Part shown: positions 1 through 64,000 of the stretch, piece by piece
Layout: each line of letters opens with the position of its first letter
Position numbering within the stretch: position 1 is the stretch's first letter
Source of the DNA: Burkholderiales bacterium
GTDB lineage: Bacteria; Pseudomonadota; Gammaproteobacteria; Burkholderiales; SG8-39
DNA length: 64,000 nucleotides
Reading direction: 5' to 3'
Assembly (NCBI GenBank): GCA_035310985.1
Contig: DATGDH010000072.1
Location: 41,568 to 105,567 of the forward strand
Notes under the pieces: generated by a model
The model's input: only the letters and a program-made list of their open reading frames with translations
What the model was told of the DNA's origin: nothing
Database searches by the model: none
Translations under genes and position numbers: made by a program

Positions 1-1044
1 GACGCGGCGCAGGTCGACTGCGTGATGTTCCGCGGGCGCGCCGCCGCGCTCGATTGGACCCCGCAGGACGGCGTGCGCGTCGAGGCGCGCGCGCTGGTGA
101 CGCTTTACGAACCGCGCGGGCGCTTCCAGCTGAACGTCGAGACAATGCGGCGCGCGGGCCTGGGCCCGCTGTACGAGCGCTTCCTCAGGCTGAAGGAGAA
201 GCTCGCGCGCGAAGGCCTGTTCGACGCCGCGGTGAAGCGCGCGCCGCCCCCGCATCCGCGCGCGATCGGCGTCTTGACCTCGCTCGGCGCAGCCGCGCTG
301 CGCGACGTGCTGACCACGCTCGCGCGGCGCAACCCGACGATCACGGTGATCGTCTACCCCGTCCCCGTGCAGGGCGAAGGCGCCGCAGCGCGCATCGCCG
401 CAATGCTCGCGCTCGCCGGCGAGCGCACCGAGTGCGACGTGCTGCTGCTGGTGCGCGGCGGCGGGTCGCTCGAGGATCTGTGGCCGTTCAACGAAGAGTC
501 CGTGGCGCGCGCGATTCGCGCGTCGCCGATTCCGGTGCTGGTCGGCGTCGGGCACGAGACCGACTTCACGATCGCGGATTTCGCGGCAGACCGGCGAGCG
601 CCGACGCCGACAGCGGCCGCCGAGATGGCGAGCCCGCCGCGCGCCGAGCTGCTCGAGCGCGTCGCCGTGCTCGCGCTGCGCGCTTCGCGCGAGGCGCGCC
701 GCCGGATCGAGTACGCCATGCAGGCGGTCGACGGCCTGGCGCGTCGCCTGGTGCACCCCGCCGAGCGCATCCGCACATCGCGTCGGCTGCTCGCGCAACT
801 CGGCGCGCGCCTAGCCTCGGCCGCGGCGCGCAGCCTGGATGCGGCGCGCTACCGCGTCGAGCACCTGCGCGCTGCGCTCGCCGGCCTCGATCCGAACGCG
901 GTGCTCTCGCGCGGCTACAGCATCACGCGCAACGCGGCGGGCGAAGTGCTGCGCGACGCGGCGCGCGTGGCCGAGGGCGAGCGCCTGGTCACGACGCTGT
1001 ACCGGGGCTGGGTCGAAAGCGAGGCGAAGCGCAAGGGGTCCTGA
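1..1044 (+). CDS. xseA: exodeoxyribonuclease VII large subunit, 5' end cut by window edge
   Basis: Frame 1 is open from nt 1. Translation shows RFQLNVE, GLGPLYERF, LKEKLAREGLFD, VRGGGSLEDLWPFNEE and VGVGHETDFTIADFAADRRAPTPTAAAE, typical of XseA. Confidence 0.9.
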   Translation, partial: DAAQVDCVMFRGRAAALDWTPQDGVRVEARALVTLYEPRGRFQLNVETMRRAGLGPLYERFLRLKEKLAREGLFDAAVKRAPPPHPRAIGVLTSLGAAALRDVLTTLARRNPTITVIVYPVPVQGEGAAARIAAMLALAGERTECDVLLLVRGGGSLEDLWPFNEESVARAIRASPIPVLVGVGHETDFTIADFAADRRAPTPTAAAEMASPPRAELLERVAVLALRASREARRRIEYAMQAVDGLARRLVHPAERIRTSRRLLAQLGARLASAAARSLDAARYRVEHLRAALAGLDPNAVLSRGYSITRNAAGEVLRDAARVAEGERLVTTLYRGWVESEAKRKGS

Positions 1045-1059
1045 GGCCGCGATGCGATA

Positions 1060-1626
1060 ATGCCCGCCATGGCTCACCGGCTGTCCAAAATCGCGACGCG
1101 TACCGGAGACGCCGGCGAGACCGGCCTCGGCGACGGCACGCGCGCGCCAAAGGACAGCCCGCGCGTGCAGGCGCTGGGCGACATCGACGAGCTCAACTCG
1201 GCGCTCGGCCTGCTGCTCGCCGAGGAGGTCCCGGACGCAATGCGCGCTGCGCTAGAGCAAGTGCAGCAGGACCTGTTCGACCTGGGCGGCGAAGCGAGCA
1301 TTCCCGGCCACCGGATCCTCGGCGAGGCGCAGGTCGCGCGCCTGGACACCCTGCTCGAAGACTGGAACCGTGATTTGCCGCCCCTCAAGGAATTCGTCCT
1401 GCCCGGCGGCTCGCGCGCCGCGGCAGCCGCCCACCTGGCACGCACGGTTTGCCGGCGGGCCGAGCGCAGCCTGGTCGCTCTCGGCCGGCGCGAGACGGTC
1501 GGCGAGCAAGCGCGCCGGTACCTGAACCGGCTCTCCGACCTGCTATTCGTTGCCGCTCGGCTGCTCAATCGCTATGCCGGGCGCTCGGACGTCATGTGGC
1601 GTCACGACCGAAGCAAGAACCGTTGA
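1060..1626 (+). CDS. ATP:cob(I)alamin adenosyltransferase, PduO type
   Basis: N-terminus RLSKIATRTGDAGETGLGDG and GDIDELNSALGLL match the PduO/MMAB family. GAGG lies 12 nt upstream of ATG 1060; an alternative ATG is at 1069. Confidence 0.85.
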   Translation: MPAMAHRLSKIATRTGDAGETGLGDGTRAPKDSPRVQALGDIDELNSALGLLLAEEVPDAMRAALEQVQQDLFDLGGEASIPGHRILGEAQVARLDTLLEDWNRDLPPLKEFVLPGGSRAAAAAHLARTVCRRAERSLVALGRRETVGEQARRYLNRLSDLLFVAARLLNRYAGRSDVMWRHDRSKNR

Positions 1627-2330
1627 TGCGCGCGCTAGTATTCGACGTGTTCGGCACCGTCGTCGACTGGCGCGGCTCGATCATCGCCGAGGGGCGCAAG
1701 CTCGGACGCGACAAAGGGCTGCGCGTGAGCTGGCCTGCGTTCGCGGACGCCTGGCGCGCCGGCTACCGGCCTGCGATGGCGCGGGTGCGCTCAGGCGAGC
1801 TGCCCTGGACTCCGATCGACGCGCTGCATCGCACGATTCTCGATGAGCTCTTGCAGCGCTTCCACATTACCGGCCTCACGGAGCAGGAGATCGATCACTT
1901 CAACCGCGCCTGGCACCGGCTCAAGCCCTGGCGCGACGCGCGCTCCGGGTTGCGCCGCCTGAAGGAGTCCTACGTCATCGCGCCCCTATCCAATGGCAAC
2001 CTGGCGCTGCTGACCAACATGGCGAAGCACTCCGGCTTGCCGTGGGACTGCGTGCTGTCGGCGGAACTGTTCCGCCATTACAAGCCCGATCCGGAGGCCT
2101 ACCGCGGGGCGGCGCAGCTGCTCGGCCTGCCGGAGCACGAGGTGATGATGGTGGCCGCGCACAAGGACGACTTGTTCGCGGCCAAGTCCTGCGGCCTGCG
2201 TACGGCGTTCGTGCCCCGCCCGCTCGAGCACGGTCCCAAGGGACGCGTCGACGTGTCTCCGGAGCCGGCGTTCGACGTCAACGCGCGCGATTTCAACGAC
2301 CTCGCCGACCAGCTGGCCGCGCGAGACTGA
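1626..2330 (+). CDS. haloacid dehalogenase type II (HAD superfamily)
   Basis: MRALVFDVFGTVVDW (DxFGT motif), SNGN and HKDDL motifs. ATG 1626 overlaps the upstream stop as TGATG. The track start at 1449 adds an Arg/Pro-rich extension lying inside the previous gene. Confidence 0.85.
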   Translation: MRALVFDVFGTVVDWRGSIIAEGRKLGRDKGLRVSWPAFADAWRAGYRPAMARVRSGELPWTPIDALHRTILDELLQRFHITGLTEQEIDHFNRAWHRLKPWRDARSGLRRLKESYVIAPLSNGNLALLTNMAKHSGLPWDCVLSAELFRHYKPDPEAYRGAAQLLGLPEHEVMMVAAHKDDLFAAKSCGLRTAFVPRPLEHGPKGRVDVSPEPAFDVNARDFNDLADQLAARD

Positions 2331-2344
2331 CCCGGAGAGGTGCG

Positions 2345-2752
2345 ATGGCAGAGATCAAGATCAGCAACGTCGAGTCGCTCGGCAGGCCGCTCGGCCAGTA
2401 TTCGCACATGACGCGCGCGAAAGCCGCCGAATACCTGTTCATCGCGGGCATGCTTGCCTCCGACAAGGCGGGCAACGTGGTAGGCAAGGACGATTTCGAC
2501 GCGCAATGCACGCAAGTGTTCGGCAACATCGCCGCCGCGCTCGAGTCGGCGGGCGCAGGCTGGGGCAACGTGGTCCAGTTCACCACCTATCTCGTGCACT
2601 CGCAGGATATTGCGCGCTTCATGGCCTTCAGACAGAAGGCCTTTCCGCGCATGTTTCCGAACGGCGTCTATCCGCCCAATACCCTGCTCGTCGTCGACCG
2701 GCTCGTGCAGGAACCCTATCTCGTCGAGATTCAGACGATCGCCGCGCTCTAA
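2345..2752 (+). CDS. RidA/YjgF family reactive-intermediate deaminase-like protein
   Basis: About 135 aa with the YjgF-like pattern (GQYSH..., FIAGM..., NVVQFTTYL..., LVEIQTIA). GGAGAGG lies just upstream of ATG 2345. Confidence 0.85.
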   Translation: MAEIKISNVESLGRPLGQYSHMTRAKAAEYLFIAGMLASDKAGNVVGKDDFDAQCTQVFGNIAAALESAGAGWGNVVQFTTYLVHSQDIARFMAFRQKAFPRMFPNGVYPPNTLLVVDRLVQEPYLVEIQTIAAL

Positions 2753-2898
2753 TCGGTGGCGGATAGTCGACAGCAATCGTCGACCTTTCGACCCCGGAAA
2801 TCCGGCAAAATTCACGTTTATTCAATGCGTTATCGAATATCCGAGGGCTCTGGCCGCCAGGCATGGCGCTTGCGTAGCCATAGGGCGAGGAGCCGATC

Positions 2899-3330
2899 AT
2901 GGAACTACTCGATCAAGACTTCAGCGCAAGGCGCGTCGCGCCAGGGAGCGAACGGCCGGCCCGCGTGCTGGTGGTGCACGACCAGGAATCGACGCGTCTG
3001 CTCCTCGCCCACATCGTCAGCCGGGAGCCCAACACGCGCGTCGTGCTGGCCGGCACCTGCGAGCAGGCACTGCAGTTCGCGGATGCAACGACCTACGACA
3101 TGATCCTTCTCGACCTGATGATGCCGGGAATCGGCGGCCTCGAAGTGCTCAGGCGGCTGCGCGTCGGCGCGACCAACCGCTGGACGCCGGTCGTGGTCGT
3201 CTCGGCGCGCGATGATCGCGAAGCGAGGCTGCGCTGCAAGGCGCTCGGCGCCAATGCCTTCGTCACCAAGCCGGTCGCGCGTGCAGACATCGTCGCGGCA
3301 TTGCGCGCGCACTCCGCTCAAGCGCACTGA
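2899..3330 (+). CDS. stand-alone response-regulator receiver domain (CheY-like, no output domain)
   Basis: RVLVVHDQES, DMILLDLMMPGIGGLEVL, PVVVVSA and AFVTKP give the D/T(S)/K receiver pattern. Only 143 aa. GAGGAG RBS upstream. Confidence 0.8.
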   Translation: MELLDQDFSARRVAPGSERPARVLVVHDQESTRLLLAHIVSREPNTRVVLAGTCEQALQFADATTYDMILLDLMMPGIGGLEVLRRLRVGATNRWTPVVVVSARDDREARLRCKALGANAFVTKPVARADIVAALRAHSAQAH

Positions 3331-3427
3331 TCCCTCTGACCACGGGAAAAGTGGGTTGCGCGCCTGAAAACGCGTCGCATTGACGCGCATCAAGTCCGCG
3401 GCTGGGGCGCGTGAAAAGATTCCCAAT

Positions 3428-3844
3428 ATGGGCGCGCGCTGGGAACACTTCGAGCATGGCGCCGACGTCGGCGTGCGCGGCTTCGGCGCGAGCAAGAACG
3501 AAGCCTTCGAGCAGGCCGCGCTGGCGCTTACCGCGGTGATCGCCGAGCCCGCCGCGGTCGAGGCGCGCGAGGGGGTCGAGATCGAGTGCGAGGCGCCGGA
3601 CGACGAGCTGCTGCTCGCCGAGTGGCTGAATGCGTTGATATACGAGATGGCGACGCGCAAGATGCTGTTCAGCCGCTTCGCGGTGCGCATCGACGGGACC
3701 CGGCTGAGCGCCGAAGCGCGCGGCGAGCCGGTGGACGTGGCGCGCCACCATCCCGCGGTCGAGGCGAAGGGCGCGACCTACACCGCGCTGCGCGTGGCGC
3801 GCGAAGGCGGCGAGTGGGTCGCGCAGACGGTCGTGGACGTTTGA
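3428..3844 (+). CDS. archease (RtcB activator)
   Basis: [16 protein letters not shown]...AFEQAALAL...[10 protein letters not shown] resembles the archease family. Lies 3 nt upstream of rtcB. The track start 3380 is a TTG without an RBS. Confidence 0.85.
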
Positions 3845-3847
3845 GCC

Positions 3848-5278
3848 ATGGATATCAACCTCCTTAAACGGCGTTCCGAATACGAATGGGAGATCCCGCA
3901 GCAAGGCGCGATGCGCGTGCCGGCGGTGATCTACGCGGACGAAGCGCTGGTGCGCGACATGGACCGCAAGGTGTACGAGCAGGCGGTGAACGTGGCGATG
4001 CTGCCCGGCATCGTCAAGGCCTCCTACGCCATGCCCGACGCGCACTGGGGCTACGGCTTTCCGATCGGCGGCGTGGCAGCCTTCGACCCGGAACAAGGCG
4101 GCGTGGTCTCCGCAGGCGGCGTCGGCTTCGACATCTCCTGCGGCGTGCGCTGCCTGCACACCGGGCTCGCGCGCGCCGACGTCATGCCGGCACAGAAGGC
4201 GCTCGCCGAAGCGCTCTACTACCGCATCCCGGCGGGCGTGGGCAGCACCGGCGCGATTCGCCTGAACGAGGCCGAGATGGACGCCATGCTCGCCGGCGGC
4301 GCGCGCTGGGCAGTCGAGCGCGGCTGGGGCGAGGCCGCCGACCTCGAGCGCATCGAGGAGTACGGCAGGATGAGCGGCGCTAAGCCAGGCAACGTATCGC
4401 AGCACGCGAAGAAGCGCCAGCGCGACGAAATGGGCACGCTCGGCAGCGGCAACCACTATCTCGAAGTGCAGGAAGTGACCGCCGTCTACGAGACCACGAT
4501 CGCGGGCCAGTTCGGTCTGGAGCGGGGCGACATCGTGGTGATGATCCACTGCGGCTCGCGCGGCCTGGGCCACCAGATCGGCACCGAGTACCTGAAGCGC
4601 ATGGCGATCGCCGCGCAGCAGCACGGCATCGCGCTGCCCGACCGGGAGCTCGCCTGCGCGCCGATCCGCTCGGCGGTCGGCGAGGAGTACCTTGGCGCGA
4701 TGCGCGCCGCGATCAACTGCGCGCTCGCCAACCGGCAGATCCTCACTCACCTCGTGCGCAAAGTCTTCGCCGAGCTCCTGCCGCAGGCGCGCCTGCCCCT
4801 GCTGTACGATGTCTCGCACAACACTTGCAAGGTAGAGGAGCACCGCAGCGACGGCGGCAAGCGCCAGCTGTATGTGCACCGCAAGGGCGCCACACGCGCC
4901 TTCGGCCCGGGCCATCCCGACGTCCCGGAGCCGCTGCGCGCGGCCGGACAGCCGGTGCTGATCGGCGGCTCGATGGGCACCGGCTCGTACGTGCTCGCGG
5001 GTACCGTCGCCTCCGAGTCTCTCGCCTTCAGCTCCGCCTGCCACGGCGCGGGCCGCGCGATGAGCCGGCACGAGGCGCTGCGCAGATGGAAAGGGCGCAA
5101 GGTTGTCGACGATCTCGCGGCACGTGGCATTCTCATCAGGAGCCCGTCGATGCGCGGCATCGCCGAAGAGGCGCCCGAAGCCTACAAGGACGTGTCGGCC
5201 GTCGTCGATGCCGCGGACACGGCCGGACTGGCGAAGAAAGTCGCGCGCCTCGAGCCGCTGGTGTGCATCAAGGGCTAG
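3848..5278 (+). CDS. rtcB: RNA-splicing ligase RtcB (long archaeal/eukaryal-like type, 476 aa)
   Basis: PDAHWGYGFPIGGV, GFDISCGVR, GSGNHYLEVQ, HCGSRGLGHQ, HNTC and SACHGAGR are the metal/GMP-binding signatures of RtcB. Confidence 0.95.
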   Translation: MDINLLKRRSEYEWEIPQQGAMRVPAVIYADEALVRDMDRKVYEQAVNVAMLPGIVKASYAMPDAHWGYGFPIGGVAAFDPEQGGVVSAGGVGFDISCGVRCLHTGLARADVMPAQKALAEALYYRIPAGVGSTGAIRLNEAEMDAMLAGGARWAVERGWGEAADLERIEEYGRMSGAKPGNVSQHAKKRQRDEMGTLGSGNHYLEVQEVTAVYETTIAGQFGLERGDIVVMIHCGSRGLGHQIGTEYLKRMAIAAQQHGIALPDRELACAPIRSAVGEEYLGAMRAAINCALANRQILTHLVRKVFAELLPQARLPLLYDVSHNTCKVEEHRSDGGKRQLYVHRKGATRAFGPGHPDVPEPLRAAGQPVLIGGSMGTGSYVLAGTVASESLAFSSACHGAGRAMSRHEALRRWKGRKVVDDLAARGILIRSPSMRGIAEEAPEAYKDVSAVVDAADTAGLAKKVARLEPLVCIKG

Positions 5279-6390
5279 AGTCCGCCGCAGCCGCGACGCT
5301 GTTCCTGTGCGGCGACGTGATGACCGGTCGCGGCGTAGATCAGATCCTGCAACAGCCGAGCGCGCCGCAATTGCACGAGCCGTACGTCGACTCGGCGCTC
5401 GAATACCTGGCGCTCGCCGAGCGCGCGAGCGGCCCGGTCGCCCGGCCCGCGCAGCCCGCTTACGTGTGGGGCGACGCTCTCGCCGAGCTCGAGCGGGCGC
5501 GACCGCAGGCGCGCATCGTCAATCTCGAGACGTCGGTGACGACCTCGGAGGACGCCTGGCCGGCCAAGGGAATCCACTATCGCATGCACCCTGCGAACGT
5601 CGCATGCCTGAGCGCCGCGGGAATCGACTGCTGCGTGCTCGCGAACAACCACGTGCTCGACTGGGGCTATCGCGGGCTTGCCGAAACGCTAGACACATTG
5701 CATGCGACGGGACTGCGTACTGCCGGAGCTGGCCGTGACGACGCCGAGGCGTGCGCGCCGGCCGAGATCCCGCTCGCGGGCGGGTCACGCCTTCTGGTGT
5801 TCGCCTATGGCATGGAGAGCTCCGGCGTGTCGCCGGACTGGGCGGCGGGCGAGAGGCGCGCGGGCGTCGCGTTCCTGCCTGACTTGTCGGCGCGCAGCTT
5901 CGAGGCGGTAGCGCGCCGCGTGCGCGCTGCGAAGCGCGCGCGCGATCTCGCGCTCGTATCGCTGCACTGGGGCGGCAACTGGGGCTACGAGGTGGCGCGC
6001 GCCGAGCGCGCGTTCGCGCATGCGCTGGTCGATGCGGGCGCGGACCTCGTGCACGGCCACTCCTCGCACCATCCTAAAGGCATCGAAGTCTACGGCGACA
6101 GGCTCATCCTGTACGGCTGCGGCGACTTCCTGAACGATTACGAGGGCATCGGCGGCTACGCTTCGTTTCGCGCCGAGCTGACGCTGATGTACTTGCCGAC
6201 GCTGGATGCGGCCAACGGCCGGCTGCTCGGGCTGGAACTCGTGCCGATGCGAATCCGGCGCTTGCGCCTGGAGCGCGCGTGCGAAGCGGATGCGCGCTGG
6301 CTCGATGCGATGCTCGGCCGGGAGGGAAAGAAGCTCGGCACGCGCGTCGAGCGCGCCGCCGGCGGCAGCCTCGCGCTACGCTGGGAATAA
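5263..6390 (+). CDS. CapA/PGA_cap family metallophosphoesterase (no signal peptide seen)
   Basis: LFLCGDVMTGRG, VNLETS, NVACLSAAGIDCCVLANNHVLDWG and VHGHSSHHPKG are calcineurin-like/CapA motifs. The first motif precedes the first ATG (5320), so GTG 5263, 16 nt inside rtcB, is the best canonical start. Start uncertain. Confidence 0.75.
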   Translation: MHQGLESAAAATLFLCGDVMTGRGVDQILQQPSAPQLHEPYVDSALEYLALAERASGPVARPAQPAYVWGDALAELERARPQARIVNLETSVTTSEDAWPAKGIHYRMHPANVACLSAAGIDCCVLANNHVLDWGYRGLAETLDTLHATGLRTAGAGRDDAEACAPAEIPLAGGSRLLVFAYGMESSGVSPDWAAGERRAGVAFLPDLSARSFEAVARRVRAAKRARDLALVSLHWGGNWGYEVARAERAFAHALVDAGADLVHGHSSHHPKGIEVYGDRLILYGCGDFLNDYEGIGGYASFRAELTLMYLPTLDAANGRLLGLELVPMRIRRLRLERACEADARWLDAMLGREGKKLGTRVERAAGGSLALRWE

Positions 6391-6448
6391 GCTTTAAATT
6401 GAATTTGCACCGACCGGACCGGTCGAACCGCTAACAAGGAGGTGCCCC

Positions 6449-6814
6449 GTGCGCGCGCAAACCTTTGCCTGGCTCATCCCGCTCTCGATCCTGCTCATGG
6501 GCGCCGCCCAAGCGGCCGAAATCGCCATCGTGCAGCCTGCGCACGAGGAGACGATCCACAACAACGAGGGCGACCTTACCGTCCAGGTCGCGCATTCGGG
6601 CGGCGAGCCGGACGGCAGCGTGCGGCTCGTGCTGGACGGGACCGCGCTGCCCCACAGCTACCGCTCGGACGTCATCGAGCTGATCGGCATCGACCGCGGC
6701 ACGCACACGCTACAGGCGGAGCTGCTAGACGCCAAAGGCGGGCAGCTTGCCGCCTCGGAGCCGGTCACTTTCTACATGTGGCAGGCGTCGCGCCTTTTCC
6801 CCAGTCGCAAGTGA
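6449..6814 (+). CDS. small secreted hypothetical protein
   Basis: AAGGAGG lies 6 nt upstream of GTG 6449. N-terminal signal peptide (LIPLSILLMGAAQA/AE). GC3-rich codons. No family recognised. Confidence 0.55.
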   Translation: MRAQTFAWLIPLSILLMGAAQAAEIAIVQPAHEETIHNNEGDLTVQVAHSGGEPDGSVRLVLDGTALPHSYRSDVIELIGIDRGTHTLQAELLDAKGGQLAASEPVTFYMWQASRLFPSRK

Positions 6815-6832
6815 GCACGCCGCCGGCCCCGT

Positions 6833-7399
6833 TCACGTCTCAGCAGCCGGCCCCCGCTCTCCGATGAGGCGCAGCAGCCGTGTGCTCGTAGCGCGCAAGC
6901 GCTGCGAGAGCACCAGCACCAGCTCCATCAGGATCTTGGAGCCGAGCAGCGGCTGCTCCACGATGATGCGCGCCAGCCGGTCGCGGTCGAGCACCGCGAA
7001 TGTGGTGGGCTCGGTCGCGACGCAGGCGGCGAAGCGTGGCTCGCCGTCCAGCATGGACATTTCGCCCAGAGTGCGGCCTCCGTCGGCGACGGCGATCACC
7101 TGCTGACGCTCGTTCGCATCGCGCTTGAGCACTTCGACGCGGCCCTCGATCACGAGCAGCATGAAGTCGCCGCCGTCACCTTCGCGGATCACCTCGGTGC
7201 CGGCGGTGGCGCGAAACACCTCCATGAAGTGCGCCAGCGTGCGCACCTCGGCGGCGGAGAAATTCTCCAGCAGCCGGCAGCGCGGAATCAGCACGTGAAT
7301 CTGATTGGCGAACTTGGTTGCGTCGCCGAGGTACTCCAGGTGCGCGAGCTGCTTCGGGCGGTCGGCCATGGCGCTGGCGGAGGTGTGATCTCGCGGCAT
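6833..7399 (-). CDS. cyclic-nucleotide-binding domain protein (no HTH)
   Basis: LLENFSAAEV...GTEVIREGDGGDFMLLVIEGRVEV...GRTLGEMSMLDGEPRFAACVA is a cNMP-binding beta-barrel pattern. Only 188 aa, with no DNA-binding domain. Confidence 0.8.
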   Translation of the reverse strand: MPRDHTSASAMADRPKQLAHLEYLGDATKFANQIHVLIPRCRLLENFSAAEVRTLAHFMEVFRATAGTEVIREGDGGDFMLLVIEGRVEVLKRDANERQQVIAVADGGRTLGEMSMLDGEPRFAACVATEPTTFAVLDRDRLARIIVEQPLLGSKILMELVLVLSQRLRATSTRLLRLIGERGPAAET

Positions 7400-7409
7400 T
7401 ATGCCGCGA
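7391..7409. repeat. perfect 9+1+9 bp palindrome TCGCGGCAT-T-ATGCCGCGA
   Basis: Read directly from the sequence. It spans the ATG (7399..7397) of the cNMP-binding gene and lies 2 nt downstream of the TauE-family stop (7412). Confidence 0.6.
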
Positions 7410-7411
7410 CT

Positions 7412-8167
7412 TTAGCCCACTGCGGCGCGCGCGAGCAGCGAGACGCCGGATACGACGAGCAGCGCGTACACCAGCCGCACTACGGCACCGGCAGGCACCG
7501 CCGCGTGCAGGCGGTTGCCGATCGCGAAGCCGCCGAGCAGCGCCGGGACGAGCATCAGGGCCAGGCTTATCAGCCCGTCCTGGGAGAGAAGTCCGGTGGC
7601 GCCGAAAAGCACGGCGCGCACGACCGAGGACAGCATGATCGTCGCCGCATTGGTGGCGCGCAGTTCGGCCTTGTCGCGGATGCGGCCGCTGTTGTAGATC
7701 GCGTACAGCACGCCCCCCGTGCCGAACAGCACCGACAGCGCGCCCCCGGCGAGACCGATCGGCGCACTCCACGCGCGCGCGAGCCGCACAGGCGCGCCGC
7801 GTCGCGACAGACCGTAGCCCGCGTAGGCGAGCACGAACACGCCGAGCGCAGCGAGCAGCCCTTGTTCCGGCAGCGCGATGAGCAACGTCAGACCGAGCGC
7901 CATCCCCGCGAGCATGAACGGCACCAGCCATCCCGCCTCGGCGTAGCGGATGCGGCGCCGGAAGCGCGCACCGAAGAGGGCGAACGCCGCCAGGTCGAGC
8001 AGCATCATCAGGGGCACGGCGAATCTGAGGGGCAGTAACTGCGCGAGCAGCGGCATCGCCACCACGGTGGAGCCGAAGCCCGTCATCCCGTAGACCGCAT
8101 AGGCGCCGGTCACGATCAGCGCCGCGAGGGCGATCGTGGCGGGCGAGAGCGCCTCCAGGGAAGTCAG
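7412..8167 (-). CDS. TauE/SafE family membrane transporter (sulfite-exporter family)
   Basis: Multi-TM protein with GMTGFGSTVV...P and GGALSVLFGTGG repeats typical of TauE/SafE. The 455-aa track ORF is Arg-rich upstream and lies inside aroG. There is no ATG/TTG before TM1; candidates are CTG 8167, CTG 8158 and GTG 8113. Start uncertain. Confidence 0.7.
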   Translation of the reverse strand: MTSLEALSPATIALAALIVTGAYAVYGMTGFGSTVVAMPLLAQLLPLRFAVPLMMLLDLAAFALFGARFRRRIRYAEAGWLVPFMLAGMALGLTLLIALPEQGLLAALGVFVLAYAGYGLSRRGAPVRLARAWSAPIGLAGGALSVLFGTGGVLYAIYNSGRIRDKAELRATNAATIMLSSVVRAVLFGATGLLSQDGLISLALMLVPALLGGFAIGNRLHAAVPAGAVVRLVYALLVVSGVSLLARAAVG

Positions 8168-9300
8168 TTCCCGGCGTCCGCGTTCGCGCCCGCGCCGGCT
8201 AGCGCGCGCCGCTTGCGCACGGCATCCGCAAGCACCTCGAGCGCGGCCGTGGAATCGTCCCAGCCTAGGCAGGCGTCGGTGATGCTTTGCCCGAAGGCGA
8301 GCGGCTGACCCGCCATGAGATCCTGGCGCCCCTCGACCAGGTTCGACTCGATCATCAGGCCGACGATGCGTTGCTCGCCCCCGGCGATGCGGCCGGCCAC
8401 CTCGTCGCACACCTTGAGCTGCTGCCTGAAGTCCTTGCGGCTGTTGGCGTGCGAGCAGTCGATCATCAGGCGCTCGGCGAGACCTGCGCGGCGCAGTTCC
8501 TCGGAGGCGGCGTCCACGCTCGCGGCATCGTAGTTCGGCTGCTTGCCGCCGCGCAGGATGATGTGGCAGTCGTCGTTGCCGCGCGTCTCGACGATCGCCA
8601 CCTGCCCGCTCTTGTGCACCGAGAGGAAGTGGTGCTTCTGGCGCGCGGCGAGAATCGCGTCCACCGCGATCCTCACGTTGCCGTCCGTGCCGTTCTTGAA
8701 GCCGACAGCGGCCGACAATCCCGAGGCAAGCTCGCGGTGCACTTGCGACTCCGTCGTGCGCGCGCCGATCGCGCCCCACGAGACCAGGTCGCCGATGTAC
8801 TGCGGCGAGATCACGTCGAGAAATTCGCAGCCGGCAGGCACGCCGAGTTGGTTGATGCGCACGAGCAGGTCTCGCGCGATGCGCAGTCCTTCGTTTATGC
8901 GAAAGCTGCCGTTCATGTACGGATCGTTGATCAGGCCCTTCCAGCCCACCGTGGTGCGCGGCTTCTCGAAGTACACACGCATCAGCACCTCGAGCTCACT
9001 CGCATGCCGCTGGCGCTCGGCGGCGAGCCGTCCGGCATACGCGAGTGCCGCCGCCGGGTCGTGGATCGAGCACGGGCCGATAACCACCAGCAGCCGGTCG
9101 GACTGCCCATGCAGCACCGCGCGCACGCGCCGCCGAGTGTCGGAGATGAGCGTCTCGACCGGCGTGCCCTGGATCGGAAAGAAACGGATCAGGTGCTCGG
9201 GCGGAGGCAGCGGGACGATGTTCTCGATGCGCTCGTCGTCGGTGAGCGAGGTCTTGTCTATCGGCGGAACCGCCAGGTAGTTGTCGGTGGGTGCAGTCAT
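8164..9300 (-). CDS. aroG: 3-deoxy-7-phosphoheptulonate (DAHP) synthase, class I
   Basis: GPCSIHD, VYFEKPRTTVGWKGLINDP, WGAIGARTTESQVHRE, GFKNGTDG, IDCSHANS and LMIESNL are class I-alpha DAHP synthase signatures. ATG 9300 is preferred over TTG 9321, which lies in the terminator T-tract. Isozyme type is inferred from the Phe leader. Confidence 0.93.
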   Translation of the reverse strand: MTAPTDNYLAVPPIDKTSLTDDERIENIVPLPPPEHLIRFFPIQGTPVETLISDTRRRVRAVLHGQSDRLLVVIGPCSIHDPAAALAYAGRLAAERQRHASELEVLMRVYFEKPRTTVGWKGLINDPYMNGSFRINEGLRIARDLLVRINQLGVPAGCEFLDVISPQYIGDLVSWGAIGARTTESQVHRELASGLSAAVGFKNGTDGNVRIAVDAILAARQKHHFLSVHKSGQVAIVETRGNDDCHIILRGGKQPNYDAASVDAASEELRRAGLAERLMIDCSHANSRKDFRQQLKVCDEVAGRIAGGEQRIVGLMIESNLVEGRQDLMAGQPLAFGQSITDACLGWDDSTAALEVLADAVRKRRALAGAGANADAGN

Positions 9301-9319
9301 GGCTGTCTTCGGCAGTGGC

Positions 9320-9352
9320 AAAAAAAAACCGCCAGGCTTTGGGCTCTGGCGG
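9320..9352 (-). terminator. intrinsic terminator / attenuator hairpin upstream of aroG
   Basis: Minus strand reads CCGCCAG-AGCCCAAAGC-CUGGCGG followed by nine U (9328..9320), 19 nt before the aroG ATG. A third copy of CUGGCGG at 9398..9392 can compete for the 5' arm. Confidence 0.65.
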
Positions 9353-9377
9353 TTTTCGGGATCAGTTCGGGCTGCGG

Positions 9378-9443
9378 CTAGCCGTTCCCCTCCGCCAGAT
9401 GGCGCGGGAAAAAGAAGAAAAATCCGTAAAACCAGCGGTTCAT
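9378..9443 (-). CDS. aromatic (Phe-rich) leader peptide MNRWFYGFFFFFPRHLAEGNG
   Basis: ATG 9443 with GAGGG 7 nt upstream. It has 21 codons including TTT TTC TTC TTT TTC in a row plus Trp and Tyr, with stop TAG at 9380..9378. It is followed by alternative hairpins and a U9 terminator. Too short for the ORF track. Confidence 0.6.
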   Translation of the reverse strand: MNRWFYGFFFFFPRHLAEGNG

Positions 9444-9461
9444 CGCATTACCCTCGCCACG

Positions 9462-9491
9462 ATTGAAGCACGGCGCCCCTCGCCTTGGCAA
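9462..9491 (-). promoter_or_regulatory. candidate sigma70 promoter for the leader-aroG transcript
   Basis: Minus strand TTGCCA (9491..9486), 18-nt spacer, TTCAAT (9467..9462). Sequence match only. Confidence 0.3.
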
Positions 9492-9652
9492 CTGGAACGT
9501 GACTAGCACTCGAGGCTTGCCGCTGCCAGTCCGACGGGCGGCGCCCTACAGCGGAAGCCCGGCACAGCCCCATTGGCCCGACTATTGCTACGCTAGAAGG
9601 TGTCGTGCTAAGTTTTTCGCGCGGTCGTTCCGCCGAAAAACAAGGAGGCAAT

Positions 9653-10633
9653 ATGTCGGCAAGCGTCGCTCAACCTGTCTCGATTCCGGTCGCCGGCTTC
9701 AGGGACGTCTACAGCGTCGGAGATGTCGAGCGGGCCTTGCAGGAGCTACCGCCCTCGTCGAACGAGGCCCTGCGCACGGTATACGAGAAGATGCTGCGCG
9801 TCGGCGGGCAGCGCTTCACAGTCAAGCCCTCGGCGATGCCGTCCATGGACGAGCTGTTCGAAGAACTGCCCAATTTCGCGGCCGTGCTCGAGGATATCCG
9901 CCGCCAGCTCGCGCTGTGCATCGACTCGAACGACTCGATCGAGCTCGCGCCGGCGCTGCTGCTCGGGGAGCCCGGCATCGGCAAGACGCACTTCGCGCGC
10001 CGCGTTGCGCAGCTGCTCGGCACGGGCTTCGGCTTCGTGCCGATGAGCTCGCTCACCGCGGGATGGATTCTCTCCGGCGCATCTTCGCAGTGGAAGAACT
10101 CCAAGCCCGGCAAAGTGTTCGAGACTTTCCTGCACGGCGACTACGCCAACCCGGTGATGGTAATCGACGAGCTCGACAAGGCCGCAGACGGCGGCCAGTA
10201 CGACCCGCTCGGCGCGCTCTACGGGCTGCTCGAGAGCGCTACCGCGATGCAGTTCGTGGACGAGTTCGTCGAGATCCCGATCGACGCTTCGGGCGCGGTC
10301 TGGTTCGCGACGGCGAACGACGCAGGGCGCATTCCGGAACCGATCCTGAACCGCATGAACGTCTATGAGATCGAGCCACCAGACGCGGAAGGCTCGGCGC
10401 GCATCGCGCGCTCGATCTACCGCGAGATCCGCGGCGCACACGACTGGGGACGCCGATTCCCCGAAGAGCCCGGCGCCGCCCTCATCGAGAAGCTTGCCGC
10501 GTTCACGCCGCGCGAGATGCGCCGTGCCGTACAGACCGCGTTCGGCAACGCGAAGATCGCCGGCCGCAGCGAGGTGGGCCCGGACGACGTGCCGGATTAC
10601 CGCGGCGCGCGCCGCCAGCGCGTCGGCTTCTAG
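9653..10633 (+). CDS. AAA+ ATPase (Lon-like ATPase module without protease domain)
   Basis: Walker A LLLGEPGIGKTH, Walker B VMVIDELDK, FATAND and ILNRM sensor-like motifs. AAGGAGG lies 4 nt upstream of ATG 9653. Confidence 0.8.
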   Translation: MSASVAQPVSIPVAGFRDVYSVGDVERALQELPPSSNEALRTVYEKMLRVGGQRFTVKPSAMPSMDELFEELPNFAAVLEDIRRQLALCIDSNDSIELAPALLLGEPGIGKTHFARRVAQLLGTGFGFVPMSSLTAGWILSGASSQWKNSKPGKVFETFLHGDYANPVMVIDELDKAADGGQYDPLGALYGLLESATAMQFVDEFVEIPIDASGAVWFATANDAGRIPEPILNRMNVYEIEPPDAEGSARIARSIYREIRGAHDWGRRFPEEPGAALIEKLAAFTPREMRRAVQTAFGNAKIAGRSEVGPDDVPDYRGARRQRVGF

Positions 10634-11106
10634 GCCTTCGCCAGAAGCCGGCCGCAGGCCAGCACCGAGATCCACACGGCGAGCGACAGCGCCGCGGCGA
10701 CGCGCGCTGCAGCGGGCGGCACGGCCTGCGTGTCCCAGCGCTCGGCGCCGCGGAACGTCCCGGCGTGAAACAGCGCCGCATTGGTGCCGCCGCCCAGGAT
10801 CAGCATCATCTTTAGCGCGAAGAGCGGGCTGCCGATTAGCTCGCCCGCGCGCGCAAGGAACATGAGCAGGCCGCTCGGCACGATGAGCAGGAAGCTCACC
10901 GCCGTCCAGGGCAGCACGTGCGCGGCGAGGCGCCGCACCGGAATCGTGCGCGAGAGCCCCAGCAGGCGCAGATCGAGCACCGCGACCGTGCCGACGAGCA
11001 GTGCGACGCCCGTCAGGTGCACAATCGCGACCGCGGTGTGAAGCGCGCTCGGCGCGCGCAGCGCCACCGCCAGCGGCAGCGACTCGATCGCGACGAGCGG
11101 CGTCAT
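10630..11106 (-). CDS. hypothetical integral membrane protein (about 4 TM)
   Basis: Hydrophobic 158-aa protein starting 10 nt downstream of the alaS stop, so probably co-transcribed. Family not recognised with confidence. Confidence 0.6.
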   Translation of the reverse strand: MTPLVAIESLPLAVALRAPSALHTAVAIVHLTGVALLVGTVAVLDLRLLGLSRTIPVRRLAAHVLPWTAVSFLLIVPSGLLMFLARAGELIGSPLFALKMMLILGGGTNAALFHAGTFRGAERWDTQAVPPAAARVAAALSLAVWISVLACGRLLAKA

Positions 11107-11116
11107 CGCGCCGCGG

Positions 11117-13732
<2,616 letters not shown>

Positions 13733-13773
13733 GGTTCCCGCACTAGGCGAAAGTGCTTGATTTTACAGCAACG

Positions 13774-14346
13774 TCACCGCGGCTCGAGATAGCCGCCGGC
13801 CGCCAGCTGCGCCATCGACTCGCGCGTGAACTCGGCGCGCGGCGCATTGCCGCCGATCACAAACATGAGGATCGAATACTTGCGCTTGCTGCCGCGCGAG
13901 ACATTCATGAAGCGGCGCGACACGCCGGCCGGAAAGGAGATCACGTCGAGCGGCTTGAGATCGACGTGCTCGACGCGTCCTTTCTCATTCTCCCAGCTCG
14001 CGCGCCAGATTCCTGTCATGGCGATGAAGGTTTCATTGGTGTCGTGGTTGTGGAACATCGGCCCGCGGCCTGGCAGCGCGCGGCAGTAGCCGAGATTGAA
14101 GCCCTCGGAGATCTTGATCGCCGCCAGGCGCGAGGCCTTGTCGCCCACCGGCGAAGTGACCGCACCCCGGTTCTCCCCTTTCGGCGGCTGGAAGCCGATC
14201 ACGTTGTACAGGATCCGCTCGCAGCCCGGATAGCGGCTGTCCGGCAGCCCGCCGTCGGATCCCTTGAGCCTGCCAAAGCGCGCCACGCGCTTGAGCATGG
14301 ATTTGCGCGACACGCGTATCTTGCGCAGCCGTTCGGTGTATTTCAT
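13774..14346 (-). CDS. cupin domain protein
   Basis: GPMFHNHDTNETFIAMTG...VISFPAGV is a two-motif cupin pattern. GAGGAG RBS before ATG 14346. The track start 14472 adds an unsupported extension. Confidence 0.7.
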   Translation of the reverse strand: MKYTERLRKIRVSRKSMLKRVARFGRLKGSDGGLPDSRYPGCERILYNVIGFQPPKGENRGAVTSPVGDKASRLAAIKISEGFNLGYCRALPGRGPMFHNHDTNETFIAMTGIWRASWENEKGRVEHVDLKPLDVISFPAGVSRRFMNVSRGSKRKYSILMFVIGGNAPRAEFTRESMAQLAAGGYLEPR

Positions 14347-14470
14347 CTGAGTCGACTCCTCATCGGGTTGAATGTCCGTTCGTGCCGCGCAGCCGGCGCG
14401 GGCGTGCCCTGAGTTTTGCTCGGTGTCGCCATCCGTGTAGATTATCGCCTGCTCATTCGTGGCGAGGGAC

Positions 14471-15559
14471 ATGAAGCTCGGCTACTTCACCATGCCGCTG
14501 CATCCGCCGCAGCGCAACTACGTCGACACGCTCAAGGAGGACCGGGAGGCGATCCTGCTCGCGGACCGGCTGGGGTACTGCGAGGCCTTTGTCGGCGAGC
14601 ACGTCACCGACATCGCCGAATCGGTCACCAGCTGCGCTGCATTCCTGGCGAGCCTGGCGCACGATACCAGGAGAATCAAGCTCGGCACCGGAACGCTGAA
14701 TCTGCCCAACGGCCATCCCGCGCAGCTCGCGGCGACGGTGTCGATGCTCGACAACATGCTCGAAGGCCGCTTCATCGTCGGCATCAGCCCGGGCGGGCTG
14801 CCTTCGGACTGGGAAGTGTTCGAGAACATGGGCAAGGACCGCACCGCCATGTTCGTCGAGTGCATCGACCACATGATCGGCATCTGGACCGGCACGGCGC
14901 CCTACAACCTGAAGGGCCGGTTCTGGAACGTCTCGACCGAAAAGACCATGATCCCCGACATCGGCCAGGGCATCATCCCGAAGCCCTACCAGAAGCCGTA
15001 CCCGCCGATCGTGGTCACCGCGGTGGAGCCGTTCTCCAAAGGCGTGAGCGAAGCCGCCAAGCGCGGCTGGGACACGATCTCGGCGAACTTCCTGCTGCCG
15101 CAATGGGTTCGCTCGCACTGGCCTAAGTACGCCGAGGGCTGCGCGGCCGGCGGGCGCAAGGCCGATCCCGCCAACTGGCGCGTGGCGAAGACCGTGTTCG
15201 TGGCAGACGACGAGGCGACGGCGCGCGACTACGGTCTCGGCGAGAAGAGCCCCTATCGCTTCTACTACAAGCAGCTGTTCTTCAAGCTGAAGCGGGCCGG
15301 TCGCATCAACCTTTTCAAGCCCTCGAAGGATACGCCAGACGAGCAGGTGACACTCGACACGGTGGTCGACAGCCTGGTGATCGCCGGTACCGCCGACAGG
15401 GTCGCGGACGCGCTGCTCGCTTTCCGTGAAACCACGGGCGATTTCGGCACGCTGCTTTACTGCGGCGTCGACTGGGTCGACGCGCGGCTCGCGCGGCGCT
15501 CGATGGAGCTGATGGCGGAAAAGGTGATGCCCGCGATCAATCGCGCGACCGGAGGATGA
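14471..15559 (+). CDS. LLM-class (luciferase-like) flavin-dependent monooxygenase
   Basis: MKLGYFTMPLHPP...LADRLGYCEAFVGEH...RFIVGISPGG resembles the limonene-1,2-monooxygenase-like LLM subgroup. GAGGG lies before ATG 14471. Confidence 0.85.
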   Translation: MKLGYFTMPLHPPQRNYVDTLKEDREAILLADRLGYCEAFVGEHVTDIAESVTSCAAFLASLAHDTRRIKLGTGTLNLPNGHPAQLAATVSMLDNMLEGRFIVGISPGGLPSDWEVFENMGKDRTAMFVECIDHMIGIWTGTAPYNLKGRFWNVSTEKTMIPDIGQGIIPKPYQKPYPPIVVTAVEPFSKGVSEAAKRGWDTISANFLLPQWVRSHWPKYAEGCAAGGRKADPANWRVAKTVFVADDEATARDYGLGEKSPYRFYYKQLFFKLKRAGRINLFKPSKDTPDEQVTLDTVVDSLVIAGTADRVADALLAFRETTGDFGTLLYCGVDWVDARLARRSMELMAEKVMPAINRATGG

Positions 15560-16443
15560 CGGTGGCGCAAGGCAAGCTGCCGCGCGAGCGTGTTCCCTAT
15601 TCGGCGATCGTCGACCGGTCACCGCTCAGGCTGCCGGGCGGCGCCCGCATGGTCGTGTGGACGATCGTAAACGTCGAAGAATGGTCGATCGAGCGGCACA
15701 TGCCGCGCACGGTCCTGCCGCCGCCGATGGGCCAGCCGCTGCAGCCCGACCTGCCGAACTGGGCCTGGCACGAGTACGGCATGCGCGTCGGCTTCTGGCG
15801 CATCGCCGACGTGCTGGCGCGCCGCAGGCTGATCCCGACCATGGCGGTCAACGGCTCGGTGTTGACGAGCTATCCACGCATCGCCGAAGCCGCGCGCGAC
15901 GCGCGCTGGGAGTTCATGGGGCACGGCTACCTGCAGGGGCCGATGCACAACGTCGCGGACCAGCGCAAGGCGATTCGCGACACCGTCGAGGCGATCCGCG
16001 CGTTCACCGGCAGGGCGCCGCGCGGCTGGGAGAGCCCGGGCCTCACCGAAACCTACGACACGATCGACATCCTGCACGAGGAGGGCCTCGAGTACGTCGC
16101 CGACTGGGTGCTGGACGACCAGCCGGTGAAGATCCGGACGTCGAAGGGCCACATCGTGTCGGTGCCCTACACGCTGGAAGTGAACGACATCGCGATGATG
16201 GCGCTGCAGCACCACGCCGCTGACGAGCTGTTCAGACGCGGCGCAGCGCAGTTCGATCAGCTGTACGAGGAAAGCGAGGCGAGCGCGCGCGTCATGGCGA
16301 TCAGCGTGCACCCCTACATCACCGGAGTGCCGCACCGCATCGGCTGGCTGGAGAAGCTCTACCAGCACATCCAGTCGCGCCCTGACGTGCTGCTGTGGAC
16401 CGGCGAGCGGATCCTCGACTGGTACCTGACACAGGATCGTTGA
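15556..16443 (+). CDS. polysaccharide deacetylase / PuuE-like divergent deacetylase family protein
   Basis: VVWTIVNVEEW..., EFMGHGY, GWESPGLTE and ISVHPYITG patterns. ATGA overlap with the LLM gene. Confidence 0.8.
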   Translation: MTVAQGKLPRERVPYSAIVDRSPLRLPGGARMVVWTIVNVEEWSIERHMPRTVLPPPMGQPLQPDLPNWAWHEYGMRVGFWRIADVLARRRLIPTMAVNGSVLTSYPRIAEAARDARWEFMGHGYLQGPMHNVADQRKAIRDTVEAIRAFTGRAPRGWESPGLTETYDTIDILHEEGLEYVADWVLDDQPVKIRTSKGHIVSVPYTLEVNDIAMMALQHHAADELFRRGAAQFDQLYEESEASARVMAISVHPYITGVPHRIGWLEKLYQHIQSRPDVLLWTGERILDWYLTQDR

Positions 16444-16527
16444 CTGCTGATACACTTTTCCCAAACAAGTCCCCGAGCGCAATAAGAGGACACCGACAAA
16501 ATTCACCCTTAGGAGGAGGATCCTGCA

Positions 16528-17793
16528 ATGATCAAGCGACGTTCATTCGTGCGCGCCTCGCTCGCCACGGGCGTGATCGCCCTGGCGGCTGCGTCCGGCT
16601 CGCTGCTATCGTTCGCGGCGCAGGCCGCGCAGCCGATCAAGATCGGCTTCAGCATGGCGCTGACCGGCGGCCTCGCCGGCGCCGGCAAGGCGGCGCTCAT
16701 TGCGATGGAGCTCTGGCGCGACGACGTCAACAAGAAGGGCGGGCTGCTCGGCAGGCCGGTCGAGTTCGTCTACTACGACGACGCCACCAACCCGGCCACC
16801 GTTCCCGGGATCTATACGAAGCTGCTGAGCGTCGATAAGGTCGACCTGGTGGTTTCGAGTTATGGCACGAACGAGATCGCACCGGCGATGCCGATCGTGA
16901 TGCGCAACAAGCTCGTATTCCCGTCGCTGTTCGGGCTAGCAGTGAACGACGAATTCCACTACGACCGCTACTTCCAGATAATGCCGGCGGGACCCGAGCC
17001 CAAGCTCGACTGGTCGCGCGGCTTTTTCGAGCTAGCGGCGGAGCAGAAGCCCAAGCCGCAGACCGTCGCGATCGTTGCGGCTGACGCCGAATTCCCGCTC
17101 GCCGCCGCTGCCGGCGCGCGCAAGAACGCGCAGGCGAAGGGCTTCAAGATCGTCTACGACAAGACCTATCCGCCGTCGACAACGGATTACACGCCGATCG
17201 TGCGCGCCATCCAGGCGACCAACCCGGACATCGTGTTCGTGGCCTCGTATCCACCTGACTCGGTGGGCATGGTGAAGGCGGCGCACGAGGTAGGCCTGAA
17301 GGCGAAAATGTTCGGCGGCGGCATGGTCGGGCTGCAGTTCGCGGCCATCCAGAAAAACCTCGGGCCGCTGCTCGACAATATCGTCAACTACGACTTCTGG
17401 GCACCCGAGCCCACGCTCAATTTTCCGGGCGTGAATGACTTCTTGAAGCGCTACCAGGAAGCAGCCAAGGGCAAAGGCGTCGACCCGCTCGGCCATTACC
17501 TGCCGCCCTACGCCTACGCCTATATGCAGGTGCTCGAGCAGTCGATCGATGCGGTCAAGAGCCTCGACCAGGCGAAGCTCGCCGCGTACATGCACAAGAC
17601 CACCTTCAAGACGGTGGTGGGCGACGTCAAGTTCGGCAAGAACGGCGAATGGTCCAAGAGCCGCGTGCTGATGGTGCAGTTCCGCGACGTCCAGCCCGAC
17701 AACCTCGAGCAGTTCGCAGGCCCCGGCAAGCGCATCGTGGTGTACCCGAAGGAATGGAAATCGGGCGACCTCGCGTACCCGTACAAGAAGTAA
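16528..17793 (+). CDS. ABC transporter substrate-binding protein (LivJ/branched-chain amino acid type fold)
   Basis: Signal peptide (ALAAASGSLLSFAAQA/AQ), IKIGFSMALTGGLAG and YYDDATNPA are typical of the Leu/Ile/Val-binding family. AGGAGGAGG RBS. Confidence 0.9.
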   Translation: MIKRRSFVRASLATGVIALAAASGSLLSFAAQAAQPIKIGFSMALTGGLAGAGKAALIAMELWRDDVNKKGGLLGRPVEFVYYDDATNPATVPGIYTKLLSVDKVDLVVSSYGTNEIAPAMPIVMRNKLVFPSLFGLAVNDEFHYDRYFQIMPAGPEPKLDWSRGFFELAAEQKPKPQTVAIVAADAEFPLAAAAGARKNAQAKGFKIVYDKTYPPSTTDYTPIVRAIQATNPDIVFVASYPPDSVGMVKAAHEVGLKAKMFGGGMVGLQFAAIQKNLGPLLDNIVNYDFWAPEPTLNFPGVNDFLKRYQEAAKGKGVDPLGHYLPPYAYAYMQVLEQSIDAVKSLDQAKLAAYMHKTTFKTVVGDVKFGKNGEWSKSRVLMVQFRDVQPDNLEQFAGPGKRIVVYPKEWKSGDLAYPYKK

Positions 17794-17820
17794 CCCGCGC
17801 CCGCACGAGCTCGCGCGACG

Positions 17821-18696
17821 GTGTGGTCCGTTGACCTCTTCGCCAACGCCATCGTCGCGGGGCTCCTGCTCGGCGGCTTTTATGCCGCGGTGTCGATCGG
17901 GCTGGCCATCACATTCGGCCAGCTCGACATCGTCAATATCGCCCACCCCGCGTTCGTCATCGTAGGCTCGTACACCGCCTACATCATCAACAGGCACTTC
18001 GGGCTCGATCCGGTCCTCATCGGCGTCCTGTTCACCCCAGTATTCTTCCTGGTGGGCGCCGCAATCTACCGCGTCTACTACGCCGCGTTCGAGCGCACCG
18101 GACAGGAGTCGCTCTCAGGCCTCGCGTTCTTCTTCGGCCTGATGTTCATCATCGAGGTCCTGCTCATCATGGCCTACGGCGTCGACTACCGCCTGGTCAG
18201 CGCCGCATACATCGGCCGGACCATTAACATCGGCTTTGTCGGCATACCGTTCCGGATGCTGGTGCCGTTTGCAGTCGCCGTGGCGCTCACCGCCGGGGTC
18301 TACCTATACCTGTCGCGCACGTTCACGGGCCGGGCGATCCTTGCCGTGGCGCAGGACCGCCTCGCGCTGCAGTTGATGGGTGCCGACCCGGTGAAGGTCA
18401 AGCAGTTCGCATTCGGCCTGGCGATCGCCACCACCGCGATCGCGGGCTCGCTGCTGATCATCATCGGCCCCGTCGAACCGTCGGTGGGGCGACAGTACAT
18501 CGGCCGGGTTTTCGCGATTGTAGTGCTCGGCGGTATGGGCAGCATCCCGGGAATGGCGATTGCGGCGCTAATCCTGGGGGTGGTGGAAACGATGGTCGGC
18601 ACTTTCATGGGGCCGTCGTGGTCGCCGGCGGTGTCCTTCGGCGTGCTGCTGCTCACCCTCGCTCTGCGCCCCTCCGGGCTGTTCGGGAGGAAATAG
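17821..18696 (+). CDS. branched-chain-amino-acid-type ABC permease (LivH family)
   Basis: Polytopic membrane protein with GGFYAAVSIGLAITFG and GGMGSIPG motifs. GTG start. Confidence 0.9.
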   Translation: MWSVDLFANAIVAGLLLGGFYAAVSIGLAITFGQLDIVNIAHPAFVIVGSYTAYIINRHFGLDPVLIGVLFTPVFFLVGAAIYRVYYAAFERTGQESLSGLAFFFGLMFIIEVLLIMAYGVDYRLVSAAYIGRTINIGFVGIPFRMLVPFAVAVALTAGVYLYLSRTFTGRAILAVAQDRLALQLMGADPVKVKQFAFGLAIATTAIAGSLLIIIGPVEPSVGRQYIGRVFAIVVLGGMGSIPGMAIAALILGVVETMVGTFMGPSWSPAVSFGVLLLTLALRPSGLFGRK

Positions 18697-19647
18697 ATGA
18701 AAGGCGGCGCGTTCTGGGCTTCGATCGTCGCGGTGCTCGTCGCCGGCCTGATCCTTACGCAGGTCGTCTCCAACGAGTATTACTTCAACGCGTTGTACGT
18801 GATCCTGCAGGGCGCCATCATGGCGGTGGCATGGAATGTCCTCGGCGGCTTCACCGGCTACGTGAACTTCGGCAGCGCCGGCTTTTTCGCGGTCGGCGCT
18901 TACACGAGCATCGCCCTAGGCAAGACCTTCGGCCAGAGCCTCCCCCTGCCGGTGATGATCGCTGCTGCCGCCGCAATCTGCGGGCTCATCGGCCTCGGGC
19001 TGGGCTATCTCACCTTGCGGCTGAAGGGCGTGTATTTCTCCATCGCCACTCTGGCCATGGCGATCGTGTTCGAGACTTTGATGAACAACTGGTCCTACGT
19101 CGGCGGCGCGCGCGGGGCTTACATCCTCACCCCCGACAGCCATCTTTGGTTCAACAGCTACATCGAGATGCTGTTCATGGTGATGCTGCTGCTCACCCTG
19201 GGCTCGGTCGTCGTGTCGCGCGCGCTCAATGCCTCGCGCCTCGGGCGCGGCCTCGCGGCCATCCGGGACGACGAGGTCGCCGCCGAGTGCGCGGGGGTGC
19301 CCACGCTGCGTCTCAAACTCATCTCGGCCACCGTCATGGGCGCGATGATGGGCGTGGCGGGAGCGCCCTACCCCTACTTCGTGACCTTCGTCGATCCCGC
19401 CTCGGCGTTCAGCCTGTTCGTCGCGGTCAACGCGATCGCGATGCCGATGATCGGCGGCACCGCGCACTGGATCGGGCCGGTGATCGGCGCGCTGTTGGTG
19501 GGCACGGCGCAGCAGGTGATCACGGTCACGGTGTCGTCCGAACTGAACGTGCTGGTGGTGGGCGTTATGCTGGTCCTGTTCATCACCCTGGCGCCGCAGG
19601 GCATCGTCGGGCTGGCACGGAAATACCTCGCGAGGCGCAGGCGATGA
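18697..19647 (+). CDS. branched-chain-amino-acid-type ABC permease (LivM family)
   Basis: NVLGGFTGYVNFGSAGFFAVGAY, LKGVYFSIATLAM and IRDDEVAAE motifs. Starts directly after the LivH-like stop. Confidence 0.9.
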   Translation: MKGGAFWASIVAVLVAGLILTQVVSNEYYFNALYVILQGAIMAVAWNVLGGFTGYVNFGSAGFFAVGAYTSIALGKTFGQSLPLPVMIAAAAAICGLIGLGLGYLTLRLKGVYFSIATLAMAIVFETLMNNWSYVGGARGAYILTPDSHLWFNSYIEMLFMVMLLLTLGSVVVSRALNASRLGRGLAAIRDDEVAAECAGVPTLRLKLISATVMGAMMGVAGAPYPYFVTFVDPASAFSLFVAVNAIAMPMIGGTAHWIGPVIGALLVGTAQQVITVTVSSELNVLVVGVMLVLFITLAPQGIVGLARKYLARRRR

Positions 19648-20369
19648 GCGAGCCCGTGCTCAAGGTAAGCAACGTCACCAAGCGCTTCGGCGGATTCCTC
19701 GCGCTGCAGGGCGTGAGCCTGCACGTCGGCGCCGGCGAGCGGCTCGGCCTCATCGGGCCGAACGGCTCGGGCAAGACCACGCTCATAAACTGCATTTCCG
19801 GCGCGCTGTTCAACGACGAGGGGTCGATCGAATTCGAAGGGCGCGACATCACGCGCGTGCCGGCGCACCGGCGCGCGCGCCTCGGCGTCGCGCGCAGCTT
19901 CCAGATCCCGAAGCCCTTTCGCAGCATGTCGGTGCTGGAGAACCTGCGCGTGCCGCTCGAATACGCGGCCTGGACGCGCGCCGAGCACCGGCGCATCGAA
20001 GACGAGGCGATGGACGTGCTCGAGAAGATCGGGCTCAAGAAGCGCGCGCACGAAAATTCCGCCGGCCTGACGCAGGTCGACATGCGCAAGCTCGAGCTCG
20101 CACGCGCGCTGGCGGCCAAGCCGCGGCTGCTGGTGTCCGACGAGGCGATGGCGGGTCTGTCGAGCTCCGAGGTGGACGAGATCCTCGAGATCCTGCTGGC
20201 GCTGAACCGGCGCGGCGTCGCCGTCATCATGATCGAACACATCATGCGCGCGGTGATGCGCTTCTCCGAGCGCATCGTGGTGCTCGACGCGGGGCAGAAG
20301 ATCGCCGAGGGCGCGCCCGCAGACGTGGTGCGCGACCCGCGCGTGGAAAGGGCCTACCTTGGCGAATAG
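19644..20369 (+). CDS. ABC transporter ATP-binding protein (LivG family)
   Basis: GPNGSGKTT Walker A, the LSGG-equivalent region and LLVSDEAMAGL Walker B. ATGA overlap with the upstream permease. Confidence 0.9.
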   Translation: MSEPVLKVSNVTKRFGGFLALQGVSLHVGAGERLGLIGPNGSGKTTLINCISGALFNDEGSIEFEGRDITRVPAHRRARLGVARSFQIPKPFRSMSVLENLRVPLEYAAWTRAEHRRIEDEAMDVLEKIGLKKRAHENSAGLTQVDMRKLELARALAAKPRLLVSDEAMAGLSSSEVDEILEILLALNRRGVAVIMIEHIMRAVMRFSERIVVLDAGQKIAEGAPADVVRDPRVERAYLGE

Positions 20370-21090
20370 GCTGGTCGCGGAGGGCGTCGAGGCCGGCTAC
20401 GGCGCAGTGCGCGTGCTGCACGGCCTGTCGATCCGCGTCGAGCAGGGCGAAGGCGTCGTGCTGCTCGGCTCCAACGGCAATGGCAAGAGCACGCTCATCA
20501 AGTGCATCATGGGCATCCTGCGGCCGACCGCCGGGGCGATCTACCTCGAGCGCGACGGCGAGCGCATCGACCTGGTGGGGCGGAGTCCGCAGGAGGTGGT
20601 CGAGCTGGGAATCGCGCTCGTGCCAGAGGGACGCCGCCTGTTCCCGATGCTGAGCGTGGAGGAGAATCTGAACCTCGGCGCCTATCGCCAGGCCGCGCGA
20701 CCCAGACTAACGAGTAACCTGGAGTTCGTCTACGAGTTGTTTCCGACGCTCAGGCAAAGGCGCGCGCAGAGGGCTGGCAGCATGAGCGGCGGCGAGCAGC
20801 AGATGGTCGCCGTGGCACGCGCGCTCATGTCCGAGCCGCAGATCCTGCTCGTCGACGAGCCCTCGGTCGGCTTGTCTCCCCTGCTCGTGCACCACATGAT
20901 CGGCAAGATCAAGGAGCTGAAGGAGCTGCGCAACCTGACGGTGCTGATGGCCGAGCAGAACTTCAACCAGGCGATCAGGATGGCCGACCGCGGCTACATC
21001 ATCGTGCACGGGCAGATCGAGTTCGAGGGCAAGAATGCCCTCGCGCTGCAGAACAACGACATGGTCAAGCAGTACTACCTCGGCATCTAG
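20359..21090 (+). CDS. ABC transporter ATP-binding protein (LivF family)
   Basis: GSNGNGKST, MSGGEQQM and ILLVDEPSVGLSP motifs. TTG start overlaps the LivG-like 3' end by 11 nt. Confidence 0.85.
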   Translation: MANRLVAEGVEAGYGAVRVLHGLSIRVEQGEGVVLLGSNGNGKSTLIKCIMGILRPTAGAIYLERDGERIDLVGRSPQEVVELGIALVPEGRRLFPMLSVEENLNLGAYRQAARPRLTSNLEFVYELFPTLRQRRAQRAGSMSGGEQQMVAVARALMSEPQILLVDEPSVGLSPLLVHHMIGKIKELKELRNLTVLMAEQNFNQAIRMADRGYIIVHGQIEFEGKNALALQNNDMVKQYYLGI

Positions 21091-21180
21091 CCGGGTGTTT
21101 CGCCGCGGCGCGCACGCAGGCTTGCGCACGCCTGACTGAGCGCTCGTTCACCTGCACGTTCCTAGAGTACGCTTCGCCCG

Positions 21181-22626
21181 ATGACCCCAGTACGTGTCTT
21201 CGCGTGCTGCGCGCTCGCCGCGGCACTGTCCGCATGTTCGGTCGGCCCGCCCTACGTAGCGCCGCAGCCGCCCGAGACGAACGCCTACACCGCCGGCCCG
21301 GCGCCGTCCCTGCCGGAGCAGCAGCTCCAGCCCGGTGCGAGTGTTGCGCCGCACTGGTGGGAGGGCTTCGGCTCGCCCGCGCTCGATCGGCTGGAGACGC
21401 AGGCGCTCGCGCGCAACCCCGGCATCGAGTCCGCGCAGCACACGCTCGCGCAGGCGCATTACAACCTTGTGGCCGCGGAAGGCCTCTTTTATCCGCAGGT
21501 GGCGCTCGCGGCGAGCGGCGAGCGCACGCGCTCTTCGGGCGCGGAGTCCGGCGGACACATCGGCCCGAACCAGTTCAACCTGTACACCGGTCAGGTCACG
21601 GTGAGCTACTACCCGGACGCTTTCGGCCTCAACCGGCTGGTCGCCGACGATTCGCGGGCGCAGGTCGACGTCGCGCACGACCAGCTGCTCGCAGCCCAGC
21701 TCACCATCGAGGGCAACGTCGCGAGCACCGTGTTTGCGCTCGCCTCGCTCGAGGCGCGCATCGCGGCGACGCGGCAGACCGTTGCCGACCAGCAGGAGAT
21801 CCTCGACCTCGTGCGCACGCAATACAGCGCCGGTGCAGTATCCGGGCTTCAGGTCGCGACACAGGAAAGCCAGCTCGCGAGCGCGCAGGCGCAGCTCCCG
21901 GCGCTCGAACTGGCGCGCGACCAGGCGCGCCACCTGCTCGCCACGTACCTGGGCGAGCCGCCTGCCCAGGCCGCGGACCTCGAGGCACCGCAGCTCGCCG
22001 AGCTCGAGCTGCCGAGCGCGCTGCCGCTCAGCGTGCCGGCGTCGCTCGTGCATCAGCGGCCCGACATCCTGGCCGCCGAGGCCCAGCTGCGTGCCGCGAA
22101 CGCGCGCGTCGGCGAAGCGGTCGCGCGCATGTATCCGAACCTGGTGCTTACCGGCGACTTCGGCGCCCAGAGCAACACGTGGGGCAAATTCCTCGACCCG
22201 GCGAGCCGCATCTGGGATCTGGCCGCGGCGGCGCTGGCGCCGGTCTTCACCGGCGGCACGCTCAAAGCGCAGAAGCAGGCCGCGCAGGAGGCCTACCACG
22301 CGCTGTTCGCCAACTACCGCAGCACCGTGCTCGCGGCCTTCCGCGACGTCGCGGATGCGCTGCGGGCCCTCGAGCACGACGCGTCCGCGCTGGAGGCTCA
22401 GAAGCGCGCACTGGACGCCGCGGACACGGCATTCGGGCTGGCGCGCAGCCAGTATCAGGCGGGCGCGGTCGGCTACCTGGGGCTGCTGGTCAGTGAAATT
22501 CAGCTGCAGAACGCGCGCATCGCTTACGTCGGCGCCGAAGCGCAGCGCTTTGCGGACAGCGCCGCGCTCTACGTCGCGCTCGGCGGCGGGGTCGTCGCGC
22601 CGGACGCAACCCGCGAGGAGAAATGA
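21181..22626 (+). CDS. RND efflux outer-membrane factor lipoprotein (NodT family)
   Basis: Lipobox LSAC at the N-terminus, WW..F motif (HWWEGFGSPALD), two OEP repeats and RPDILAAE. Confidence 0.9.
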   Translation: MTPVRVFACCALAAALSACSVGPPYVAPQPPETNAYTAGPAPSLPEQQLQPGASVAPHWWEGFGSPALDRLETQALARNPGIESAQHTLAQAHYNLVAAEGLFYPQVALAASGERTRSSGAESGGHIGPNQFNLYTGQVTVSYYPDAFGLNRLVADDSRAQVDVAHDQLLAAQLTIEGNVASTVFALASLEARIAATRQTVADQQEILDLVRTQYSAGAVSGLQVATQESQLASAQAQLPALELARDQARHLLATYLGEPPAQAADLEAPQLAELELPSALPLSVPASLVHQRPDILAAEAQLRAANARVGEAVARMYPNLVLTGDFGAQSNTWGKFLDPASRIWDLAAAALAPVFTGGTLKAQKQAAQEAYHALFANYRSTVLAAFRDVADALRALEHDASALEAQKRALDAADTAFGLARSQYQAGAVGYLGLLVSEIQLQNARIAYVGAEAQRFADSAALYVALGGGVVAPDATREEK

Positions 22627-22629
22627 TCG

Positions 22630-23724
22630 ATGGTCAAATCGAGCACGCGCGTCACCGTCCTGACCGCAGTCGTCGCCGCCCTCGCCCTGGGCCTGCTGTT
22701 CGGGGTCAAGGGCTGGCAAAGCCACCGCGCGCACGCCGCGCAGGCGCAGCACGGCCCGTTCGCCGTGAGCGTCTCGGCGGCGCGGGTGCAAACGGTGTCC
22801 TGGCAGCGCGAGATCCGTGCGGTGGCGAACCTGGTGGCGGTGCAGGGCATCCGCCTCACGCCCCAGCTTCCCGGGCAGGTGACCGGAATCTACTTCGATT
22901 CCGGGCAGCACGTGCGCAAGGGCGAGCGGCTGCTGCAGCTGGACGACTCCAACCAGCGCGCCCAGCTCGCGAGCGACCGCGCGGCCGAGACGCTCGCGAA
23001 AGCGAATTTCGAGCGCGCCGAGCGCCTGTTCGGCACCCGCGCGGGCAGCGAGGCGGACGTGCAGACGACGCGCGCCGCCTACGCGAGCGCGAAGGCCGCG
23101 GTCGCGGACGTCCAGGCGACGCTCGCCAAGCTGGCGGTGAGCGCGCCGTTCTCCGGCTGGATCGGCGTGCGCGCGGTGAGCCTGGGACAGTACCTCGCGC
23201 CCGGCACCGAGATCGCGACGCTCGACGTCTGGGATCCGCTGCGGCTGCAGTTCACCGTGCCGCAGAGCGAAATCGCCGTGGTGCACGTCGGACAGCCGGT
23301 GGAGGTCGCGGTGAACGCGTTTCCCGGCCACAGCTTCGCCGGCAAGGTGTCCGCGCTCGGCTCCGAGGTGGACGCGAGCTCGCGCAACATCACCGTGGAG
23401 GCGAAGCTGCCCAATCCGGACAGCCTGCTGCGGCCGGGCATGTACGGCAACGCAAGGCTGCTGGTCGGCGCGGCGCACGCGGCGCTCGCCGTGCCATCGA
23501 CCGCGATCAGCTACAACACCTTCGGCGACTTCGTCTATGTCGTCGAGCCGCGCGAGGCCGGCGCGCTGGTGGCGGTGGCGCGCACCGTGCAGGTGGGCGA
23601 GACGCGCGACGACCTCACCGAGATCGTGAGCGGCCTGAAGGCGGGCGAGCGCGTGGTCACCGCCGGCCAGGTCAAGCTGCATGACGGCACCCCGGTGAAG
23701 GTCGCCTCCGGCAGCGCGAGCTGA
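22630..23724 (+). CDS. RND efflux periplasmic adaptor (membrane fusion protein)
   Basis: N-terminal TM, coiled-coil/lipoyl/beta-barrel pattern (VSAPFSGWIG, LRPGMYGNA). Starts 3 nt after the OMF stop. Confidence 0.9.
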   Translation: MVKSSTRVTVLTAVVAALALGLLFGVKGWQSHRAHAAQAQHGPFAVSVSAARVQTVSWQREIRAVANLVAVQGIRLTPQLPGQVTGIYFDSGQHVRKGERLLQLDDSNQRAQLASDRAAETLAKANFERAERLFGTRAGSEADVQTTRAAYASAKAAVADVQATLAKLAVSAPFSGWIGVRAVSLGQYLAPGTEIATLDVWDPLRLQFTVPQSEIAVVHVGQPVEVAVNAFPGHSFAGKVSALGSEVDASSRNITVEAKLPNPDSLLRPGMYGNARLLVGAAHAALAVPSTAISYNTFGDFVYVVEPREAGALVAVARTVQVGETRDDLTEIVSGLKAGERVVTAGQVKLHDGTPVKVASGSAS

Positions 23725-23737
23725 GCGGAGCGGATCC

Positions 23738-26700
23738 ATGCGCTTCACCGACATCTTCATTCGCCGGCCGGTCCTCGCGACCGCGCTCAACCTGGTGATC
23801 CTCCTGCTCGGCCTGCGCGCCTGGACGGCGATGACCGTGCAGCAGTACCCGCAGGTGAGCAGCACCCTGGTGACAGTCGGCACGGCCTACCCGGGCGCCG
23901 ATCCGAGCACCGTGCAGGGCTTCGTCACCGCGCGCCTCGAGCAGGCGATCGCGGCCGCGCCCGGAATCGATTACATGACTTCGGTGAGCGCCCAGGGCGT
24001 GTCCACCATCACGGTGTACATGCAGCTCAATTACGACCCCAACGCGGCGGTCGCCCAGATCATGGCCAAGGTGCAGCAGGTACAGAACCAGCTGCCGCCG
24101 GGCACGCAGGCGCCGGTGATCAACGAGACGGTGGGCGACCAGACCGCGCTCATGTACTTCGCGTTCTACAGCAAATCCCTCACTCAGCAGCAGGTGAACG
24201 ACTACGTGCTGCGCGTGGCGCAGCCGAAGATCCAGGGCGTGGCCGGCGTCGGCCAGGCGCAGATCGTGCCCGCGGGCACCGGACCGAGCGGCAACAGCTT
24301 CGTGCTGCGCGCCTGGCTCGATCCCGACAAGCTGGCAGCGTTTCAACTCTCGCCGGCGGAGGTGGCAGGGGCGCTCGCGGCGAACAATTTCATCAGCACC
24401 GTGGGTCGCACCCGTTCCGCGGAGATCGCGCGCAGCATCAGCGCGAAGACCCTGCTGAACGACCCGCGCGAGTTCCGGGACATGATCGTCAAGAACGCGA
24501 ACGGCACGCTGGTGCACCTTGGCGACATTGCGCAGGTGGAGCTCGGGGCGCAGAACTACAATCAGGCGGTGTACTACAACGGCACGCCGGCAGTGTTCGT
24601 CGGCGTGTTTCCGACGCCGGGCGCCAACGCGCTGGACGTGGCACGCGGCGTGCACATGGCCTTCCACCAGCTCGCCGCCGCGCTGCCTCCGGGCATCGAG
24701 AGCGCCATTCCCTACGACGGCAGCGACTACATCCAGCGCTCGATCCACGAGGTCGTGCTCACCATCGGCATCACGCTCGCGATCGTGGTGCTGGTGATCT
24801 TCCTGTTTCTCGGCTCGCTGCGCTCGCTGCTCATCCCCGCGGTCGCGATCCCGCTGTCGATCGCCGGCGCGGGCATGTTCATGATCGCCGCCGGCTACAG
24901 CATCAATCTGCTCACGCTGCTCGCGGTGGTGCTCGCGATCGGCTTGGTGGTCGACGACGCGATCATCGTGGTGGAGAACGTGCACCGGCACATCGAAAAC
25001 GGGCGCACCCCGCTCGAGGCCGGGCTCACCGCTGCGCGCGAGCTCGCCTCCCCGATCATCGTCATGGCGACCACGCTCGCCGCGGTGTTCGCGCCGATCG
25101 GCCTGACCGGCGGGCTCACGGGCAGCCTCTTTTCCGAGTTCGCCTTCACGCTCGTGTACACCGTCGCGATCTCGGCCGTGGTGGCCCTCACGCTCTCGCC
25201 GATGCTCTCGTCCAGGATCCTGCGGCGCACGCCCGAGCACGGCCTCGCGCACGCGCTGGAGGCGGGCTACGCGCGCCTGCTGCGCGCCTACGACCGCTCG
25301 CTCTCGGCGGTGCTGCGCCATGGCGCGGCGGTGCTGGTCGTGGCCGCCGCAGTGTTCATTGCGATCCCGGTGATGTTCCTCGGCATCCCGGGCGAGCTCG
25401 CGCCCACCGAGGATCAGGGCCTGATCCTGGTGTCGGCAACCGGCCCGGCGACCGCGACGCTGCACTACCTGGACCGGTATTCCGGCGATATCCGCCGGAT
25501 CTTCGAGGGCTATCCCGAGACCAAGCAGGTGTTCCAGATCAACGGCCTGTCGCTCACCGGAGGCGGGGGCAACAATGCCATGATCGCCGGCATGAAACTG
25601 AAGGACTGGAGCGAGCGCGCCCGTAGCCAGATGCAGCTCGTGGCGCCTGTGCAGGCGCAGCTGAACGGGCTCACCGGGGTGCAGGCCGCGGCGTTCCAGA
25701 AGCCGACCCTGCCCGGCTCGCCGACCGGCTTCCCGGTGCAGTTCGTGGTCACCTCGGCAGGGGGCTACGCCCAGATAGACGCCGCGGCGAGCCGCTTCGC
25801 CGCCGAGGCGATGAAGAGCGGCCTGTTCGCCTTCCTCACCACGGATCTGCGCTACGACAACCCGCAGGTCGTGGTGACGATCGATCGCAATCTCGCGGGT
25901 GAGCTGGGGATCACCATGGCCGACCTCGGCCAGAACCTCGCGCCGCTGCTCTCAGGCAATTACATCAACCGCTTCGACCTGAACGGCCGCAGCTACAAGG
26001 TGATCCCGCAGGTGCCCGACCGCTTCCGCGCCGACCCGGCGAAGCTCGGCAGCTATTACGTGCGCAACGCTGCCGGCCAGCTGATCCCTCTGTCGACGCT
26101 CATCAAGGTGCAGACGCGGGTCACGCCGGAGTTCCTGCCGCAGATGCAGCAGCTCAACTCGGCGACCGTCGACGGCGTGACGGCGCCAGGGGTCACGCTC
26201 GGGCAGGCGCTCGACTACCTGAAGAGTCAGGCCCCCAGGCTCCTGCCGGCCGGTTTCGGCTTCGATTACGCCGGACAGTCGCGCCAGCTCGTCAAGCAGG
26301 GCAACACCTTCCTCGTGACGTTCGCGCTCTCGGTCCTGCTCGTTTACCTGCTGCTCGCCGCGCAGTTCGAGAGCTTTCGCGACCCGCTCATCGTGATGGT
26401 CACCGTGCCGATGGCGATCTCCGGCGCGCTTGCGTTCATGTACCTTGGCGCTGCGACGCTCAACATCTACACCGAGGTCGGCCTGGTGACGCTCATCGGC
26501 TTGATCACCAAGCAGGGCATCCTGATCGTGCAGTTCGCAAACGTGATCCAGGAAACGGAGGGGCTCGACCGGCGCGCGGCGGTGGAGAAGGCCTCGAGCA
26601 TCCGCTTGCGCCCGATTCTCATGACGACGGGCGCCATGGTGTTCGGCGCCGTGCCGCTCATCCTGGCGGCCGGCCCCGGCTCGGTCGGCCGCTTCGACAT

Positions 26701-26836
26701 GGGTCTGGTGATCGGCAGCGGCCTCACCATCGGTGCGCTGTTCTCGCTCTACGTCGTGCCGGCGATCTACACCTATCTCGCGACCGACAAGTCGGCGGCG
26801 CGCACCACGGCAGCCGGGACGGTGCCGGTCGCCTAG
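23738..26836 (+). CDS. RND multidrug-type efflux permease (AcrB/MdtB-like, HAE-1)
   Basis: 1032 aa starting MRFTDIFIRRPVLA, with 12-TM architecture, GLVVDDAIIVVEN and KQGILIVQFA motifs. Confidence 0.95.
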   Translation: MRFTDIFIRRPVLATALNLVILLLGLRAWTAMTVQQYPQVSSTLVTVGTAYPGADPSTVQGFVTARLEQAIAAAPGIDYMTSVSAQGVSTITVYMQLNYDPNAAVAQIMAKVQQVQNQLPPGTQAPVINETVGDQTALMYFAFYSKSLTQQQVNDYVLRVAQPKIQGVAGVGQAQIVPAGTGPSGNSFVLRAWLDPDKLAAFQLSPAEVAGALAANNFISTVGRTRSAEIARSISAKTLLNDPREFRDMIVKNANGTLVHLGDIAQVELGAQNYNQAVYYNGTPAVFVGVFPTPGANALDVARGVHMAFHQLAAALPPGIESAIPYDGSDYIQRSIHEVVLTIGITLAIVVLVIFLFLGSLRSLLIPAVAIPLSIAGAGMFMIAAGYSINLLTLLAVVLAIGLVVDDAIIVVENVHRHIENGRTPLEAGLTAARELASPIIVMATTLAAVFAPIGLTGGLTGSLFSEFAFTLVYTVAISAVVALTLSPMLSSRILRRTPEHGLAHALEAGYARLLRAYDRSLSAVLRHGAAVLVVAAAVFIAIPVMFLGIPGELAPTEDQGLILVSATGPATATLHYLDRYSGDIRRIFEGYPETKQVFQINGLSLTGGGGNNAMIAGMKLKDWSERARSQMQLVAPVQAQLNGLTGVQAAAFQKPTLPGSPTGFPVQFVVTSAGGYAQIDAAASRFAAEAMKSGLFAFLTTDLRYDNPQVVVTIDRNLAGELGITMADLGQNLAPLLSGNYINRFDLNGRSYKVIPQVPDRFRADPAKLGSYYVRNAAGQLIPLSTLIKVQTRVTPEFLPQMQQLNSATVDGVTAPGVTLGQALDYLKSQAPRLLPAGFGFDYAGQSRQLVKQGNTFLVTFALSVLLVYLLLAAQFESFRDPLIVMVTVPMAISGALAFMYLGAATLNIYTEVGLVTLIGLITKQGILIVQFANVIQETEGLDRRAAVEKASSIRLRPILMTTGAMVFGAVPLILAAGPGSVGRFDMGLVIGSGLTIGALFSLYVVPAIYTYLATDKSAARTTAAGTVPVA

Positions 26837-26849
26837 GGGCCGCGCTGTC

Positions 26850-28526
26850 TCAGAAAGCGCCGCCCTTCTTCCTGCTGTCGACGATGCCCTGCGCGCGCAT
26901 GCTGATCTGGCTCTGCACGCGGATGTTGAGCAGCGCCGGCCTGCCCGCGGCGAGTGCGCGCCCGAGCGCGGGGGCGAGCTGCTCGGGCCGCTCGACCAGC
27001 TCCCCGTAAGCCCCCAGGCCTTCGGCCACCAGGTCGTAGCGCAGGGGCGCGAGGTCGGTGACTACCGCCTTGCCGTACAGTCCGAGCTGGATGTTCTTGT
27101 CGATGCCCCAGGCGGCATCGTTGCCGAGCAGCACGACGACCTCGAGCTTGTGGCGCACGGCGGTGTCGAGCTCCATCGCGTTGAAGCCGAATGCGCCGTC
27201 GCCGGTGATGCAGAACACGCGGCTCGTGGGGCGCGCGAGCTTGGCCGCGATCGCCGCCGGCAGCGCCTGCCCGAGCATGCCGAGGTTGGACAGGTAGTAC
27301 CAGGAGCGCGGCCGGCGCGCTTGAAGGTAGGCGCGGCCGTAGTAGGCGTAGTCGCCGCCGTCGAACACCAGCACGTCGTCGGGGCGCAGGAGCTGCGCGA
27401 GCGTCCTGTGCACGAACATCGAGCGCAGCGGAGTTTCGGCGCTGGCGAAGGCCTCGATGCGCGCGCGCTCGGCGGCGCGCGCCGCGCGCAGGCGTTCGAG
27501 CCATGCGAGCTCGCGCCACGGGTAGCCCGCGGCGCGCTCGGCGAGCTGATCGACGATCGGTCCGACGTCGCCGACGAGGGCGAGGTCGATGCCGCGATTG
27601 CGACCCGCCTGCAGGCCCGAGGGCTCGACCTGGATCACCTTGGCGCTCTCCGCCACGATCGGCGGCAGGCCGAATCCGACGGTGAAGTCGAGCAGCTTGC
27701 CGAGGAACAGCACGCAGTCGGCCTCGCGGATCAGCGTCGCCGGCTGATGCTGGGACAGGTCGAAGAAGCCGAGGCAGTAAGGATGCTCGTCGGAGACCAG
27801 ACCGCGCGCCGCCTCTTCGGTCATGAGCGGCACGCGCGTGGTCTCGACGAATCGCTCGAGCGCTCCGCCCCAGTCACCGTAGGCCGCCGGGGTGCTCGCC
27901 ACCACGAGCGGCCGCTCGGCCGCGCGCAGCATGGCGATCGCCTGGTCGATCTGCGCGGCCGCGGCCACGCGCGCGGGCCGGGGCCGGTAGGCCGCCGGGT
28001 CGAAGAAGCGCGCTTCGGACGCGTCCACGCTCTGCGTCTGGACATCGATCGGCATCGTGAGGTGCACAGGTCCGCGCCGGCCTTCGAACGCGGTGCGCGC
28101 GGCGGTGGCGACCATGTCCGGGATGCGCCGCGCGTCGTGCACGAGCCACGCGCCCTTGGTCGCGGGGCGCGCAAGCCCCACCTGGTCGATCTCCTGCATG
28201 ATGCCGCGGTGATAGTTGCGCAGGTCCGCCGAGCCGGCGATGTTCAGTACCGGGCTCTCCGCGGCGAGCGCGTTGACCAGCCCCGGAATCGCGTTCGCGT
28301 GCCCGGGAGTGGTGAACGCGCATACGCCCAGTTTGCCGGTCATGCGCGCCCAGGCGTCTGCCATGTGCACCGCCGCCTGCTCGTGGCGGCAGTCGATCAG
28401 CCTGAAGCCTTCGTCCGCAAGCAGGTCGAGCAGCGGCAGGATGTGATCGCCCGCCAGCGTGAACACGGTGTCCACGCCTTCGCGGCGCAGCGCCCGCGTG
28501 AGCAGCTGCGATCCCGTGAGCGTCAC
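26850..28526 (-). CDS. thiamine-diphosphate-dependent enzyme (acetolactate synthase-like family, substrate unknown)
   Basis: N-terminal PYR domain (VFTLAGDHILPL..., RHEQAAVHMADAW) and C-terminal GDGAFGFN...GNDAAWG TPP-binding motif. GTG start abuts the NIPSNAP stop. Confidence 0.85.
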   Translation of the reverse strand: MTLTGSQLLTRALRREGVDTVFTLAGDHILPLLDLLADEGFRLIDCRHEQAAVHMADAWARMTGKLGVCAFTTPGHANAIPGLVNALAAESPVLNIAGSADLRNYHRGIMQEIDQVGLARPATKGAWLVHDARRIPDMVATAARTAFEGRRGPVHLTMPIDVQTQSVDASEARFFDPAAYRPRPARVAAAAQIDQAIAMLRAAERPLVVASTPAAYGDWGGALERFVETTRVPLMTEEAARGLVSDEHPYCLGFFDLSQHQPATLIREADCVLFLGKLLDFTVGFGLPPIVAESAKVIQVEPSGLQAGRNRGIDLALVGDVGPIVDQLAERAAGYPWRELAWLERLRAARAAERARIEAFASAETPLRSMFVHRTLAQLLRPDDVLVFDGGDYAYYGRAYLQARRPRSWYYLSNLGMLGQALPAAIAAKLARPTSRVFCITGDGAFGFNAMELDTAVRHKLEVVVLLGNDAAWGIDKNIQLGLYGKAVVTDLAPLRYDLVAEGLGAYGELVERPEQLAPALGRALAAGRPALLNIRVQSQISMRAQGIVDSRKKGGAF

Positions 28527-28853
28527 TCAGCGCAGCCTGGAATAGGAGGTCGGCGCGAGCAACCGGTTTTCGATGCGCGCCACGAGCGGGCCGTTCTTCT
28601 CGGTCTCGGCGCGCGCCGCGAGCCATTCCGGGTCGGCCATGAAGCCGTTCCAGATGCGCTCGCGCTCGGCGAGGCTCGCCCACTCGAGCAGATAGTGCAG
28701 CGCGTTGTTGTCGTCGCCGACCAGCGTCGACCAGAAACCGACCGGGCGGATTCCGTGCCGTTCCCAGATCTTCAGCGTGATGGTCTCGAAGCGGCGGTTC
28801 AGATCGGGCAGCCTGCCCGGCACGCAGTGGTAGATGCGCAGCTCGTGGATCAA
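28527..28853 (-). CDS. NIPSNAP family protein
   Basis: IHELRIYHCVPGRLPDLNRRFE...LHYLLEWASLAERE resembles NIPSNAP/dimeric alpha-beta barrel proteins. TTG 28853 with GAGGAG 6 nt upstream. The long track ORF upstream is an Arg/Ala-rich shadow of hyuB. Confidence 0.7.
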   Translation of the reverse strand: MIHELRIYHCVPGRLPDLNRRFETITLKIWERHGIRPVGFWSTLVGDDNNALHYLLEWASLAERERIWNGFMADPEWLAARAETEKNGPLVARIENRLLAPTSYSRLR

Positions 28854-28863
28854 GGTCGACTCC

Positions 28864-31149
28864 TCATTTGACGTGCAGTTCGATGTCGGCGAGCAGCGGA
28901 TCGTCGGCACGTGCGACCTCGTTCTCGACCAAGCCGCCGCAGCCCGGGCAGAAGAACTGGCGGAACACCGGCCGATCGTCGATGTAGCGACGCCAGTCGC
29001 CGATGTTCGGGTTGGCCGCCGAGATATCGCGCTCTTCCATGTTGCAGTGCTGCTTGTAGTTCTCGCCGAGCGCACCGAGGTCCGCGGCGCAGCGCGCGCA
29101 GGCGAAGCGCAGGCCGCTCTTTTCGCGCCGCAGCTCGAGGTTCTCCGAGGCGCGCGCCGCCACCTTGCCGGCGAGCGCAACGGGAGCCGCGCCCCTGCCG
29201 CGGCGCCGCTTGCGCTCCGCGGCGCGCAGCTGGCGCGTCGTCTCGAGATCGAGCGCGCCCGATTCGCCGACCACCACGCCGTACACTTCGCGCGCGCATT
29301 CGCGCGATACGGCCCGGTTCTCGACCACGTCCGCGCGCACCCGCTCGGGTTCGCGCTCGAACGGATCGCCGTAGCCGCCGGCCGCCGACCACACGACGGC
29401 GTAGACGTCCTCCGGCCCCTGGGTGAAGTTCTCCTGCCGAAGCTGCAACAGCTCCTCGCGTCCATTCAGCTCGGAGATGTCGCCCGGCATCTCGCGCTTG
29501 TCGAAGCGCGTCCGCACGTCGCTTGCGCGCAGGAACTTATAGACGTTCACGCTGCCGGGATAGCCGCCCATCATGCCGGGCGAGGTGGGCGTCGCGTTGC
29601 CCGAGGAGAGCGTGTCGTGCGTGATGGAGTCGGTGCGGTGCGGGACGAAGCACGATTCCGCCGACATGCCGCCGCGCCACTTGCCGGCGCCGCCCGAATC
29701 GACCACTTCCTTGCGATAAAGGAACAGCAGCGGGAAGGTCTGCTCGGTGTGCTCGACGTTCGGCAGCTTGCAGATCGGGGTGCGCGACTGGCCGCCGGTG
29801 TTGATCCCGTCGCCCTCGGAGAAGGCGCCGATCGCGCCGCCGATCGGATCGACCAGCAGGTAGCCGTAGCGCTCGCCCCACTGGTCGGTGCCGCGGAAGA
29901 TGGTCGCCGGCCACTGGCTCGTGCCGCCGATGCACATGATGTCCTTGCGCATCGCCTCGTCGCCGTAGATCATTTTCGACAACACGTTGTACGCGGGATA
30001 GAGCGAGATCTCCATCGCCTGCACCGGCGCGGTCGACACCGAGGCCGGGAAGTTGGCGCAATTGAAGCTGCCCGGTGTCGGGTCGAACTCTACGTGCCGC
30101 AGCGCGCCGCCGATGCAGAAGTACTGGTCCCAGCACAGCAGCTGGTTGAGCGCCACCATGATCGAGCCGCGCCAGCCCGAGTAGGTGGCGTTCATGGCGC
30201 CGTCCTGCGGCGCGGTGCCGTCGTTGTCGAAGACGAGCCGGTTGCCCTTCTTGGTGAGCGTGAGGCACACGCGGTGCGTGCGCCGGTCGCCGGGGCGGCA
30301 GCATTCGACGTAGGTGCGCTCGCGCCACACGCCGTCCGGCAGGCGCTTGAGCTTGTCGAGGAACGCGACTTCGGCGTTGTCGACGATGCGCTTCATCACG
30401 CCCTTCACCGTATCTGCCCCGTAGCGCCTGATGAGGGCGATGACCCGGTCGCGCGCCGTGATGTTTCCCGCGAGTTGCGCGCGGAAGTCGAGCGCCACCG
30501 ATTCGGGCTTGCGCGAGGCGCGCAGGTACAGCTCCTCGATGTCGCGCCGGATCTCGTTGCCTTCCACGATCTTGACCGGCGGAATGAGGATGCCCTCCTC
30601 GAAGGCGTTCTCCGCCGAGCCGCAGAACGAGGACGGCGTGATGCCGCCGATGTCGTACTGGTGCAGGCAATTGGTCACCCAGCAGAAGAGCTCCCCTTTC
30701 CAGAACACCGGGCAGATCAGCATCACGTCCTGCTGGTGCGCCGCGCCGACCCAGGGATCGTTGGCGAGGAACATGTCGCCGTCGCGTATCCCCGGGTTGT
30801 CCGAGCGGTACTCGAGGATCCACTTCACCTGCGTGTCGGTGACGCCGGACATGTACTGCATGTAGGGGCCGAAGTACACGAACTCGCCGTCCTCGGCGAG
30901 GATCGACGGGTTGAGGTCGAGCGCGTACATCGCCACGGGCGAGCCCGAGAGGCGCTGGATCGTGGCGCCGTGCTCCTCGTTCACGTGCCACAGGCTGTGG
31001 CGCACCACCTCGTAGGTGATCGGGTCGATCTTCGCCGCGCGCCGCGTGTGCAGCTTGAGCTTCTTCGACACCGCGAGCTTTTTCGGCGGCACGTAGCCCA
31101 TGTTCTTGCCGTCGAAGCTCGCGCCCTTCATTTCGCTCACGCGTGGCAT
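28864..31149 (-). CDS. hydantoinase B/oxoprolinase (acetone-carboxylase alpha-like) protein with fused acetone-carboxylase-gamma-like Cys-rich C-terminal domain
   Basis: The core runs from IDPITYEVVRHSLW to GGYGDPFEREPERVRADV (HyuB pattern). The last ~80 aa, FACARC...FFCPGCGGLVENEV, resemble the gamma-subunit Zn motif. AGGAG RBS before ATG 31149. Confidence 0.85.
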   Translation of the reverse strand: MPRVSEMKGASFDGKNMGYVPPKKLAVSKKLKLHTRRAAKIDPITYEVVRHSLWHVNEEHGATIQRLSGSPVAMYALDLNPSILAEDGEFVYFGPYMQYMSGVTDTQVKWILEYRSDNPGIRDGDMFLANDPWVGAAHQQDVMLICPVFWKGELFCWVTNCLHQYDIGGITPSSFCGSAENAFEEGILIPPVKIVEGNEIRRDIEELYLRASRKPESVALDFRAQLAGNITARDRVIALIRRYGADTVKGVMKRIVDNAEVAFLDKLKRLPDGVWRERTYVECCRPGDRRTHRVCLTLTKKGNRLVFDNDGTAPQDGAMNATYSGWRGSIMVALNQLLCWDQYFCIGGALRHVEFDPTPGSFNCANFPASVSTAPVQAMEISLYPAYNVLSKMIYGDEAMRKDIMCIGGTSQWPATIFRGTDQWGERYGYLLVDPIGGAIGAFSEGDGINTGGQSRTPICKLPNVEHTEQTFPLLFLYRKEVVDSGGAGKWRGGMSAESCFVPHRTDSITHDTLSSGNATPTSPGMMGGYPGSVNVYKFLRASDVRTRFDKREMPGDISELNGREELLQLRQENFTQGPEDVYAVVWSAAGGYGDPFEREPERVRADVVENRAVSRECAREVYGVVVGESGALDLETTRQLRAAERKRRRGRGAAPVALAGKVAARASENLELRREKSGLRFACARCAADLGALGENYKQHCNMEERDISAANPNIGDWRRYIDDRPVFRQFFCPGCGGLVENEVARADDPLLADIELHVK

Positions 31150-31295
31150 GGCGATTTCTCCTCTCGATCGATGCGTCGGACCGCGCAAACCGTAAGTGTA
31201 TGATCTGCCTCGAGACCCTCGGGCCAGTCGGAGAGCCGCTCGCAGCGTGACGGAATCGTAGCGTGTCTCGCCTTTTTAAGCCGCGCGGGTTTCGA

Positions 31296-31859
31296 ATGCA
31301 GCGCAGCGCCCCGTTGCGGCGCGCGCTGCTGAGGCTCGTCCTGTGCCTCGTCGTCCCTGGTACGGCCTGCGCCGCGGACCTGCGCTTGCAGAGCGTCAGC
31401 ATACGGGCGCAGGTCTCGGACACGACCGTGCTCGGCGACGTCGCGCCGGAGGAGTTCCAGGAGTACGACGCCGCGGCGAGCCTTGCGCTTCCCTGGGCGC
31501 GATACTCGCCCTCTGGCTGGGGAATCGGCACGAGATTGATGGTGAGCGCCGGGGCCCTGCGCGCGGCCGGAAAGTCCGCGCTCGTCGTTTCTTTCATCCC
31601 GGTGCTCGCCCTGGGCAGTCAGGATGGGCGGTTTACGCTCGATCTGGGGGCCGGACCGGCCCTCTTCAGCAAGCACGAGTTCGGAGAGCAGGACTTCGGT
31701 GGCCCGCTCCAGGCGGCGCTTACCCTGGGCGCGAGCGTACCGCTCTACAAGAGATTCGGCGTGGGCTATCGCTACCTGCATTATTCCGATGCGGGCCTGT
31801 ACGGTACCTACACGACGGGGGCGGACATACACATGATCGAGCTCAGCTACCGCTTCTGA
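31296..31859 (+). CDS. PagL-like acyloxyacyl hydrolase / lipid A 3-O-deacylase family outer-membrane protein
   Basis: Signal peptide (LVVPGTACA/AD), alternating beta-strand pattern, LHYSDAGL (compare the H-x-S-N-A-G catalytic motif) and a C-terminal ...SYRF OMP signature. Alternative start GTG 31263. Confidence 0.65.
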   Translation: MQRSAPLRRALLRLVLCLVVPGTACAADLRLQSVSIRAQVSDTTVLGDVAPEEFQEYDAAASLALPWARYSPSGWGIGTRLMVSAGALRAAGKSALVVSFIPVLALGSQDGRFTLDLGAGPALFSKHEFGEQDFGGPLQAALTLGASVPLYKRFGVGYRYLHYSDAGLYGTYTTGADIHMIELSYRF

Positions 31860-31867
31860 CGCCCGAC

Positions 31868-33970
31868 TCAGCGGAAGTTGATCTCGAAATTGCCGTAGGC
31901 GTCCACGCGCAGGCGGCGCCGCGGATGCACGACGATGGTGGTGTCGGTGGTCTCGACCACCGCGGGTCCGCGCAGCGAGTTGCCGGGCGCGAGCCGCGCG
32001 CCGTCGTAAATCGGCGTGGAACGGGTACGCCCGTAGTCCGACCACCAGATCGCGCGCCGCCCGACGAGCGCGCCCGGCGCGATGCGCACGCTTAGCTTGC
32101 GCGCGCGCCTGAGCCGAGGGCGCGGCGTCGCCGCGCTCGCGCGCAGCCGCAGGGTGACGATCTCGATGCCCGCGCCGCGGTACGACGAGCCGCGCCCGTA
32201 GAGCTGCTCGTAGCGCGCGGTGAAGCGCTCGCGCAGCTTCTCGCCAAACGCGCCCTTCAGGCGCCCCTCGGGCAGCAGCACCTCGACCTCGTTTATCTGC
32301 CCGCGATGCCGCATGTCGAGCGAGAAAGCGAGCCGACGGCGCGCGCGCGCGATGCCGTCGGCGTCCATCTGCCGGTGGGCACGCCGCTCGAGCGACTCGA
32401 GCACGCGGTTGACGCGCGCCGCGTCGAACGGGCTCGCCTGGATGTCGGCCTGCTCGTAGACGTGCAACACGTCGGCCGCGGCGGCACCGAACGCGCACCA
32501 GGTCGAGGCGATCTCCTTTTGCGGGATGACGATACTCTTCACCCCCAGCTCGGCGCCGAATACGCCCGCGTGCGCAGGCCCCGCTCCGCCGAACGCGAAC
32601 AGCGTGAAGTCGCGCGGATCGAAGCCCTTCTCCACCGTCATCTTGCGGATGATGTCGGCCATCTTGAACTCCGCCACGCGGGCGATTCCGCTCGCGGTCT
32701 CGGCGAGCGACAGGCCGAGCGCGTCGGAGACCGTCTGCACCGCTGCGATCGCCCTGGCGCGATCGAGTCGTATGCGTCCGCCGAGGAAGTTGTCGGGGTT
32801 GATGGTGCCGAGCACCACGTCGGCGTCGGTCACGGTGGGCAGCTCGTTGCCCTTGCCGTAGCAGGCCGGCCCGGGGTCGGCGCCCGCCGAGTCGGGCCCG
32901 ACCTGCAGGCTGCGCGTGGCGGCGTCCACGCGCGCGAGCGATCCGCCGCCCGAGCCGATCGCCTGGATGTCGACCTTCGGCAGGAAGTACTCGTACTGCG
33001 CGACGTTCGAGACGAACGAATACTGCGGGCGCCCGCCGTGCACGATGCCGACGTCGAACGAGGTACCGCCCATGTCGGTGGTGATGATGTTGTCGATGCC
33101 CATCACCTGTCCGAGATAGACCGACCCGGTGACGCCGGACACGGGCCCCGAGTCGAGCGTGAGCAGCGGCTCTAGCATCGCCTTGTCGACCGAGATGGAG
33201 CCGCCGCCGCATTGCGTGATCTGCAGCGGCCGTCGGTAGCCGGCGCCCTTCAGCCGCTCTGCGAGGTTGCCGAGGTAGCGCGACATGACCGGCCCGAGAT
33301 AGCCGTTCAGCACCGTGGCCGTGGTGCGCTCGTACTCGCCCCACTTGGGCGCGATCTCGGTCGAGCAGGACACGAATACCCGCGGCGCGAGGTCGCGGAC
33401 GATCTCCTTCGCGCGCAGCTCGTGTGCGGGGTTCTTGAACGACCAGAGGAAGCACACCGCGATCGCCTCGACGCCCTCGGCAAGGAGCGCGCGCACCGCC
33501 GCCTCGACCTGCGCCTCGTTCAGCGGCACCACGATCTCGCCGAAGCAGTCGACGCGCTCAGACACCCCGGCGATCAGGCGCTTCGGCACGATCGGCGCGG
33601 GCTTCTGGCTCTCGGGGAAGTGCACCACCTTGCGCAGCTCGCGCGAAGTCACGCCGCGCGAGCCGCGCATGATGTGGATCGCGTCCTCGTGGCCCCTGGT
33701 GGTGAGCAGCCCGGTCTTCGCGCCCTTGCGCTGGATCAGCGCGTTCGTGCCGACGGTGGTGCCGTGCGTGAGCACCTCGATGTGCGAACAGAACTCCCGG
33801 AACTCGAGCCCGAGGCGCGCGGCCGCGAGCTGAAGCGCGGCGAGCATCCCCTCGGCGAAGTTGCCCGGCGTCGAGGGCGACTTGGTCGCGGTGATGCGGC
33901 CCTTGCGGTCGAGCACGACGCAGTCGGTAAACGTGCCGCCGATGTCGACCCCGACGAGATAGGGTCCCAA
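31868..33970 (-). CDS. hydantoinase A/oxoprolinase (acetone-carboxylase beta-like) protein
   Basis: VGVDIGGTFTDCV, HGTTVGTNALIQ, TDMGGTSFDVG and GSGGGS are ATP-binding sugar-kinase-fold motifs of HyuA. TTG start with AGGAG 6 nt upstream. Confidence 0.9.
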   Translation of the reverse strand: MGPYLVGVDIGGTFTDCVVLDRKGRITATKSPSTPGNFAEGMLAALQLAAARLGLEFREFCSHIEVLTHGTTVGTNALIQRKGAKTGLLTTRGHEDAIHIMRGSRGVTSRELRKVVHFPESQKPAPIVPKRLIAGVSERVDCFGEIVVPLNEAQVEAAVRALLAEGVEAIAVCFLWSFKNPAHELRAKEIVRDLAPRVFVSCSTEIAPKWGEYERTTATVLNGYLGPVMSRYLGNLAERLKGAGYRRPLQITQCGGGSISVDKAMLEPLLTLDSGPVSGVTGSVYLGQVMGIDNIITTDMGGTSFDVGIVHGGRPQYSFVSNVAQYEYFLPKVDIQAIGSGGGSLARVDAATRSLQVGPDSAGADPGPACYGKGNELPTVTDADVVLGTINPDNFLGGRIRLDRARAIAAVQTVSDALGLSLAETASGIARVAEFKMADIIRKMTVEKGFDPRDFTLFAFGGAGPAHAGVFGAELGVKSIVIPQKEIASTWCAFGAAAADVLHVYEQADIQASPFDAARVNRVLESLERRAHRQMDADGIARARRRLAFSLDMRHRGQINEVEVLLPEGRLKGAFGEKLRERFTARYEQLYGRGSSYRGAGIEIVTLRLRASAATPRPRLRRARKLSVRIAPGALVGRRAIWWSDYGRTRSTPIYDGARLAPGNSLRGPAVVETTDTTIVVHPRRRLRVDAYGNFEINFR

Positions 33971-34037
33971 GGCATCTCCTGGTGGGGAACTGCCGCGATG
34001 CTAAATGATCGCGCGATCACCTCGCAACCGCCGCGCC

Positions 34038-34043
34038 TATAAT
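34038..34043 (+). promoter_or_regulatory. TATAAT -10-like hexamer 7 nt upstream of the ATG at 34051 (possible leaderless transcript)
   Basis: CCTATAAT-CGCGCGC-ATG read directly. No Shine-Dalgarno between the hexamer and the ATG, and no good -35. Confidence 0.3.
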
Positions 34044-34050
34044 CGCGCGC

Positions 34051-35046
34051 ATGCTGAATGTCGCGGTCGTCGGCCTGGGATGGTGGGGGCGTACCGTCGT
34101 CGATCTGCTCGACAAGAGCGCGCGCCTGCGGGTCGTGCACGCGGTCGAGCCCGACGCTCGGGCTGCCGCGTTCGCGCGCGAGCGCGGCATCGCGTGCTCT
34201 GAAGAGCTGGACGGCGCGCTGTCCGACGCACGCGTGCAAGGCGTGGTGCTGTGCACGCCGCACTCGCAGCATGCCGCGCAGGTCGTGCGCGCTGCGCAGG
34301 CCGAGCGGCACGTGTTCTGCGAAAAGCCGTTCGCGCTCACGCGCGCCGATGCCGTGCGCGCGCTCGCGGCGGTGGAGATGGGGGGCGTAGTGCTGGGCGT
34401 GGGCCACGAGCGGCGCTTCGAGCCCGGCATCCTCGAACTGCGCAGGCTGATCGACGCGGGCGAAATCGGACGGCCGCTGCAGATCGAGGCGAATTTCAGC
34501 CAGGACAAGTTCCTCGGCATGCCGGCGGACAACTGGCGGCTCGCCGCCTCGGAGGCGCCCGCCGGACCGCTCACCGCCACCGGCGTCCATCTGGTGGACC
34601 TGGCGGTAGCAATCCTTGGGCGGGCCGCACGCGCCTTCGCCAGCGTCAAGCAGCTCGGCAGCCACCTCGCGAACGGCGACACGCTCGGCGCGCTGCTCGA
34701 GTTCCGCGACGGCGGTCACGCGCTCATTTCCGCGATTCTGGCGACGCCGTTCGACGGGCGCTTCGCGGTCTACGGCAGCAAGGGCTGGATCGAGGTGCGC
34801 GACAAGGCGCACCCCGAAAGCCCACAGGGATGGACCTTCACCCTATGCCGGCGCGGCCAAGAGCGCGCGACGCGCGACCTGCCGCCGGCGAGCCCGGTGC
34901 TCGCCAACCTCGAGGCCTTCGCGGAGGCGGCGCTCGGCGGCCGGTCGTATCCGATGCCGCACCGCGAGATCCTCGCTACGGTGTCCGCGCTCGAAGCGAT
35001 CGCGCGCTCCGCTGCGAGCGGTCGCGTCGAGCCGGTCGAGTCCTGA
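34051..35046 (+). CDS. Gfo/Idh/MocA family oxidoreductase
   Basis: VAVVGLGWWG Rossmann motif, EKPF motif (VFCEKPFAL) and GHERRF. Confidence 0.85.
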   Translation: MLNVAVVGLGWWGRTVVDLLDKSARLRVVHAVEPDARAAAFARERGIACSEELDGALSDARVQGVVLCTPHSQHAAQVVRAAQAERHVFCEKPFALTRADAVRALAAVEMGGVVLGVGHERRFEPGILELRRLIDAGEIGRPLQIEANFSQDKFLGMPADNWRLAASEAPAGPLTATGVHLVDLAVAILGRAARAFASVKQLGSHLANGDTLGALLEFRDGGHALISAILATPFDGRFAVYGSKGWIEVRDKAHPESPQGWTFTLCRRGQERATRDLPPASPVLANLEAFAEAALGGRSYPMPHREILATVSALEAIARSAASGRVEPVES

Positions 35047-35905
35047 GGCCCGCCATGCCTTCGAGCACGGCGCACACCGCTGCGGTGTCCTCTTTGCCGC
35101 GCCCGGCGGCGAGCGCCGCGGTGTAGAACGGGGCCGAGGCGAGAAACAGCGGCGTCGGACAGCCGAGCGCGCGGGCGAAGTCGCCGATGATCGCCATGTC
35201 CTTCTGCCACACCTCGACCTTCATGGTCGCGTCGCGGTAGTCGCCGCGCACCATCATCGGGCCGCGCACCTGGAACATGCGCGAGCCGCCCGCCCCGTCG
35301 CCCACCACCTTGTAGACGAGTTGCGGGTCGAGCCCGGCCTTCATCGCAAGCACGAACGCCTCGGCTGCCGACACGTTGTGGATCGCCACCAGCAGGTTGG
35401 CGACGAACTTCATCTTCGAGCCGGCGCCGAAGGAACCGACGTAGTAGTTGGCGCGCGCGAAGCCTTCGAACACGGGTACCGCCCGGCGCACCGCGGCGCG
35501 CGGGCCGCTCGCGTACACCGCGAGATCCTTCACGCGCGCCTGGGCGCCAGTGCCGGATAGCGGACAATCGAGTAGCGTCGCGCCGGCGCGCGCGAGCACC
35601 CGCCTCGCAGCCTCCTTCGCTTCGAGCGGAAGCGTGCTGGTTTCGATAACGAGAACACCCGGCCGGGCAATGTCGCGCGCCACGTCCTCGAGTGCCCGGG
35701 CCGAGGGCAGCGAGGTGATGATCGTGTCGCAGCGCCGCGCCAGCGCTGCGTTCGAGCCGAGTGCCGTGCCGCCCGCGCGCCCGAGCGCGCGCCGCGCGCT
35801 CTGGCGCGGGTCGTAGCCGAGCACGCGGAACCCCGCACGCGCGAGGTTTGCCGCCATGGCCGAGCCCATGATGCCCAGTCCCGAAATGCCTACGGTTGAT
35901 GCCAC
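34976..35905 (-). CDS. NAD(P)-dependent 3-hydroxyisobutyrate dehydrogenase-family oxidoreductase
   Basis: ISGLGIMGSAMAANL, DCPLSGT and GAGSKMKFVANLL motifs. GTG start with GGAGG upstream. The Arg-rich 3' tail overlaps the convergent gene by 71 nt. Confidence 0.85.
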   Translation of the reverse strand: MASTVGISGLGIMGSAMAANLARAGFRVLGYDPRQSARRALGRAGGTALGSNAALARRCDTIITSLPSARALEDVARDIARPGVLVIETSTLPLEAKEAARRVLARAGATLLDCPLSGTGAQARVKDLAVYASGPRAAVRRAVPVFEGFARANYYVGSFGAGSKMKFVANLLVAIHNVSAAEAFVLAMKAGLDPQLVYKVVGDGAGGSRMFQVRGPMMVRGDYRDATMKVEVWQKDMAIIGDFARALGCPTPLFLASAPFYTAALAAGRGKEDTAAVCAVLEGMAGLRTRPARRDRSQRSARSLRARTP

Positions 35906-35946
35906 GCGTCGCCTCCCCGATTGGCGGATCGCCTTAGAATACCGCC

Positions 35947-36405
35947 ATGCCGCTCGGTTACATCGAACATTTCCTGCTGCAGACCGCCGATATGGCGCAG
36001 ACGCGCGACTGGTACGTCAGGGTGCTCGGCTTTCGCGTCGGCCCGAACCCGGACTTCAAGTTCCCGGTGTGCTGGCTGTACCTCGGCGACAAGGACGTGA
36101 TCCATATCACCGAGGGCGGCGCCGGCGTATCCGAGAACCGCAAGCGCTACGTCGGTCAGGAATCCGAGGCGACGCAAGGCAGCGGCGTCATCGATCACAT
36201 CGCCTTTCGCTGCACTGGCCTCGCGCAGATGCTGGAGCACTTGACCGCGCTCGGGGTGAAGTTCAGCCGCCGCCAGGTCAATGACCAGGGGCTCTATCAG
36301 CTATTCCTCTTGGACCCGAACGGGGTCAAGGTGGAGCTCAACTTCGCCAACGCCGAGGCGCGCGGCATCCGCCCCGAGCTGATGGCTTCCGACCTCCCCG
36401 GCTAG
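35947..36405 (+). CDS. VOC (glyoxalase/bleomycin resistance/dioxygenase) family protein
   Basis: IEHFLLQTADM...W Y..VLGF...IDHIAFRC...LFLLDPNGVKVEL is the paired beta-alpha-beta-beta-beta pattern. Confidence 0.8.
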   Translation: MPLGYIEHFLLQTADMAQTRDWYVRVLGFRVGPNPDFKFPVCWLYLGDKDVIHITEGGAGVSENRKRYVGQESEATQGSGVIDHIAFRCTGLAQMLEHLTALGVKFSRRQVNDQGLYQLFLLDPNGVKVELNFANAEARGIRPELMASDLPG

Positions 36406-38774
36406 AGTTTGCCGAGGGCCTTGAGCACGCGCTCGGGAGTGCAGGGCTGCGCCGTGACCCGCGCGCCGAGCGGGGCGAGCGCGTCGTTTATCGCGTTCAT
36501 CACCGCCCCCGGCGCTCCCGCGGTGCCCGCCTCGCCGACGCCCTTCGCCCCGAGCTCCGAGCCTCTAGTGGGCGTCGACACGTGGGCCACCACGATATCC
36601 GGGATCTCCCCCGACATCGGTACCAGGTAGTCGGCCATGTTGCCGTTGAGGAGCTGCCCGTTCTCGTCGTACAGGCAGTGCTCCCAGAGCGCGGCGCCGA
36701 TGCCTTGCACGACGCCGCCGCGGATCTGCTCGTCGACCAGCATCGGGTTGATCACGGTGCCGCAATCCTCCACGCACCAGTGCTTGAGCAGCTTCACGAA
36801 CCCGGTGTCCTGATCGACCTCGACCAGGGAAGCCTGGATGCCGTTGGTGAAGGTAAAGCCGTACTCGCGCGGCGTGTAATGCCGCGTCACGGTGAGCTCG
36901 GACTGGAATTTCATCGGTAGTGTGTCCGGACGGAAGTAGCCCACGCGCCCGACCTCGGCGAGCGACAGCTTCGCCTCGCCGGTCACCTTGCTGACGATCG
37001 CGTTTTCCGCAACGTCCAGCTCCGACTTGTCCACATTCAGCATCGCCGCGGCGACATCGAGAATGTTCGAGCGCAGCGCCTTGCCGGCTTGCAGCACCGC
37101 TTCGCCGCCGATACCCGCCCCGCGCGAGGCCCAGGTGCCGCCGCCGTAGGGCGTGACGCCGGTGTCGCCAGTGATCACGCGCACCTTGTCGAGCGTGACG
37201 CCGACCGCGGTCGCCGCGATCTGCGCGAAGATGCCTTCGGTCCCCTGCCCCTGCTCGGTGACGCTCGCGAGCACCGTGACCATGCCGGTCGGCTCGAGCC
37301 GGATCGTGGCGCCGTCCTGCGCCGAGATGCGCGCGCCGCCCACGCCGTAGAATGCAGGCGACGGATTGGTGACCTCGATCATCGCCGCGAGGCCGATGCC
37401 GCGATAGACACCCTTCTTCCTGAGCGCCTGCTGCTCCGCGCGCAGGCTCTTGTAGTCCATCAGTTCGAGCAGCCGGTCCAGCGTCTTGTGATGCGAGAGC
37501 CGCTCGAACTTGAGGCCCGAGGGAAAAGTGTAGGGATAGGCGTCGTCGGGGATCAGGTTGCGCCGCCTGAACTCGGCCGGGTCCATGCCGAGACGCGCGG
37601 CGGCAAGATCGACGATCGCCTCGGTGAGCGCAACCGCGATCGGATGGCCCACGGCCCGGTACTGGCAGGTAACGTTCTTGTTGGTGAACACCACGTTCAT
37701 CTTCGCCCGGTAGTGCTGGTGCTTGTAGGGCCCACCCGTCAGATTCACCACCTGGTTTCCCTCGATGCCGCTGGTGCGCGGATAGACCGAGTACGGCCCA
37801 ATACCGGTGAGGTCGTCCAGCTCGAAGGCGAGGATATCGCCGTCGCGGCTGACCGCCATGCGCACTTTCGCGCGGTGCTCGCGCGCGTGGATGTCCGTGA
37901 GGAAGGACTCCAGCCGGTCGGCGACGAACTTCACCGGCCGGCGCAGCATCACCGACAGCGCCGCGGTCGCCATCTCGTCCGGGTAGACGTGCACCTTGAT
38001 GCCGTACGAGCCGCCGACGTCCTTGCAGATCACGCGCACGTTCGCCTCGGGAATGCCGAGGTGGCGCGAGAAGATGTCCTGCATCATGTGCGGCGCCTGC
38101 GTTGCGTGGTACACGGTGAGCGAATGCTCCGCTGCGTTGTAGTCGGCGAGGATCGAGCGCGTTTCCATGCACACGCCGGTGTGCCGGCCGAAGTCGTAGG
38201 TCTCCTCGACCACGAGGTCGGCCTTGGCAAACGCCGCGTCGACCTGGCCCGCGTCGAGTTCGCGCCGAAAGCAGATGTTGTCGCCGAGCTCGGGATGGAT
38301 CACCTGATCGCCGCGCAGCGCCGCTTCCATGTCGGTGACCACCGGCAGCTCCTGCCACTCCGCCTCGACGTGCGCGAGCGCGTCCTCGGCCTGCGCGCGC
38401 GTCTCGGCGACGATCGCGGCCATCGCCTCGCCCTGCCAGCACGCGCGCTCGATCGCGATCGCGTGCTGGGGCGGCGACTTGATGCCCTTCAGGTGCGCGA
38501 GCACCGCGACCCAGGGCGTGCAGTACTCGGCGAGCGCGCGACCGTCGACCGCGGCAATCACGCCCGGCAGAGCCCGCGCCTTCGACAGATCGAGGCGCTT
38601 CAAGCGCGCGTGCGCGTAGGGGCTGCGAAAGAACACCGCGTGCGCCAGGCGCGGAAAGCGCAAGTCGTCGACATAGGCGCCCCGTCCCTGCAGCAGGCGC
38701 TTCGCGTTGGCGCGCGGCTCGCTTGCGCCGATGTAACCCGTTTTGACCTCCGGCAGCTTGTCGGGCGCATTCAT
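36402..38774 (-). CDS. xanthine dehydrogenase-family molybdopterin-binding large subunit (CoxL-like, not CO-dehydrogenase type)
   Basis: GRGAYVDDL, a GGSYG-type motif (DVGGSYGIK), CQYRAVGHP, GGTWASR and VGEAG motifs. ATGA overlap with the small subunit. No CSFR CO-dehydrogenase loop seen. Confidence 0.9.
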   Translation of the reverse strand: MNAPDKLPEVKTGYIGASEPRANAKRLLQGRGAYVDDLRFPRLAHAVFFRSPYAHARLKRLDLSKARALPGVIAAVDGRALAEYCTPWVAVLAHLKGIKSPPQHAIAIERACWQGEAMAAIVAETRAQAEDALAHVEAEWQELPVVTDMEAALRGDQVIHPELGDNICFRRELDAGQVDAAFAKADLVVEETYDFGRHTGVCMETRSILADYNAAEHSLTVYHATQAPHMMQDIFSRHLGIPEANVRVICKDVGGSYGIKVHVYPDEMATAALSVMLRRPVKFVADRLESFLTDIHAREHRAKVRMAVSRDGDILAFELDDLTGIGPYSVYPRTSGIEGNQVVNLTGGPYKHQHYRAKMNVVFTNKNVTCQYRAVGHPIAVALTEAIVDLAAARLGMDPAEFRRRNLIPDDAYPYTFPSGLKFERLSHHKTLDRLLELMDYKSLRAEQQALRKKGVYRGIGLAAMIEVTNPSPAFYGVGGARISAQDGATIRLEPTGMVTVLASVTEQGQGTEGIFAQIAATAVGVTLDKVRVITGDTGVTPYGGGTWASRGAGIGGEAVLQAGKALRSNILDVAAAMLNVDKSELDVAENAIVSKVTGEAKLSLAEVGRVGYFRPDTLPMKFQSELTVTRHYTPREYGFTFTNGIQASLVEVDQDTGFVKLLKHWCVEDCGTVINPMLVDEQIRGGVVQGIGAALWEHCLYDENGQLLNGNMADYLVPMSGEIPDIVVAHVSTPTRGSELGAKGVGEAGTAGAPGAVMNAINDALAPLGARVTAQPCTPERVLKALGKL

Positions 38775-39271
38775 CGCCGGACCCCCTCGCGTCGCGCTTC
38801 GAGCACTGCCTCGATCGCGTCGACGATCGACTGGTATCCGGTGCAACGGCAGTAATTGCCCGACAGGTGGGCGCGGATTTGCTCGCGCGTTGCGTCGGGA
38901 TGGCTGTTGGCCAGGTCGAGCGCCGCAATGAGCATTCCCGGCGTGCAGAAACCGCACTGCAGGGCGTTCCGCTCGTGAAACGCGGATTGCAGCGCGGCGA
39001 GCTCCCCCGAGTCGGACAGCCCTTCGATCGTGTCGACCCTGCGGCCGTTCGCCTGCACCGCGAGCATCAGACAGCCGCGCACGATCTCGCCGTCGACCCG
39101 CACCGTGCAGGCGCCGCACACGCCGTGCTCGCAGCCGACGTGCGAGCCGGTGAGTCCTATCTCCTCGCGCAGGAAGTCGACCAGATGTTGGCGCGCTGGG
39201 ATGCGGCGCGTAACCGGCTTGCCGTTCAGCACGATCGTGGTATCCAGCTCGGTATCAGGCAATCGGCTCAT
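38771..39271 (-). CDS. (2Fe-2S)-binding small subunit of molybdenum hydroxylase
   Basis: CEHGVCGACTV and CGFCTPG... NYCRCTGY Cys clusters. Confidence 0.9.
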   Translation of the reverse strand: MSRLPDTELDTTIVLNGKPVTRRIPARQHLVDFLREEIGLTGSHVGCEHGVCGACTVRVDGEIVRGCLMLAVQANGRRVDTIEGLSDSGELAALQSAFHERNALQCGFCTPGMLIAALDLANSHPDATREQIRAHLSGNYCRCTGYQSIVDAIEAVLEARREGVRR

Positions 39272-40122
39272 TGCGCGAGCTCCGCCAGGGCGCGGCCGGT
39301 GAGCACGCGCGCGAGATGCACCTTCGCCGCCGCCGAGTGGTACAGATCGGGCGACGGATCGAGGTCCTCGCCTAGCGCCGCCTGCACCGCCGCGACGGTT
39401 TGCGCGTCGAGCGCCTTGCCCTCCCCGGCCGCAGCCGCGCGCCTGGCGCGCACCGCCGTCGCCCCGACGCCGAAGTACGCGAGCCTCAGATCGGACAGCC
39501 TGCCGCGTTCCGCCCGCGCCTGTGCGGCGACGCCGACGATGGCGTAATCGCCATGCCGGCGCGCGAGCTCGAGGAACGCCGAGCGATAGCCGGGCTTGGC
39601 GAACGGGAACTCGGCCGCCACGAGCAACTCGTGCGGCTCGAGCGCGGTGCTGTACAGGCCCTTGAAGAAGTCGCGCGCCGCGACGCGCCGCTCACCGCCC
39701 GCATGGGCGATGATCAGCGTCGCGTCGAGCGCGAGCGCGCAGGCGGGATATTCCGCGGCAGGATCGGCGAGGGCGAGCGAGCCGCCGAGCGTCCCCACGT
39801 TGCGGATCGCGACGTGCGCGATATGCGGCACGGCCTGCGCGAGCAAGGGAACGTGGCGCGCCACCTCGGCCGAGCGCTCGATGTCGCGGTGGCGCGCGAG
39901 CGCGCCGATGCGTAGCACGTCTCCCTGCAGGCGGATGCCGGAGAGCTCCGCAAGGCCGTTGATGTCGACGAGCAGCTCGGGCGAGGAGAGCCGCATGTTT
40001 AGCGATGGGATCAGGCTCTGTCCGCCGGCGAGCACGCGCGCGGCGTCGCGGTGCGTGCCGAGCAGCGCGAGCGCCTCGCCGAGCGACTGCGGGCGCGCGT
40101 ACGCGAACGACGACGCTTTCAT
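39268..40122 (-). CDS. FAD-binding medium subunit of molybdenum hydroxylase (CoxM-like)
   Basis: FAYARPQSLGEALALL, LAGGQSLIP and IRNVGTLGGSLA motifs. GGAGGAGG RBS before ATG 40122. Confidence 0.85.
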   Translation of the reverse strand: MKASSFAYARPQSLGEALALLGTHRDAARVLAGGQSLIPSLNMRLSSPELLVDINGLAELSGIRLQGDVLRIGALARHRDIERSAEVARHVPLLAQAVPHIAHVAIRNVGTLGGSLALADPAAEYPACALALDATLIIAHAGGERRVAARDFFKGLYSTALEPHELLVAAEFPFAKPGYRSAFLELARRHGDYAIVGVAAQARAERGRLSDLRLAYFGVGATAVRARRAAAAGEGKALDAQTVAAVQAALGEDLDPSPDLYHSAAAKVHLARVLTGRALAELAQ

Positions 40123-40151
40123 TCCTGACCCCTCCTCCAAGGCGTCAGACC

Positions 40152-40157
40152 ATTATA
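40152..40157 (-). promoter_or_regulatory. TATAAT hexamer (minus strand) inside the recX 3' end, 30 nt upstream of the coxM-like ATG
   Basis: Minus strand reads GTTATAATGGTCTGACGCCTTGGAGGAGGGGTCAGGAATG. A candidate -10 for the Mo-hydroxylase operon. No convincing -35. Confidence 0.3.
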
Positions 40158-40565
40158 ACGAGACGGCGGATGACCTCGAGGGAAAAGCCGCGGCTCTGCA
40201 GGAAGCGCGCGCGGCGGGCGCGCTCCTCGGGCGTGTCCGCCGGTGCCCGGTACTTGCGCGCGAGGATCTCACGCGCTCGCTCGAGCTCGCCCGCGCGCGC
40301 GCCTGCCACGAAGGTCTCGGCGGTGTCCTCGGCGACGCCCTGCGCGCGCAGATCCTGTACGATGCGCGCCGCGCCGTACTTGCGCGCAAGCTGGTGCGCA
40401 CGCGCTTCGGCATAGCGCTCGTCAGAGAGCTGCTTTTTCCGCTCCAGCTCGTCCAACAGCCGCTCGAGAGCTTCGCGCGACTCGGCGTGCGGCGCGAGCT
40501 TGCGCGCGAGCTCCGCGCGCGAATGCTCGCGCCGCGCGAGCTGGCGCAGCGCGCGCTGCCTGAGC

Positions 40566-41627
<1,062 letters not shown>

Positions 41628-41709
41628 ATCCTGTACCTCTTTTTGTGCAAGGTCGGCATCTACGGCGGTCGCGCCCCGACTGGAGCCGGTCCCGGGCCAA
41701 CACCGGATA

Positions 41710-41725
41710 CTGTATAAACGTCCAT
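41710..41725. promoter_or_regulatory. degenerate LexA (SOS) box candidate
   Basis: TACTGTATAAACGTCCATGC has a perfect left half (TACTGTAT) but the right half is CCAT instead of ACAG. It lies immediately downstream of the recA -10. Confidence 0.3.
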
Positions 41726-41727
41726 GC

Positions 41728-41755
41728 ATTGTACGGGTTGACGCAGGCGTGTCAA
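41728..41755 (-). promoter_or_regulatory. candidate recA sigma70 promoter
   Basis: Minus strand TTGACA (41755..41750), 16 nt, TACAAT (41733..41728), about 100 nt upstream of the recA ATG. Confidence 0.5.
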
Positions 41756-41802
41756 TCCGCCGCGCGTATGATCCGGTTTTTCCCAACGCAGACAAGGCCT
41801 TG

Positions 41803-42381
41803 ATGGAGATCCGGGAGCTGCACCTGTTCGTCCAGGAGATCGCGCATCACGCCGGCCGCGCAGTGTCTCCGCCCGCCGTGCGCGCCGTGAGCTGCGCCGT
41901 GCTCGCCAACCCGCTCGCCGGGAAGCCGGCGGGCGACGATTTCGCGCAGTTCGTCGAGGCCTCGGTGCAGGTGGGCGAGATCCTGACGCAGCGCGCGCTC
42001 GCCGCGCTCGGATCCCGCGTCCCGACTGCGTACGGCAAAGGCGTCCTCGTCGGCGCCGCTGGGGACCTCGAGCAGGGGGCAGCGATGATCCATTGCCGCA
42101 TCGGCCTCGCCATGCGCACCGCGATCAAGGCCGGCCGCGCGCTGATTCCTGGCAATGCGAAGCTCGCCGCGCCCGGCGCGACGCTCGACATCGTGCTCGG
42201 AGGCATCGACGACGGGTGGGACTACGATGCGATGGACACCGCCGAGATCCGCGTGCCGGGCGCGCCGGGCGCCGACGAGTTCGTGCTCGCCGTAGCGTTC
42301 GCCACGGGCAGGCCGAACGCACGCATCGCGGGCGCGCCCGAGAGCGCGGTGCAGGATCTCGTCAGGAAGCTCAGGGGTTAG
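41803..42381 (+). CDS. amino acid synthesis family protein (DUF1185-like, function unknown)
   Basis: MEIRELH...NPLAGK...[20 protein letters not shown]...[14 protein letters not shown] resembles that family. The track start 41527 lies inside recA and its promoter. Confidence 0.7.
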
Positions 42382-42424
42382 AATCGGTCCCTTCCCTGTT
42401 CGACCATTCCATGGAGAAAAAAAG

Positions 42425-43300
42425 ATGGCCAAGCTCGCATTTCTCGGCCTGGGCGTGATGGGCTACCCGATGGCCGGCCACCTGCTCAAGAAAGGCGGCC
42501 ACGACGTCACGGTGTACAACCGCACCCCAGCGAAGGCAGCGCAATGGGCAAAGGAATACGGCGGCAAGAGCGCGCCGACGCCGCGCGAGGCCGCCAAGGA
42601 CTGCGATCTGGTGATGATGTGCGTCGGCAATGACGACGACATTCGTTCGGTGGTGTACGGCGCGGACGGTGCGCTCGCCGGCATTAAGAAGGGCGCCATC
42701 CTGGTCGATCACACCACCGCATCGGCAATCATCGCGCGCGAGCTCGAGGCCAAGTGCAGGGAAAAGGGCGTTGGCTTCGTCGACGCCCCGGTCTCGGGCG
42801 GCCAGGCGGGCGCGCAGAACGGCCAGCTCGGCATCATGTGCGGCGGCGACGAGGCGACCTTCGCGAAGGCCAAGCCCGTGCTCGACCTGTACGCCAAGAT
42901 GTGCGCGCTGATCGGCCCCGCCGGCTCTGGCCAGCTCACCAAGATGGTCAACCAGATCGCCATCGCCGGACTGCTGCAGGGGCTCTCCGAAGCGCTCAAC
43001 TTCGCCAAGCGCGCCGGGCTGGACGTCGAGAAGGTGATCGGCGTCATCTCCAAGGGCGCGGCGCAATCCTGGCAGTTGGAGAACCGCTGGAAGGCGATGA
43101 CCGAGGTCAAGTTCGACGGGTTCGGTTTCGCCGTCGACTGGATGAGGAAGGACCTCGGCATCTGCCTCGAGGAAGCGAAGAAGAACGGCGCGCGGCTGCC
43201 GGCCACGGCGCTGATCGACCAGTTCTACGCGCAGGTGCAGGCGCGCGGCGGCAAGCGCTGGGACACTTCCTCGCTCATGAATCTGCTCGCGAAGGACTGA
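42425..43300 (+). CDS. NAD(P)-dependent 3-hydroxyisobutyrate/2-hydroxy-3-oxopropionate reductase-family oxidoreductase
   Basis: LAFLGLGVMGYPMAGHL, VDAPVSGG and GSGQLTKMVNQI motifs. Confidence 0.85.
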   Translation: MAKLAFLGLGVMGYPMAGHLLKKGGHDVTVYNRTPAKAAQWAKEYGGKSAPTPREAAKDCDLVMMCVGNDDDIRSVVYGADGALAGIKKGAILVDHTTASAIIARELEAKCREKGVGFVDAPVSGGQAGAQNGQLGIMCGGDEATFAKAKPVLDLYAKMCALIGPAGSGQLTKMVNQIAIAGLLQGLSEALNFAKRAGLDVEKVIGVISKGAAQSWQLENRWKAMTEVKFDGFGFAVDWMRKDLGICLEEAKKNGARLPATALIDQFYAQVQARGGKRWDTSSLMNLLAKD

Positions 43301-43304
43301 GCCG

Positions 43305-44537
43305 CTACTCCCCGCGCTGCAGCTTCCAGGTGGCCAGCGGGCCGAGCAGCGCGCCCAGTCCGAGCGTCGACCAGGCGATCCCCCACGCGAAGGCCTCGGC
43401 CGAGCCGCGCCCGCCGCCCGCCAGGTCTAGCGCCCAGCCGAACGTCACCGGGCTTACCACGCCGGCGCCGAAGCCGATCGCCGAGCGCACCGAGAAGGCG
43501 ACGCCGACTTGGTGCGGCGGCACGCTCTCGGCGAGCAGCGTCGAATGGGTCGAGGAATCGGCGATCGCCGAGAAGTTGTAGGCGCAGGCGAGCACCACCA
43601 GCAGCGCCGCGGGCACGTTGACCAGCCAGCCGATTGAGAAAGAGAGGACGAGGCTCACGCACGACCACAACAAGATGGTCTGCGTGCGCCCCCAGCGATC
43701 GGCCATGGTGCCGCCGAGCACGCTGCCGCCGATATTGGCGAGGTAGGTCACCGCGCCGAGCGCGAGCGCGGCGGTGGCGGCCGCCTGCGGCCCCTCTCCG
43801 CCTGCGGTGAGTGCCGCGGTGAGAAAGGCCGGCAGCCACGCCCACAGGCCGAGCAGCTCCCAGTTGTGGCAGGTGTAGCCGAGGATCGAGAGCATGCCGC
43901 GTCGGTTCGCGAGCACCGCCGGCAGCGCGGCGAGGGCGCCCTCGCCCGCGGGCCGGGGATGCACGACGTTCGGCGTTCCCCGCATCGACACGAGCGCGAG
44001 CAGCCAGGAGGCGAGCGGCAGCGCCGCGACTGCGCCGAGCGCGGCGCGCCAGCCGGCGAAGCCGAGCACCAGCCCCGACAGACCCAGGCACAGCGCGTAG
44101 CCCGCGCTCGAGGCGCCGATCACGAAGCCCATCGCACGCCCGCGCCGCGCGCGCTCGACGTGCTCGTTCACGAGGCCGAGCGCCGGCGTGTAGGTCCCGC
44201 CCTGCGCGAGCCCGGTCGCCAGGTGCAACCAGTACGCGGACCAGAAACCGTGCGCGAAAAGAACGAATACGATCGGCGCCACCCACGCCGCCGCTCCGGT
44301 CAGCAGGTAGGCGCGCCGGGCGCCGAAGTGGTCGGCGATGAAGCCGACGACGAACAGCGACACGAGGTAGCCGAGGTGGAACGCGGACTGGATCAGTCCC
44401 GCTTCCCGCGCCGATAGGCCCCAGGCCTGCTGGGTGAGCGGCAGCACCGCCGAATAAGCGACGAACCAGGTCGCAGCGAACATCCGGCTCGCGCAAATCG
44501 CCGCGAGCCATCCTCCCGATCCGGGCCGTAAGGCCAA
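43305..44537 (-). CDS. MFS transporter
   Basis: 12-TM pattern with an ADHFGARR loop motif. TTG 44537 preceded by AAGGAG. Confidence 0.85.
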   Translation of the reverse strand: MALRPGSGGWLAAICASRMFAATWFVAYSAVLPLTQQAWGLSAREAGLIQSAFHLGYLVSLFVVGFIADHFGARRAYLLTGAAAWVAPIVFVLFAHGFWSAYWLHLATGLAQGGTYTPALGLVNEHVERARRGRAMGFVIGASSAGYALCLGLSGLVLGFAGWRAALGAVAALPLASWLLALVSMRGTPNVVHPRPAGEGALAALPAVLANRRGMLSILGYTCHNWELLGLWAWLPAFLTAALTAGGEGPQAAATAALALGAVTYLANIGGSVLGGTMADRWGRTQTILLWSCVSLVLSFSIGWLVNVPAALLVVLACAYNFSAIADSSTHSTLLAESVPPHQVGVAFSVRSAIGFGAGVVSPVTFGWALDLAGGGRGSAEAFAWGIAWSTLGLGALLGPLATWKLQRGE

Positions 44538-44720
44538 TTCCCGTGCTCCTTTCTTCTTGCTATTCCGCGCGAGCGGACTGCGAAGCCTTGATGATAGCCA
44601 GGTTGCCTAGGGCTCTCGGGCGGCGCACAAGGGCCTGTTTCTCTGGAATGTGCATACGTCACTTTTTTTCTACGCCTTGCTTCGCTGAGTTACGGGCGTC
44701 CGATCTCTACATTGTCAATC

Positions 44721-44741
44721 GCCGGCGCGCGTCGCGCCGGC
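44721..44741. repeat. GC-rich inverted repeat GCCGGCGCG-CGT-CGCGCCGGC
   Basis: Perfect 9-bp arms with a 3-nt loop, 25 nt upstream of ATG 44766, at the edge of an AT-richer divergent intergenic region. Confidence 0.5.
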
Positions 44742-44765
44742 ACGACGAACCGATAGGAGCCGACC

Positions 44766-45104
44766 ATGAGCTTCACCTCAAAGTGTCTCGTCGTCGCGCC
44801 GGTGTGCGCGGCGCTCTCCATGGCAGCCGGATACGCCCGAGCGGAGGATCCGGCACTGGATCACAACGCTAGATCGCAGGTCGAGAGCCTCGTGACCGGG
44901 AGCATGGGAATCAAGGAAGCGAAAGGGGCCGTCGCGCACCTGACCGCCGCCAGGACGTCGACGCGGCCAGAAGACGGGTTGTCGGCGGATCGCGCGAAGG
45001 CGCCAGCCTCCACGCGGGCGCTGACGGACCCGGAATTGCCCGTGGCCCCGCTCGACAACTACCGGCTCGAGCTCAACAACTGCTGCGGACCCGAGGAAGA
45101 CTGA
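44766..45104 (+). CDS. small secreted hypothetical protein (C-terminal NNCCGPEED)
   Basis: GGAG lies 8 nt before the ATG. Signal peptide (VCAALSMAAGYARA/ED). No family recognised. Confidence 0.45.
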   Translation: MSFTSKCLVVAPVCAALSMAAGYARAEDPALDHNARSQVESLVTGSMGIKEAKGAVAHLTAARTSTRPEDGLSADRAKAPASTRALTDPELPVAPLDNYRLELNNCCGPEED

Positions 45105-45129
45105 TCTAGGTAGTTCCGCCTGAGCGGCG

Positions 45130-46218
45130 TCACGCCGCCATCGTCGCCAGCCGCACCGGGATGCGCCGCGGGCCGAAGGGCTTGCCGTATTTCTGGTAGC
45201 GGCCGGCGACCTGCGCGCCGCAATGCACGCAGCCGCCGGACTCGGTCAAGTGGTAGGCGCGGATGTCGTACCAGTCGCGCACGATGACCGCTTCGCCGCA
45301 CGACGGGCAGTAGGTCGTACCGCCCTCCTCGTCGTGCACGTTTCCCGTGTAGACGTAGCGCAGCCCTTCGCGCAGGGCGATATCGCGCGCGCGTCGGAGC
45401 GTCGCGGGCGGCGTCGCCGGCACGTCGCGCATCTTCCAGTCCGGATGGAAGGCGGTGAAGTGCAGCGGCACGTCAAGCCCGAGGTTCCGGGCGATCCACT
45501 TGCACTCGGCCTCGAGCTCGGCGTCGGAATCGTTCTTGCCCGGGATGAGCAGCGTCGTGATCTCGGTCCACACGTCGGTCTCCTTGGCGAGGTAGACGAG
45601 CGTGTCGAGTACTGGCTGCAGGTGCGCCCCGGTGAGCTTGAAGTAGAAGTCGTCGGTGAACGCCTTCAGGTCGACGTTCGCGGCGTCCATTTTGGCGTAG
45701 AACTCGCGCCGCGCTTCGGCGCGCATGTAGCCGGCGGTGACCGCGACGGTCTTCACGCCCTTCGCGTGGCAGGCGTCCGCGACATCCATTGCGTACTCGG
45801 CGAAGATTGCCGGATCGTTGTAGGTGAAGGCCACGCTCTTGCAGCCTAGGCGCAGCGCGGCGCCGGCGATCGTCTCGGGCGTCGCCTCGTCCATCAGCCG
45901 GTCCATCTCGCGCGATTTGGAGATGTCCCAGTTCTGGCAGAACTTGCACGCCAGGTTGCAGCCCGCGGTGCCGAAGGAGAGCACGCTCGAGCCGGGGTAG
46001 AACTGGTTGAGCGGCTTCTTCTCGATCGGGTCGACGCAGAAGCCCGACGAGCGCCCGTAGGTGGTGAGCACCATCTTGCTGTCCTGCATTTTCCTCACGA
46101 AGCACGCGCCGCGCTGGCCCTCGTGCAACTTGCAGTCGCGCGGGCACAGGTCGCACTGGATGCGGCCGTCCTCGAGCGCGTGCCACCAGCGCCCGGGATG
46201 CTTCGATTCCGAGATCAT
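45130..46218 (-). CDS. AmmeMemoRadiSam system radical SAM enzyme
   Basis: CNLACKFCQNW (CxxxCxxC), N-terminal CDLCPRDC cluster, C-terminal CPSCG...CVHCG, and a PFL-activase-like body. Immediately downstream of the Memo/AMMECR1 gene. Confidence 0.9.
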   Translation of the reverse strand: MISESKHPGRWWHALEDGRIQCDLCPRDCKLHEGQRGACFVRKMQDSKMVLTTYGRSSGFCVDPIEKKPLNQFYPGSSVLSFGTAGCNLACKFCQNWDISKSREMDRLMDEATPETIAGAALRLGCKSVAFTYNDPAIFAEYAMDVADACHAKGVKTVAVTAGYMRAEARREFYAKMDAANVDLKAFTDDFYFKLTGAHLQPVLDTLVYLAKETDVWTEITTLLIPGKNDSDAELEAECKWIARNLGLDVPLHFTAFHPDWKMRDVPATPPATLRRARDIALREGLRYVYTGNVHDEEGGTTYCPSCGEAVIVRDWYDIRAYHLTESGGCVHCGAQVAGRYQKYGKPFGPRRIPVRLATMAA

Positions 46219-46219
46219 G

Positions 46220-47590
46220 TCAGTGCGCCGCGAAGTCCGACTGGCGCCACTTCATCACCTGGTAGCGCCAGACATTGCACTGGACGAGCCGGGTGTCGGC
46301 GGGCAGGCCCGCCTTGTGCTTGAGCTCCTCGATGAAGCGGCGCCGGTCGGGCAGGCTCTCCCACACCTGGGGCAGGAAGGTGCCACGCCGCGCCCCTTGC
46401 TCGAGGATCACGCCGTCCACGCCCGGGCGCAGCTTGACCAGCAGGTCGACTTCGTCGGAGAAGGGCACGCGCTCGGGCGCCGTGAGCAGCGACACCTCGG
46501 CCTCGACGCACGGCCATTCGTGCGCCGCGAGCGGCGCGAAGCGCGGGTCGCGGAACGCGGCGTTCTCGGCGTTCGCGGCGACGTCGACCCCGAGCGGCCG
46601 ATGCGCCTGCAGGCTGCCGATGCAGCCGCGCAGCGCTCCGTCCATGGTAAGCGTGACGAAGGTGGCGCCGAGCTGCGCAAGCCAGGCGGGACGATCGAGG
46701 CGTGGCGGCTCGGCGGCCTGGCCGAGACGGTGCCCGATCGCGCCGCGCGCGATGCCGACCAGCGTGCGCCCCGCCTCTTCCCGCGACGCTTCTTCCCCCT
46801 CGTACAGCGCGAAAGCGGAGTAACCGACCACGCGCTGGCGGTCGCCGGCCGTGTCGCCCGAGTTGCACGCGGCGAGCGGCTTGATCGCCAGGCCCTTCGC
46901 GCCGGCCACCTGCAGCAGCCCGTTTAGCGGGGTCGCGCCGCAGGCCTCCTCGTGGCCGAGGTCGGTTGCGTACGAGGAGATTCGCGCGATGGTGGAGGCG
47001 TCGATGCGCTTGGCCTCGTCGTAGCGGTGGTAGTGAGACATGTCGGTGCTGACTACGACGAGCGTCTCGCCGCCGCCCCACAGGCGCTCGATCACTTCGG
47101 CCACCTCGGCGACGCTCGCCTGGCCGACCGCGAACGGCACCAGGGAGAACTGTCCGAGCGCGCGCTGCAGGAACGGCAGCTGGACCTCCAGCGAGTGCTC
47201 AAAGGCGTGCGCCGGCGTGCTGGTCACCACCTGCGGCATGCCGGAGAGCGCGGTGAGCGCCTCGCTGTCGATCGGAATGCGCCCCAGCGGTGTCTCGAAC
47301 TCGTCTGCGCCGGGCAGCGCCAGCCCGCGCACCGGGACCCGGTGCACCGGGCCGAGCAGCACGACCCGCTTCAGCGCGCCGCGCCCGGCGGCAAGCTCGG
47401 CGTAGGCGCGCGCCGCGACGGGGCCGGAATAGACATAGCCGGCGTGCGGCACGATCAGCGCCTTGGGGAAGCCGAAGCGCGGCGCGTCGCCTTCGGCCGC
47501 AGCCATCAGCTCGCCGACTTGGGCGGCGAGCACGCGCGCGTCACCAGGATAGAAGGCGCCTGCGACGGCGGCCGGGCGGACGATAGCCAT
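46220..47590 (-). CDS. fused AmmeMemoRadiSam system protein B (Memo-like) - protein A (AMMECR1 domain)
   Basis: N-terminal half has AGAFYPG, VPHAGYVYSG, HSLEVQLPFL and STDMSH (Memo). C-terminal half has FVTL...LRGCIGSL...GTFLPQVW (AMMECR1). ATG 47590 is preferred over TTG 47650, which would overlap cinA. Confidence 0.9.
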   Translation of the reverse strand: MAIVRPAAVAGAFYPGDARVLAAQVGELMAAAEGDAPRFGFPKALIVPHAGYVYSGPVAARAYAELAAGRGALKRVVLLGPVHRVPVRGLALPGADEFETPLGRIPIDSEALTALSGMPQVVTSTPAHAFEHSLEVQLPFLQRALGQFSLVPFAVGQASVAEVAEVIERLWGGGETLVVVSTDMSHYHRYDEAKRIDASTIARISSYATDLGHEEACGATPLNGLLQVAGAKGLAIKPLAACNSGDTAGDRQRVVGYSAFALYEGEEASREEAGRTLVGIARGAIGHRLGQAAEPPRLDRPAWLAQLGATFVTLTMDGALRGCIGSLQAHRPLGVDVAANAENAAFRDPRFAPLAAHEWPCVEAEVSLLTAPERVPFSDEVDLLVKLRPGVDGVILEQGARRGTFLPQVWESLPDRRRFIEELKHKAGLPADTRLVQCNVWRYQVMKWRQSDFAAH

Positions 47591-47624
47591 ATGGCGATGA
47601 ATATGGGGCCGGATGGCGGAACTT

Positions 47625-48131
47625 CTAGACCCGCGGAGCGGCCCCGTCAAGCCACTCGACGGCGCCCTGCAGCGCGCGCATCACCGACTGCCGCCGGACC
47701 TGCTCCCGATCGCCGCTGAAATGCCGCGTTTCACTGCGCACGGCACCGTCCTTCGATGCCCAGGCGAAGCAAACCATCCCCACCGGCTTGCCGGGCGTCC
47801 CGCCGCTCGGGCCCGCGACCCCCGTGATGGCGAGCGCGAGAGTGCCGCGGCTCGCCGCGAGCGCCCCGAGCGCCATCTCGCGCGCTGTCTCCTCGCTCAC
47901 CGCACCGTGGCGCTCGAGCGTCTCGCGGCGCACGCCGAGAAGCTCCTCCTTGGACGCGTTGGAATAGCTCACGAAGCCGCGCTCGAACCACTCCGAGCTG
48001 CCGGCGACCGCGGTGACAGACTGCGCGACCCAGCCCCCCGTGCACGACTCCGCGGTGACCAGCAGCTCGCGTGCCGCCTTGAGCCGGCCGCCAACGAGCA
48101 CCGCCAGGGTCATGAGTGCGTCGCTCGCCAT
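47625..48131 (-). CDS. CinA-family protein (C-terminal nicotinamide-nucleotide amidohydrolase-type domain)
   Basis: TAESCTGGW, GFVSYSN and ITGVAGPSGG motifs. Confidence 0.85.
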   Translation of the reverse strand: MASDALMTLAVLVGGRLKAARELLVTAESCTGGWVAQSVTAVAGSSEWFERGFVSYSNASKEELLGVRRETLERHGAVSEETAREMALGALAASRGTLALAITGVAGPSGGTPGKPVGMVCFAWASKDGAVRSETRHFSGDREQVRRQSVMRALQGAVEWLDGAAPRV

Positions 48132-48132
48132 G

Positions 48133-48624
48133 TCAGCCGAACACCCTCATGGCCACCGCGAGGACGAGCAGCGTATAGCCCGCGGCGAGGATGTCGTCGA
48201 ACATGACGCCGAAGCCGCGTTTGTATCGGCGCTCGAACTGGCGGATCGGCGGTGGCTTGAGGATGTCGAACATCCGGAAAAGCACGAACGCAGCGCCCTG
48301 CCACACAGCCTGTGCTGGCACCACCAGCAGCACCGCGAGGAACGCCACCAGCTCGTCCCACACCATCGCGCCGTGATCAGCCACGCCGAGGTGCCGCCCG
48401 GTGATCCCGCAAGCCCACACGCCGGCCCCAAACAACAGTACGACGATCGCGCCCAGCATGGCGGGCGGATAGCGGCCCGCGAGCAACCACCAGGCGGGAA
48501 ACGCGAGCAGAGTGCCGAAGGTCCCGGGCGCGACGCGCGCGAGGCCGACGCCGAAGCCGAACGCGATGAAGTGCGCGGGATGCGAGACGACGAAGCCCAG
48601 GCGCGGCCGCAGCACCGTCTTCAT
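48133..48624 (-). CDS. pgpA: phosphatidylglycerophosphatase A
   Basis: FGFGVGLARVAPGTFGTL, WDELV, DILKPPPI and DDILAAGY motifs. Confidence 0.9.
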   Translation of the reverse strand: MKTVLRPRLGFVVSHPAHFIAFGFGVGLARVAPGTFGTLLAFPAWWLLAGRYPPAMLGAIVVLLFGAGVWACGITGRHLGVADHGAMVWDELVAFLAVLLVVPAQAVWQGAAFVLFRMFDILKPPPIRQFERRYKRGFGVMFDDILAAGYTLLVLAVAMRVFG

Positions 48625-49577
48625 GACGCGAAGTGGTCGTAACCGCCGCCGCAGGGCATCGCCGCGCCGCGCGTGTCGAGCAGTACGAGCTTGTCGCCCG
48701 GCTGGATCGCCCCGACGCGCGTGATTGCGATGCCCAGACCCCCGCCAAGCGCCTGGATCTCGGTGCGGCTCGACTGCGCCGCGGTGAACAGCAGCTCGTA
48801 ATCGTCGCCGCCGGAGAGCACGCAGTCCCGCTCGAGCTGTTCGTCGCCCAAGCCCGCGAACTCGGGCGCCTTCGGCAGCCGCGCGTAGTGCGCCAGCGCG
48901 CCGACTCCCGAGCGCTCGAGCACGTGGCGCAGGTCGCCGGCGAAGCCGTCCGAGATATCGATCGCGCTGGTTGCGATGCCGCGCAGGCGCTCGCCGAGCT
49001 CGACGCGCGGCTCGGGTTCATCTAGCCGCCTGCCGACCGATGCGGCCTGCGCCGCGCCCAGCGTTGCTCGCCCGGCGCGTGCCGCGAGCGCGAGCGCCGC
49101 GCCGCCGAGAGCGCCCGACACCCAGATGTCGTCGCCCGGCCGTGCGCCGGCCCGGAATAGCGCCAGCCCGTCCGGCACCTCGCCCAGGATGGTGATCGCA
49201 ATCGTGAGCGGCCCGCGCGTCGTGTCGCCGCCAATCAGGTCGACGGAGAAACGGTCGGCCAGCGCGAATAGCCCTCGCGTGAAGCCTGCGAGCCAGTTCT
49301 CGTCGGCCGCGGGCAGCGCGATCGCGAGCAGCGCCCAGCGCGGCGTAGCGCCCATCGCCGCCATGTCCGACAGGTTCACCGCGAGCGCCTTGTGACCGAG
49401 CGCGCGCGGGTCGGCGCCCGCGGCGAAATGCCGGCCTTCGATCAGCATGTCCGTCGAGACCGCGAGCTCCATGCCCGGGCCGGGACGTACCAGCGCAGCG
49501 TCGTCCCCCACGCCGAGCAGCGCGCCGCGGGCCGGGCGGTCGAAATAGCGCGCGATGAGCTCGAACTCGGATGGCAT
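48621..49577 (-). CDS. thiL: thiamine-monophosphate kinase
   Basis: SEFELI, GDDAAL, STDMLIEGRHF, GGDTTRG, and DISDG in its C-terminal domain. Confidence 0.9.
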   Translation of the reverse strand: MPSEFELIARYFDRPARGALLGVGDDAALVRPGPGMELAVSTDMLIEGRHFAAGADPRALGHKALAVNLSDMAAMGATPRWALLAIALPAADENWLAGFTRGLFALADRFSVDLIGGDTTRGPLTIAITILGEVPDGLALFRAGARPGDDIWVSGALGGAALALAARAGRATLGAAQAASVGRRLDEPEPRVELGERLRGIATSAIDISDGFAGDLRHVLERSGVGALAHYARLPKAPEFAGLGDEQLERDCVLSGGDDYELLFTAAQSSRTEIQALGGGLGIAITRVGAIQPGDKLVLLDTRGAAMPCGGGYDHFAS

Positions 49578-49615
49578 GACCGTGCCAGTGTAGCGCCGGC
49601 CGCGTGCGGTCGCGC

Positions 49616-50056
49616 TCAGGCCGTTTGCTTGGCGCGGGCGACTTCCTCTGGCCGCAGGCGCTCGGCGAGCTTCTCCAGCACGCCGTTTACGAAGCGATGG
49701 CCTTCCGTGCCGCCAAAACTCTTGCCGAGCTCGATCGCCTCGTTCAGGACCACCTTGAACGGCGTCTCGGGCAGTGCCGACAGTTCGTAGGCGCCAATGT
49801 ACAGGATCGCCCGCTCGACCGGGGAGAGTTGAGCGAAGCTCCGCCCGGCGATGAACGGCGCGAGCATCGCTTCGAGCTCGGCGGCGCGGCTCACGACGCC
49901 GCCCACCAGCTCCTGCGCGAACGCGCGATCGCTGCGCTCGAAGCCCTCGAGGTCCTTGGCTTGCTCGATCACCTCGGCCGACGCGCCCCCTGCCAGCTGC
50001 CAGGCGTACAGCGCCTGCAGGGCGATCTCTCGCGCGCGACGCCTCGAGCTCTTCAT
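49616..50056 (-). CDS. nusB: transcription antitermination factor NusB
   Basis: [25 protein letters not shown] and [11 protein letters not shown]...FVNGVL motifs. ATGA overlap with ribH. Confidence 0.9.
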
Positions 50057-50505
50057 CGCCAGCGCTCCGCGAGTTCCGTGCGCAGCCGCGCCATCTCGAT
50101 CGCGACGCGCACCGCTTCTGCGCCCTTTTCTGCGCGCGCGAGCGCCTGTGTCTCGTCCTGGGTAGTGAGGATGCCGTTCGCCACCGGTACGCCGAACTCG
50201 AGCGCCACGTCCATCACGCCGCGCGATGACTCGTTCGCGACGACTTCGAAATGATAGGTCTCGCCGCGGATCACCGCGCCGATCGCGACCAGCGCATCGT
50301 AGCGCTCCGACTGCGCCAGCCACTGCAGCGCAAGGGGAATCTCGAGCGCCCCGGCAACGGTCACGCGCGTCACGTCTTCGGCGTGCACTCCGAGCCGCGC
50401 GAGCTCCGCGTCGGCGCGCTCGAGCAGCTTCGCCACGATCTCCTCGTTGAAGCGGCTGGCCACGATACCGATGCGCAGCCCCGCGCCGTCTAGCGCCGCG
50501 GCCAT
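50053..50505 (-). CDS. ribH: 6,7-dimethyl-8-ribityllumazine synthase
   Basis: [29 protein letters not shown] and VANGILT motifs. Confidence 0.95.
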
Positions 50506-50508
50506 CGC

Positions 50509-51642
50509 TCAGCCCCCGCGCCGGGGCAGCTCGGCGTAGCCGGTAACCTCGAGCCCGAAGCCCGTCATGCTCGGCATCTTGCGCGGCGCGGCCATGAGCC
50601 GCATCTTGCCGACGCCGAGATCGCGCAGGATCTGCGCGCCGATGCCGTAGGTACGCAAGTCCGTGCTGCGCGAATCGCGCCGCACAGGCCGCGCCTCGGC
50701 GCCCGGCATACGCAGGCTCGCCTCGAGCGCTTCGTCGTCCTGCGCGCAGTTGAGCAGAACGATGACGCCTGCGCTCGCCCGCGCGAGCGCCGACAGCGCC
50801 TCGGAAATGGTCCAGCTGTGGGTGCCGGGTCCCGCATCGAGCAAGTCGACGAGCGACAGCGGCTCGTGCACGCGCACCAGCGTTTCGCGCTCGGCGCGAA
50901 CTTCGCCGCGCACCAGGGCGAGATGCGTGCCGCCGGTGGGCAGATCGCGGTAGGCGACCATGCGGAAGCCGCCGTGGGCGGTCACGATGTCGCGCTCGAC
51001 ACTGCGTCGCACGAGCGACTCGGTTGCGCTGCGGTACTCGATCAGGTCGGCGATCGTGCCGATCTTCAGCCCGTGCGCGGAGGCGAAAACGACCAGCTGC
51101 GGCAGGCGCGCCATGCTTCCGTCGTCATGCATGACCTCGCAGATCACGGCCGCCGGCGTGAGGCCAGCGAGCTGCGCGAGATCGCAGCCCGCCTCGGTGT
51201 GCCCGGCGCGCACCAGCACGCCACCGGGCTGCGCAACGACCGGGAAGATGTGCCCCGGCTGCACGATGTCCGCCGGCTTGGCGTCTCTCGCGACCGCCGC
51301 GCGGACGGTGCGCGCGCGGTCGTGCGCCGAGATGCCGGTGCTCACCCCTTCGGCGGCCTCGATCGATACGGTGAAGTTGGTGCCCATCGGCGAGCGGTTG
51401 TCGCGCACCATCGGCGGCAGGTTGAGCTGCCGGCGGCGCTCTTCCGTCAGCGTCAGGCACACCAGGCCACGCGCGTGCTTGGCCATGAAGTTGATCGCCT
51501 CGGGCGTGACATGCTCGGCGGCGATGACGAGATCGCCCTCGTTTTCCCGGTCCTCCTCATCGACCAGGATGACCATGCGCCCGGACCTGATGTCCGCGAC
51601 GATCTCGGCCGTCGGGCTGATGGCGGTGGTTTCGCGACGCAT
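50509..51642 (-). CDS. ribB: 3,4-dihydroxy-2-butanone-4-phosphate synthase with degenerate GTP-cyclohydrolase-II-like C-terminal domain (RibBX-type)
   Basis: The N-terminal half has DEEDRENEGDL, TVSIEA, PGHIFP and GHTEAG (DHBP synthase). The C-terminal half aligns to RibA but reads VRVHEPLSLVDLLDAG where the zinc Cys residues (SECLTGD...CDCG) should be. Confidence 0.85.
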   Translation of the reverse strand: MRRETTAISPTAEIVADIRSGRMVILVDEEDRENEGDLVIAAEHVTPEAINFMAKHARGLVCLTLTEERRRQLNLPPMVRDNRSPMGTNFTVSIEAAEGVSTGISAHDRARTVRAAVARDAKPADIVQPGHIFPVVAQPGGVLVRAGHTEAGCDLAQLAGLTPAAVICEVMHDDGSMARLPQLVVFASAHGLKIGTIADLIEYRSATESLVRRSVERDIVTAHGGFRMVAYRDLPTGGTHLALVRGEVRAERETLVRVHEPLSLVDLLDAGPGTHSWTISEALSALARASAGVIVLLNCAQDDEALEASLRMPGAEARPVRRDSRSTDLRTYGIGAQILRDLGVGKMRLMAAPRKMPSMTGFGLEVTGYAELPRRGG

Positions 51643-51648
51643 GCCTGG

Positions 51649-51654
51649 ATTATA
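51649..51654 (-). promoter_or_regulatory. TATAAT hexamer (minus strand) 6 nt upstream of the ribB(X) ATG (possible leaderless start)
   Basis: Minus strand reads CCCTATAAT-CCAGGC-ATG, located between the rplS terminator and the ribB ATG. No SD and no good -35. Confidence 0.3.
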
Positions 51655-51669
51655 GGGCGGGCGACAGAC

Positions 51670-51692
51670 AAAAAAGGGGCGCCGGACGCCCC
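51670..51692 (-). terminator. intrinsic terminator after rplS
   Basis: Minus strand GGGGCG-UCCGG-CGCCCC followed by UUUUUU, 25 nt downstream of the rplS stop. Confidence 0.65.
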
Positions 51693-51717
51693 TCTCTCGC
51701 ACTGGCTTCGCCGCCGC

Positions 51718-52095
51718 TCACTCCCCCTGCGCGCTCTCCGCGGCGCCGGTCCTTTCGCGGATGCGCGCCGACTTTCCCGAGCGCGCGCGCAGGTAATACA
51801 GCTTCGCGCGCCGCACCTCGCCCTTCCGCTTCACCTCGACCGACGCGATCAGCGGCGAGTAGGTCTGGAAGGTGCGCTCGACGCCCTCTCCCGAGGAAAT
51901 CTTGCGCACGATGAACGAGGAGTTCAGGCCGCGATTCCGCTTGGCGATCACCACCCCCTCGAAGGCCTGCACGCGCTTGCGCTCGCCCTCGACCACGTTC
52001 ACGTTGACCACCACCGTGTCGCCGGGCGAGAAATCGGGGATGTTCTTGCCAAGCCGCTTGATTTCTTCCTGCTCGATTTGCTGGATCAGGTTCAT
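51718..52095 (-). CDS. rplS: 50S ribosomal protein L19
   Basis: [11 protein letters not shown]...FSPGDTVVV...EGERKR.Q.FEGVVIA..NRGL.S.F.VRKIS.GEGVER.F is classic L19. Confidence 0.97.
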
Positions 52096-52850
52096 GATCT
52101 CGCTCCGTTAGTCGTTTCGCGCTGGAATTCTTCCAGCAGTCCGCGTTCCTCGTCACTCATCTTGCGCGCCGCGAGCAGCTCCGGTCTTCTAAGCCAGGTC
52201 CGCCCCAGCGCCTGCTTCAATCTCCAGCGCCGGATCTTCTCGTGGTTGCCCGTGAGAAGCACCTCCGGCACCGTCTCGCCCGCGTACGTCTCCGGGCGCG
52301 TGTACTGCGGGCAGTCGAGCAGCCCCTGTACGAAGGACTCCTCGAGCGCCGAACACTGGTCGCCGAGCGCGCCGGGCAGCTGCCGTACCACGGCGTCGAT
52401 CAGCGCCATCGCCGCCAGCTCTCCGCCCGACAGCACGAAGTCTCCGAGCGACAGCTCCTCGTCGACGCACCGCGCCAGCAGCCGCTCGTCGACACCTTCG
52501 TAGCGGCCGCACAACAGCGTCAGCGCCCGCTCCCGCGACAGCGCGACCACTCTCCGGTGATCGAGCCGTCGGCCCTGCGGCGAAAGGAAGATCACCCTGC
52601 CCTTCGCCTCTCCCTGCGACGCAGCCACCGCGTCGAGGGTCTTTTCCAGCGGCTCGGCCAGCATCACCATGCCCGGCCCGCCCCCGTACGGCCGATCGTC
52701 GACCGTACGGTAATTGTCCGTCGTGAAATCGCGCGGATTCCACGTCTGCAGGCGCCACAGCCCTGCTTCCTGCGCACGCCGCGTGATGCCGTAATGCGTC
52801 ACTGCAGCGAACATCTCGGGGAACAAAGTTATCGCGTCGAAGCGAATCAC
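52092..52850 (-). CDS. trmD: tRNA (guanine37-N1)-methyltransferase
   Basis: [40 protein letters not shown] and [10 protein letters not shown] motifs. GTG 52850 (GTGA coupling with the rimM stop) best matches the family N-terminus; an alternative ATG is at 52865. Confidence 0.9.
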
Positions 52851-53350
52851 CACTCTGCGCCCCATTCGACCTCGATGCGCCTTCCCTCGAGGTCGACCTT
52901 CTTCACTACCGCAGGCAGGAACGGCACCAGTCGCGTGCTCCTGTCCCCGGTCAGCTCCATCACGTCGTGAGCCCCGTTGGAGAACAGCCCCTGCACCACG
53001 CCCAGCACCGACCCCTGGGCATTCACCACTTCCAGGCCGACCAGGTCGGCCCAGTAATATTGCCCCGCCTCGGGCTCGGGCAGCGCCGCGCGCGGAACCG
53101 ATACCGCCTTGCCCTTGAGCCGCAGGGCCTGCTCGCGTGTCCCGATGCCCGCGAGCCGGGCGAGCAGCGCGCCCGAGTGCACCTTGGTTTCTTCTACGCC
53201 GTAGTCTTCGGCACCAATGCGCCATTTCCGATGCGCCGCCAGCGCTTCGGGCTCGGCGCTATAGGGCCTGACCCGTATCAAGCCGCGCACGCCGTAGCTG
53301 CCGGCGACGCGGCCCATGTCTATCCAGCGCTCAGGCTGCCTTCTTGCCAA
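52847..53350 (-). CDS. rimM: ribosome maturation factor RimM
   Basis: [26 protein letters not shown] and a PRC-barrel C-terminus. The start is TTG 53350 (overlapping rpsP by 20 nt) or ATG 53317. Confidence 0.85.
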
Positions 53351-53582
53351 ACTGCTTGACCAGCCGCGTCACCGTCGGCGACAGCTTGGCGCCCTTGCCC
53401 TGCCAATGCTTGACCCGCTCGACGTTCACGCGCAGTGCCTCGCGCCCTTCCGGCGCCTTCGGATCGTAGAAGCCGACGCGCTCGATGAAGCGGCCGTCGC
53501 GCGCCCGCCGCGAGTCGGCCACCACCATGTGGTAGAAAGGCCGCTTGTTGGCGCCGCCACGCGCCAGTCGAATCACCACCAT
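53331..53582 (-). CDS. rpsP: 30S ribosomal protein S16
   Basis: [40 protein letters not shown] is classic S16. Confidence 0.97.
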
Positions 53583-53615
53583 AGGGAGTTCCCGTGAGTC
53601 CGCGAAAAGGCGCGG

Positions 53616-53644
53616 ATTATACGGGAATAATCAGTGTCTTGGGA
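53616..53644 (-). promoter_or_regulatory. candidate promoter of the rpsP-rimM-trmD-rplS operon
   Basis: Minus strand TTCCCA, 18 nt, TATAAT (53621..53616), followed by a small CCGCG-CCUUUU-CGCGG hairpin in the 5' UTR. Confidence 0.4.
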
Positions 53645-53648
53645 AGCC

Positions 53649-54998
53649 TCAGCGCATGCCCGGCAGCACGCCCTTCATGCCGCGCATCATGCGCGCGAGG
53701 TTGCCGCCCTTCATCATCTTCATCATCTTCTGCATCTGCTCGAACTGGTTGAGCACACGGTTCACCTCCTGGACCGGCACGCCGGCCCCTGCGGCGATGC
53801 GCCGCTTGCGCGAGGCCTTGATCAGCTCCGGCCGGGCGCGCTCCTGCGGCGTCATCGAATTGATGATCCCTTCGATGCGCCGCATCTGCTTGCCGTCCTG
53901 AAGCTGCGCCGCGTTCACGGATCCCGCGATCTGCGCCGGCAGCTTGTCCATCACCGCCGCCAGCCCGCCCATCTTGTTCATCTGCTGGATCTGCGCCTTG
54001 AAATCCTCGAGATCGAAGCCCTTGCCCTTCTTGAGCTTCTCGGCGACGCGCTGCGCCTGCTCGAGATCGACGCCCTTGCGCGCCTCCTCGACCAGCGAAA
54101 CGATGTCGCCCATGCCGAGGATGCGCGAAGCCATGCGCTCGGGATGGAAGGGCTCCAGCGCGGCGAGCTTCTCGCCCACGCCAACGAACTTGATCGGCTT
54201 GCCGGTGACCTGGCGCACCGACAGCGCCGCGCCGCCGCGCGCGTCGCCATCGAGCTTGGTCAGGATCACGCCGGTAAGCGGGAGCCGCTCGCTGAACGCC
54301 CTCGCGACGTTTACCGCATCCTGGCCCTGCATCGCATCGACCACGAACAGCGTTTCCGCCGGCGAGAGCAGCGCGTGCAGCTCGGCGATCTCGCGCATCA
54401 TCGCTTCATCGATCGCCAGCCGCCCCGCGGTATCCACGAGCAGCACGTCGTAGTAGCGCGTCCGCGCATGCTCAAGCGCGCGCCGCGCGATATCGGCGGG
54501 ATTTTCGCCCGCGGACGTCGGCAGGAAATCGACCCCGGCCTGCGCCGCAACGGTCTTCAGCTGCTCGATCGCGGCCGGTCGGTACACGTCGCAGGAGACC
54601 ACGAGCGTCTTCTTGCGCTCCTCCTTCAGCACACGCGCCAGCTTGCCGGTGGTGGTGGTTTTCCCCGAGCCCTGCAGCCCGGCCATCAGGATCACGGCCG
54701 GGGGCTGGACCGCGAGCTCGAGCCCGACATTGGCCTCGCCCATCAGGCGCGTTAGCTCGTGGTGCACGACGCCGATCAGCGCCTGTCCGGGGGTCAGGCT
54801 GCCGATCACGTCTTCGCCGAGCGCCCTTTCGCGCACTGCAGCGATGAAATCCCTGACTACCGGCAGCGCGCAGTCGGCTTCGAGCAGCGCAATGCGCACC
54901 TCGCGCAAGGCTTCCTGGATATTCGCTTCCGTGAGGCGCGCTTCGCCGCGTATCGTCTTGACGATGCGGGCGAGCCGCGAGGTGAGGTTGTCTAGCAT
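53649..54998 (-). CDS. ffh: signal recognition particle protein Ffh
   Basis: MLDNLTSRL, GLQGSGKTTTTGKLA, DTAGRL, TKLDGDARGGAALS and a Met-rich M domain (MQKMMKMMKGG). Confidence 0.97.
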   Translation of the reverse strand: MLDNLTSRLARIVKTIRGEARLTEANIQEALREVRIALLEADCALPVVRDFIAAVRERALGEDVIGSLTPGQALIGVVHHELTRLMGEANVGLELAVQPPAVILMAGLQGSGKTTTTGKLARVLKEERKKTLVVSCDVYRPAAIEQLKTVAAQAGVDFLPTSAGENPADIARRALEHARTRYYDVLLVDTAGRLAIDEAMMREIAELHALLSPAETLFVVDAMQGQDAVNVARAFSERLPLTGVILTKLDGDARGGAALSVRQVTGKPIKFVGVGEKLAALEPFHPERMASRILGMGDIVSLVEEARKGVDLEQAQRVAEKLKKGKGFDLEDFKAQIQQMNKMGGLAAVMDKLPAQIAGSVNAAQLQDGKQMRRIEGIINSMTPQERARPELIKASRKRRIAAGAGVPVQEVNRVLNQFEQMQKMMKMMKGGNLARMMRGMKGVLPGMR

Positions 54999-55052
54999 GA
55001 ATGATGACGCACGCCGCGTCGGCAGTCGCGACGGCGGTGATAAACTGAATCG

Positions 55053-55928
55053 ATGCCTCACATTCTACTGCACGCGATAACCAGCGCCATCTACGCCGGC
55101 CTCGCGGTGCATTTCTGGCGTACGCGCTGGTCCTCGCGGGCGCACGAGGCGCACGCCGCGCCGGGCGGGCTGCGCCCCTGGGAGCGCACGGCGCTTCTGG
55201 CTCCGCTAGCGCTGCACGGTTGGCTCCTTTACGCGGATATTGTGCTGCCGAGCCAATCGCGCTTCGGCTTCGCCCATGCGCTGTCCGCCATGCTCTGGTT
55301 GACGGTGATGTTCTACTGGCTGGAGAGCTTCTTCTACAACATAGAGGGCATGCAGGCACCCGCGCTGGCGCTCGCCGCGCTGTGCGCGCCGCTGCCGGCC
55401 TTGTTCCCCGGATCGGAGTACGCGGCGTCGTTCGAATTCAAGCTCCACGTTGTGCTCGCCATGTTGGCCTACAGCCTGTCCACCATCGCCATCCTGCACG
55501 CGCTGCTCATGGCACTGGTAGAACGTCGCCTGCATCAATCGACCAAGCTGCGCGGCGCCGGCGGCGCATTCCTCGCCGATGGCGCGACCATGCTGCGCGG
55601 GCCGCTCGCCTCGCTGCCCCCGCTGCTGACCCTCGAGCGCCTGTTGTTTCGTCTCATCGGCGCAGCGTTCGCGCTGCTCACGCTCACGCTTGCAACCGGG
55701 ATCTTGTTCTCCGAGACGCTGTTCGGCCGGCCGCTCAGGTTCGATCACAAGACTGTGTTCTCGGTGGTCTCCTGGCTGACTTTCGCGGCGCTACTCGTCG
55801 GCCGGCATTTCTACGGCTGGCGCGGCCGTACGGCGCTGCGCTGGACGCTCGCCGGCTTCGTATTCTTGCTGCTCGCGTACGTCGGGAGCCGTTTCGTGCT
55901 GGAGGTCATACTGCACCGCCCCGGTTAG
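55053..55928 (+). CDS. ypjD: cytochrome c assembly-family inner-membrane protein (YpjD-like)
   Basis: Polytopic membrane protein divergent from ffh, as in E. coli ffh<>ypjD, with a CcsA-like hydrophobic pattern. Confidence 0.8.
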   Translation: MPHILLHAITSAIYAGLAVHFWRTRWSSRAHEAHAAPGGLRPWERTALLAPLALHGWLLYADIVLPSQSRFGFAHALSAMLWLTVMFYWLESFFYNIEGMQAPALALAALCAPLPALFPGSEYAASFEFKLHVVLAMLAYSLSTIAILHALLMALVERRLHQSTKLRGAGGAFLADGATMLRGPLASLPPLLTLERLLFRLIGAAFALLTLTLATGILFSETLFGRPLRFDHKTVFSVVSWLTFAALLVGRHFYGWRGRTALRWTLAGFVFLLLAYVGSRFVLEVILHRPG

Positions 55929-55937
55929 CCGCCCGCG

Positions 55938-57236
55938 ATGGAAAACATCCCGCTATCGAGCGAAGTCATCGCCCTGGCTGTGCTGCTGGTGATCTCCGGG
56001 TTTTTCTCGATCTCCGAGACCAGCATGATCGCCCTCAATCGCTATCGGCTGCGCCATCTGGTCGCGCAAGGCCACGGGGGAGCGAAACGTGTGGCAAGCC
56101 TCCTCAAGCGCACCGACCGCATGCTCGGGGCAATTCTCATCGGCAACAATATCGCGAACGCCGCCGCGGCCACGCTCGCGGGCATCGTCGCGGTGCGCCT
56201 TTTCGGCGACAACAAGACCGCCTACGCCGTGAGCACGCTCGCGATCTCGTTCCTGATCATCGTGCTGTCGGAGATCACGCCGAAGGTGATCGGCGCCGCG
56301 TATCCCGAGCGGATCGCCCTGCCTCTCGCATATGTCCTCGGGCCGATCCAGAAGCTCATGCAGCCTGCGATCTGGTTCGTGAACCTCTTCGTTAGGCCCT
56401 TCCTGTGGCTCGCGCGCGTGCCTTCCGAGGGCACTGAGGACGCTCCGAAGCTCACGTCCGGGGAAATCCGTACCCTGGTGCTCGAATCGTCGCACTTCAT
56501 GCCCAAGAAGCACGTGTCGATCCTGCTCAACCTGTTCGACCTCGGCAATATAAGGGTGCAGGACATCATGGTGCCGCGGGCGAAGATCGAGTCCGTATCC
56601 CTGAGCGACGACATGGAGACCATCGCGCGTCAGCTCGCGACCAGCTACCACATGCGACTGCCCGTGTTTCGCGACAGCCTGGGCGAAGTGGCGGGCGTGC
56701 TGCACCTGCGCAAGGTGCTCGGCTTGTTGCACGCCGGAGCGCTCGACAAGCAAGAGCTGGAACAGCTGATCGTCGATCCCTACTTCGTCCCGGCCTCAAC
56801 CCCGGTGCTCGCGCAACTGCAGTACTTCCAGGAAAACCGCGAACGCATCGCGCTGGTGGTCGACGAGTACGGGGAGCTGATGGGCCTGGTGACGCTGGAG
56901 GACATCATCGAGGAGATCATCGGCAAGTTCACCACCACCGTTCCTTCCGCCGCGCCAGCGCTGCGCTGGGAAGAAGACGGCACCGCGACCGCCGACGGCG
57001 CGCTGCCGGTGCGCGAGGTGAACCGGGCGCTTGGCCTCGCGCTACCGACCGACGGCCCCAAAACGCTCAATGGTCTGATCCTTGAGCACCTGCAGGAGAT
57101 CCCGGAGGCGGATGTGGCGATCAGGATCGCCGGCGTGCCGATGGAAATCGTGCACGCGCAAGGACGCAGTGTGAACACCGTGCGCATCCTTCGTCCGTCA
57201 CAGGCAGTCGGCACGGGCGAAAGTGAGGTTTTGTGA
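55938..57236 (+). CDS. HlyC/CorC family transporter (DUF21-CBS pair-CorC_HlyC)
   Basis: FFSISETSMIALN, ILIGNN, EITPK, a CBS pair (VQDIMVPR...), then VVDEYGELMGLVTLEDIIEEIIG and the C-terminal transporter-associated domain. Confidence 0.9.
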   Translation: MENIPLSSEVIALAVLLVISGFFSISETSMIALNRYRLRHLVAQGHGGAKRVASLLKRTDRMLGAILIGNNIANAAAATLAGIVAVRLFGDNKTAYAVSTLAISFLIIVLSEITPKVIGAAYPERIALPLAYVLGPIQKLMQPAIWFVNLFVRPFLWLARVPSEGTEDAPKLTSGEIRTLVLESSHFMPKKHVSILLNLFDLGNIRVQDIMVPRAKIESVSLSDDMETIARQLATSYHMRLPVFRDSLGEVAGVLHLRKVLGLLHAGALDKQELEQLIVDPYFVPASTPVLAQLQYFQENRERIALVVDEYGELMGLVTLEDIIEEIIGKFTTTVPSAAPALRWEEDGTATADGALPVREVNRALGLALPTDGPKTLNGLILEHLQEIPEADVAIRIAGVPMEIVHAQGRSVNTVRILRPSQAVGTGESEVL

Positions 57237-57414
57237 ACCCTGTCGCGCGGGTGTCCTCGGGGTCCGTGAAATGCGTCAAAAATCACGTTGTGTCATGGGC
57301 TTAGAGCCAATACCTGAGGCTTTACAAAAGGCCATCGGCAAGGCATCATCGGCGGCGGGTACGTCAGCGCACGACGCGCAGGCACTGCTCCTGCAACAGG
57401 CAAGGGACTGACAC

Positions 57415-58638
57415 ATGGCGACGGCGGCGGCGGTAGCGAGGGGTCCGAAGGAATTCATTTTCAACTGGGAAGGCAAGGACAAGACCGGCAAATTGGTGCG
57501 CGGCGAGATGCGTGCCACCGGCTCGACGGTCGTGACTGCGACCCTGCGCCGCCAAGGCATCCTGGTGCAGAAGATCAAGAAGCAGCGCATGGGCGGTGGC
57601 GGCAAGGTCACCGAGAAGGACATCGCGCTGTTCACGCGTCAGTTGGCCACCATGATGAAGGCCGGGGTGCCGCTGCTGCAGTCGTTCGATATCGTCGGCA
57701 AGGGCGCGGCGAATCGGGCCGTGGCGAAATTGCTGTTCGAGGTCAAGACCGAGGTGGAAACCGGCTCCTCGCTCGCGCAGGCGTTCAGGAAGTATCCGCT
57801 GTATTTCGACGCCCTGTTCTGCAACCTTGTGCAGGCCGGTGAGCAGGCGGGCATTCTCGAGACACTGCTGGACAGGCTGGCGAGCTACAAGGAGAAGATC
57901 CTCGCGATCAAGTCGAAGATCAAGTCCGCACTGTTCTATCCGGTGGCCATCATCGTGGTGGCTTTCATCATCACCTCGGTGATCATGATTTTCGTGATCC
58001 CGTCGTTCAAGGAGGTGTTCAGATCCTTCGGGGCGGACCTCCCCACACCGACCCTTGTGGTGATCGCCATATCGGACTACTTTGTAAAGTATTGGTACGT
58101 CATTTTCGGCGTCATCTTCGGCGGCGTTTACGCATTCTTCTTCGCCTGGAAGCGCTCCGTCGCCGTGCAGATGTTCATGGACCGGCTGATGTTACGCATC
58201 CCGGTGTTCGGCGACCTGGTGCGCAAGTCGACGGTCGCGCGCTGGACGCGGACGCTGTCGACCATGTTCGCGGCCGGCGTGCCGCTGGTCGAGGCGCTCG
58301 ATTCGGTCGGCGGCGCATCGGGCAACTACGTGTACGTGGTCGGAACGAAGCAGATCCAAGGAGAGGTTTCGACCGGAACTTCGCTCACCGTGGCCATGCA
58401 GAATTCGAACCTTTTCAAATCCATGGTGGTCCAGATGGTGGCGATCGGCGAGGAAACGGGCTCGTTGGACGCAATGCTGTCGAAGGTGGCCGATTTCTAC
58501 GAGGCCGAGGTCAATGATGCGGTCGAGGCCCTTTCCTCGTTGATGGAGCCGCTCATCATGGTGGTGCTCGGCACGCTGATCGGCGGCATGGTGATCGCCA
58601 TGTACCTGCCGATCTTCAAACTCGGCCAGGTCGTCTGA
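57415..58638 (+). CDS. pilC: type IV pilus assembly platform protein PilC (GspF family)
   Basis: Two T2SSF repeats (FTRQLATMMKAGVPLLQS...; WTRTLSTMFAAGVPLVEAL...) and the C-terminal YLPIFKLGQVV. Confidence 0.9.
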   Translation: MATAAAVARGPKEFIFNWEGKDKTGKLVRGEMRATGSTVVTATLRRQGILVQKIKKQRMGGGGKVTEKDIALFTRQLATMMKAGVPLLQSFDIVGKGAANRAVAKLLFEVKTEVETGSSLAQAFRKYPLYFDALFCNLVQAGEQAGILETLLDRLASYKEKILAIKSKIKSALFYPVAIIVVAFIITSVIMIFVIPSFKEVFRSFGADLPTPTLVVIAISDYFVKYWYVIFGVIFGGVYAFFFAWKRSVAVQMFMDRLMLRIPVFGDLVRKSTVARWTRTLSTMFAAGVPLVEALDSVGGASGNYVYVVGTKQIQGEVSTGTSLTVAMQNSNLFKSMVVQMVAIGEETGSLDAMLSKVADFYEAEVNDAVEALSSLMEPLIMVVLGTLIGGMVIAMYLPIFKLGQVV

Positions 58639-58658
58639 GGTCGGCACTTCTCGTCGAG

Positions 58659-58688
58659 CCGCGGGGCAGCCTCCCCGCGGCTTTTTTG
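58659..58688 (+). terminator. intrinsic terminator-like hairpin between pilC and pilD
   Basis: CCGCGGGG-CAGCCT-CCCCGCGG followed by CTTTTTTG, 20 nt after the pilC stop and 15 nt before the pilD ATG. Confidence 0.55.
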
Positions 58689-58702
58689 TTCCCGCCGAGC
58701 CA

Positions 58703-59635
58703 ATGAACCTACTGGACGCCCTGCAAATGCCGGAGGTACTGGTGCCCTCGGCGTTCGTGCTCAGTCTGTGCGTGGGCAGCTTCCTGAACGTGGTGATCTT
58801 TCGCCTGCCGCGCATGATGGACCGAGAGTGGGTGTCGGGAATTCCCGGGGCGCTCGAGGAGTCGAAGGAGACCCGGAACCGCGAGCGCGCGGGCCGACTC
58901 GCGGCGCAGGTGCGCGAGGAAATCGCGCATCTGGCGACGCCGGAAGCGACGCTCAATCTAGTCGTGCCGCGCTCGCGTTGCCCCGCTTGCGGGCACGGCA
59001 TCACGGCACTGGAGAACATTCCCCTGCTCAGCTACCTCGCGCTGCGCGGCAAGTGTTCGGCTTGCGGCGCGCACATCAGCGTCAAGTATCCGCTCGTCGA
59101 GCTGGTCGCCGGCGTGGGCGGCGCCTATGCGGCCTGGCGCTTCGGCTTTTCACTCGCCGCGCTCGGTGCCGCGCTTTTCATCTGGTGCACCATCGCGCTC
59201 GCAGTCATCGATCAGGAGACTGGCTTCCTGCCCGACAGCCTCACGCTGCCACTCATGTGGGCGGGATTGCTGCTCAACCTCGGCGGCACTTACGTGCCGC
59301 TCGCGGATGCGGTGATCGGCGCCGCGGCGGGCTACCTGTCTCTATGGTCGATCTACCAGGGGTACAAGCTGGTGTTCCGCAAGGAAGGCATGGGATACGG
59401 CGATTTCAAGATGCACGCGGCGGTCGGCGCGTTCGTCGGCTGGAAGTTGCTTCCACTTGTCATCCTGCTCTCGTCGGTGGTCGGCCTGTTCTTCGGCGTA
59501 CTGCAGATGCTTGCCACCCGGCGCGGCTGGGATTCGAGCTTCCGTTTCCATTTCGGACCCTACCTCGCGATCGCCGGCGTTGTCGCCCTGTTCTGGGGAG
59601 AACCGATCCTGCGCTGGTACCTGCACCGGTTGTGA
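58703..59635 (+). CDS. pilD: prepilin peptidase / N-methyltransferase PilD (A24 family)
   Basis: GSFLNVVIFRLP, CPACGHGI...NIPLLSYL...GKCSACG, KEGMGYGDFKM and FGPYLAIAG motifs. Confidence 0.9.
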   Translation: MNLLDALQMPEVLVPSAFVLSLCVGSFLNVVIFRLPRMMDREWVSGIPGALEESKETRNRERAGRLAAQVREEIAHLATPEATLNLVVPRSRCPACGHGITALENIPLLSYLALRGKCSACGAHISVKYPLVELVAGVGGAYAAWRFGFSLAALGAALFIWCTIALAVIDQETGFLPDSLTLPLMWAGLLLNLGGTYVPLADAVIGAAAGYLSLWSIYQGYKLVFRKEGMGYGDFKMHAAVGAFVGWKLLPLVILLSSVVGLFFGVLQMLATRRGWDSSFRFHFGPYLAIAGVVALFWGEPILRWYLHRL

Positions 59636-60231
59636 CCTTCGTGGTCGGTCTCACTGGCGGTATCGGCAGCGGCAAGAGTGCCGCAGCCGAGGAATTCGCC
59701 CGCCTCGGCGCAACGGTCGTCGACACCGATGCGATAGCGCACGAGCTCACCGCGCCGGGCGGTGCCGCGATCGAGGGCGTCAGGCGCCTTTTCGGTGACG
59801 CCTGTATCGACGCGCGCGGCGCAATGGACCGCGGCCGGGTGCGCGCGCTGGTGTTCGACGACGCTGCGGCCAGGAAGCGGCTCGAAGGTCTGCTGCACCC
59901 GATGATCCGCGAAGAATCGAATCGGCGCATTGCCGCCGCGACAGGTCCCTACGTCGTGCACGTGGTGCCTCTGCTCATCGAGTCGCGCGACTATCGCGGG
60001 CGCATCGACCGCGTGTTGGTCGTCGATTGTCCCGAGCAGACTCAGCTCGCGCGCGTGAGTGCGCGCAGCGGCCTGTCCGAGGAGGAGGTGCGCCGCATGA
60101 TGTCCGCGCAGATTCCGCGCGCGCAACGGCTTGCGGCTGCCGACGATGTCATCGATAACAGCGGATCGCTCGACGACCTGCGCCGGCAAGTGCAGGCGCT
60201 GCATCGCCGCTACCTCGCCATGTCCCGCTGA
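59632..60231 (+). CDS. coaE: dephospho-CoA kinase
   Basis: VGLTGGIGSGKS P-loop, VVDTDAIAHEL and VVPLLIE motifs. GTGA overlap with the pilD stop. Confidence 0.9.
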   Translation: MTFVVGLTGGIGSGKSAAAEEFARLGATVVDTDAIAHELTAPGGAAIEGVRRLFGDACIDARGAMDRGRVRALVFDDAAARKRLEGLLHPMIREESNRRIAAATGPYVVHVVPLLIESRDYRGRIDRVLVVDCPEQTQLARVSARSGLSEEEVRRMMSAQIPRAQRLAAADDVIDNSGSLDDLRRQVQALHRRYLAMSR

Positions 60232-60331
60232 CACGCTGCGCAGGCGGTCGCACCCGGAGCGAAGTTGTCATCGACATGCTATTCATTCAGAATTCAAGAC
60301 AATTCCCGCCAGGGGCGCGCCGCGCGAATCC

Positions 60332-61090
60332 GTGATCACTTACGAGTATCCGCTCAATGAACGCATCCGGACGCTGCTGCGTCTCGAGGATCTGTTCGAG
60401 CGGTCGCGCCACTTCGTCGCCCGCACCGAGCCGCACGATCACCATGTCGCGCTGCTCACGCTGTTTGAGATTCTCGAGGTCGCGAGCCGCGCGGATCTGA
60501 AATCGGACCTCCTACAGGAGCTCGAACGACAGAAGCAGGTGCTGATGTCGTTTCGCAACAATCCGGAGATTTCCGAGGACGCACTGAGCGGCGTGCTGCG
60601 CGACATCGAACAGGCTTCCAGCGCGCTGTTCGCCATGGCCGGCAGGATCGGCCAGTACCTGCGGGAGAACGAGTGGCTCATGTCGATCAAGCAGCGCACC
60701 GGCATCCCGGGGGGCGCCTGCGAGTTCGACCTCCCCTCCTATCACTATTGGCTCCACCGCCCGGCCGATGAACGCATCGGACAGCTTGCCGCCTGGACCG
60801 GGCCGCTCTATCCGCTGCGCGACGGTTCGGCCATCATCCTGCGCATCCTGCGTGAGTCGGGAAAGCCGCAGAACGTCGTCGCGACGGGGGGAATGTACCA
60901 GCAGATGCTGGGCGGCAAGAGCGCGCAGATGCTGCGCGTGAGACTCGATCAAGAAAGCCCCTGCGTTCCTGAAATGAGCGCCAACAAATACGTTCTCAAT
61001 ATCCGCTTTCTCGCGCAAGACAGCGACGACTCGCGAGCCAAGACGGCGGACTGGGACGTGCCCTTCGAGCTGACCTTCTGCAACCTCTAG
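60332..61090 (+). CDS. zapD: cell division protein ZapD
   Basis: [37 protein letters not shown] and FDLPSYHYW motifs. GTG start. Confidence 0.85.
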
Positions 61091-61107
61091 GACCCGCGAC
61101 GCGCACG

Positions 61108-61278
61108 GTGCCCTGCCCGCGCTGCGGCGGGCCGGCCGCGCTCGGCCCGGAGAACAAGTGGCGCCCGTTCTGCAGCGAGCGCTGCAAGCTCATCGACCTG
61201 GGCAGCTGGGCGGCGGAGGACTACCGCGTCGCGGAGCCATCGGTGCCCAAAGAAGCGGACGACTCGGCTACCGACTAG
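61108..61278 (+). CDS. yacG: DNA gyrase inhibitor YacG (zinc-ribbon protein; below the ORF-track size cut-off)
   Basis: GTG 61108 gives [41 protein letters not shown]..., matching the YacG C-x2-C...FCS.RC..IDLG.WA signature. Conserved position after zapD. Confidence 0.75.
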
Positions 61279-62206
61279 TCAGCTGCCAGCTACCGGAAAT
61301 CATTGCCACCCCTTGCGCGCCGGCGCGCCACGCATCCTCAAGATCGGCAAGCCGCAGACCGCCGATGGCGAAAATGGGCAGGCTGGCTCCGCGCGCAAGA
61401 TCCGCGAAGTGCTGCCAGCCCATCGGCACCACTTGCGGATGCGAGCCGGTGGGCTTGACCGGCCCGAGCACCGCGAAGTCGAACTCGAGCGCCATTGCAC
61501 GGCCGAGCTCGCCGGCATCGTGGCAGGAGGCCGCCGCCATGATGTCGCGCGGGCGTGCTGTGAGCGTCATCAGCTGGCGTGCGGTGTAGTGCACGCCGTC
61601 CGCGCCCAGGGCACGCGCGAGCGTGAGATCGGAGTTGATCAGCAGTCGGGCGCCGTATCGCCGCGCGAGCGCGATCGCGCTGCGCCCGAAGCGCGTACGT
61701 TCGTCCGGTGCCATGTCCCTGTCACGCAGCTGCACCAGACGCAGCCCGCCTGCGAGCCTGCGCTCGAGCGCGGCCAGCATTACTTCGCTGCCGAGTCCCT
61801 GGGCGTCGGTCACCGCGTATTCGAGCGGCAGCGTCAGCGCCGCGAGCACCGGTGCGTTCGCCGGCAGCATCGGCTCGGCAATCGGCGCGTCGAATCTCTG
61901 CCAGCGGATTTGCTGTTGCTCGCGCGCGTGAGGCTCGCCCGACCAGCCGAGCACGCGGAAAAAGCTGAGTCTCACCGTCGCGTGCGGGTACGCAAAGACG
62001 CGCGTGATCCACGGATACACGCGCTGCGCATCGATGCCGAGCTCCTCGTGCAGCTCGCGCGTCAGCGCGGCCTCGGCGGCCTCGCCCGGCTCGATCTTGC
62101 CTCCCGGAAATTCCCAGTAACCCGCATAGACCTTCCCCTCGGGGCGCCGCGCGAGCAGAAAGCTGCCATCATCTCGCAGCAGGACGGCCGCGGCGACTTC
62201 GAGCAC
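61268..62206 (-). CDS. Nudix (MutT-like) hydrolase fused to a thiamine-phosphate-synthase-like (ThiE-fold) domain
   Basis: Nudix box [23 protein letters not shown] in the N-terminal half. The C-terminal half has ThiE-like [14 protein letters not shown] and FAIGG. GTG 62206 lies 5 nt after the upstream stop. Confidence 0.85.
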
Positions 62207-62211
62207 CGCGC

Positions 62212-63117
62212 CTAGCGCCTCTTGCGCGCGCCGGCGGCGGCGTGCTTGCCGGACCAATCCCTCGCGAACTGGTAGGCTACACGGCCGCTGCGCGAGCCGC
62301 GCAGCAATGCCCACTGCAAAGCCTCTTCGCGCGCCGCGTCAACGTCCCGCGCCGAGCAGCCGAAGGTCTTCAGCCAGTGCGTCACGATGTGCAGATACTC
62401 GTCCTGGTCGAAGGGATAGAACGACACCCACAGCCCGAAGCGCTCGGAAAGCGAGATCTTCTCCTCCACGGTCTCGCCGGGATGAATCTCGTCCCCGATG
62501 TACCGGGTCTCGAGGTTCTCCTGCATGTATTCCGGCATGAGATGGCGGCGGTTGGATGTGGCGTAGATCAGCAGGTTCTCGGATGCAGTTGAGATCGACC
62601 CGTCGAGCGCGACCTTGAGCGCGATGTAGCCGGGGTCGGCGGCCTCGAACGACAGGTCATCGCAGAAGAGCAAGAATCGCTCCTTGCGTTCCGCTACCAG
62701 GTCGGTGATCGCCGGCAGGTCCATCAGGTCGCGCTTCTCGACCTCGATCAGGCGCAAGCCCTGGCCGCTGTACTTGTTCAGCAGTCCCTTGACTATCGAG
62801 GACTTGCCGGTGCCACGCGCGCCGGTGAGGAGCACATTGTTGGCGGGCCTGCCCTGTAGGAACTGGCGCGTGTTCTGTTCTACCCGGGCGATTTGCGCGT
62901 CGATGCCCTGCAGGTCGGAAATCCGGATGCGGTGCACGTGCCCGACGGGCTGCAGCCAGCCGCGCATGCTCTGCGTGGCCCCCTTGCGCCAGCGGAAAGC
63001 GACGCTCGCGCCCCAGTCGGTCGCCGGCGGTGGCGGCGGGAGCAGCGTCTCGAGCTTCGCCACCAGCGCCTCCGCGCGTGCGATCAGCTTGTTGGCGTCG
63101 TCTCTCATGCGCGGCAT
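62212..63117 (-). CDS. DUF815-family AAA-type ATPase
   Basis: NNVLLTGARGTGKSS P-loop and FCDDLSF Walker B-like motif. Abuts the argJ stop. Confidence 0.85.
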   Translation of the reverse strand: MPRMRDDANKLIARAEALVAKLETLLPPPPPATDWGASVAFRWRKGATQSMRGWLQPVGHVHRIRISDLQGIDAQIARVEQNTRQFLQGRPANNVLLTGARGTGKSSIVKGLLNKYSGQGLRLIEVEKRDLMDLPAITDLVAERKERFLLFCDDLSFEAADPGYIALKVALDGSISTASENLLIYATSNRRHLMPEYMQENLETRYIGDEIHPGETVEEKISLSERFGLWVSFYPFDQDEYLHIVTHWLKTFGCSARDVDAAREEALQWALLRGSRSGRVAYQFARDWSGKHAAAGARKRR

Positions 63118-64000
63118 TCAGGTGCGGTACTCGGCATTGATCTTCACATATTCGAATGAAAGATCACAGGTCCACAGCGTCGCCTGCGCGCTACCTCGCT
63201 CGAGGCGCACGCGCACGGTGAACTCGGACTTGGCGAGCACCGCGGTCCCCTGCTCCTCGCGATACGCGGGATGTCGTCCTCCCTTGCTCGCCACGAGCAC
63301 CTCGTCCAGGTACAGGTCGACCCGCGATACGTCCAGATCGTCGATTCCCGCGTTGCCGATCGCGGCGAGAATGCGGCCAAGGTTGGGATCGGAAGCGAAG
63401 AACGCCGTCTTGACCAGCGGCGAGTGCGCGATGGCGTAGCCCGCGCGTCGGCATTCCTCCGGCGAGCGTCCTCCCTCCACGCGGATGGTGACGAACTTTG
63501 TCGCGCCTTCGCCGTCGCGCACGATCGCCTGCGCGAGCAGCGACGCGACTTCTTCGACTGCTCCGTCCAGTGCGGCAAGATCGGCGGCGGAACTCGCCGT
63601 CACGCCGGACGCACCGCTCGCGATCAGCATGAACGCGTCGTTCGTAGAGGTGTCGCCATCGACCGTGATGCAGTTGAACGATCGCCCGGTCGCCCGCTCG
63701 AGCATTGCATCGAGATCGGCCTGCGCGACCTTCGCGTCGGTGGCGACAAACGCGAGCATAGTCGCCATGTCGGGGCGGATCATCCCCGCGCCCTTGGCGA
63801 TCCCGGTGATCGTCAACTCGCGTCCGCCAAGCCGCAGGCGGCGCGAGACCGCCTTCGGCACCGTATCGGTCGTCATGATGGCCTGCGCCGCCGCATGCCA
63901 GTTGTCGGCGCGCAGGTCTGCTAGTGCCTCCGGAAGCCCCGCCAGGATGCGCTCCACCGGAAGCGGTTCCATGATGACTCCGGTGGAAAATGGCAGCACC
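63118..64000 (-). CDS. argJ: bifunctional glutamate N-acetyltransferase / amino-acid acetyltransferase ArgJ, 5' end beyond window
   Basis: [29 protein letters not shown] (autoproteolysis site region), VDGDTSTND and the C-terminal [16 protein letters not shown]. Confidence 0.9.

Follow-up and report, generated by a model that had tools for sequence, protein, structure and literature searches.

A predicted ribosome-mediated transcription attenuator with an aromatic leader peptide upstream of class-I DAHP synthase genes in Burkholderiales

The 64-kb stretch of DNA analysed here, in the following called the window, contains on its minus strand a gene for a class-I DAHP synthase of the AroF/G/H family (8164..9300, 378 aa). 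The open reading frame starting at 9300 was identified with the NCBIfam model TIGR00034 (aroFGH), against which it scores 527 bits at a cutoff of 173; its 539 bits against the AroG equivalog are below the cutoff of 568. An assignment to the Phe-, Tyr- or Trp-sensitive isozyme type by NCBIfam was dropped, since the scores for AroG, AroF-like and AroH are too close. The comparison set consisted of 80 orthologous DAHP synthase loci from Burkholderiales, one per species (L001-L080), in which the orthologues are 60-82% identical to the DAHP synthase of the window. Downstream, two co-oriented and tightly packed genes were identified on the minus strand (6833..8170), one coding for a TauE-family protein (Pfam PF01925, about 8170..7412) and one for a cNMP-binding protein (PF00027, 7399..6833). 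The junction between the DAHP synthase and TauE-family genes is CTGA, and the gap to the cNMP-binding gene is 12 nt; to judge from this spacing, the three genes are probably cotranscribed. It had been suggested that an attenuator in front of the DAHP synthase gene also governs the downstream genes. This is plausible for the window, but only the closest relatives share the gene order. Downstream of DAHP synthase, L049 and L053 likewise have the cNMP-binding gene, and a TauE-family gene is present at this place in L001 only.

Upstream of the DAHP synthase gene, a short open reading frame is present on the minus strand at 9378..9443 (ATG 9443..9441, TAG 9380..9378), which encodes the 21-codon leader peptide MNRWFYGFFFFFPRHLAEGNG. 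Eight of the 21 residues are aromatic in the sequence as read, namely Trp4, Phe5, Tyr6 and Phe8-Phe12 (9408..9434, minus strand), which are taken as the regulatory codons. Five of the six Phe codons follow each other directly (TTT TTC TTC TTT TTC, 9422..9408). Coordinates and translation were recomputed and agree exactly with the original prediction, and the description of the leader as an AT-rich island in a GC-rich genome also held, the G+C content at 9350..9499 being 0.56 compared to 0.65-0.77 in the flanks. Five TTY codons in a row were found at this one place of the window and in none of 100 shuffles. Trp4, Phe5 and Tyr6 are located at least 15 nt 5' of the first RNA segment described below and may not count as sensors. 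A near-identical leader peptide, MTRWFYGFFFFFPRPLAEGNG, was found in one metagenome copy.

A Shine-Dalgarno-like GAGGG (9451..9455, minus strand) is located 7 nt before the leader ATG, as had been noted. However, this motif is not conserved: in the window it sits in a 13-nt stretch which is missing from L002 and L049, and a Shine-Dalgarno-like motif was detected in just 2 of 63 related leaders. Since the other 61 lack it, leader translation in these relatives is predicted to depend on a leaderless or Shine-Dalgarno-independent start, and most of them look leaderless from their sequences. For the leader transcript of the window, a candidate extended -10 element, TGcTTCAAT (9462..9470, minus strand), was assigned, with a candidate -35 hexamer, TTGCCA, 18 nt further upstream (9486..9491, minus strand, read from the sequence). 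At the position equivalent to the candidate -10 element, TGCTTGAAT is present in the closest relatives (L001, L002, L049 and L144) and TGTGCTACATT in most Comamonadaceae-type loci. A consensus promoter scan over the element gave no promoter; it missed the candidate -10 element because it demands an A at -10 position 2. The candidate -35 hexamer is poorly conserved across relatives.

The RNA between the Phe codons and the DAHP synthase gene contains three complementary heptamers, CUGGCGG at 9398..9392, CCGCCAG at 9352..9346 and again CUGGCGG at 9335..9329. The last one is followed by nine U (9328..9320), so that 19 nt remain between the end of this run and the DAHP synthase ATG (9300); all of these offsets were exact on recomputation. 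While the element had been described as composed of three segments, four were identified instead, since a conserved helix, P1, which starts from the last aromatic codon, sequesters the heptamer at 9398..9392 and corresponds to the anti-antiterminator of classical attenuators. Segment 1 is the 5' arm of P1 (UUUCCC-G-CGCC, 9401..9411, minus strand, from MFE folds) and overlaps the last Phe codons. Segment 2 (CUGGCGG-A-GGGGAA, 9385..9398, minus strand), assigned by folds and covariation, serves either as the 3' arm of P1 or as the 5' arm of an antiterminator. Segment 3 (UCCC-GAAAA-CCGCCAG, 9346..9361, minus strand), assigned by folds and conserved pairing, has as its partner either segment 2, giving the antiterminator, or segment 4, giving an intrinsic terminator. 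The latter, GAAAACCGCCAGaGC-CCAAA-GCCUGGCGGUUUUU, extends with its U tract to 9320 (9320..9357, minus strand). When the minus-strand RNA was folded to compare the pairings, as the original prediction had proposed, -14.3 kcal/mol was obtained for P1 (segments 1:2, 9411..9385), -20.9 kcal/mol for the antiterminator (segments 2:3) and -22.3 kcal/mol for the terminator. A simple terminator scan made no call at the terminator of the window, because its stem carries a bulged A.

GC-rich heptamers are common in a genome of 65-70% G+C, so that the arrangement might be an artefact, a fortuitous open reading frame beside an ordinary terminator. However, a search of the window for the composite pattern CTGGCGG-N30-60-CCGCCAG-N3-20-CTGGCGGTTTT gave a single match, and none of 100 shuffles contains it, as was the case for the TTY run. 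In the upstream regions of the 80 orthologues, 63 mini-ORFs were found which start with ATG and contain at least five Phe, Tyr or Trp in nine residues. The remaining 1.0 Mb of the same loci contain nine, corresponding to 0.0043 expected per region of 480 nt and thus to an enrichment of about 180-fold. A covariance model built on P1 and the terminator matches 65 of the 80 loci, five of them outside its training set, and matches the window exactly once (74 bits, 9321..9458). For the reverse test, metagenomes were scanned with a DNA pattern and the covariance model, by which 84 further full-length copies were obtained. Chance is refuted by these comparative data and retains practically no probability.

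The metagenome copies are followed by a DAHP synthase gene in 77 of 84 cases; six are cut by the end of the contig, and one precedes an N-terminal fragment of a DAHP synthase. None of the 84 precedes a gene other than DAHP synthase. An ATG leader ORF is present in 80 of them, and four are without a clean ORF by simple extraction. Among the 80 orthologous loci, 65 retain the mini-ORF together with the terminator and the alternative pairing, as expected from the original prediction when upstream regions were aligned. The 15 loci without the element belong to Rhodocyclales, Polynucleobacter and Cupriavidus; a looser search for aromatic ORFs in these 15 found only L068 and L078, with a different terminator.

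An initial MAFFT alignment (A1) was set aside, since the 3' arm of P1 in the clade of the window was one column off, and was replaced by an alignment based on the covariance model (A3). A canonical copy of the terminator is present in 61 of 65 regions with an aromatic leader (64 loci and the window), its 11 stem pairs being paired in 93% of the cells, with one pair occurring as GC in 35 and as AU in 25 sequences. For the outer helix of P1, 91% of the cells are paired, with compensatory UA/CG changes, and both P1 and the terminator were independently predicted by RNAalifold. The antiterminator was scored on the alignment fitted to P1 and the terminator only. Here, the core is paired in 91.5% of the cells over 64 sequences, compared to 15-62% for slid partners, and one of its pairs occurs as CG in 26 and as UA in 21 sequences. 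This agrees with the proposal that the middle heptamer pairs with the first in the antiterminator or with the third in the terminator. The search for compensatory changes in the heptamers revealed one position which covaries in all three, being C/G/C in 26 sequences and U/A/U in 18, and a second three-way change in L072 (AGCGG / CCGCU / UUAGCGG); this covariation rests on few columns, since most stem positions are invariant, and it comes from related sequences, the phylogeny of which is ignored by the shuffle controls. A second helix of the antiterminator, GGGA:UCCC in the window and GAGG:CCUC in others, has a clade-dependent register and is supported by folds of the single sequences, not by column-by-column scoring.

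The leader ORF could also be regarded as an independent gene for a small hydrophobic protein with its own terminator, for which the DAHP synthase gene is a mere neighbour and the alternative pairings are incidental. Small hydrophobic proteins are frequent and mostly unannotated, the length of the ORF (17-30 aa) and its aromatic content are conserved across families, and the exact sequences of ten leaders were all absent from the protein collection. However, no family was matched by three leader peptides in Pfam (E<=1) or by five in NCBIfam (E<=10). The C-terminal half of the peptide is kept as RNA, with the same heptamer coding for LAE or PGG depending on the clade. The core of segment 2 is in frame 0 in 33 leaders, in frame 1 in 28 and in frame 2 in two, and selection in this part therefore acts on the RNA and not on the peptide. 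At the aromatic positions, codons vary synonymously (TTT/TTC, TAT/TAC), so that selection there is on codon meaning. The heptamer also covaries with both arms of the terminator, the element is found solely before DAHP synthase genes, and tandem paralogues differ in leader composition. The latter was seen in L137, where two tandem DAHP synthase paralogues have their own copy of the element each, one leader being Tyr-rich (YGAYYYYGFF) and the other Phe-rich (FYFTFNFF). On sequence grounds, such a pair would be expected if codon content made the sensing isozyme-specific. A separate small-protein gene is thus exceedingly unlikely, and the attenuator is preferred.

Across the family, the leaders have medians of four Phe, two Tyr and one Trp, with 175 TTT compared to 110 TTC codons. 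The leaders mix Phe, Tyr and Trp, and the clade of the window is at the Phe-dominated end. In 39 of 63 leaders, the last aromatic codon overlaps the 5' arm of P1, which begins 1 nt into it; segment 2 begins 10-12 nt after this codon. It had been proposed that a ribosome at the stop codon at least partly occludes the heptamer at 9398..9392, which holds for the window with its gap of 12 nt. This spacing is not conserved in the family, where the median is 17 nt (range 2-33), and in most relatives a ribosome terminating at the stop codon would be too distant to cover the core of segment 2.

The effect of ribosome position on the fold was simulated for the nascent RNA. With the A site on codons 4-11 of the window leader, the RNA folds into the antiterminator, and all seven core pairs are formed; on codon 12 this number is reduced to five of seven, and from codon 13 onward the antiterminator is lost. 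When the ribosome was placed on the aromatic codons and the RNA extended only to segment 3, the antiterminator core was part of the MFE structure in 64 of 64 sequences (mean -21.3 kcal/mol), consistent with the proposal that a stalled ribosome leaves the first heptamer free. In contrast, the free full-length RNA folds into the terminator in 53 and into the antiterminator in two of 64 sequences. The annotated P1 pairs are present in the MFE structure of only 34 of 64 sequences, the register of P1 varying by clade. In the computed equilibrium folds of the full-length RNA, the terminator is always favoured over the antiterminator. The switch would therefore have to be kinetic, a choice between folds which folding energies cannot show.

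Premature termination might also be controlled by factors other than the ribosome, such as an RNA-binding protein (TRAP- or PyrR-like), a small-molecule riboswitch or Rho, in which case the aromatic codons would be the by-product of a requirement for U-rich RNA. The excess of TTT over TTC in the leaders and the 61 relatives without a Shine-Dalgarno motif would fit such a mechanism, and the CCGCC/GGCGG core, almost invariant across families, could mark a binding site for a protein or ligand. However, near-invariance is also expected if three segments must change together. A start, an open frame and a stop are retained in nearly all copies (the four metagenome matches mentioned above being the exceptions), and the aromatic run contains, besides U runs, TAC/TAT and TGG, always in the frame of the ORF. 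There is no conserved aptamer-like domain besides the three helices. No riboswitch or other Rfam family was matched: over 9100..9800, a search even at E<=10 found no leader family, including Phe_leader (RF01859) and Trp_leader (RF00513), the best matches being sub-threshold look-alikes of terminators such as NsiR1 (20 compared to 39 bits), and 20 related loci gave no match at the gathering score. Control by a factor other than the translating ribosome is therefore considered very unlikely.

A further proposal retains the attenuator and adds a role in trans for the terminated leader RNA of about 135 nt or for the peptide. Terminated attenuator RNAs with such roles are known, for example rnTrpL of the Sinorhizobium trp attenuator, and the terminator and its surroundings are unusually well conserved in sequence. 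The three-way pairing constraint accounts for this conservation, and nothing in the data requires a function in trans, so that this addition is improbable, less so than the replacements of the attenuator discussed above.

Taken together, the element is very probably an attenuator of the classical four-segment type, by which transcription of a class-I DAHP synthase gene is controlled through the translating ribosome. Strong support for this interpretation comes from the anatomy of the element and its conservation, from the covariation and the computed alternative folds, and from its occurrence exclusively with DAHP synthase genes. The pheL/pheA-style attenuation originally predicted is thereby supported, with conservation in 65 of the 80 loci, three-way covariation and an antiterminator in all 64 folds computed with a ribosome on the aromatic codons. 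We infer from the sequences that the leader is translated, that the ribosome stalls, that the choice between the folds is kinetic and that transcription starts from the promoter assigned above. Transcription would start some tens of nucleotides 5' of 9443, and translation of the 21 leader codons would proceed while RNA polymerase advances. When charged tRNA-Phe, and perhaps also tRNA-Tyr and tRNA-Trp, is plentiful, the ribosome would clear the aromatic codons and be placed over or beside segment 2 (9398..9385), or P1 (9411..9385) would re-form behind it. Segment 3 (9361..9346), left free, would then pair with segment 4 to form the terminator (9357..9320), and the transcript would stop 19 nt short of the DAHP synthase ATG. 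Under a shortage of charged aromatic tRNA, the ribosome would stall on the Phe run (9422..9408), and its footprint would cover segment 1, so that P1 could not form. The free segment 2 would pair with segment 3 upon its emergence, and this antiterminator (-20.9 kcal/mol) would block the terminator, allowing the polymerase to read the DAHP synthase gene and probably also the TauE-family and cNMP-binding genes.

A broader proposal is made more tentatively, with slightly less than even confidence. Here, the elements would form an order-wide, uncatalogued attenuator family of Burkholderiales which is specific for class-I DAHP synthase genes and integrates the charging of up to three tRNAs (Phe, Tyr and Trp) in an aromatic run of 6-9 codons, the composition of which is tuned for each isozyme. 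Most members would be translated from a leaderless mRNA with its 5' end at the leader AUG, so that the ribosome could load as soon as the transcript emerges.

E. coli regulates the entrance to the shikimate pathway through the repressors TyrR and TrpR and through feedback inhibition. The element indicates that Burkholderiales, including Comamonadaceae, Burkholderiaceae, Oxalobacteraceae, Alcaligenaceae and relatives, gate this first committed step by the charging of aromatic tRNAs, instead of or besides repressors. The mechanism is textbook knowledge and the conceptual surprise is modest; the element is present before DAHP synthase in most Burkholderiales and absent from the RNA and protein catalogues searched. 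The about 150 collected copies provide an RNA family for annotation pipelines, by which both the RNA and the mini-ORF are currently missed. For strain engineering, DAHP synthase should become deregulated when the leader is deleted or recoded in production hosts which carry the element (Burkholderia, Cupriavidus-like or Comamonas). Cultivable carriers include Paraburkholderia, Variovorax, Acidovorax and Janthinobacterium. The leaders further represent a natural series with varied Phe:Tyr:Trp ratios for the study of codon composition and attenuator specificity, and the apparently leaderless leader peptides are a test set in Proteobacteria for the onset of transcription-translation coupling without a Shine-Dalgarno sequence.

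A literature search on the Burkholderiales element found no report, although an earlier prediction for Betaproteobacteria may exist; aro genes are unmentioned in Naville & Gautheret 2010, Seliverstov 2005 and Korolev 2016. The original prediction had considered an attenuator on a DAHP synthase gene as a departure from repressor control. It is located in front of such a gene here, but the regulation itself has precedents, of which the literature search found only two, aroR-aroF of Corynebacterium glutamicum and the predicted uORFC-13-1 of Acholeplasma.

In its architecture, the element resembles E. coli trpL (RF00513), with a 1:2 hairpin over the regulatory codons, a 2:3 antiterminator, a 3:4 terminator and a decision which for the element, too, would be kinetic. 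However, trpL contains two Trp codons for one amino acid and its stop codon precedes segment 2, whereas the ORF of the window runs through segment 2. Multivalent attenuators are known from the E. coli operons thr (Thr and Ile) and ilvGMEDA (Ile, Leu and Val). There, one leader contains codons for several end products of a branched pathway, like the Phe, Tyr and Trp codons in most members of the family described here; in the Burkholderiales leaders, however, Tyr and Trp are only putative sensors, and the leader of the window is Phe-dominated.

For the attenuators pheL-pheA and pheM-pheST of E. coli (Zurawski 1978; Gavini & Pulakat 1991; both as cited in PMC11802643), the similarities are a short leader ORF with a Phe run, alternative 1:2, 2:3 and 3:4 hairpins, an intrinsic terminator right before a gene of Phe metabolism and an antiterminator favoured by the stalled ribosome. 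In contrast, the gene in the window codes for the enzyme at the start of the common aromatic pathway and is neither pheA nor pheST. The element is betaproteobacterial and unmatched by Phe_leader, the family of the pheA leader of Gammaproteobacteria, even at E<=10. Unlike pheL, the Burkholderiales leaders usually add Tyr and Trp codons, and most lack a Shine-Dalgarno motif.

Closer to the element with respect to the regulated gene is uORFC-13-1 upstream of Acholeplasma aroF, which is described in the account of this motif by Brewer et al. 2021 (PMC8632094). There, an upstream ORF with Phe codons is predicted which precedes an intrinsic terminator and is found solely in front of DAHP synthase genes. 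It shares these features with the Burkholderiales element, which is likewise predicted. However, it is a different RNA motif, known from only 24 representatives in Mollicutes and environmental sequences, and its description mentions one or more Phe codons and no long mixed run. If this motif is included in Rfam 15, it is among the families which gave no match in the searches above. In C. glutamicum, the aroR leader (Phe-Tyr-Phe) attenuates aroF, and Phe limitation raises read-through (PMC4046766; PMC11802643, citing Neshat et al. 2014), while Tyr supply is without effect according to the summary in PMC11802643. The element of the window likewise has an aromatic leader directly upstream of the DAHP synthase gene and would regulate the same enzyme by the same mechanism. 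The differences are that C. glutamicum is an actinobacterium, that its leader contains three aromatic codons compared to 6-9, and that aroR-aroF was tested experimentally whereas the Burkholderiales element is predicted. It seems likely that the two attenuators are of independent origin.

On the minus strand of the window, the DAHP synthase gene starting with ATG at 9300 is preceded by a leader ORF (9443..9378), read from the sequence as MNRWFYGFFFFFPRHLAEGNG (GAGGG-TAATGCG-ATG AAC CGC TGG TTT TAC GGA TTT TTC TTC TTT TTC CCG CGC CAT CTG GCG GAG GGG AAC GGC TAG). Two copies of the heptamer CUGGCGG (9398..9392 and 9335..9329) flank CCGCCAG (9352..9346), and nine U (9328..9320) directly follow the second copy; the sequence check located all of these elements where the original prediction had placed them. 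The gene was identified as a class-I DAHP synthase (TIGR00034, 527 bits), while its more specific designation as aroG was not borne out, since the model scores do not separate isozyme types. Within the 64-kb window, there is a single occurrence of the three-heptamer composite pattern and a single run of five TTY codons, and 100 dinucleotide-preserving shuffles contained neither. The 176-nt region has an MFE of -63.5 kcal/mol (z = -2.1), its structure comprising a strong terminator hairpin and another hairpin within the leader ORF.

One genome per species was scanned with the DAHP synthase protein, by which 80 orthologous loci were obtained (60-82% identity, nearly all Burkholderiales). Aromatic mini-ORFs, defined as small ATG ORFs with at least five Phe/Tyr/Trp in nine residues, numbered 63 in the 80 upstream regions versus nine in the other 1.0 Mb of the same loci, a background of 0.0043 per region and an upstream enrichment of about 180-fold. 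Typical leader peptides are MSAARAFYFAYFWFPVSGGREARA in Variovorax, MSAKFYFYFFWHLRPLADREG in Caballeronia and Burkholderia, MSFARFYFHFYFSYSSPTAVEKR... in Oxalobacteraceae and MSRYFFFGFFYFPCLLAEGTG in the closest relatives of the window. For the 65 aromatic-leader regions examined (64 loci and the window), a terminator AACCGCC(A/G)G-loop-C(U/C)GGCGGUUUU was identified in 61, about 20-50 nt past the leader stop, and in most the 3'-arm heptamer also occurs 45-52 nt past the leader ATG, right behind the aromatic codons. The covariance model R1, trained on 60 of the aromatic-leader sequences, gave exactly one match in the window (9321..9458, minus strand, 74 bits) and matched 65 of the 80 loci, five of them outside the training set and two cut by contig ends. 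No element was found with R1 in the other 15 loci, from Rhodocyclales, Polynucleobacter, Cupriavidus, Ferrovum and a few MAGs. Among these 15 DAHP synthase loci, an aromatic mini-ORF with a different terminator, but without an R1 match, is present in two whose MAGs are labelled Chloroflexota and Anaerolineae (L068, about 2802..2965; L078, about 2795..2884; e.g. ...CFSYFWFSYF...). The terminator of L068 is very strong (GCGCGGGGCUGG-UAAG-CCCCGCGC, -27 kcal/mol), and the two mini-ORFs may represent an independent variant.

For the analysis of RNA structure, the 64 sequences of the model-based alignment A3 were fitted to P1, the hairpin of segments 1 and 2, and to the terminator only, so that the antiterminator pairing was not built in. 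On A3, the antiterminator core (segment 2 with segment 3) is paired in 91.5% of cells, and in 15-62% when the partner is slid by 1-3 columns. At one antiterminator pair, 26 sequences have CG and 21 have UA, and a single position covaries through three segments (C/G/C in 26 sequences, U/A/U in 18); the orthologous locus L072 has a second coordinated three-segment change (AGCGG / CCGCU / UUAGCGG). The conserved short ORF and the compensatory heptamer changes sought by the original prediction in orthologous upstream regions were thus both found. The terminator is 93% paired on A3, with GC in 35 and AU in 25 sequences at the covarying pair. P1, which the original prediction lacked, is conserved as well (91% paired), with UA-to-CG and CG-to-UA compensations; its 5' arm starts one nucleotide into the last aromatic codon in 39/63 leaders and its 3' arm just past the heptamer. 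Both P1 and the terminator were independently predicted by RNAalifold. Of the attenuator first proposed, the three heptamers and the alternative pairing stood, but not the count of three segments; because P1 is conserved besides the antiterminator and the terminator, the element is read as a classical four-segment design (1:2, 2:3, 3:4). In the window, P1 pairs UUUCCC-G-CGCC (9411..9401) with GGCG-GA-GGGGAA (9396..9385; -14.3 kcal/mol), and the alternative pairings, computed as had been suggested, have energies of -20.9 kcal/mol for the antiterminator, CUGGCGG-A-G-GGGA (9398..9386) with UCCC-GAAAA-CCGCCAG (9361..9346), and -22.3 kcal/mol for the terminator, all on the minus strand.

The terminator (9322..9356) is itself almost symmetrical, with AAAA ahead of the stem and U9 behind, and R1 also scores its reverse complement, with 21 bits on the plus strand of the window and likewise in many relatives. 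In principle, it could also halt antisense transcription arising inside the DAHP synthase gene.

With a simulated ribosome over the aromatic codons and the RNA ending at segment 3, the antiterminator core was present in the MFE structure of 64/64 sequences (mean -21.3 kcal/mol). For the full-length free RNA, the terminator forms in 53/64 sequences and the antiterminator in 2/64; since the terminator always wins in the full-length RNA, kinetics must decide between the folds, following the trp paradigm. In the simulation for the window, 7/7 antiterminator pairs were formed with the A site on codons 4-11 and 5/7 on codon 12, and the structure was lost from codon 13 onward; without a ribosome, P1 formed and the antiterminator was absent. 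A ribosome over the aromatic codons would accordingly be expected to block P1 and allow the antiterminator (2:3) while segment 4 is not yet made, and a ribosome past codon 12, or none, would lead to loss of the antiterminator and to the terminator (3:4). The footprint of a ribosome on the stop codon (9380..9378) would span about 9395..9368, comprising four heptamer bases and the GGGG extension, so that the occlusion originally proposed holds for the window, but not as a family trait, with a heptamer-to-stop distance of 2-33 nt (median 17). The conserved feature is P1, not stop-codon occlusion. The conserved ORF, the covarying segments and the stalled-ribosome folds support the reading as ribosome-mediated attenuation with these refinements, and it is very probable that the element acts as such an attenuator for DAHP synthase, a model of which all functional steps are predicted.

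Of the leaders, 33 have the heptamer in frame 0 (Leu-Ala-Glu/Asp), 28 in frame 1 ((Pro)-Gly-Gly) and two in frame 2. Because of these differing frames, the C-terminal peptide 'motifs' are regarded as shadows of an RNA constraint, reflecting selection on the RNA. Aromatic positions change synonymously and by Phe/Tyr/Trp exchange, always in frame, and the constraint there is therefore on codon meaning. The near-invariance of the CCGCC/GGCGG core would be expected if three segments have to change together, and no further cause is needed. Leaders of the family have a median of 4 Phe, 2 Tyr and 1 Trp; at the Phe-dominated extreme stands the window's clade (...FP[CR]xLAEG[NT]G), whose leaders contain 5-6 Phe, at most one Tyr and at most one Trp. 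Phe is encoded over 63 leaders by 175 TTT, the rarer Phe codon, versus 110 TTC; in the window, alaS (11117..13732) has 3 TTT versus 36 TTC, and the leader 3 of each. This heavy use of TTT could sharpen sensitivity, or could merely mirror the U-rich context.

In a reverse search, metagenome contigs matching a DNA pattern for segments 2-3-4 were scored with R1, yielding 84 further full-length copies. A DAHP synthase gene begins within 400 nt downstream of 77 copies, six are cut by a contig end and one is found with a fragment; none of the 84 stands ahead of any other gene. On contig L144 (Ga0137409_10197521, 86..420), an intact attenuator with the leader MTLRSGFFFFYFPCLLADGTG precedes an N-terminal DAHP synthase fragment, the ORF of which opens like DAHP synthase (MTTPLDSYLATGLGDNASLTEDD...) and then continues as unrelated sequence; the gene has been rearranged or has decayed, or the contig is an assembly chimera. 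On contig L137 (OJQI01006970.1, 1..2956), two DAHP synthase paralogues lie in tandem, and both have an attenuator copy of their own (2627..2771 and 1296..1449, minus strand). The leader is rich in Tyr in one copy (MLNHVYGAYYYYGFFRLPAERVLWCA) and in Phe in the other (MNYRARFYFTFNFFPCPAERVVSCA), a contrast that fits isozyme-specific sensing via codon content.

Upstream of the leader ATG, 38/63 relatives (among them L003, 2765..2782; L005, 2745..2762; L049, 1948..1965) have an extended -10-like box (typically TGTGCTACATT, or TGCTTGAAT) whose end lies 5-9 nt before this start codon, and these 38 have no Shine-Dalgarno motif. Both features together suggest that the mRNA translated into their leader peptide is leaderless. 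A further 22/63 relatives lack a nearby -10 as well as a Shine-Dalgarno motif; Burkholderia and Oxalobacteraceae have a TATAAA or TATAGT box about 35-40 nt upstream. The Shine-Dalgarno motif originally noted is real in the window, but is a local novelty rather than a family feature, present only there and in L072 among the leaders compared. The motif, and the distance of 18 nt between the window's -10-like box TGCTTCAAT (9470..9462, minus strand) and the ATG, are explained by 13 extra bases (GGCGAGGGTAATG-like) bearing GAGGG, an insertion in the region 9444..9470 (minus strand) which is missing from L002 and L049.

Downstream, the TauE-family and cNMP-binding genes were confirmed by family matches. 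The DAHP synthase stop and the TauE-family gene meet at CTGA, and 12 nt separate the latter from the cNMP-binding gene, so that co-transcription of the three genes is likely. The proposed co-regulation agrees with this packing, but the gene order is limited to the nearest relatives: TauE follows DAHP synthase in L001, and the cNMP-binding gene follows it in L049 and L053 and lies 2.4 kb off in L002. This stand-alone cNMP-binding-domain protein (188 aa; window 6833..7399, minus strand; L049 3184..3654; L053 4355..4777; L002 6501..6965) recurs 3' of DAHP synthase in the nearest relatives. The TauE-family ORF (7412..about 8170, minus strand) has no ATG, GTG or TTG close to the N-terminus, and its Pfam match begins at residue 17, counting from the CTG of the CTGA junction (8164..8170, minus strand). 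Translation possibly starts at this CTG, with translational coupling, or at some other start. The divergent neighbour (9653..10633, plus strand) codes for 326 aa with a Lon-like AAA+ ATPase module alone (TIGR00763 partial match, PF00004), and is followed by a membrane-like ORF of 158 aa without a family match (10630..11106, minus strand); in L002 and L049, both lie in synteny with the attenuator-DAHP synthase unit.

For the window element, no Rfam leader-family match was obtained even at E<=10, nor at gathering score in 20 related loci. The leader peptide has no NCBIfam or Pfam family match, and ten exact leader sequences were missing from a collection of 15 billion proteins. In the full texts that were searched, no Burkholderiales element was found. 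Attenuation of DAHP synthase has precedents: for C. glutamicum, the aroR leader (Phe-Tyr-Phe) ahead of aroF is described, read-through occurring when Phe is limiting (PMC4046766; PMC11802643, citing Neshat 2014), and for Acholeplasma, the uORFC-13-1 motif was predicted upstream of aroF (PMC8632094). In its predicted mode of action the element resembles the E. coli pheL-pheA and trpL attenuators, but falls outside their Rfam families. The attenuation logic is textbook knowledge, and its use at this gene in this clade is absent from the catalogues searched. The comparative support is unusually clean, and two features are notable, the putative mixed aromatic sensing and the apparently leaderless leader peptides.

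Follow-up and report, generated by a model that had tools for sequence, protein, structure and literature searches.

An AmmeMemoRadiSam gene pair with a fused Memo-AMMECR1 protein, located between cinA and recA in a Burkholderiales genome

RESULTS

Organization of the locus

We analyzed a 64,000-nucleotide stretch of DNA from a Burkholderiales bacterium (hereafter, the window), and the features around the genes of interest are listed in Table 1. The gene immediately upstream of the Memo-AMMECR1 fusion gene is cinA, the last member of a minus-strand string that reads ribBX, ribH, nusB, thiL, pgpA and cinA; ORF spacing and profile matches reproduced this string as the preliminary description had given it, with junctions of –4 to +38 nt. 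The open reading frames also lay at the coordinates reported there, and both the ORF list and our reading of the junction placed the radical SAM gene 1 nt after the 456-aa fusion gene. With this 1-nt spacer the junction reads TGA-C-ATG, and on this basis the fusion protein is predicted to be translationally coupled to a dedicated radical SAM enzyme. An alternative in-frame TTG start at position 47650 would extend the fusion protein to 476 aa. The genome carries only one copy of the system.

The convergent 112-aa ORF, whose end lies 25 nt from the stop codon of the radical SAM gene, has a signal-peptide-like N-terminus and matched no family in NCBIfam or Pfam. Its homologues were found only in genus-mates, namely at the two genus-mate loci examined (79% identity in L034 and 39% in L033), and it is not part of the AmmeMemoRadiSam system.

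Table 1. Features of the AmmeMemoRadiSam locus and its surroundings (positions in the window)
Feature	Position	Strand	Remarks
MFS transporter	43305..44537	–	PF07690
Convergent 112-aa ORF	44766..45104	+	ORF call; no family match
AmmeMemoRadiSam radical SAM enzyme gene	45130..46218	–	362 aa; TIGR04337
Fused AmmeMemoRadiSam protein B-A gene (Memo + short variable linker + AMMECR1)	46220..47590	–	456 aa from ATG
AMMECR1 domain	46247..46765	–	Residues 276-448; TIGR04335
Memo domain	46808..47578	–	Residues 5-261; TIGR04336
Candidate internal promoter	47622..47650	–	TTGACG-N17-TAGAAG in cinA 3΄ end
cinA/pncC, CinA C-terminal (PncC) domain only	47625..48131	–	168 aa; TIGR00199 160 bits, PF02464 187 bits
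pgpA, thiL, nusB, ribH, ribBX string	48133..51642	–	NCBIfam and Pfam profiles; ribBX = 50509-51642
Hairpin-T6 terminator after rplS, then TATAAT	51649..51692	–	Read from sequence

Identity of the system

The preliminary description had assigned the pair to the AmmeMemoRadiSam systems, with Memo and AMMECR1 joined in one protein, and this identification was upheld by three NCBIfam models that scored well above their cut-offs, with Pfam and fold comparisons in agreement. The fusion protein matched TIGR04336 (Memo, protein B) with 254 bits against a cut-off of 26 and TIGR04335 (AMMECR1, protein A) with 175.7 bits against 99, and the corresponding Pfam domains PF01875 and PF01871 scored 158.7 and 144.6 bits, respectively. 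The radical SAM protein matched TIGR04337 with 642.9 bits (cut-off 220) over profile positions 2–349 of 349, and the Pfam Radical_SAM domain was found in the same 362-aa protein. In a control set, Thermus thermophilus exceeded the TIGR04337 cut-off and E. coli K-12 gave no match to this model. As in the AmmeMemoRadiSam system defined by these NCBIfam models, the component genes lie side by side and none of the signature residues is missing; we observed no essential difference from known systems, and the local traits are the fusion and the position between cinA and recA. Neither protein carries a signal peptide, which indicates the cytoplasmic form of the system.

The gene order Memo, AMMECR1, radical SAM was common to every betaproteobacterial locus examined that covered all three genes, and Memo and AMMECR1 were fused in 41 of 94 betaproteobacterial loci. 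At the radical SAM gene of three genomes (G017, G019 and G026), open frames of ~820 aa were considered as triple fusions and rejected as a high-GC artefact, because AMMECR1 and the radical SAM enzyme lie in different frames there and none of the 94 loci is fused in this way. Both the system and the fusion were known before: homologues are already named 'AmmeMemoRadiSam system radical SAM enzyme' by NCBI, and the triad and the fusion were described in 2007 together with a prediction of RNA base modification (Balaji & Aravind, PMC2034487; also PMC4075521).

The Memo-AMMECR1 fusion protein

The motifs quoted in the preliminary description were all present, and the key residues were invariant in alignments of relatives. 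In the Memo domain, these invariant residues were H49, H83, H132, D183, H186 and C217. H49 and H83 align with H49 and H81 of human MEMO1, which together with C244 are its metal ligands (PMC11081632), and D183 and H186 align with D189 and H192. The profile alignment to MEMO1 ended at about residue 193, short of C244; C217, which lies within a CG..P motif, may be the counterpart of this third ligand. In the AMMECR1 domain, the signatures RGChG and DxRa defined by Balaji & Aravind in 2007 (PMC2034487) are kept as R321-G-C323-I-G325 (RGCIG) and D348-P-R350-F351 (DPRF), and R321, G322, C323, G325, D348, R350 and F351 were invariant in 26 fused homologues.

The AF2 model of the fusion protein had a pLDDT of 92.4 and a pTM of 0.88, and the latter value suggests a fixed arrangement of the two domains in the model. 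When this model was searched with Foldseek, MEMO1 (7l5c/7kq8) and AMMECR1 (1wsc/1vaj) structures were matched. The fold is shared with human MEMO1 in its Fe-bound (7kq8) and Cu-bound (7l5c) forms, with a TM score on the target of 0.79, and with AMMECR1 and archaeal AMMECR1 structures (1wsc, 1vaj and 1zq7), with TM scores on the target of 0.65–0.75.

The radical SAM enzyme

The radical SAM protein contains the CX3CX2C cluster (C87-N-L-A-C91-K-F-C94), an N-terminal four-Cys set (C22, C25, C29 and C39) and a C-terminal CxxC pair (C304, C307, C330 and C333), and these Cys residues were invariant in alignments of 12 and of 50 relatives. Its AF2 model had a pLDDT of 84 and a pTM of 0.87, so that both proteins yielded confident models. 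The alignments used for the two models were shallow (68–96% identity for the radical SAM enzyme), since the best 120 homologues were close relatives only. The closest solved fold was that of PFL-AE (3c8f/3cb8, E ~1e-12), followed by lipoyl synthase; the resemblance to PFL-AE is modest, with a TM score of 0.50 on the query and 18% identity.

PFL-AE and the other glycyl-radical activases are the closest characterized relatives of the radical SAM component in both sequence and fold, sharing with it, in the case of PFL-AE, the partial TIM barrel and the CX3CX2C cluster. In contrast to PFL-AE, this component has extra four-Cys sets at both its N- and C-termini, and its partner, unlike that of the glycyl-radical activases, is Memo-AMMECR1. 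All glycyl-radical activase equivalogs scored below their cut-offs (TIGR02493, 58.3 versus 231.75 bits; TIGR02494, 55.7 versus 174.35 bits; others lower), and within the locus no glycyl-radical enzyme gene adjoins the radical SAM gene, whose neighbors are Memo-AMMECR1, the 112-aa ORF and the MFS gene.

Transcription of the gene pair

A terminator scan of the minus strand from 51640 to 45130 returned nothing except a weak match inside pgpA, in agreement with the earlier reading that no terminator is visible before position 45130. No intrinsic terminator was found after the radical SAM stop codon either, where the RNA folded like shuffled sequence (z 0.30). The upstream bound of the string is a hairpin-T6 terminator followed by a TATAAT located 6 nt ahead of the ATG of ribBX, and this element between rplS and ribBX is likely to be the upstream end of the transcription unit. 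No riboswitch or other RNA of Rfam reached the gathering score in 43000–56000. Because no terminator is present, co-transcription with the string is plausible, and the pair in the window genome is probably read through from upstream.

We also considered the possibility that a promoter in the 3΄ end of cinA drives the pair as an autonomous transcription unit, with a purely physical adjacency to the string; we regard this as a serious contender, with somewhat less than an even chance. The candidate promoter consists of TTGACG (47650–47645) and TAGAAG (47627–47622), which are separated by 17 nt and the second of which holds the cinA stop codon. The heptamer CTTGACG, whose CTT is a rare codon for Leu (4.3% of Leu codons), was invariant in the window and in 11/11 relatives with Memo 20–37 nt after cinA, and was absent where the cinA-Memo junction was 2–5 nt, 86 nt or insert-bearing. 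The whole pattern, CTTGACG-N17 followed by TAGAAG, TAGAAC, TAGATA or TACATA, was kept exactly where Memo follows at 20–37 nt. In addition, in 19 loci with an ispD context the module opens with Memo directly behind a divergent intergenic region, so that it must be self-sufficient there. However, the candidate –10 element lacks T at position 6, is weak and was not reported by a consensus promoter scan, no terminator separates cinA from Memo, and the loci are related, so that the conservation partly reflects shared ancestry. The lack of the motif at junctions of 2–5 nt also speaks against a promoter of this kind; in the three loci with such junctions (L045, L054 and L055), cinA and the pair must share a transcript. 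A further candidate explanation, that TTGACG is an inherited recA promoter, was rejected since cinA-recA relatives lack TTGACG at that position.

Origin of the linkage to cinA

We compared the position of the system among betaproteobacterial loci and found cinA upstream of it in 25 of the 94, and all 25 of these loci were fused. Together with the window they make up 26 rows, which fall within a single clade of 28 rows in the radical SAM tree. On this tree, cinA linkage required a minimum of three label changes, one of them a locus without upstream flank, and the clade uniting all cinA-linked loci had an SH-aLRT of 88 on a branch that was not starred in a quick tree. A single origin would be sufficient to explain the linkage. 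Inside the clade, the cinA|Memo junction was interrupted in nine relatives by unrelated genes. Among the inserts are genes for a secreted methyltransferase, for a histidine phosphatase (together with the MFS gene), for a CoA-transferase and an accompanying enoyl-CoA hydratase, and for membrane proteins on the opposite strand. Outside the family, none of the 32 loci examined elsewhere in the phylum carried cinA, pgpA, thiL or rib genes within 8 kb (0/32).

The genomes in which the system is absent from this site provided a view of the ancestral order. In three of them (G018, G024 and G053) an empty site reads pgpA-cinA-recA with a gap of 48–189 nt, and in genomes lacking the system at the site the order from ribBA to pgpA-cinA is complete and followed by recA. 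Genomes without any AmmeMemoRadiSam system still have cinA. Because relatives without the system at this position read pgpA-cinA-recA, the pair sits where cinA and recA once adjoined. Both flanks, the string on the upstream side and recA-recX on the downstream side, keep to the widespread proteobacterial order of the E. coli type (ribE(ribH)-nusB-thiL-pgpA and pncC-recA-recX-alaS), but here Memo-AMMECR1, the radical SAM gene, the 112-aa ORF, the MFS gene and a 3-hydroxyisobutyrate-dehydrogenase-like gene split cinA from recA. The place of the pair behind ribBX-ribH-nusB-thiL-pgpA-cinA probably traces to one ancestral relocation into cinA|recA in a family-level clade of uncultured Burkholderiales.

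The preliminary description had offered the linkage as a possible clue to function and had proposed a synteny check of cinA and pgpA. Synteny was not conserved beyond the family-level clade, and the clue did not survive the restriction to one clade, the unrelated inserts, the 0/32 count and the ancestral cinA|recA site. We nevertheless weighed the reading in which the module acts in a pathway of its upstream neighbors and co-expression was selected, for example with a nucleotide-derived cofactor (PncC/CinA NMN deamidase, ThiL or riboflavin synthesis) or a lipid (PgpA) as the link. It would agree with the unbroken minus-strand string, with its junctions of at most 38 nt and no terminator, with the retention of the adjacency in most of a 17-row subclade, with the very short cinA-Memo junctions mentioned above, and with the presence of housekeeping metabolic neighbors in every context (cinA, ispD/ispF or phosphoribosyltransferase). 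However, the sufficiency of a single origin, the inserts in nine relatives, the absence of the linkage from other families and from most betaproteobacterial loci, and the complete string with recA next to it in genomes without the system at the site, together with cinA in genomes lacking the system, make this reading highly improbable. Some selection for co-expression in the cinA-linked clade may still have operated. Because the position would reflect one rearrangement in one lineage, it says little on function.

Other genes accompany the module. The MFS gene travels with the pair in the clade and, in several relatives, comes right after the radical SAM gene; within the family, its orthologue was found only in genomes that also possess the radical SAM gene (22/22). 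In other betaproteobacterial contexts, ispD-ispF is divergent from the module in 19 loci, and 17 loci have an alpha/beta hydrolase gene downstream of it. The surroundings comprise pncC/cinA-pgpA-thiL here, ispD-ispF in the 19 loci, and phosphoribosyltransferase and alpha/beta hydrolase in others.

Possible mechanism and substrate

The predicted catalytic residues are intact, namely the His pair aligned with MEMO1 along with the invariant Cys that may supply the third metal ligand, the Cys of the AMMECR1 RGCIG motif, and the CX3CX2C cluster with the two extra four-Cys sets. We infer that the Memo, AMMECR1 and radical SAM domains would act as one complex, in which the PFL-activase-like radical SAM enzyme would cleave SAM and take hydrogen from a substrate that sits in the cleft of AMMECR1, and the Memo Fe/Cu site would perform a follow-up redox step. 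As for this substrate, an RNA or nucleotide base, in line with the published prediction, appears the most probable single class, yet it falls short of an even chance; a residue of Memo-AMMECR1 or of another protein is clearly less probable, a small molecule or isoprenoid lipid slightly less so again, and the rest is left to other substrates. No experimental paper on the system was found in the literature that was searched, in line with the remark on substrate and product in the preliminary description.

In a stricter version of the protein hypothesis, the radical SAM enzyme would place a radical or covalent modification on Memo-AMMECR1 itself, which would then be the working enzyme. The nearest relatives in sequence and fold, the glycyl-radical activases (PFL-AE, with 3cb8 being peptide-bound) and lipoyl synthase, act on protein-bound substrates, and strict co-occurrence, translational coupling and fusion in 41/94 loci suit a tight protein–protein relation. 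The invariant AMMECR1 Cys (Cys323 here), which is exposed in the AMMECR1 cleft (PMC2034487), would be an example of a modified site. However, every glycyl-radical activase equivalog was far below its cut-off (58 versus 231 bits for TIGR02493), and in many of the 32 loci outside the family, tblastn with the window proteins detected neither Memo nor AMMECR1 in the 8 kb around the radical SAM gene, a search that divergent copies could escape. Moreover, in eukaryotes Memo and AMMECR1 are two separate proteins that persist without a dedicated radical SAM partner. We consider such an activase unlikely.

Alternatively, the module could make or repair a diffusible small metabolite (be it a modified nucleotide, a cofactor or an isoprenoid-linked compound) rather than modify RNA. 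This proposal arises because the neighbors recur in nucleotide-derived cofactor and isoprenoid precursor metabolism and the MFS gene co-travels, and we rate it as very unlikely. The main comparative paper on Memo contexts, by Burroughs et al. in 2019 (JBC), reportedly linked Memo to both nucleotide-base and isoprenoid modification.

DISCUSSION

Taken as a whole, the locus is probably best explained as a canonical AmmeMemoRadiSam module, with the mechanism proposed above and a linkage to its neighbors that is historical rather than a conserved functional association. The human homologues of Memo and AMMECR1 have been tied to the motility of cancer cells and an X-linked developmental syndrome. 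To our knowledge, no catalytic activity is known for either MEMO1 or AMMECR1, nor a catalytic function for any member of these families, and a real substrate clue would therefore be valuable. The locus gives no such clue, and the linkage to its neighbors is an accident of lineage-specific rearrangement. This negative result is itself useful, as it keeps cinA, thiL and pgpA from being read as pathway partners of the system. Modest leads are left by the fold, which is near that of enzymes with protein-bound substrates, by the MFS gene that co-travels with the pair in its clade, and by the recurrent ispD-ispF context in another clade.

Identity and predicted features of the gene pair

Both genes of the pair, which the preliminary description had placed on the minus strand, were present in the ORF list, and the claimed AmmeMemoRadiSam identity was confirmed, as all three NCBIfam models scored above cut-off and Pfam agreed (see the table). 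The system is single-copy in this genome. The frame of the fused gene stays open upstream as far as a TTG at 47650 (ORF list). Because the N-terminus of the fusion protein coincides with the start of the family profile (NCBIfam) and neither this N-terminus nor that of the radical SAM enzyme resembled a signal peptide, the window's system is the ordinary cytoplasmic form. At the junction of the two genes (...GCG CAC TGA C ATG ATC...), a 1-nt spacer lacking a Shine-Dalgarno motif suits translational coupling.

Features of the window and of the compared loci (L numbers denote loci in other genomes)
Feature	Position or loci	Strand	Remarks
Region with cinA and recA	40566-48131		6-kb block between cinA and recA: Memo-AMMECR1, radical SAM, orf112, MFS and 3-hydroxyisobutyrate-dehydrogenase-like genes
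MFS transporter	43305-44537	-	downstream of pair
orf112	44766-45104	+	convergent 112-aa ORF; ends 25 nt from radical SAM stop
Radical SAM enzyme gene	45130-46218	-	362 aa; TIGR04337, 642.9 bits (cut-off 220, NCBIfam); Radical_SAM (Pfam)
Fused Memo-AMMECR1 gene	46220-47590	-	456 aa from ATG; Memo and AMMECR1 (Pfam)
Memo domain	fusion protein residues 5-261		TIGR04336, 254 bits (cut-off 26)
AMMECR1 domain	fusion protein residues 276-448		TIGR04335, 175.7 bits (cut-off 99)
Candidate internal promoter	47622-47650	-	TTGACG (47650-47645), 17 nt, TAGAAG (47627-47622)
cinA (PncC domain only)	47625-48131	-	immediately upstream of fusion gene
pgpA, thiL, nusB, ribH, ribBX	beyond cinA, up to 51642	-	ORF list, NCBIfam, Pfam
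Terminator and TATAAT between rplS and ribBX	51649-51692	-	GGGGCG/CGCCCC hairpin with T6 tail, after rplS
ispD-ispF loci	L032, L051, L058-L060, L063, L067, L068, L071, L075, L086, L093, L095, L097, L101, L115, L120, L121, L131
Insert: secreted SAM-dependent methyltransferase	cinA|Memo junction of L043, L046, L083 (sister subclade)	same as pair	~300 aa; signal-peptide-like N-terminus
Insert: size similar to methyltransferase, no clear frame	cinA|Memo junction of L039, L077
Insert: histidine phosphatase and MFS	cinA|Memo junction of L048
Insert: CoA-transferase and enoyl-CoA hydratase	cinA|Memo junction of L061
Insert: membrane proteins	cinA|Memo junction of L044, L085	opposite

We aligned the fusion protein with 26 fused homologues (52-67% identical). 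Invariant residues included H49, H83, H132, D183, H186 and C217 in the Memo half and R321, G322, C323, G325, D348, R350 and F351 in the AMMECR1 half; Balaji and Aravind (PMC2034487) had defined two signatures for AMMECR1, present here as RGCIG and DPRF. In the alignment with the human homologue MEMO1, H49 and H83 corresponded to H49 and H81, and D183/H186 to D189/H192. Crystal structures of MEMO1 contain iron or copper bound by H49, H81 and C244 (PMC11081632); we infer that C217 is the equivalent of C244, a pairing that the alignments with MEMO1 did not show. The AlphaFold model was confident throughout (pLDDT 92.4, pTM 0.88), which suggests that the two domains, around a short variable linker, are fixed relative to each other. 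Its fold matched MEMO1 (Foldseek, TM on target 0.79) and archaeal AMMECR1 structures (0.65-0.75).

Among 50 radical SAM sequences (68-93% identical to the window's), the CX3CX2C cysteines (C87, C91 and C94), the N-terminal C22, C25, C29 and C39 and the C-terminal C304, C307, C330 and C333 were invariant. A PDB sequence search returned no solved structure for this family, and its top match was the pyruvate formate-lyase activating enzyme (PFL-AE; E 1e-7). PFL-AE was also the nearest solved fold of the AlphaFold model (pLDDT 84, pTM 0.87) in Foldseek (3c8f and the peptide-substrate-bound 3cb8; E ~1e-12, TM on target 0.71-0.74), with further matches to lipoyl synthase, SuiB and viperin-like enzymes. 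At L061 (10001-11083), the radical SAM gene has an internal stop at codon 238, and the same locus carries a 3.1-kb cinA-Memo insert; in a genus-mate (G010, C1:343440-344484) the gene is broken across two frames. Each defect reflects either gene decay or an assembly error.

Transcription of the pair

The pair had been described as the end of an unbroken minus-strand string, ribBX-ribH-nusB-thiL-pgpA-cinA, and the junctions were indeed -4 to +38 nt. A minus-strand scan from the ribBX start to 45130 found no terminator except a weak match within pgpA, in line with the claimed absence of a terminator before 45130, so the original observation was borne out in every part (ORFs, families, string and terminator scan). 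The hairpin with its T6 tail and the TATAAT between rplS and ribBX likely mark the start of the transcription unit. Only 6 nt separate this TATAAT from the ATG of ribBX, and there is no Shine-Dalgarno motif; the transcript may be leaderless. Since no hairpin was found in the 34-nt cinA-Memo spacer, read-through from the string into the pair is likely. RNA 3' of the radical SAM stop was no more stably folded than its shuffled versions (z 0.30), and an Rfam search of 43000-56000 gave zero families at threshold.

We also considered a promoter belonging to the pair itself. The candidate lies in the last cinA codons (...TGG CTT GAC GGG...), and the TAG of TAGAAG is the cinA stop. CTTGACG was invariant in the window and in 11/11 relatives with Memo 20-37 nt after cinA, with varying flanking codons and amino acids, and CTT is rare among the Leu codons of these genes (4.3%). 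The heptamer resembles a -35 element conserved as nucleotide sequence. It was absent from junctions of 2-5 nt (L045, L054 and L055) and 86 nt (L047), from insert-bearing cinA|Memo junctions and from sites where cinA precedes recA. None of the -10 candidates (TAGAAG, TAGAAC, TAGATA and TACATA) ends in the usual T, and a consensus promoter scan did not call the site. Where the system lies beside ispD, Memo is the first gene past a divergent spacer, and the module is therefore self-sufficient in that context. For the window, we regard a separate promoter as possible, if somewhat doubtful.

Distribution and gene order of the system

A 2007 paper (PMC2034487) reported that genes for AMMECR1, a radical SAM enzyme and a protein resembling ring-opening dioxygenases (Memo) persistently occur as neighbors, and that AMMECR1 and Memo genes can be fused. 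It also predicted an uncharacterized RNA base modification via a conserved cysteine, a prediction restated in 2014 (PMC4075521). Full-text literature searches found no experimental characterization of AmmeMemoRadiSam. Burroughs and colleagues, as cited in PMC7159879 and PMC8431788, reportedly extended the contexts of the system in 2019. NCBI records label close homologues 'AmmeMemoRadiSam system radical SAM enzyme', and the JGI label is PFL-activating enzyme. Of the other sampled genomes of the family, 29/36 yielded the radical SAM gene, as did 152/401 genomes in a sample drawn across the phylum (the window's genome included in the sample).

We placed the window's proteins by tblastn on three locus sets: 20 from relatives, 80 named betaproteobacterial loci and 32 from other families of the phylum. 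Memo and the radical SAM gene were both present in 94 betaproteobacterial loci, and the order Memo>AMMECR1>radical SAM was universal among these; Memo and AMMECR1 were fused in 41 and separate in 53, and no triple fusion was found. cinA lay upstream in 25 of the 94, all of them fused (25/25). A second context, with divergent ispD-ispF and with mfd and a LigT/ThpR-like 2',5' RNA ligase family gene close by, occurred in 19 loci, from taxa including Sulfuriferula, Accumulibacter, Zoogloea and Dechloromonas. An alpha/beta hydrolase gene followed the radical SAM gene in 17. In the loci of other families, Memo-AMMECR1 was often oriented divergently from the radical SAM gene or went undetected in its vicinity. 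The radical SAM enzyme was far more conserved (69-96% identity across the order, 54-71% in other families) than Memo (38-58%) and AMMECR1 (33-54%) where these were found in other families.

Orthologues of the MFS transporter downstream of the pair occurred only in genomes also holding the radical SAM gene (22/22 in the family) and were absent from 7 genomes with it. The loci noted were L036, L037, L047, L052-L054, L056, L048 and L104; in several relatives the MFS gene follows the radical SAM gene by 0-35 nt on the same strand, and in L048 and in L104, of otherwise unrelated context, its position is upstream of Memo. The transporter gene may be either a fourth member specific to the clade or a hitch-hiker. 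The N-terminus of the orf112 product resembles a signal peptide, and a CC motif lies at the C-terminus; family searches gave no match, and the only homologues among the loci examined came from two genus-mates (79% and 39% identity).

Origin of the cinA linkage

The cinA-pgpA-thiL-rib linkage had been proposed as a possible functional clue. In a maximum-likelihood tree of 133 radical SAM sequences, all 26 cinA-linked rows fell inside one 28-row clade (SH-aLRT 88), with the window in a 17-row subclade (support 99); of the two other rows, one lacked upstream flank and one was a genuine loss. The nearest outgroups have the ispD context, which looks like the older one in this tree. On this topology, a single relocation is enough to account for the linkage. 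Within the clade, unrelated genes are inserted at the cinA|Memo junction, and none of the 32 loci of other families had cinA, pgpA, thiL, ribH or ribBA within 8 kb.

The unoccupied site was also found. Two family members without the system (G018 and G024) and a genome of another family with the system beside ispD (G053) carry ribBA-ribH-nusB-thiL-pgpA-cinA-recA with cinA-recA gaps of 48-189 nt, and pgpA-cinA-recA is contiguous at L165, L168 and L169. E. coli has the same order (pncC-recA). In the window, recA lies 3.5 kb past the radical SAM gene, beyond orf112, the MFS gene and a dehydrogenase gene; the pair therefore occupies the old cinA|recA junction. The linkage is real in this clade but historical, and the sole new idea of the preliminary description, that it is a functional clue, is not supported (one clade, inserts, 0/32 loci of other families and the empty site).

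Mechanism and substrate

As judged from sequence, the three domains are intact, their predicted active sites are conserved, and they are often fused and always encoded together in the 94 betaproteobacterial loci. We infer that Memo, AMMECR1 and the radical SAM enzyme form one complex, in which hydrogen abstraction by the radical SAM enzyme would start the chemistry, AMMECR1 would hold the substrate at its cysteine cleft and a redox step would occur at the Memo metal site. The fold likeness to PFL-AE and lipoyl synthase favors a macromolecule-bound substrate. The RAGNYA fold of AMMECR1, which binds nucleic acids, and the archaeal neighbors of AMMECR1 point to RNA (PMC4075521, PMC2034487). We tentatively favor RNA or a nucleotide; a protein is a rather unlikely substrate, and a small molecule or isoprenoid slightly more so. 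The pair had been recognized correctly and is an ordinary representative of a system already known. The stronger conservation of the radical SAM enzyme than of its partners fits a universal, invariant substrate.
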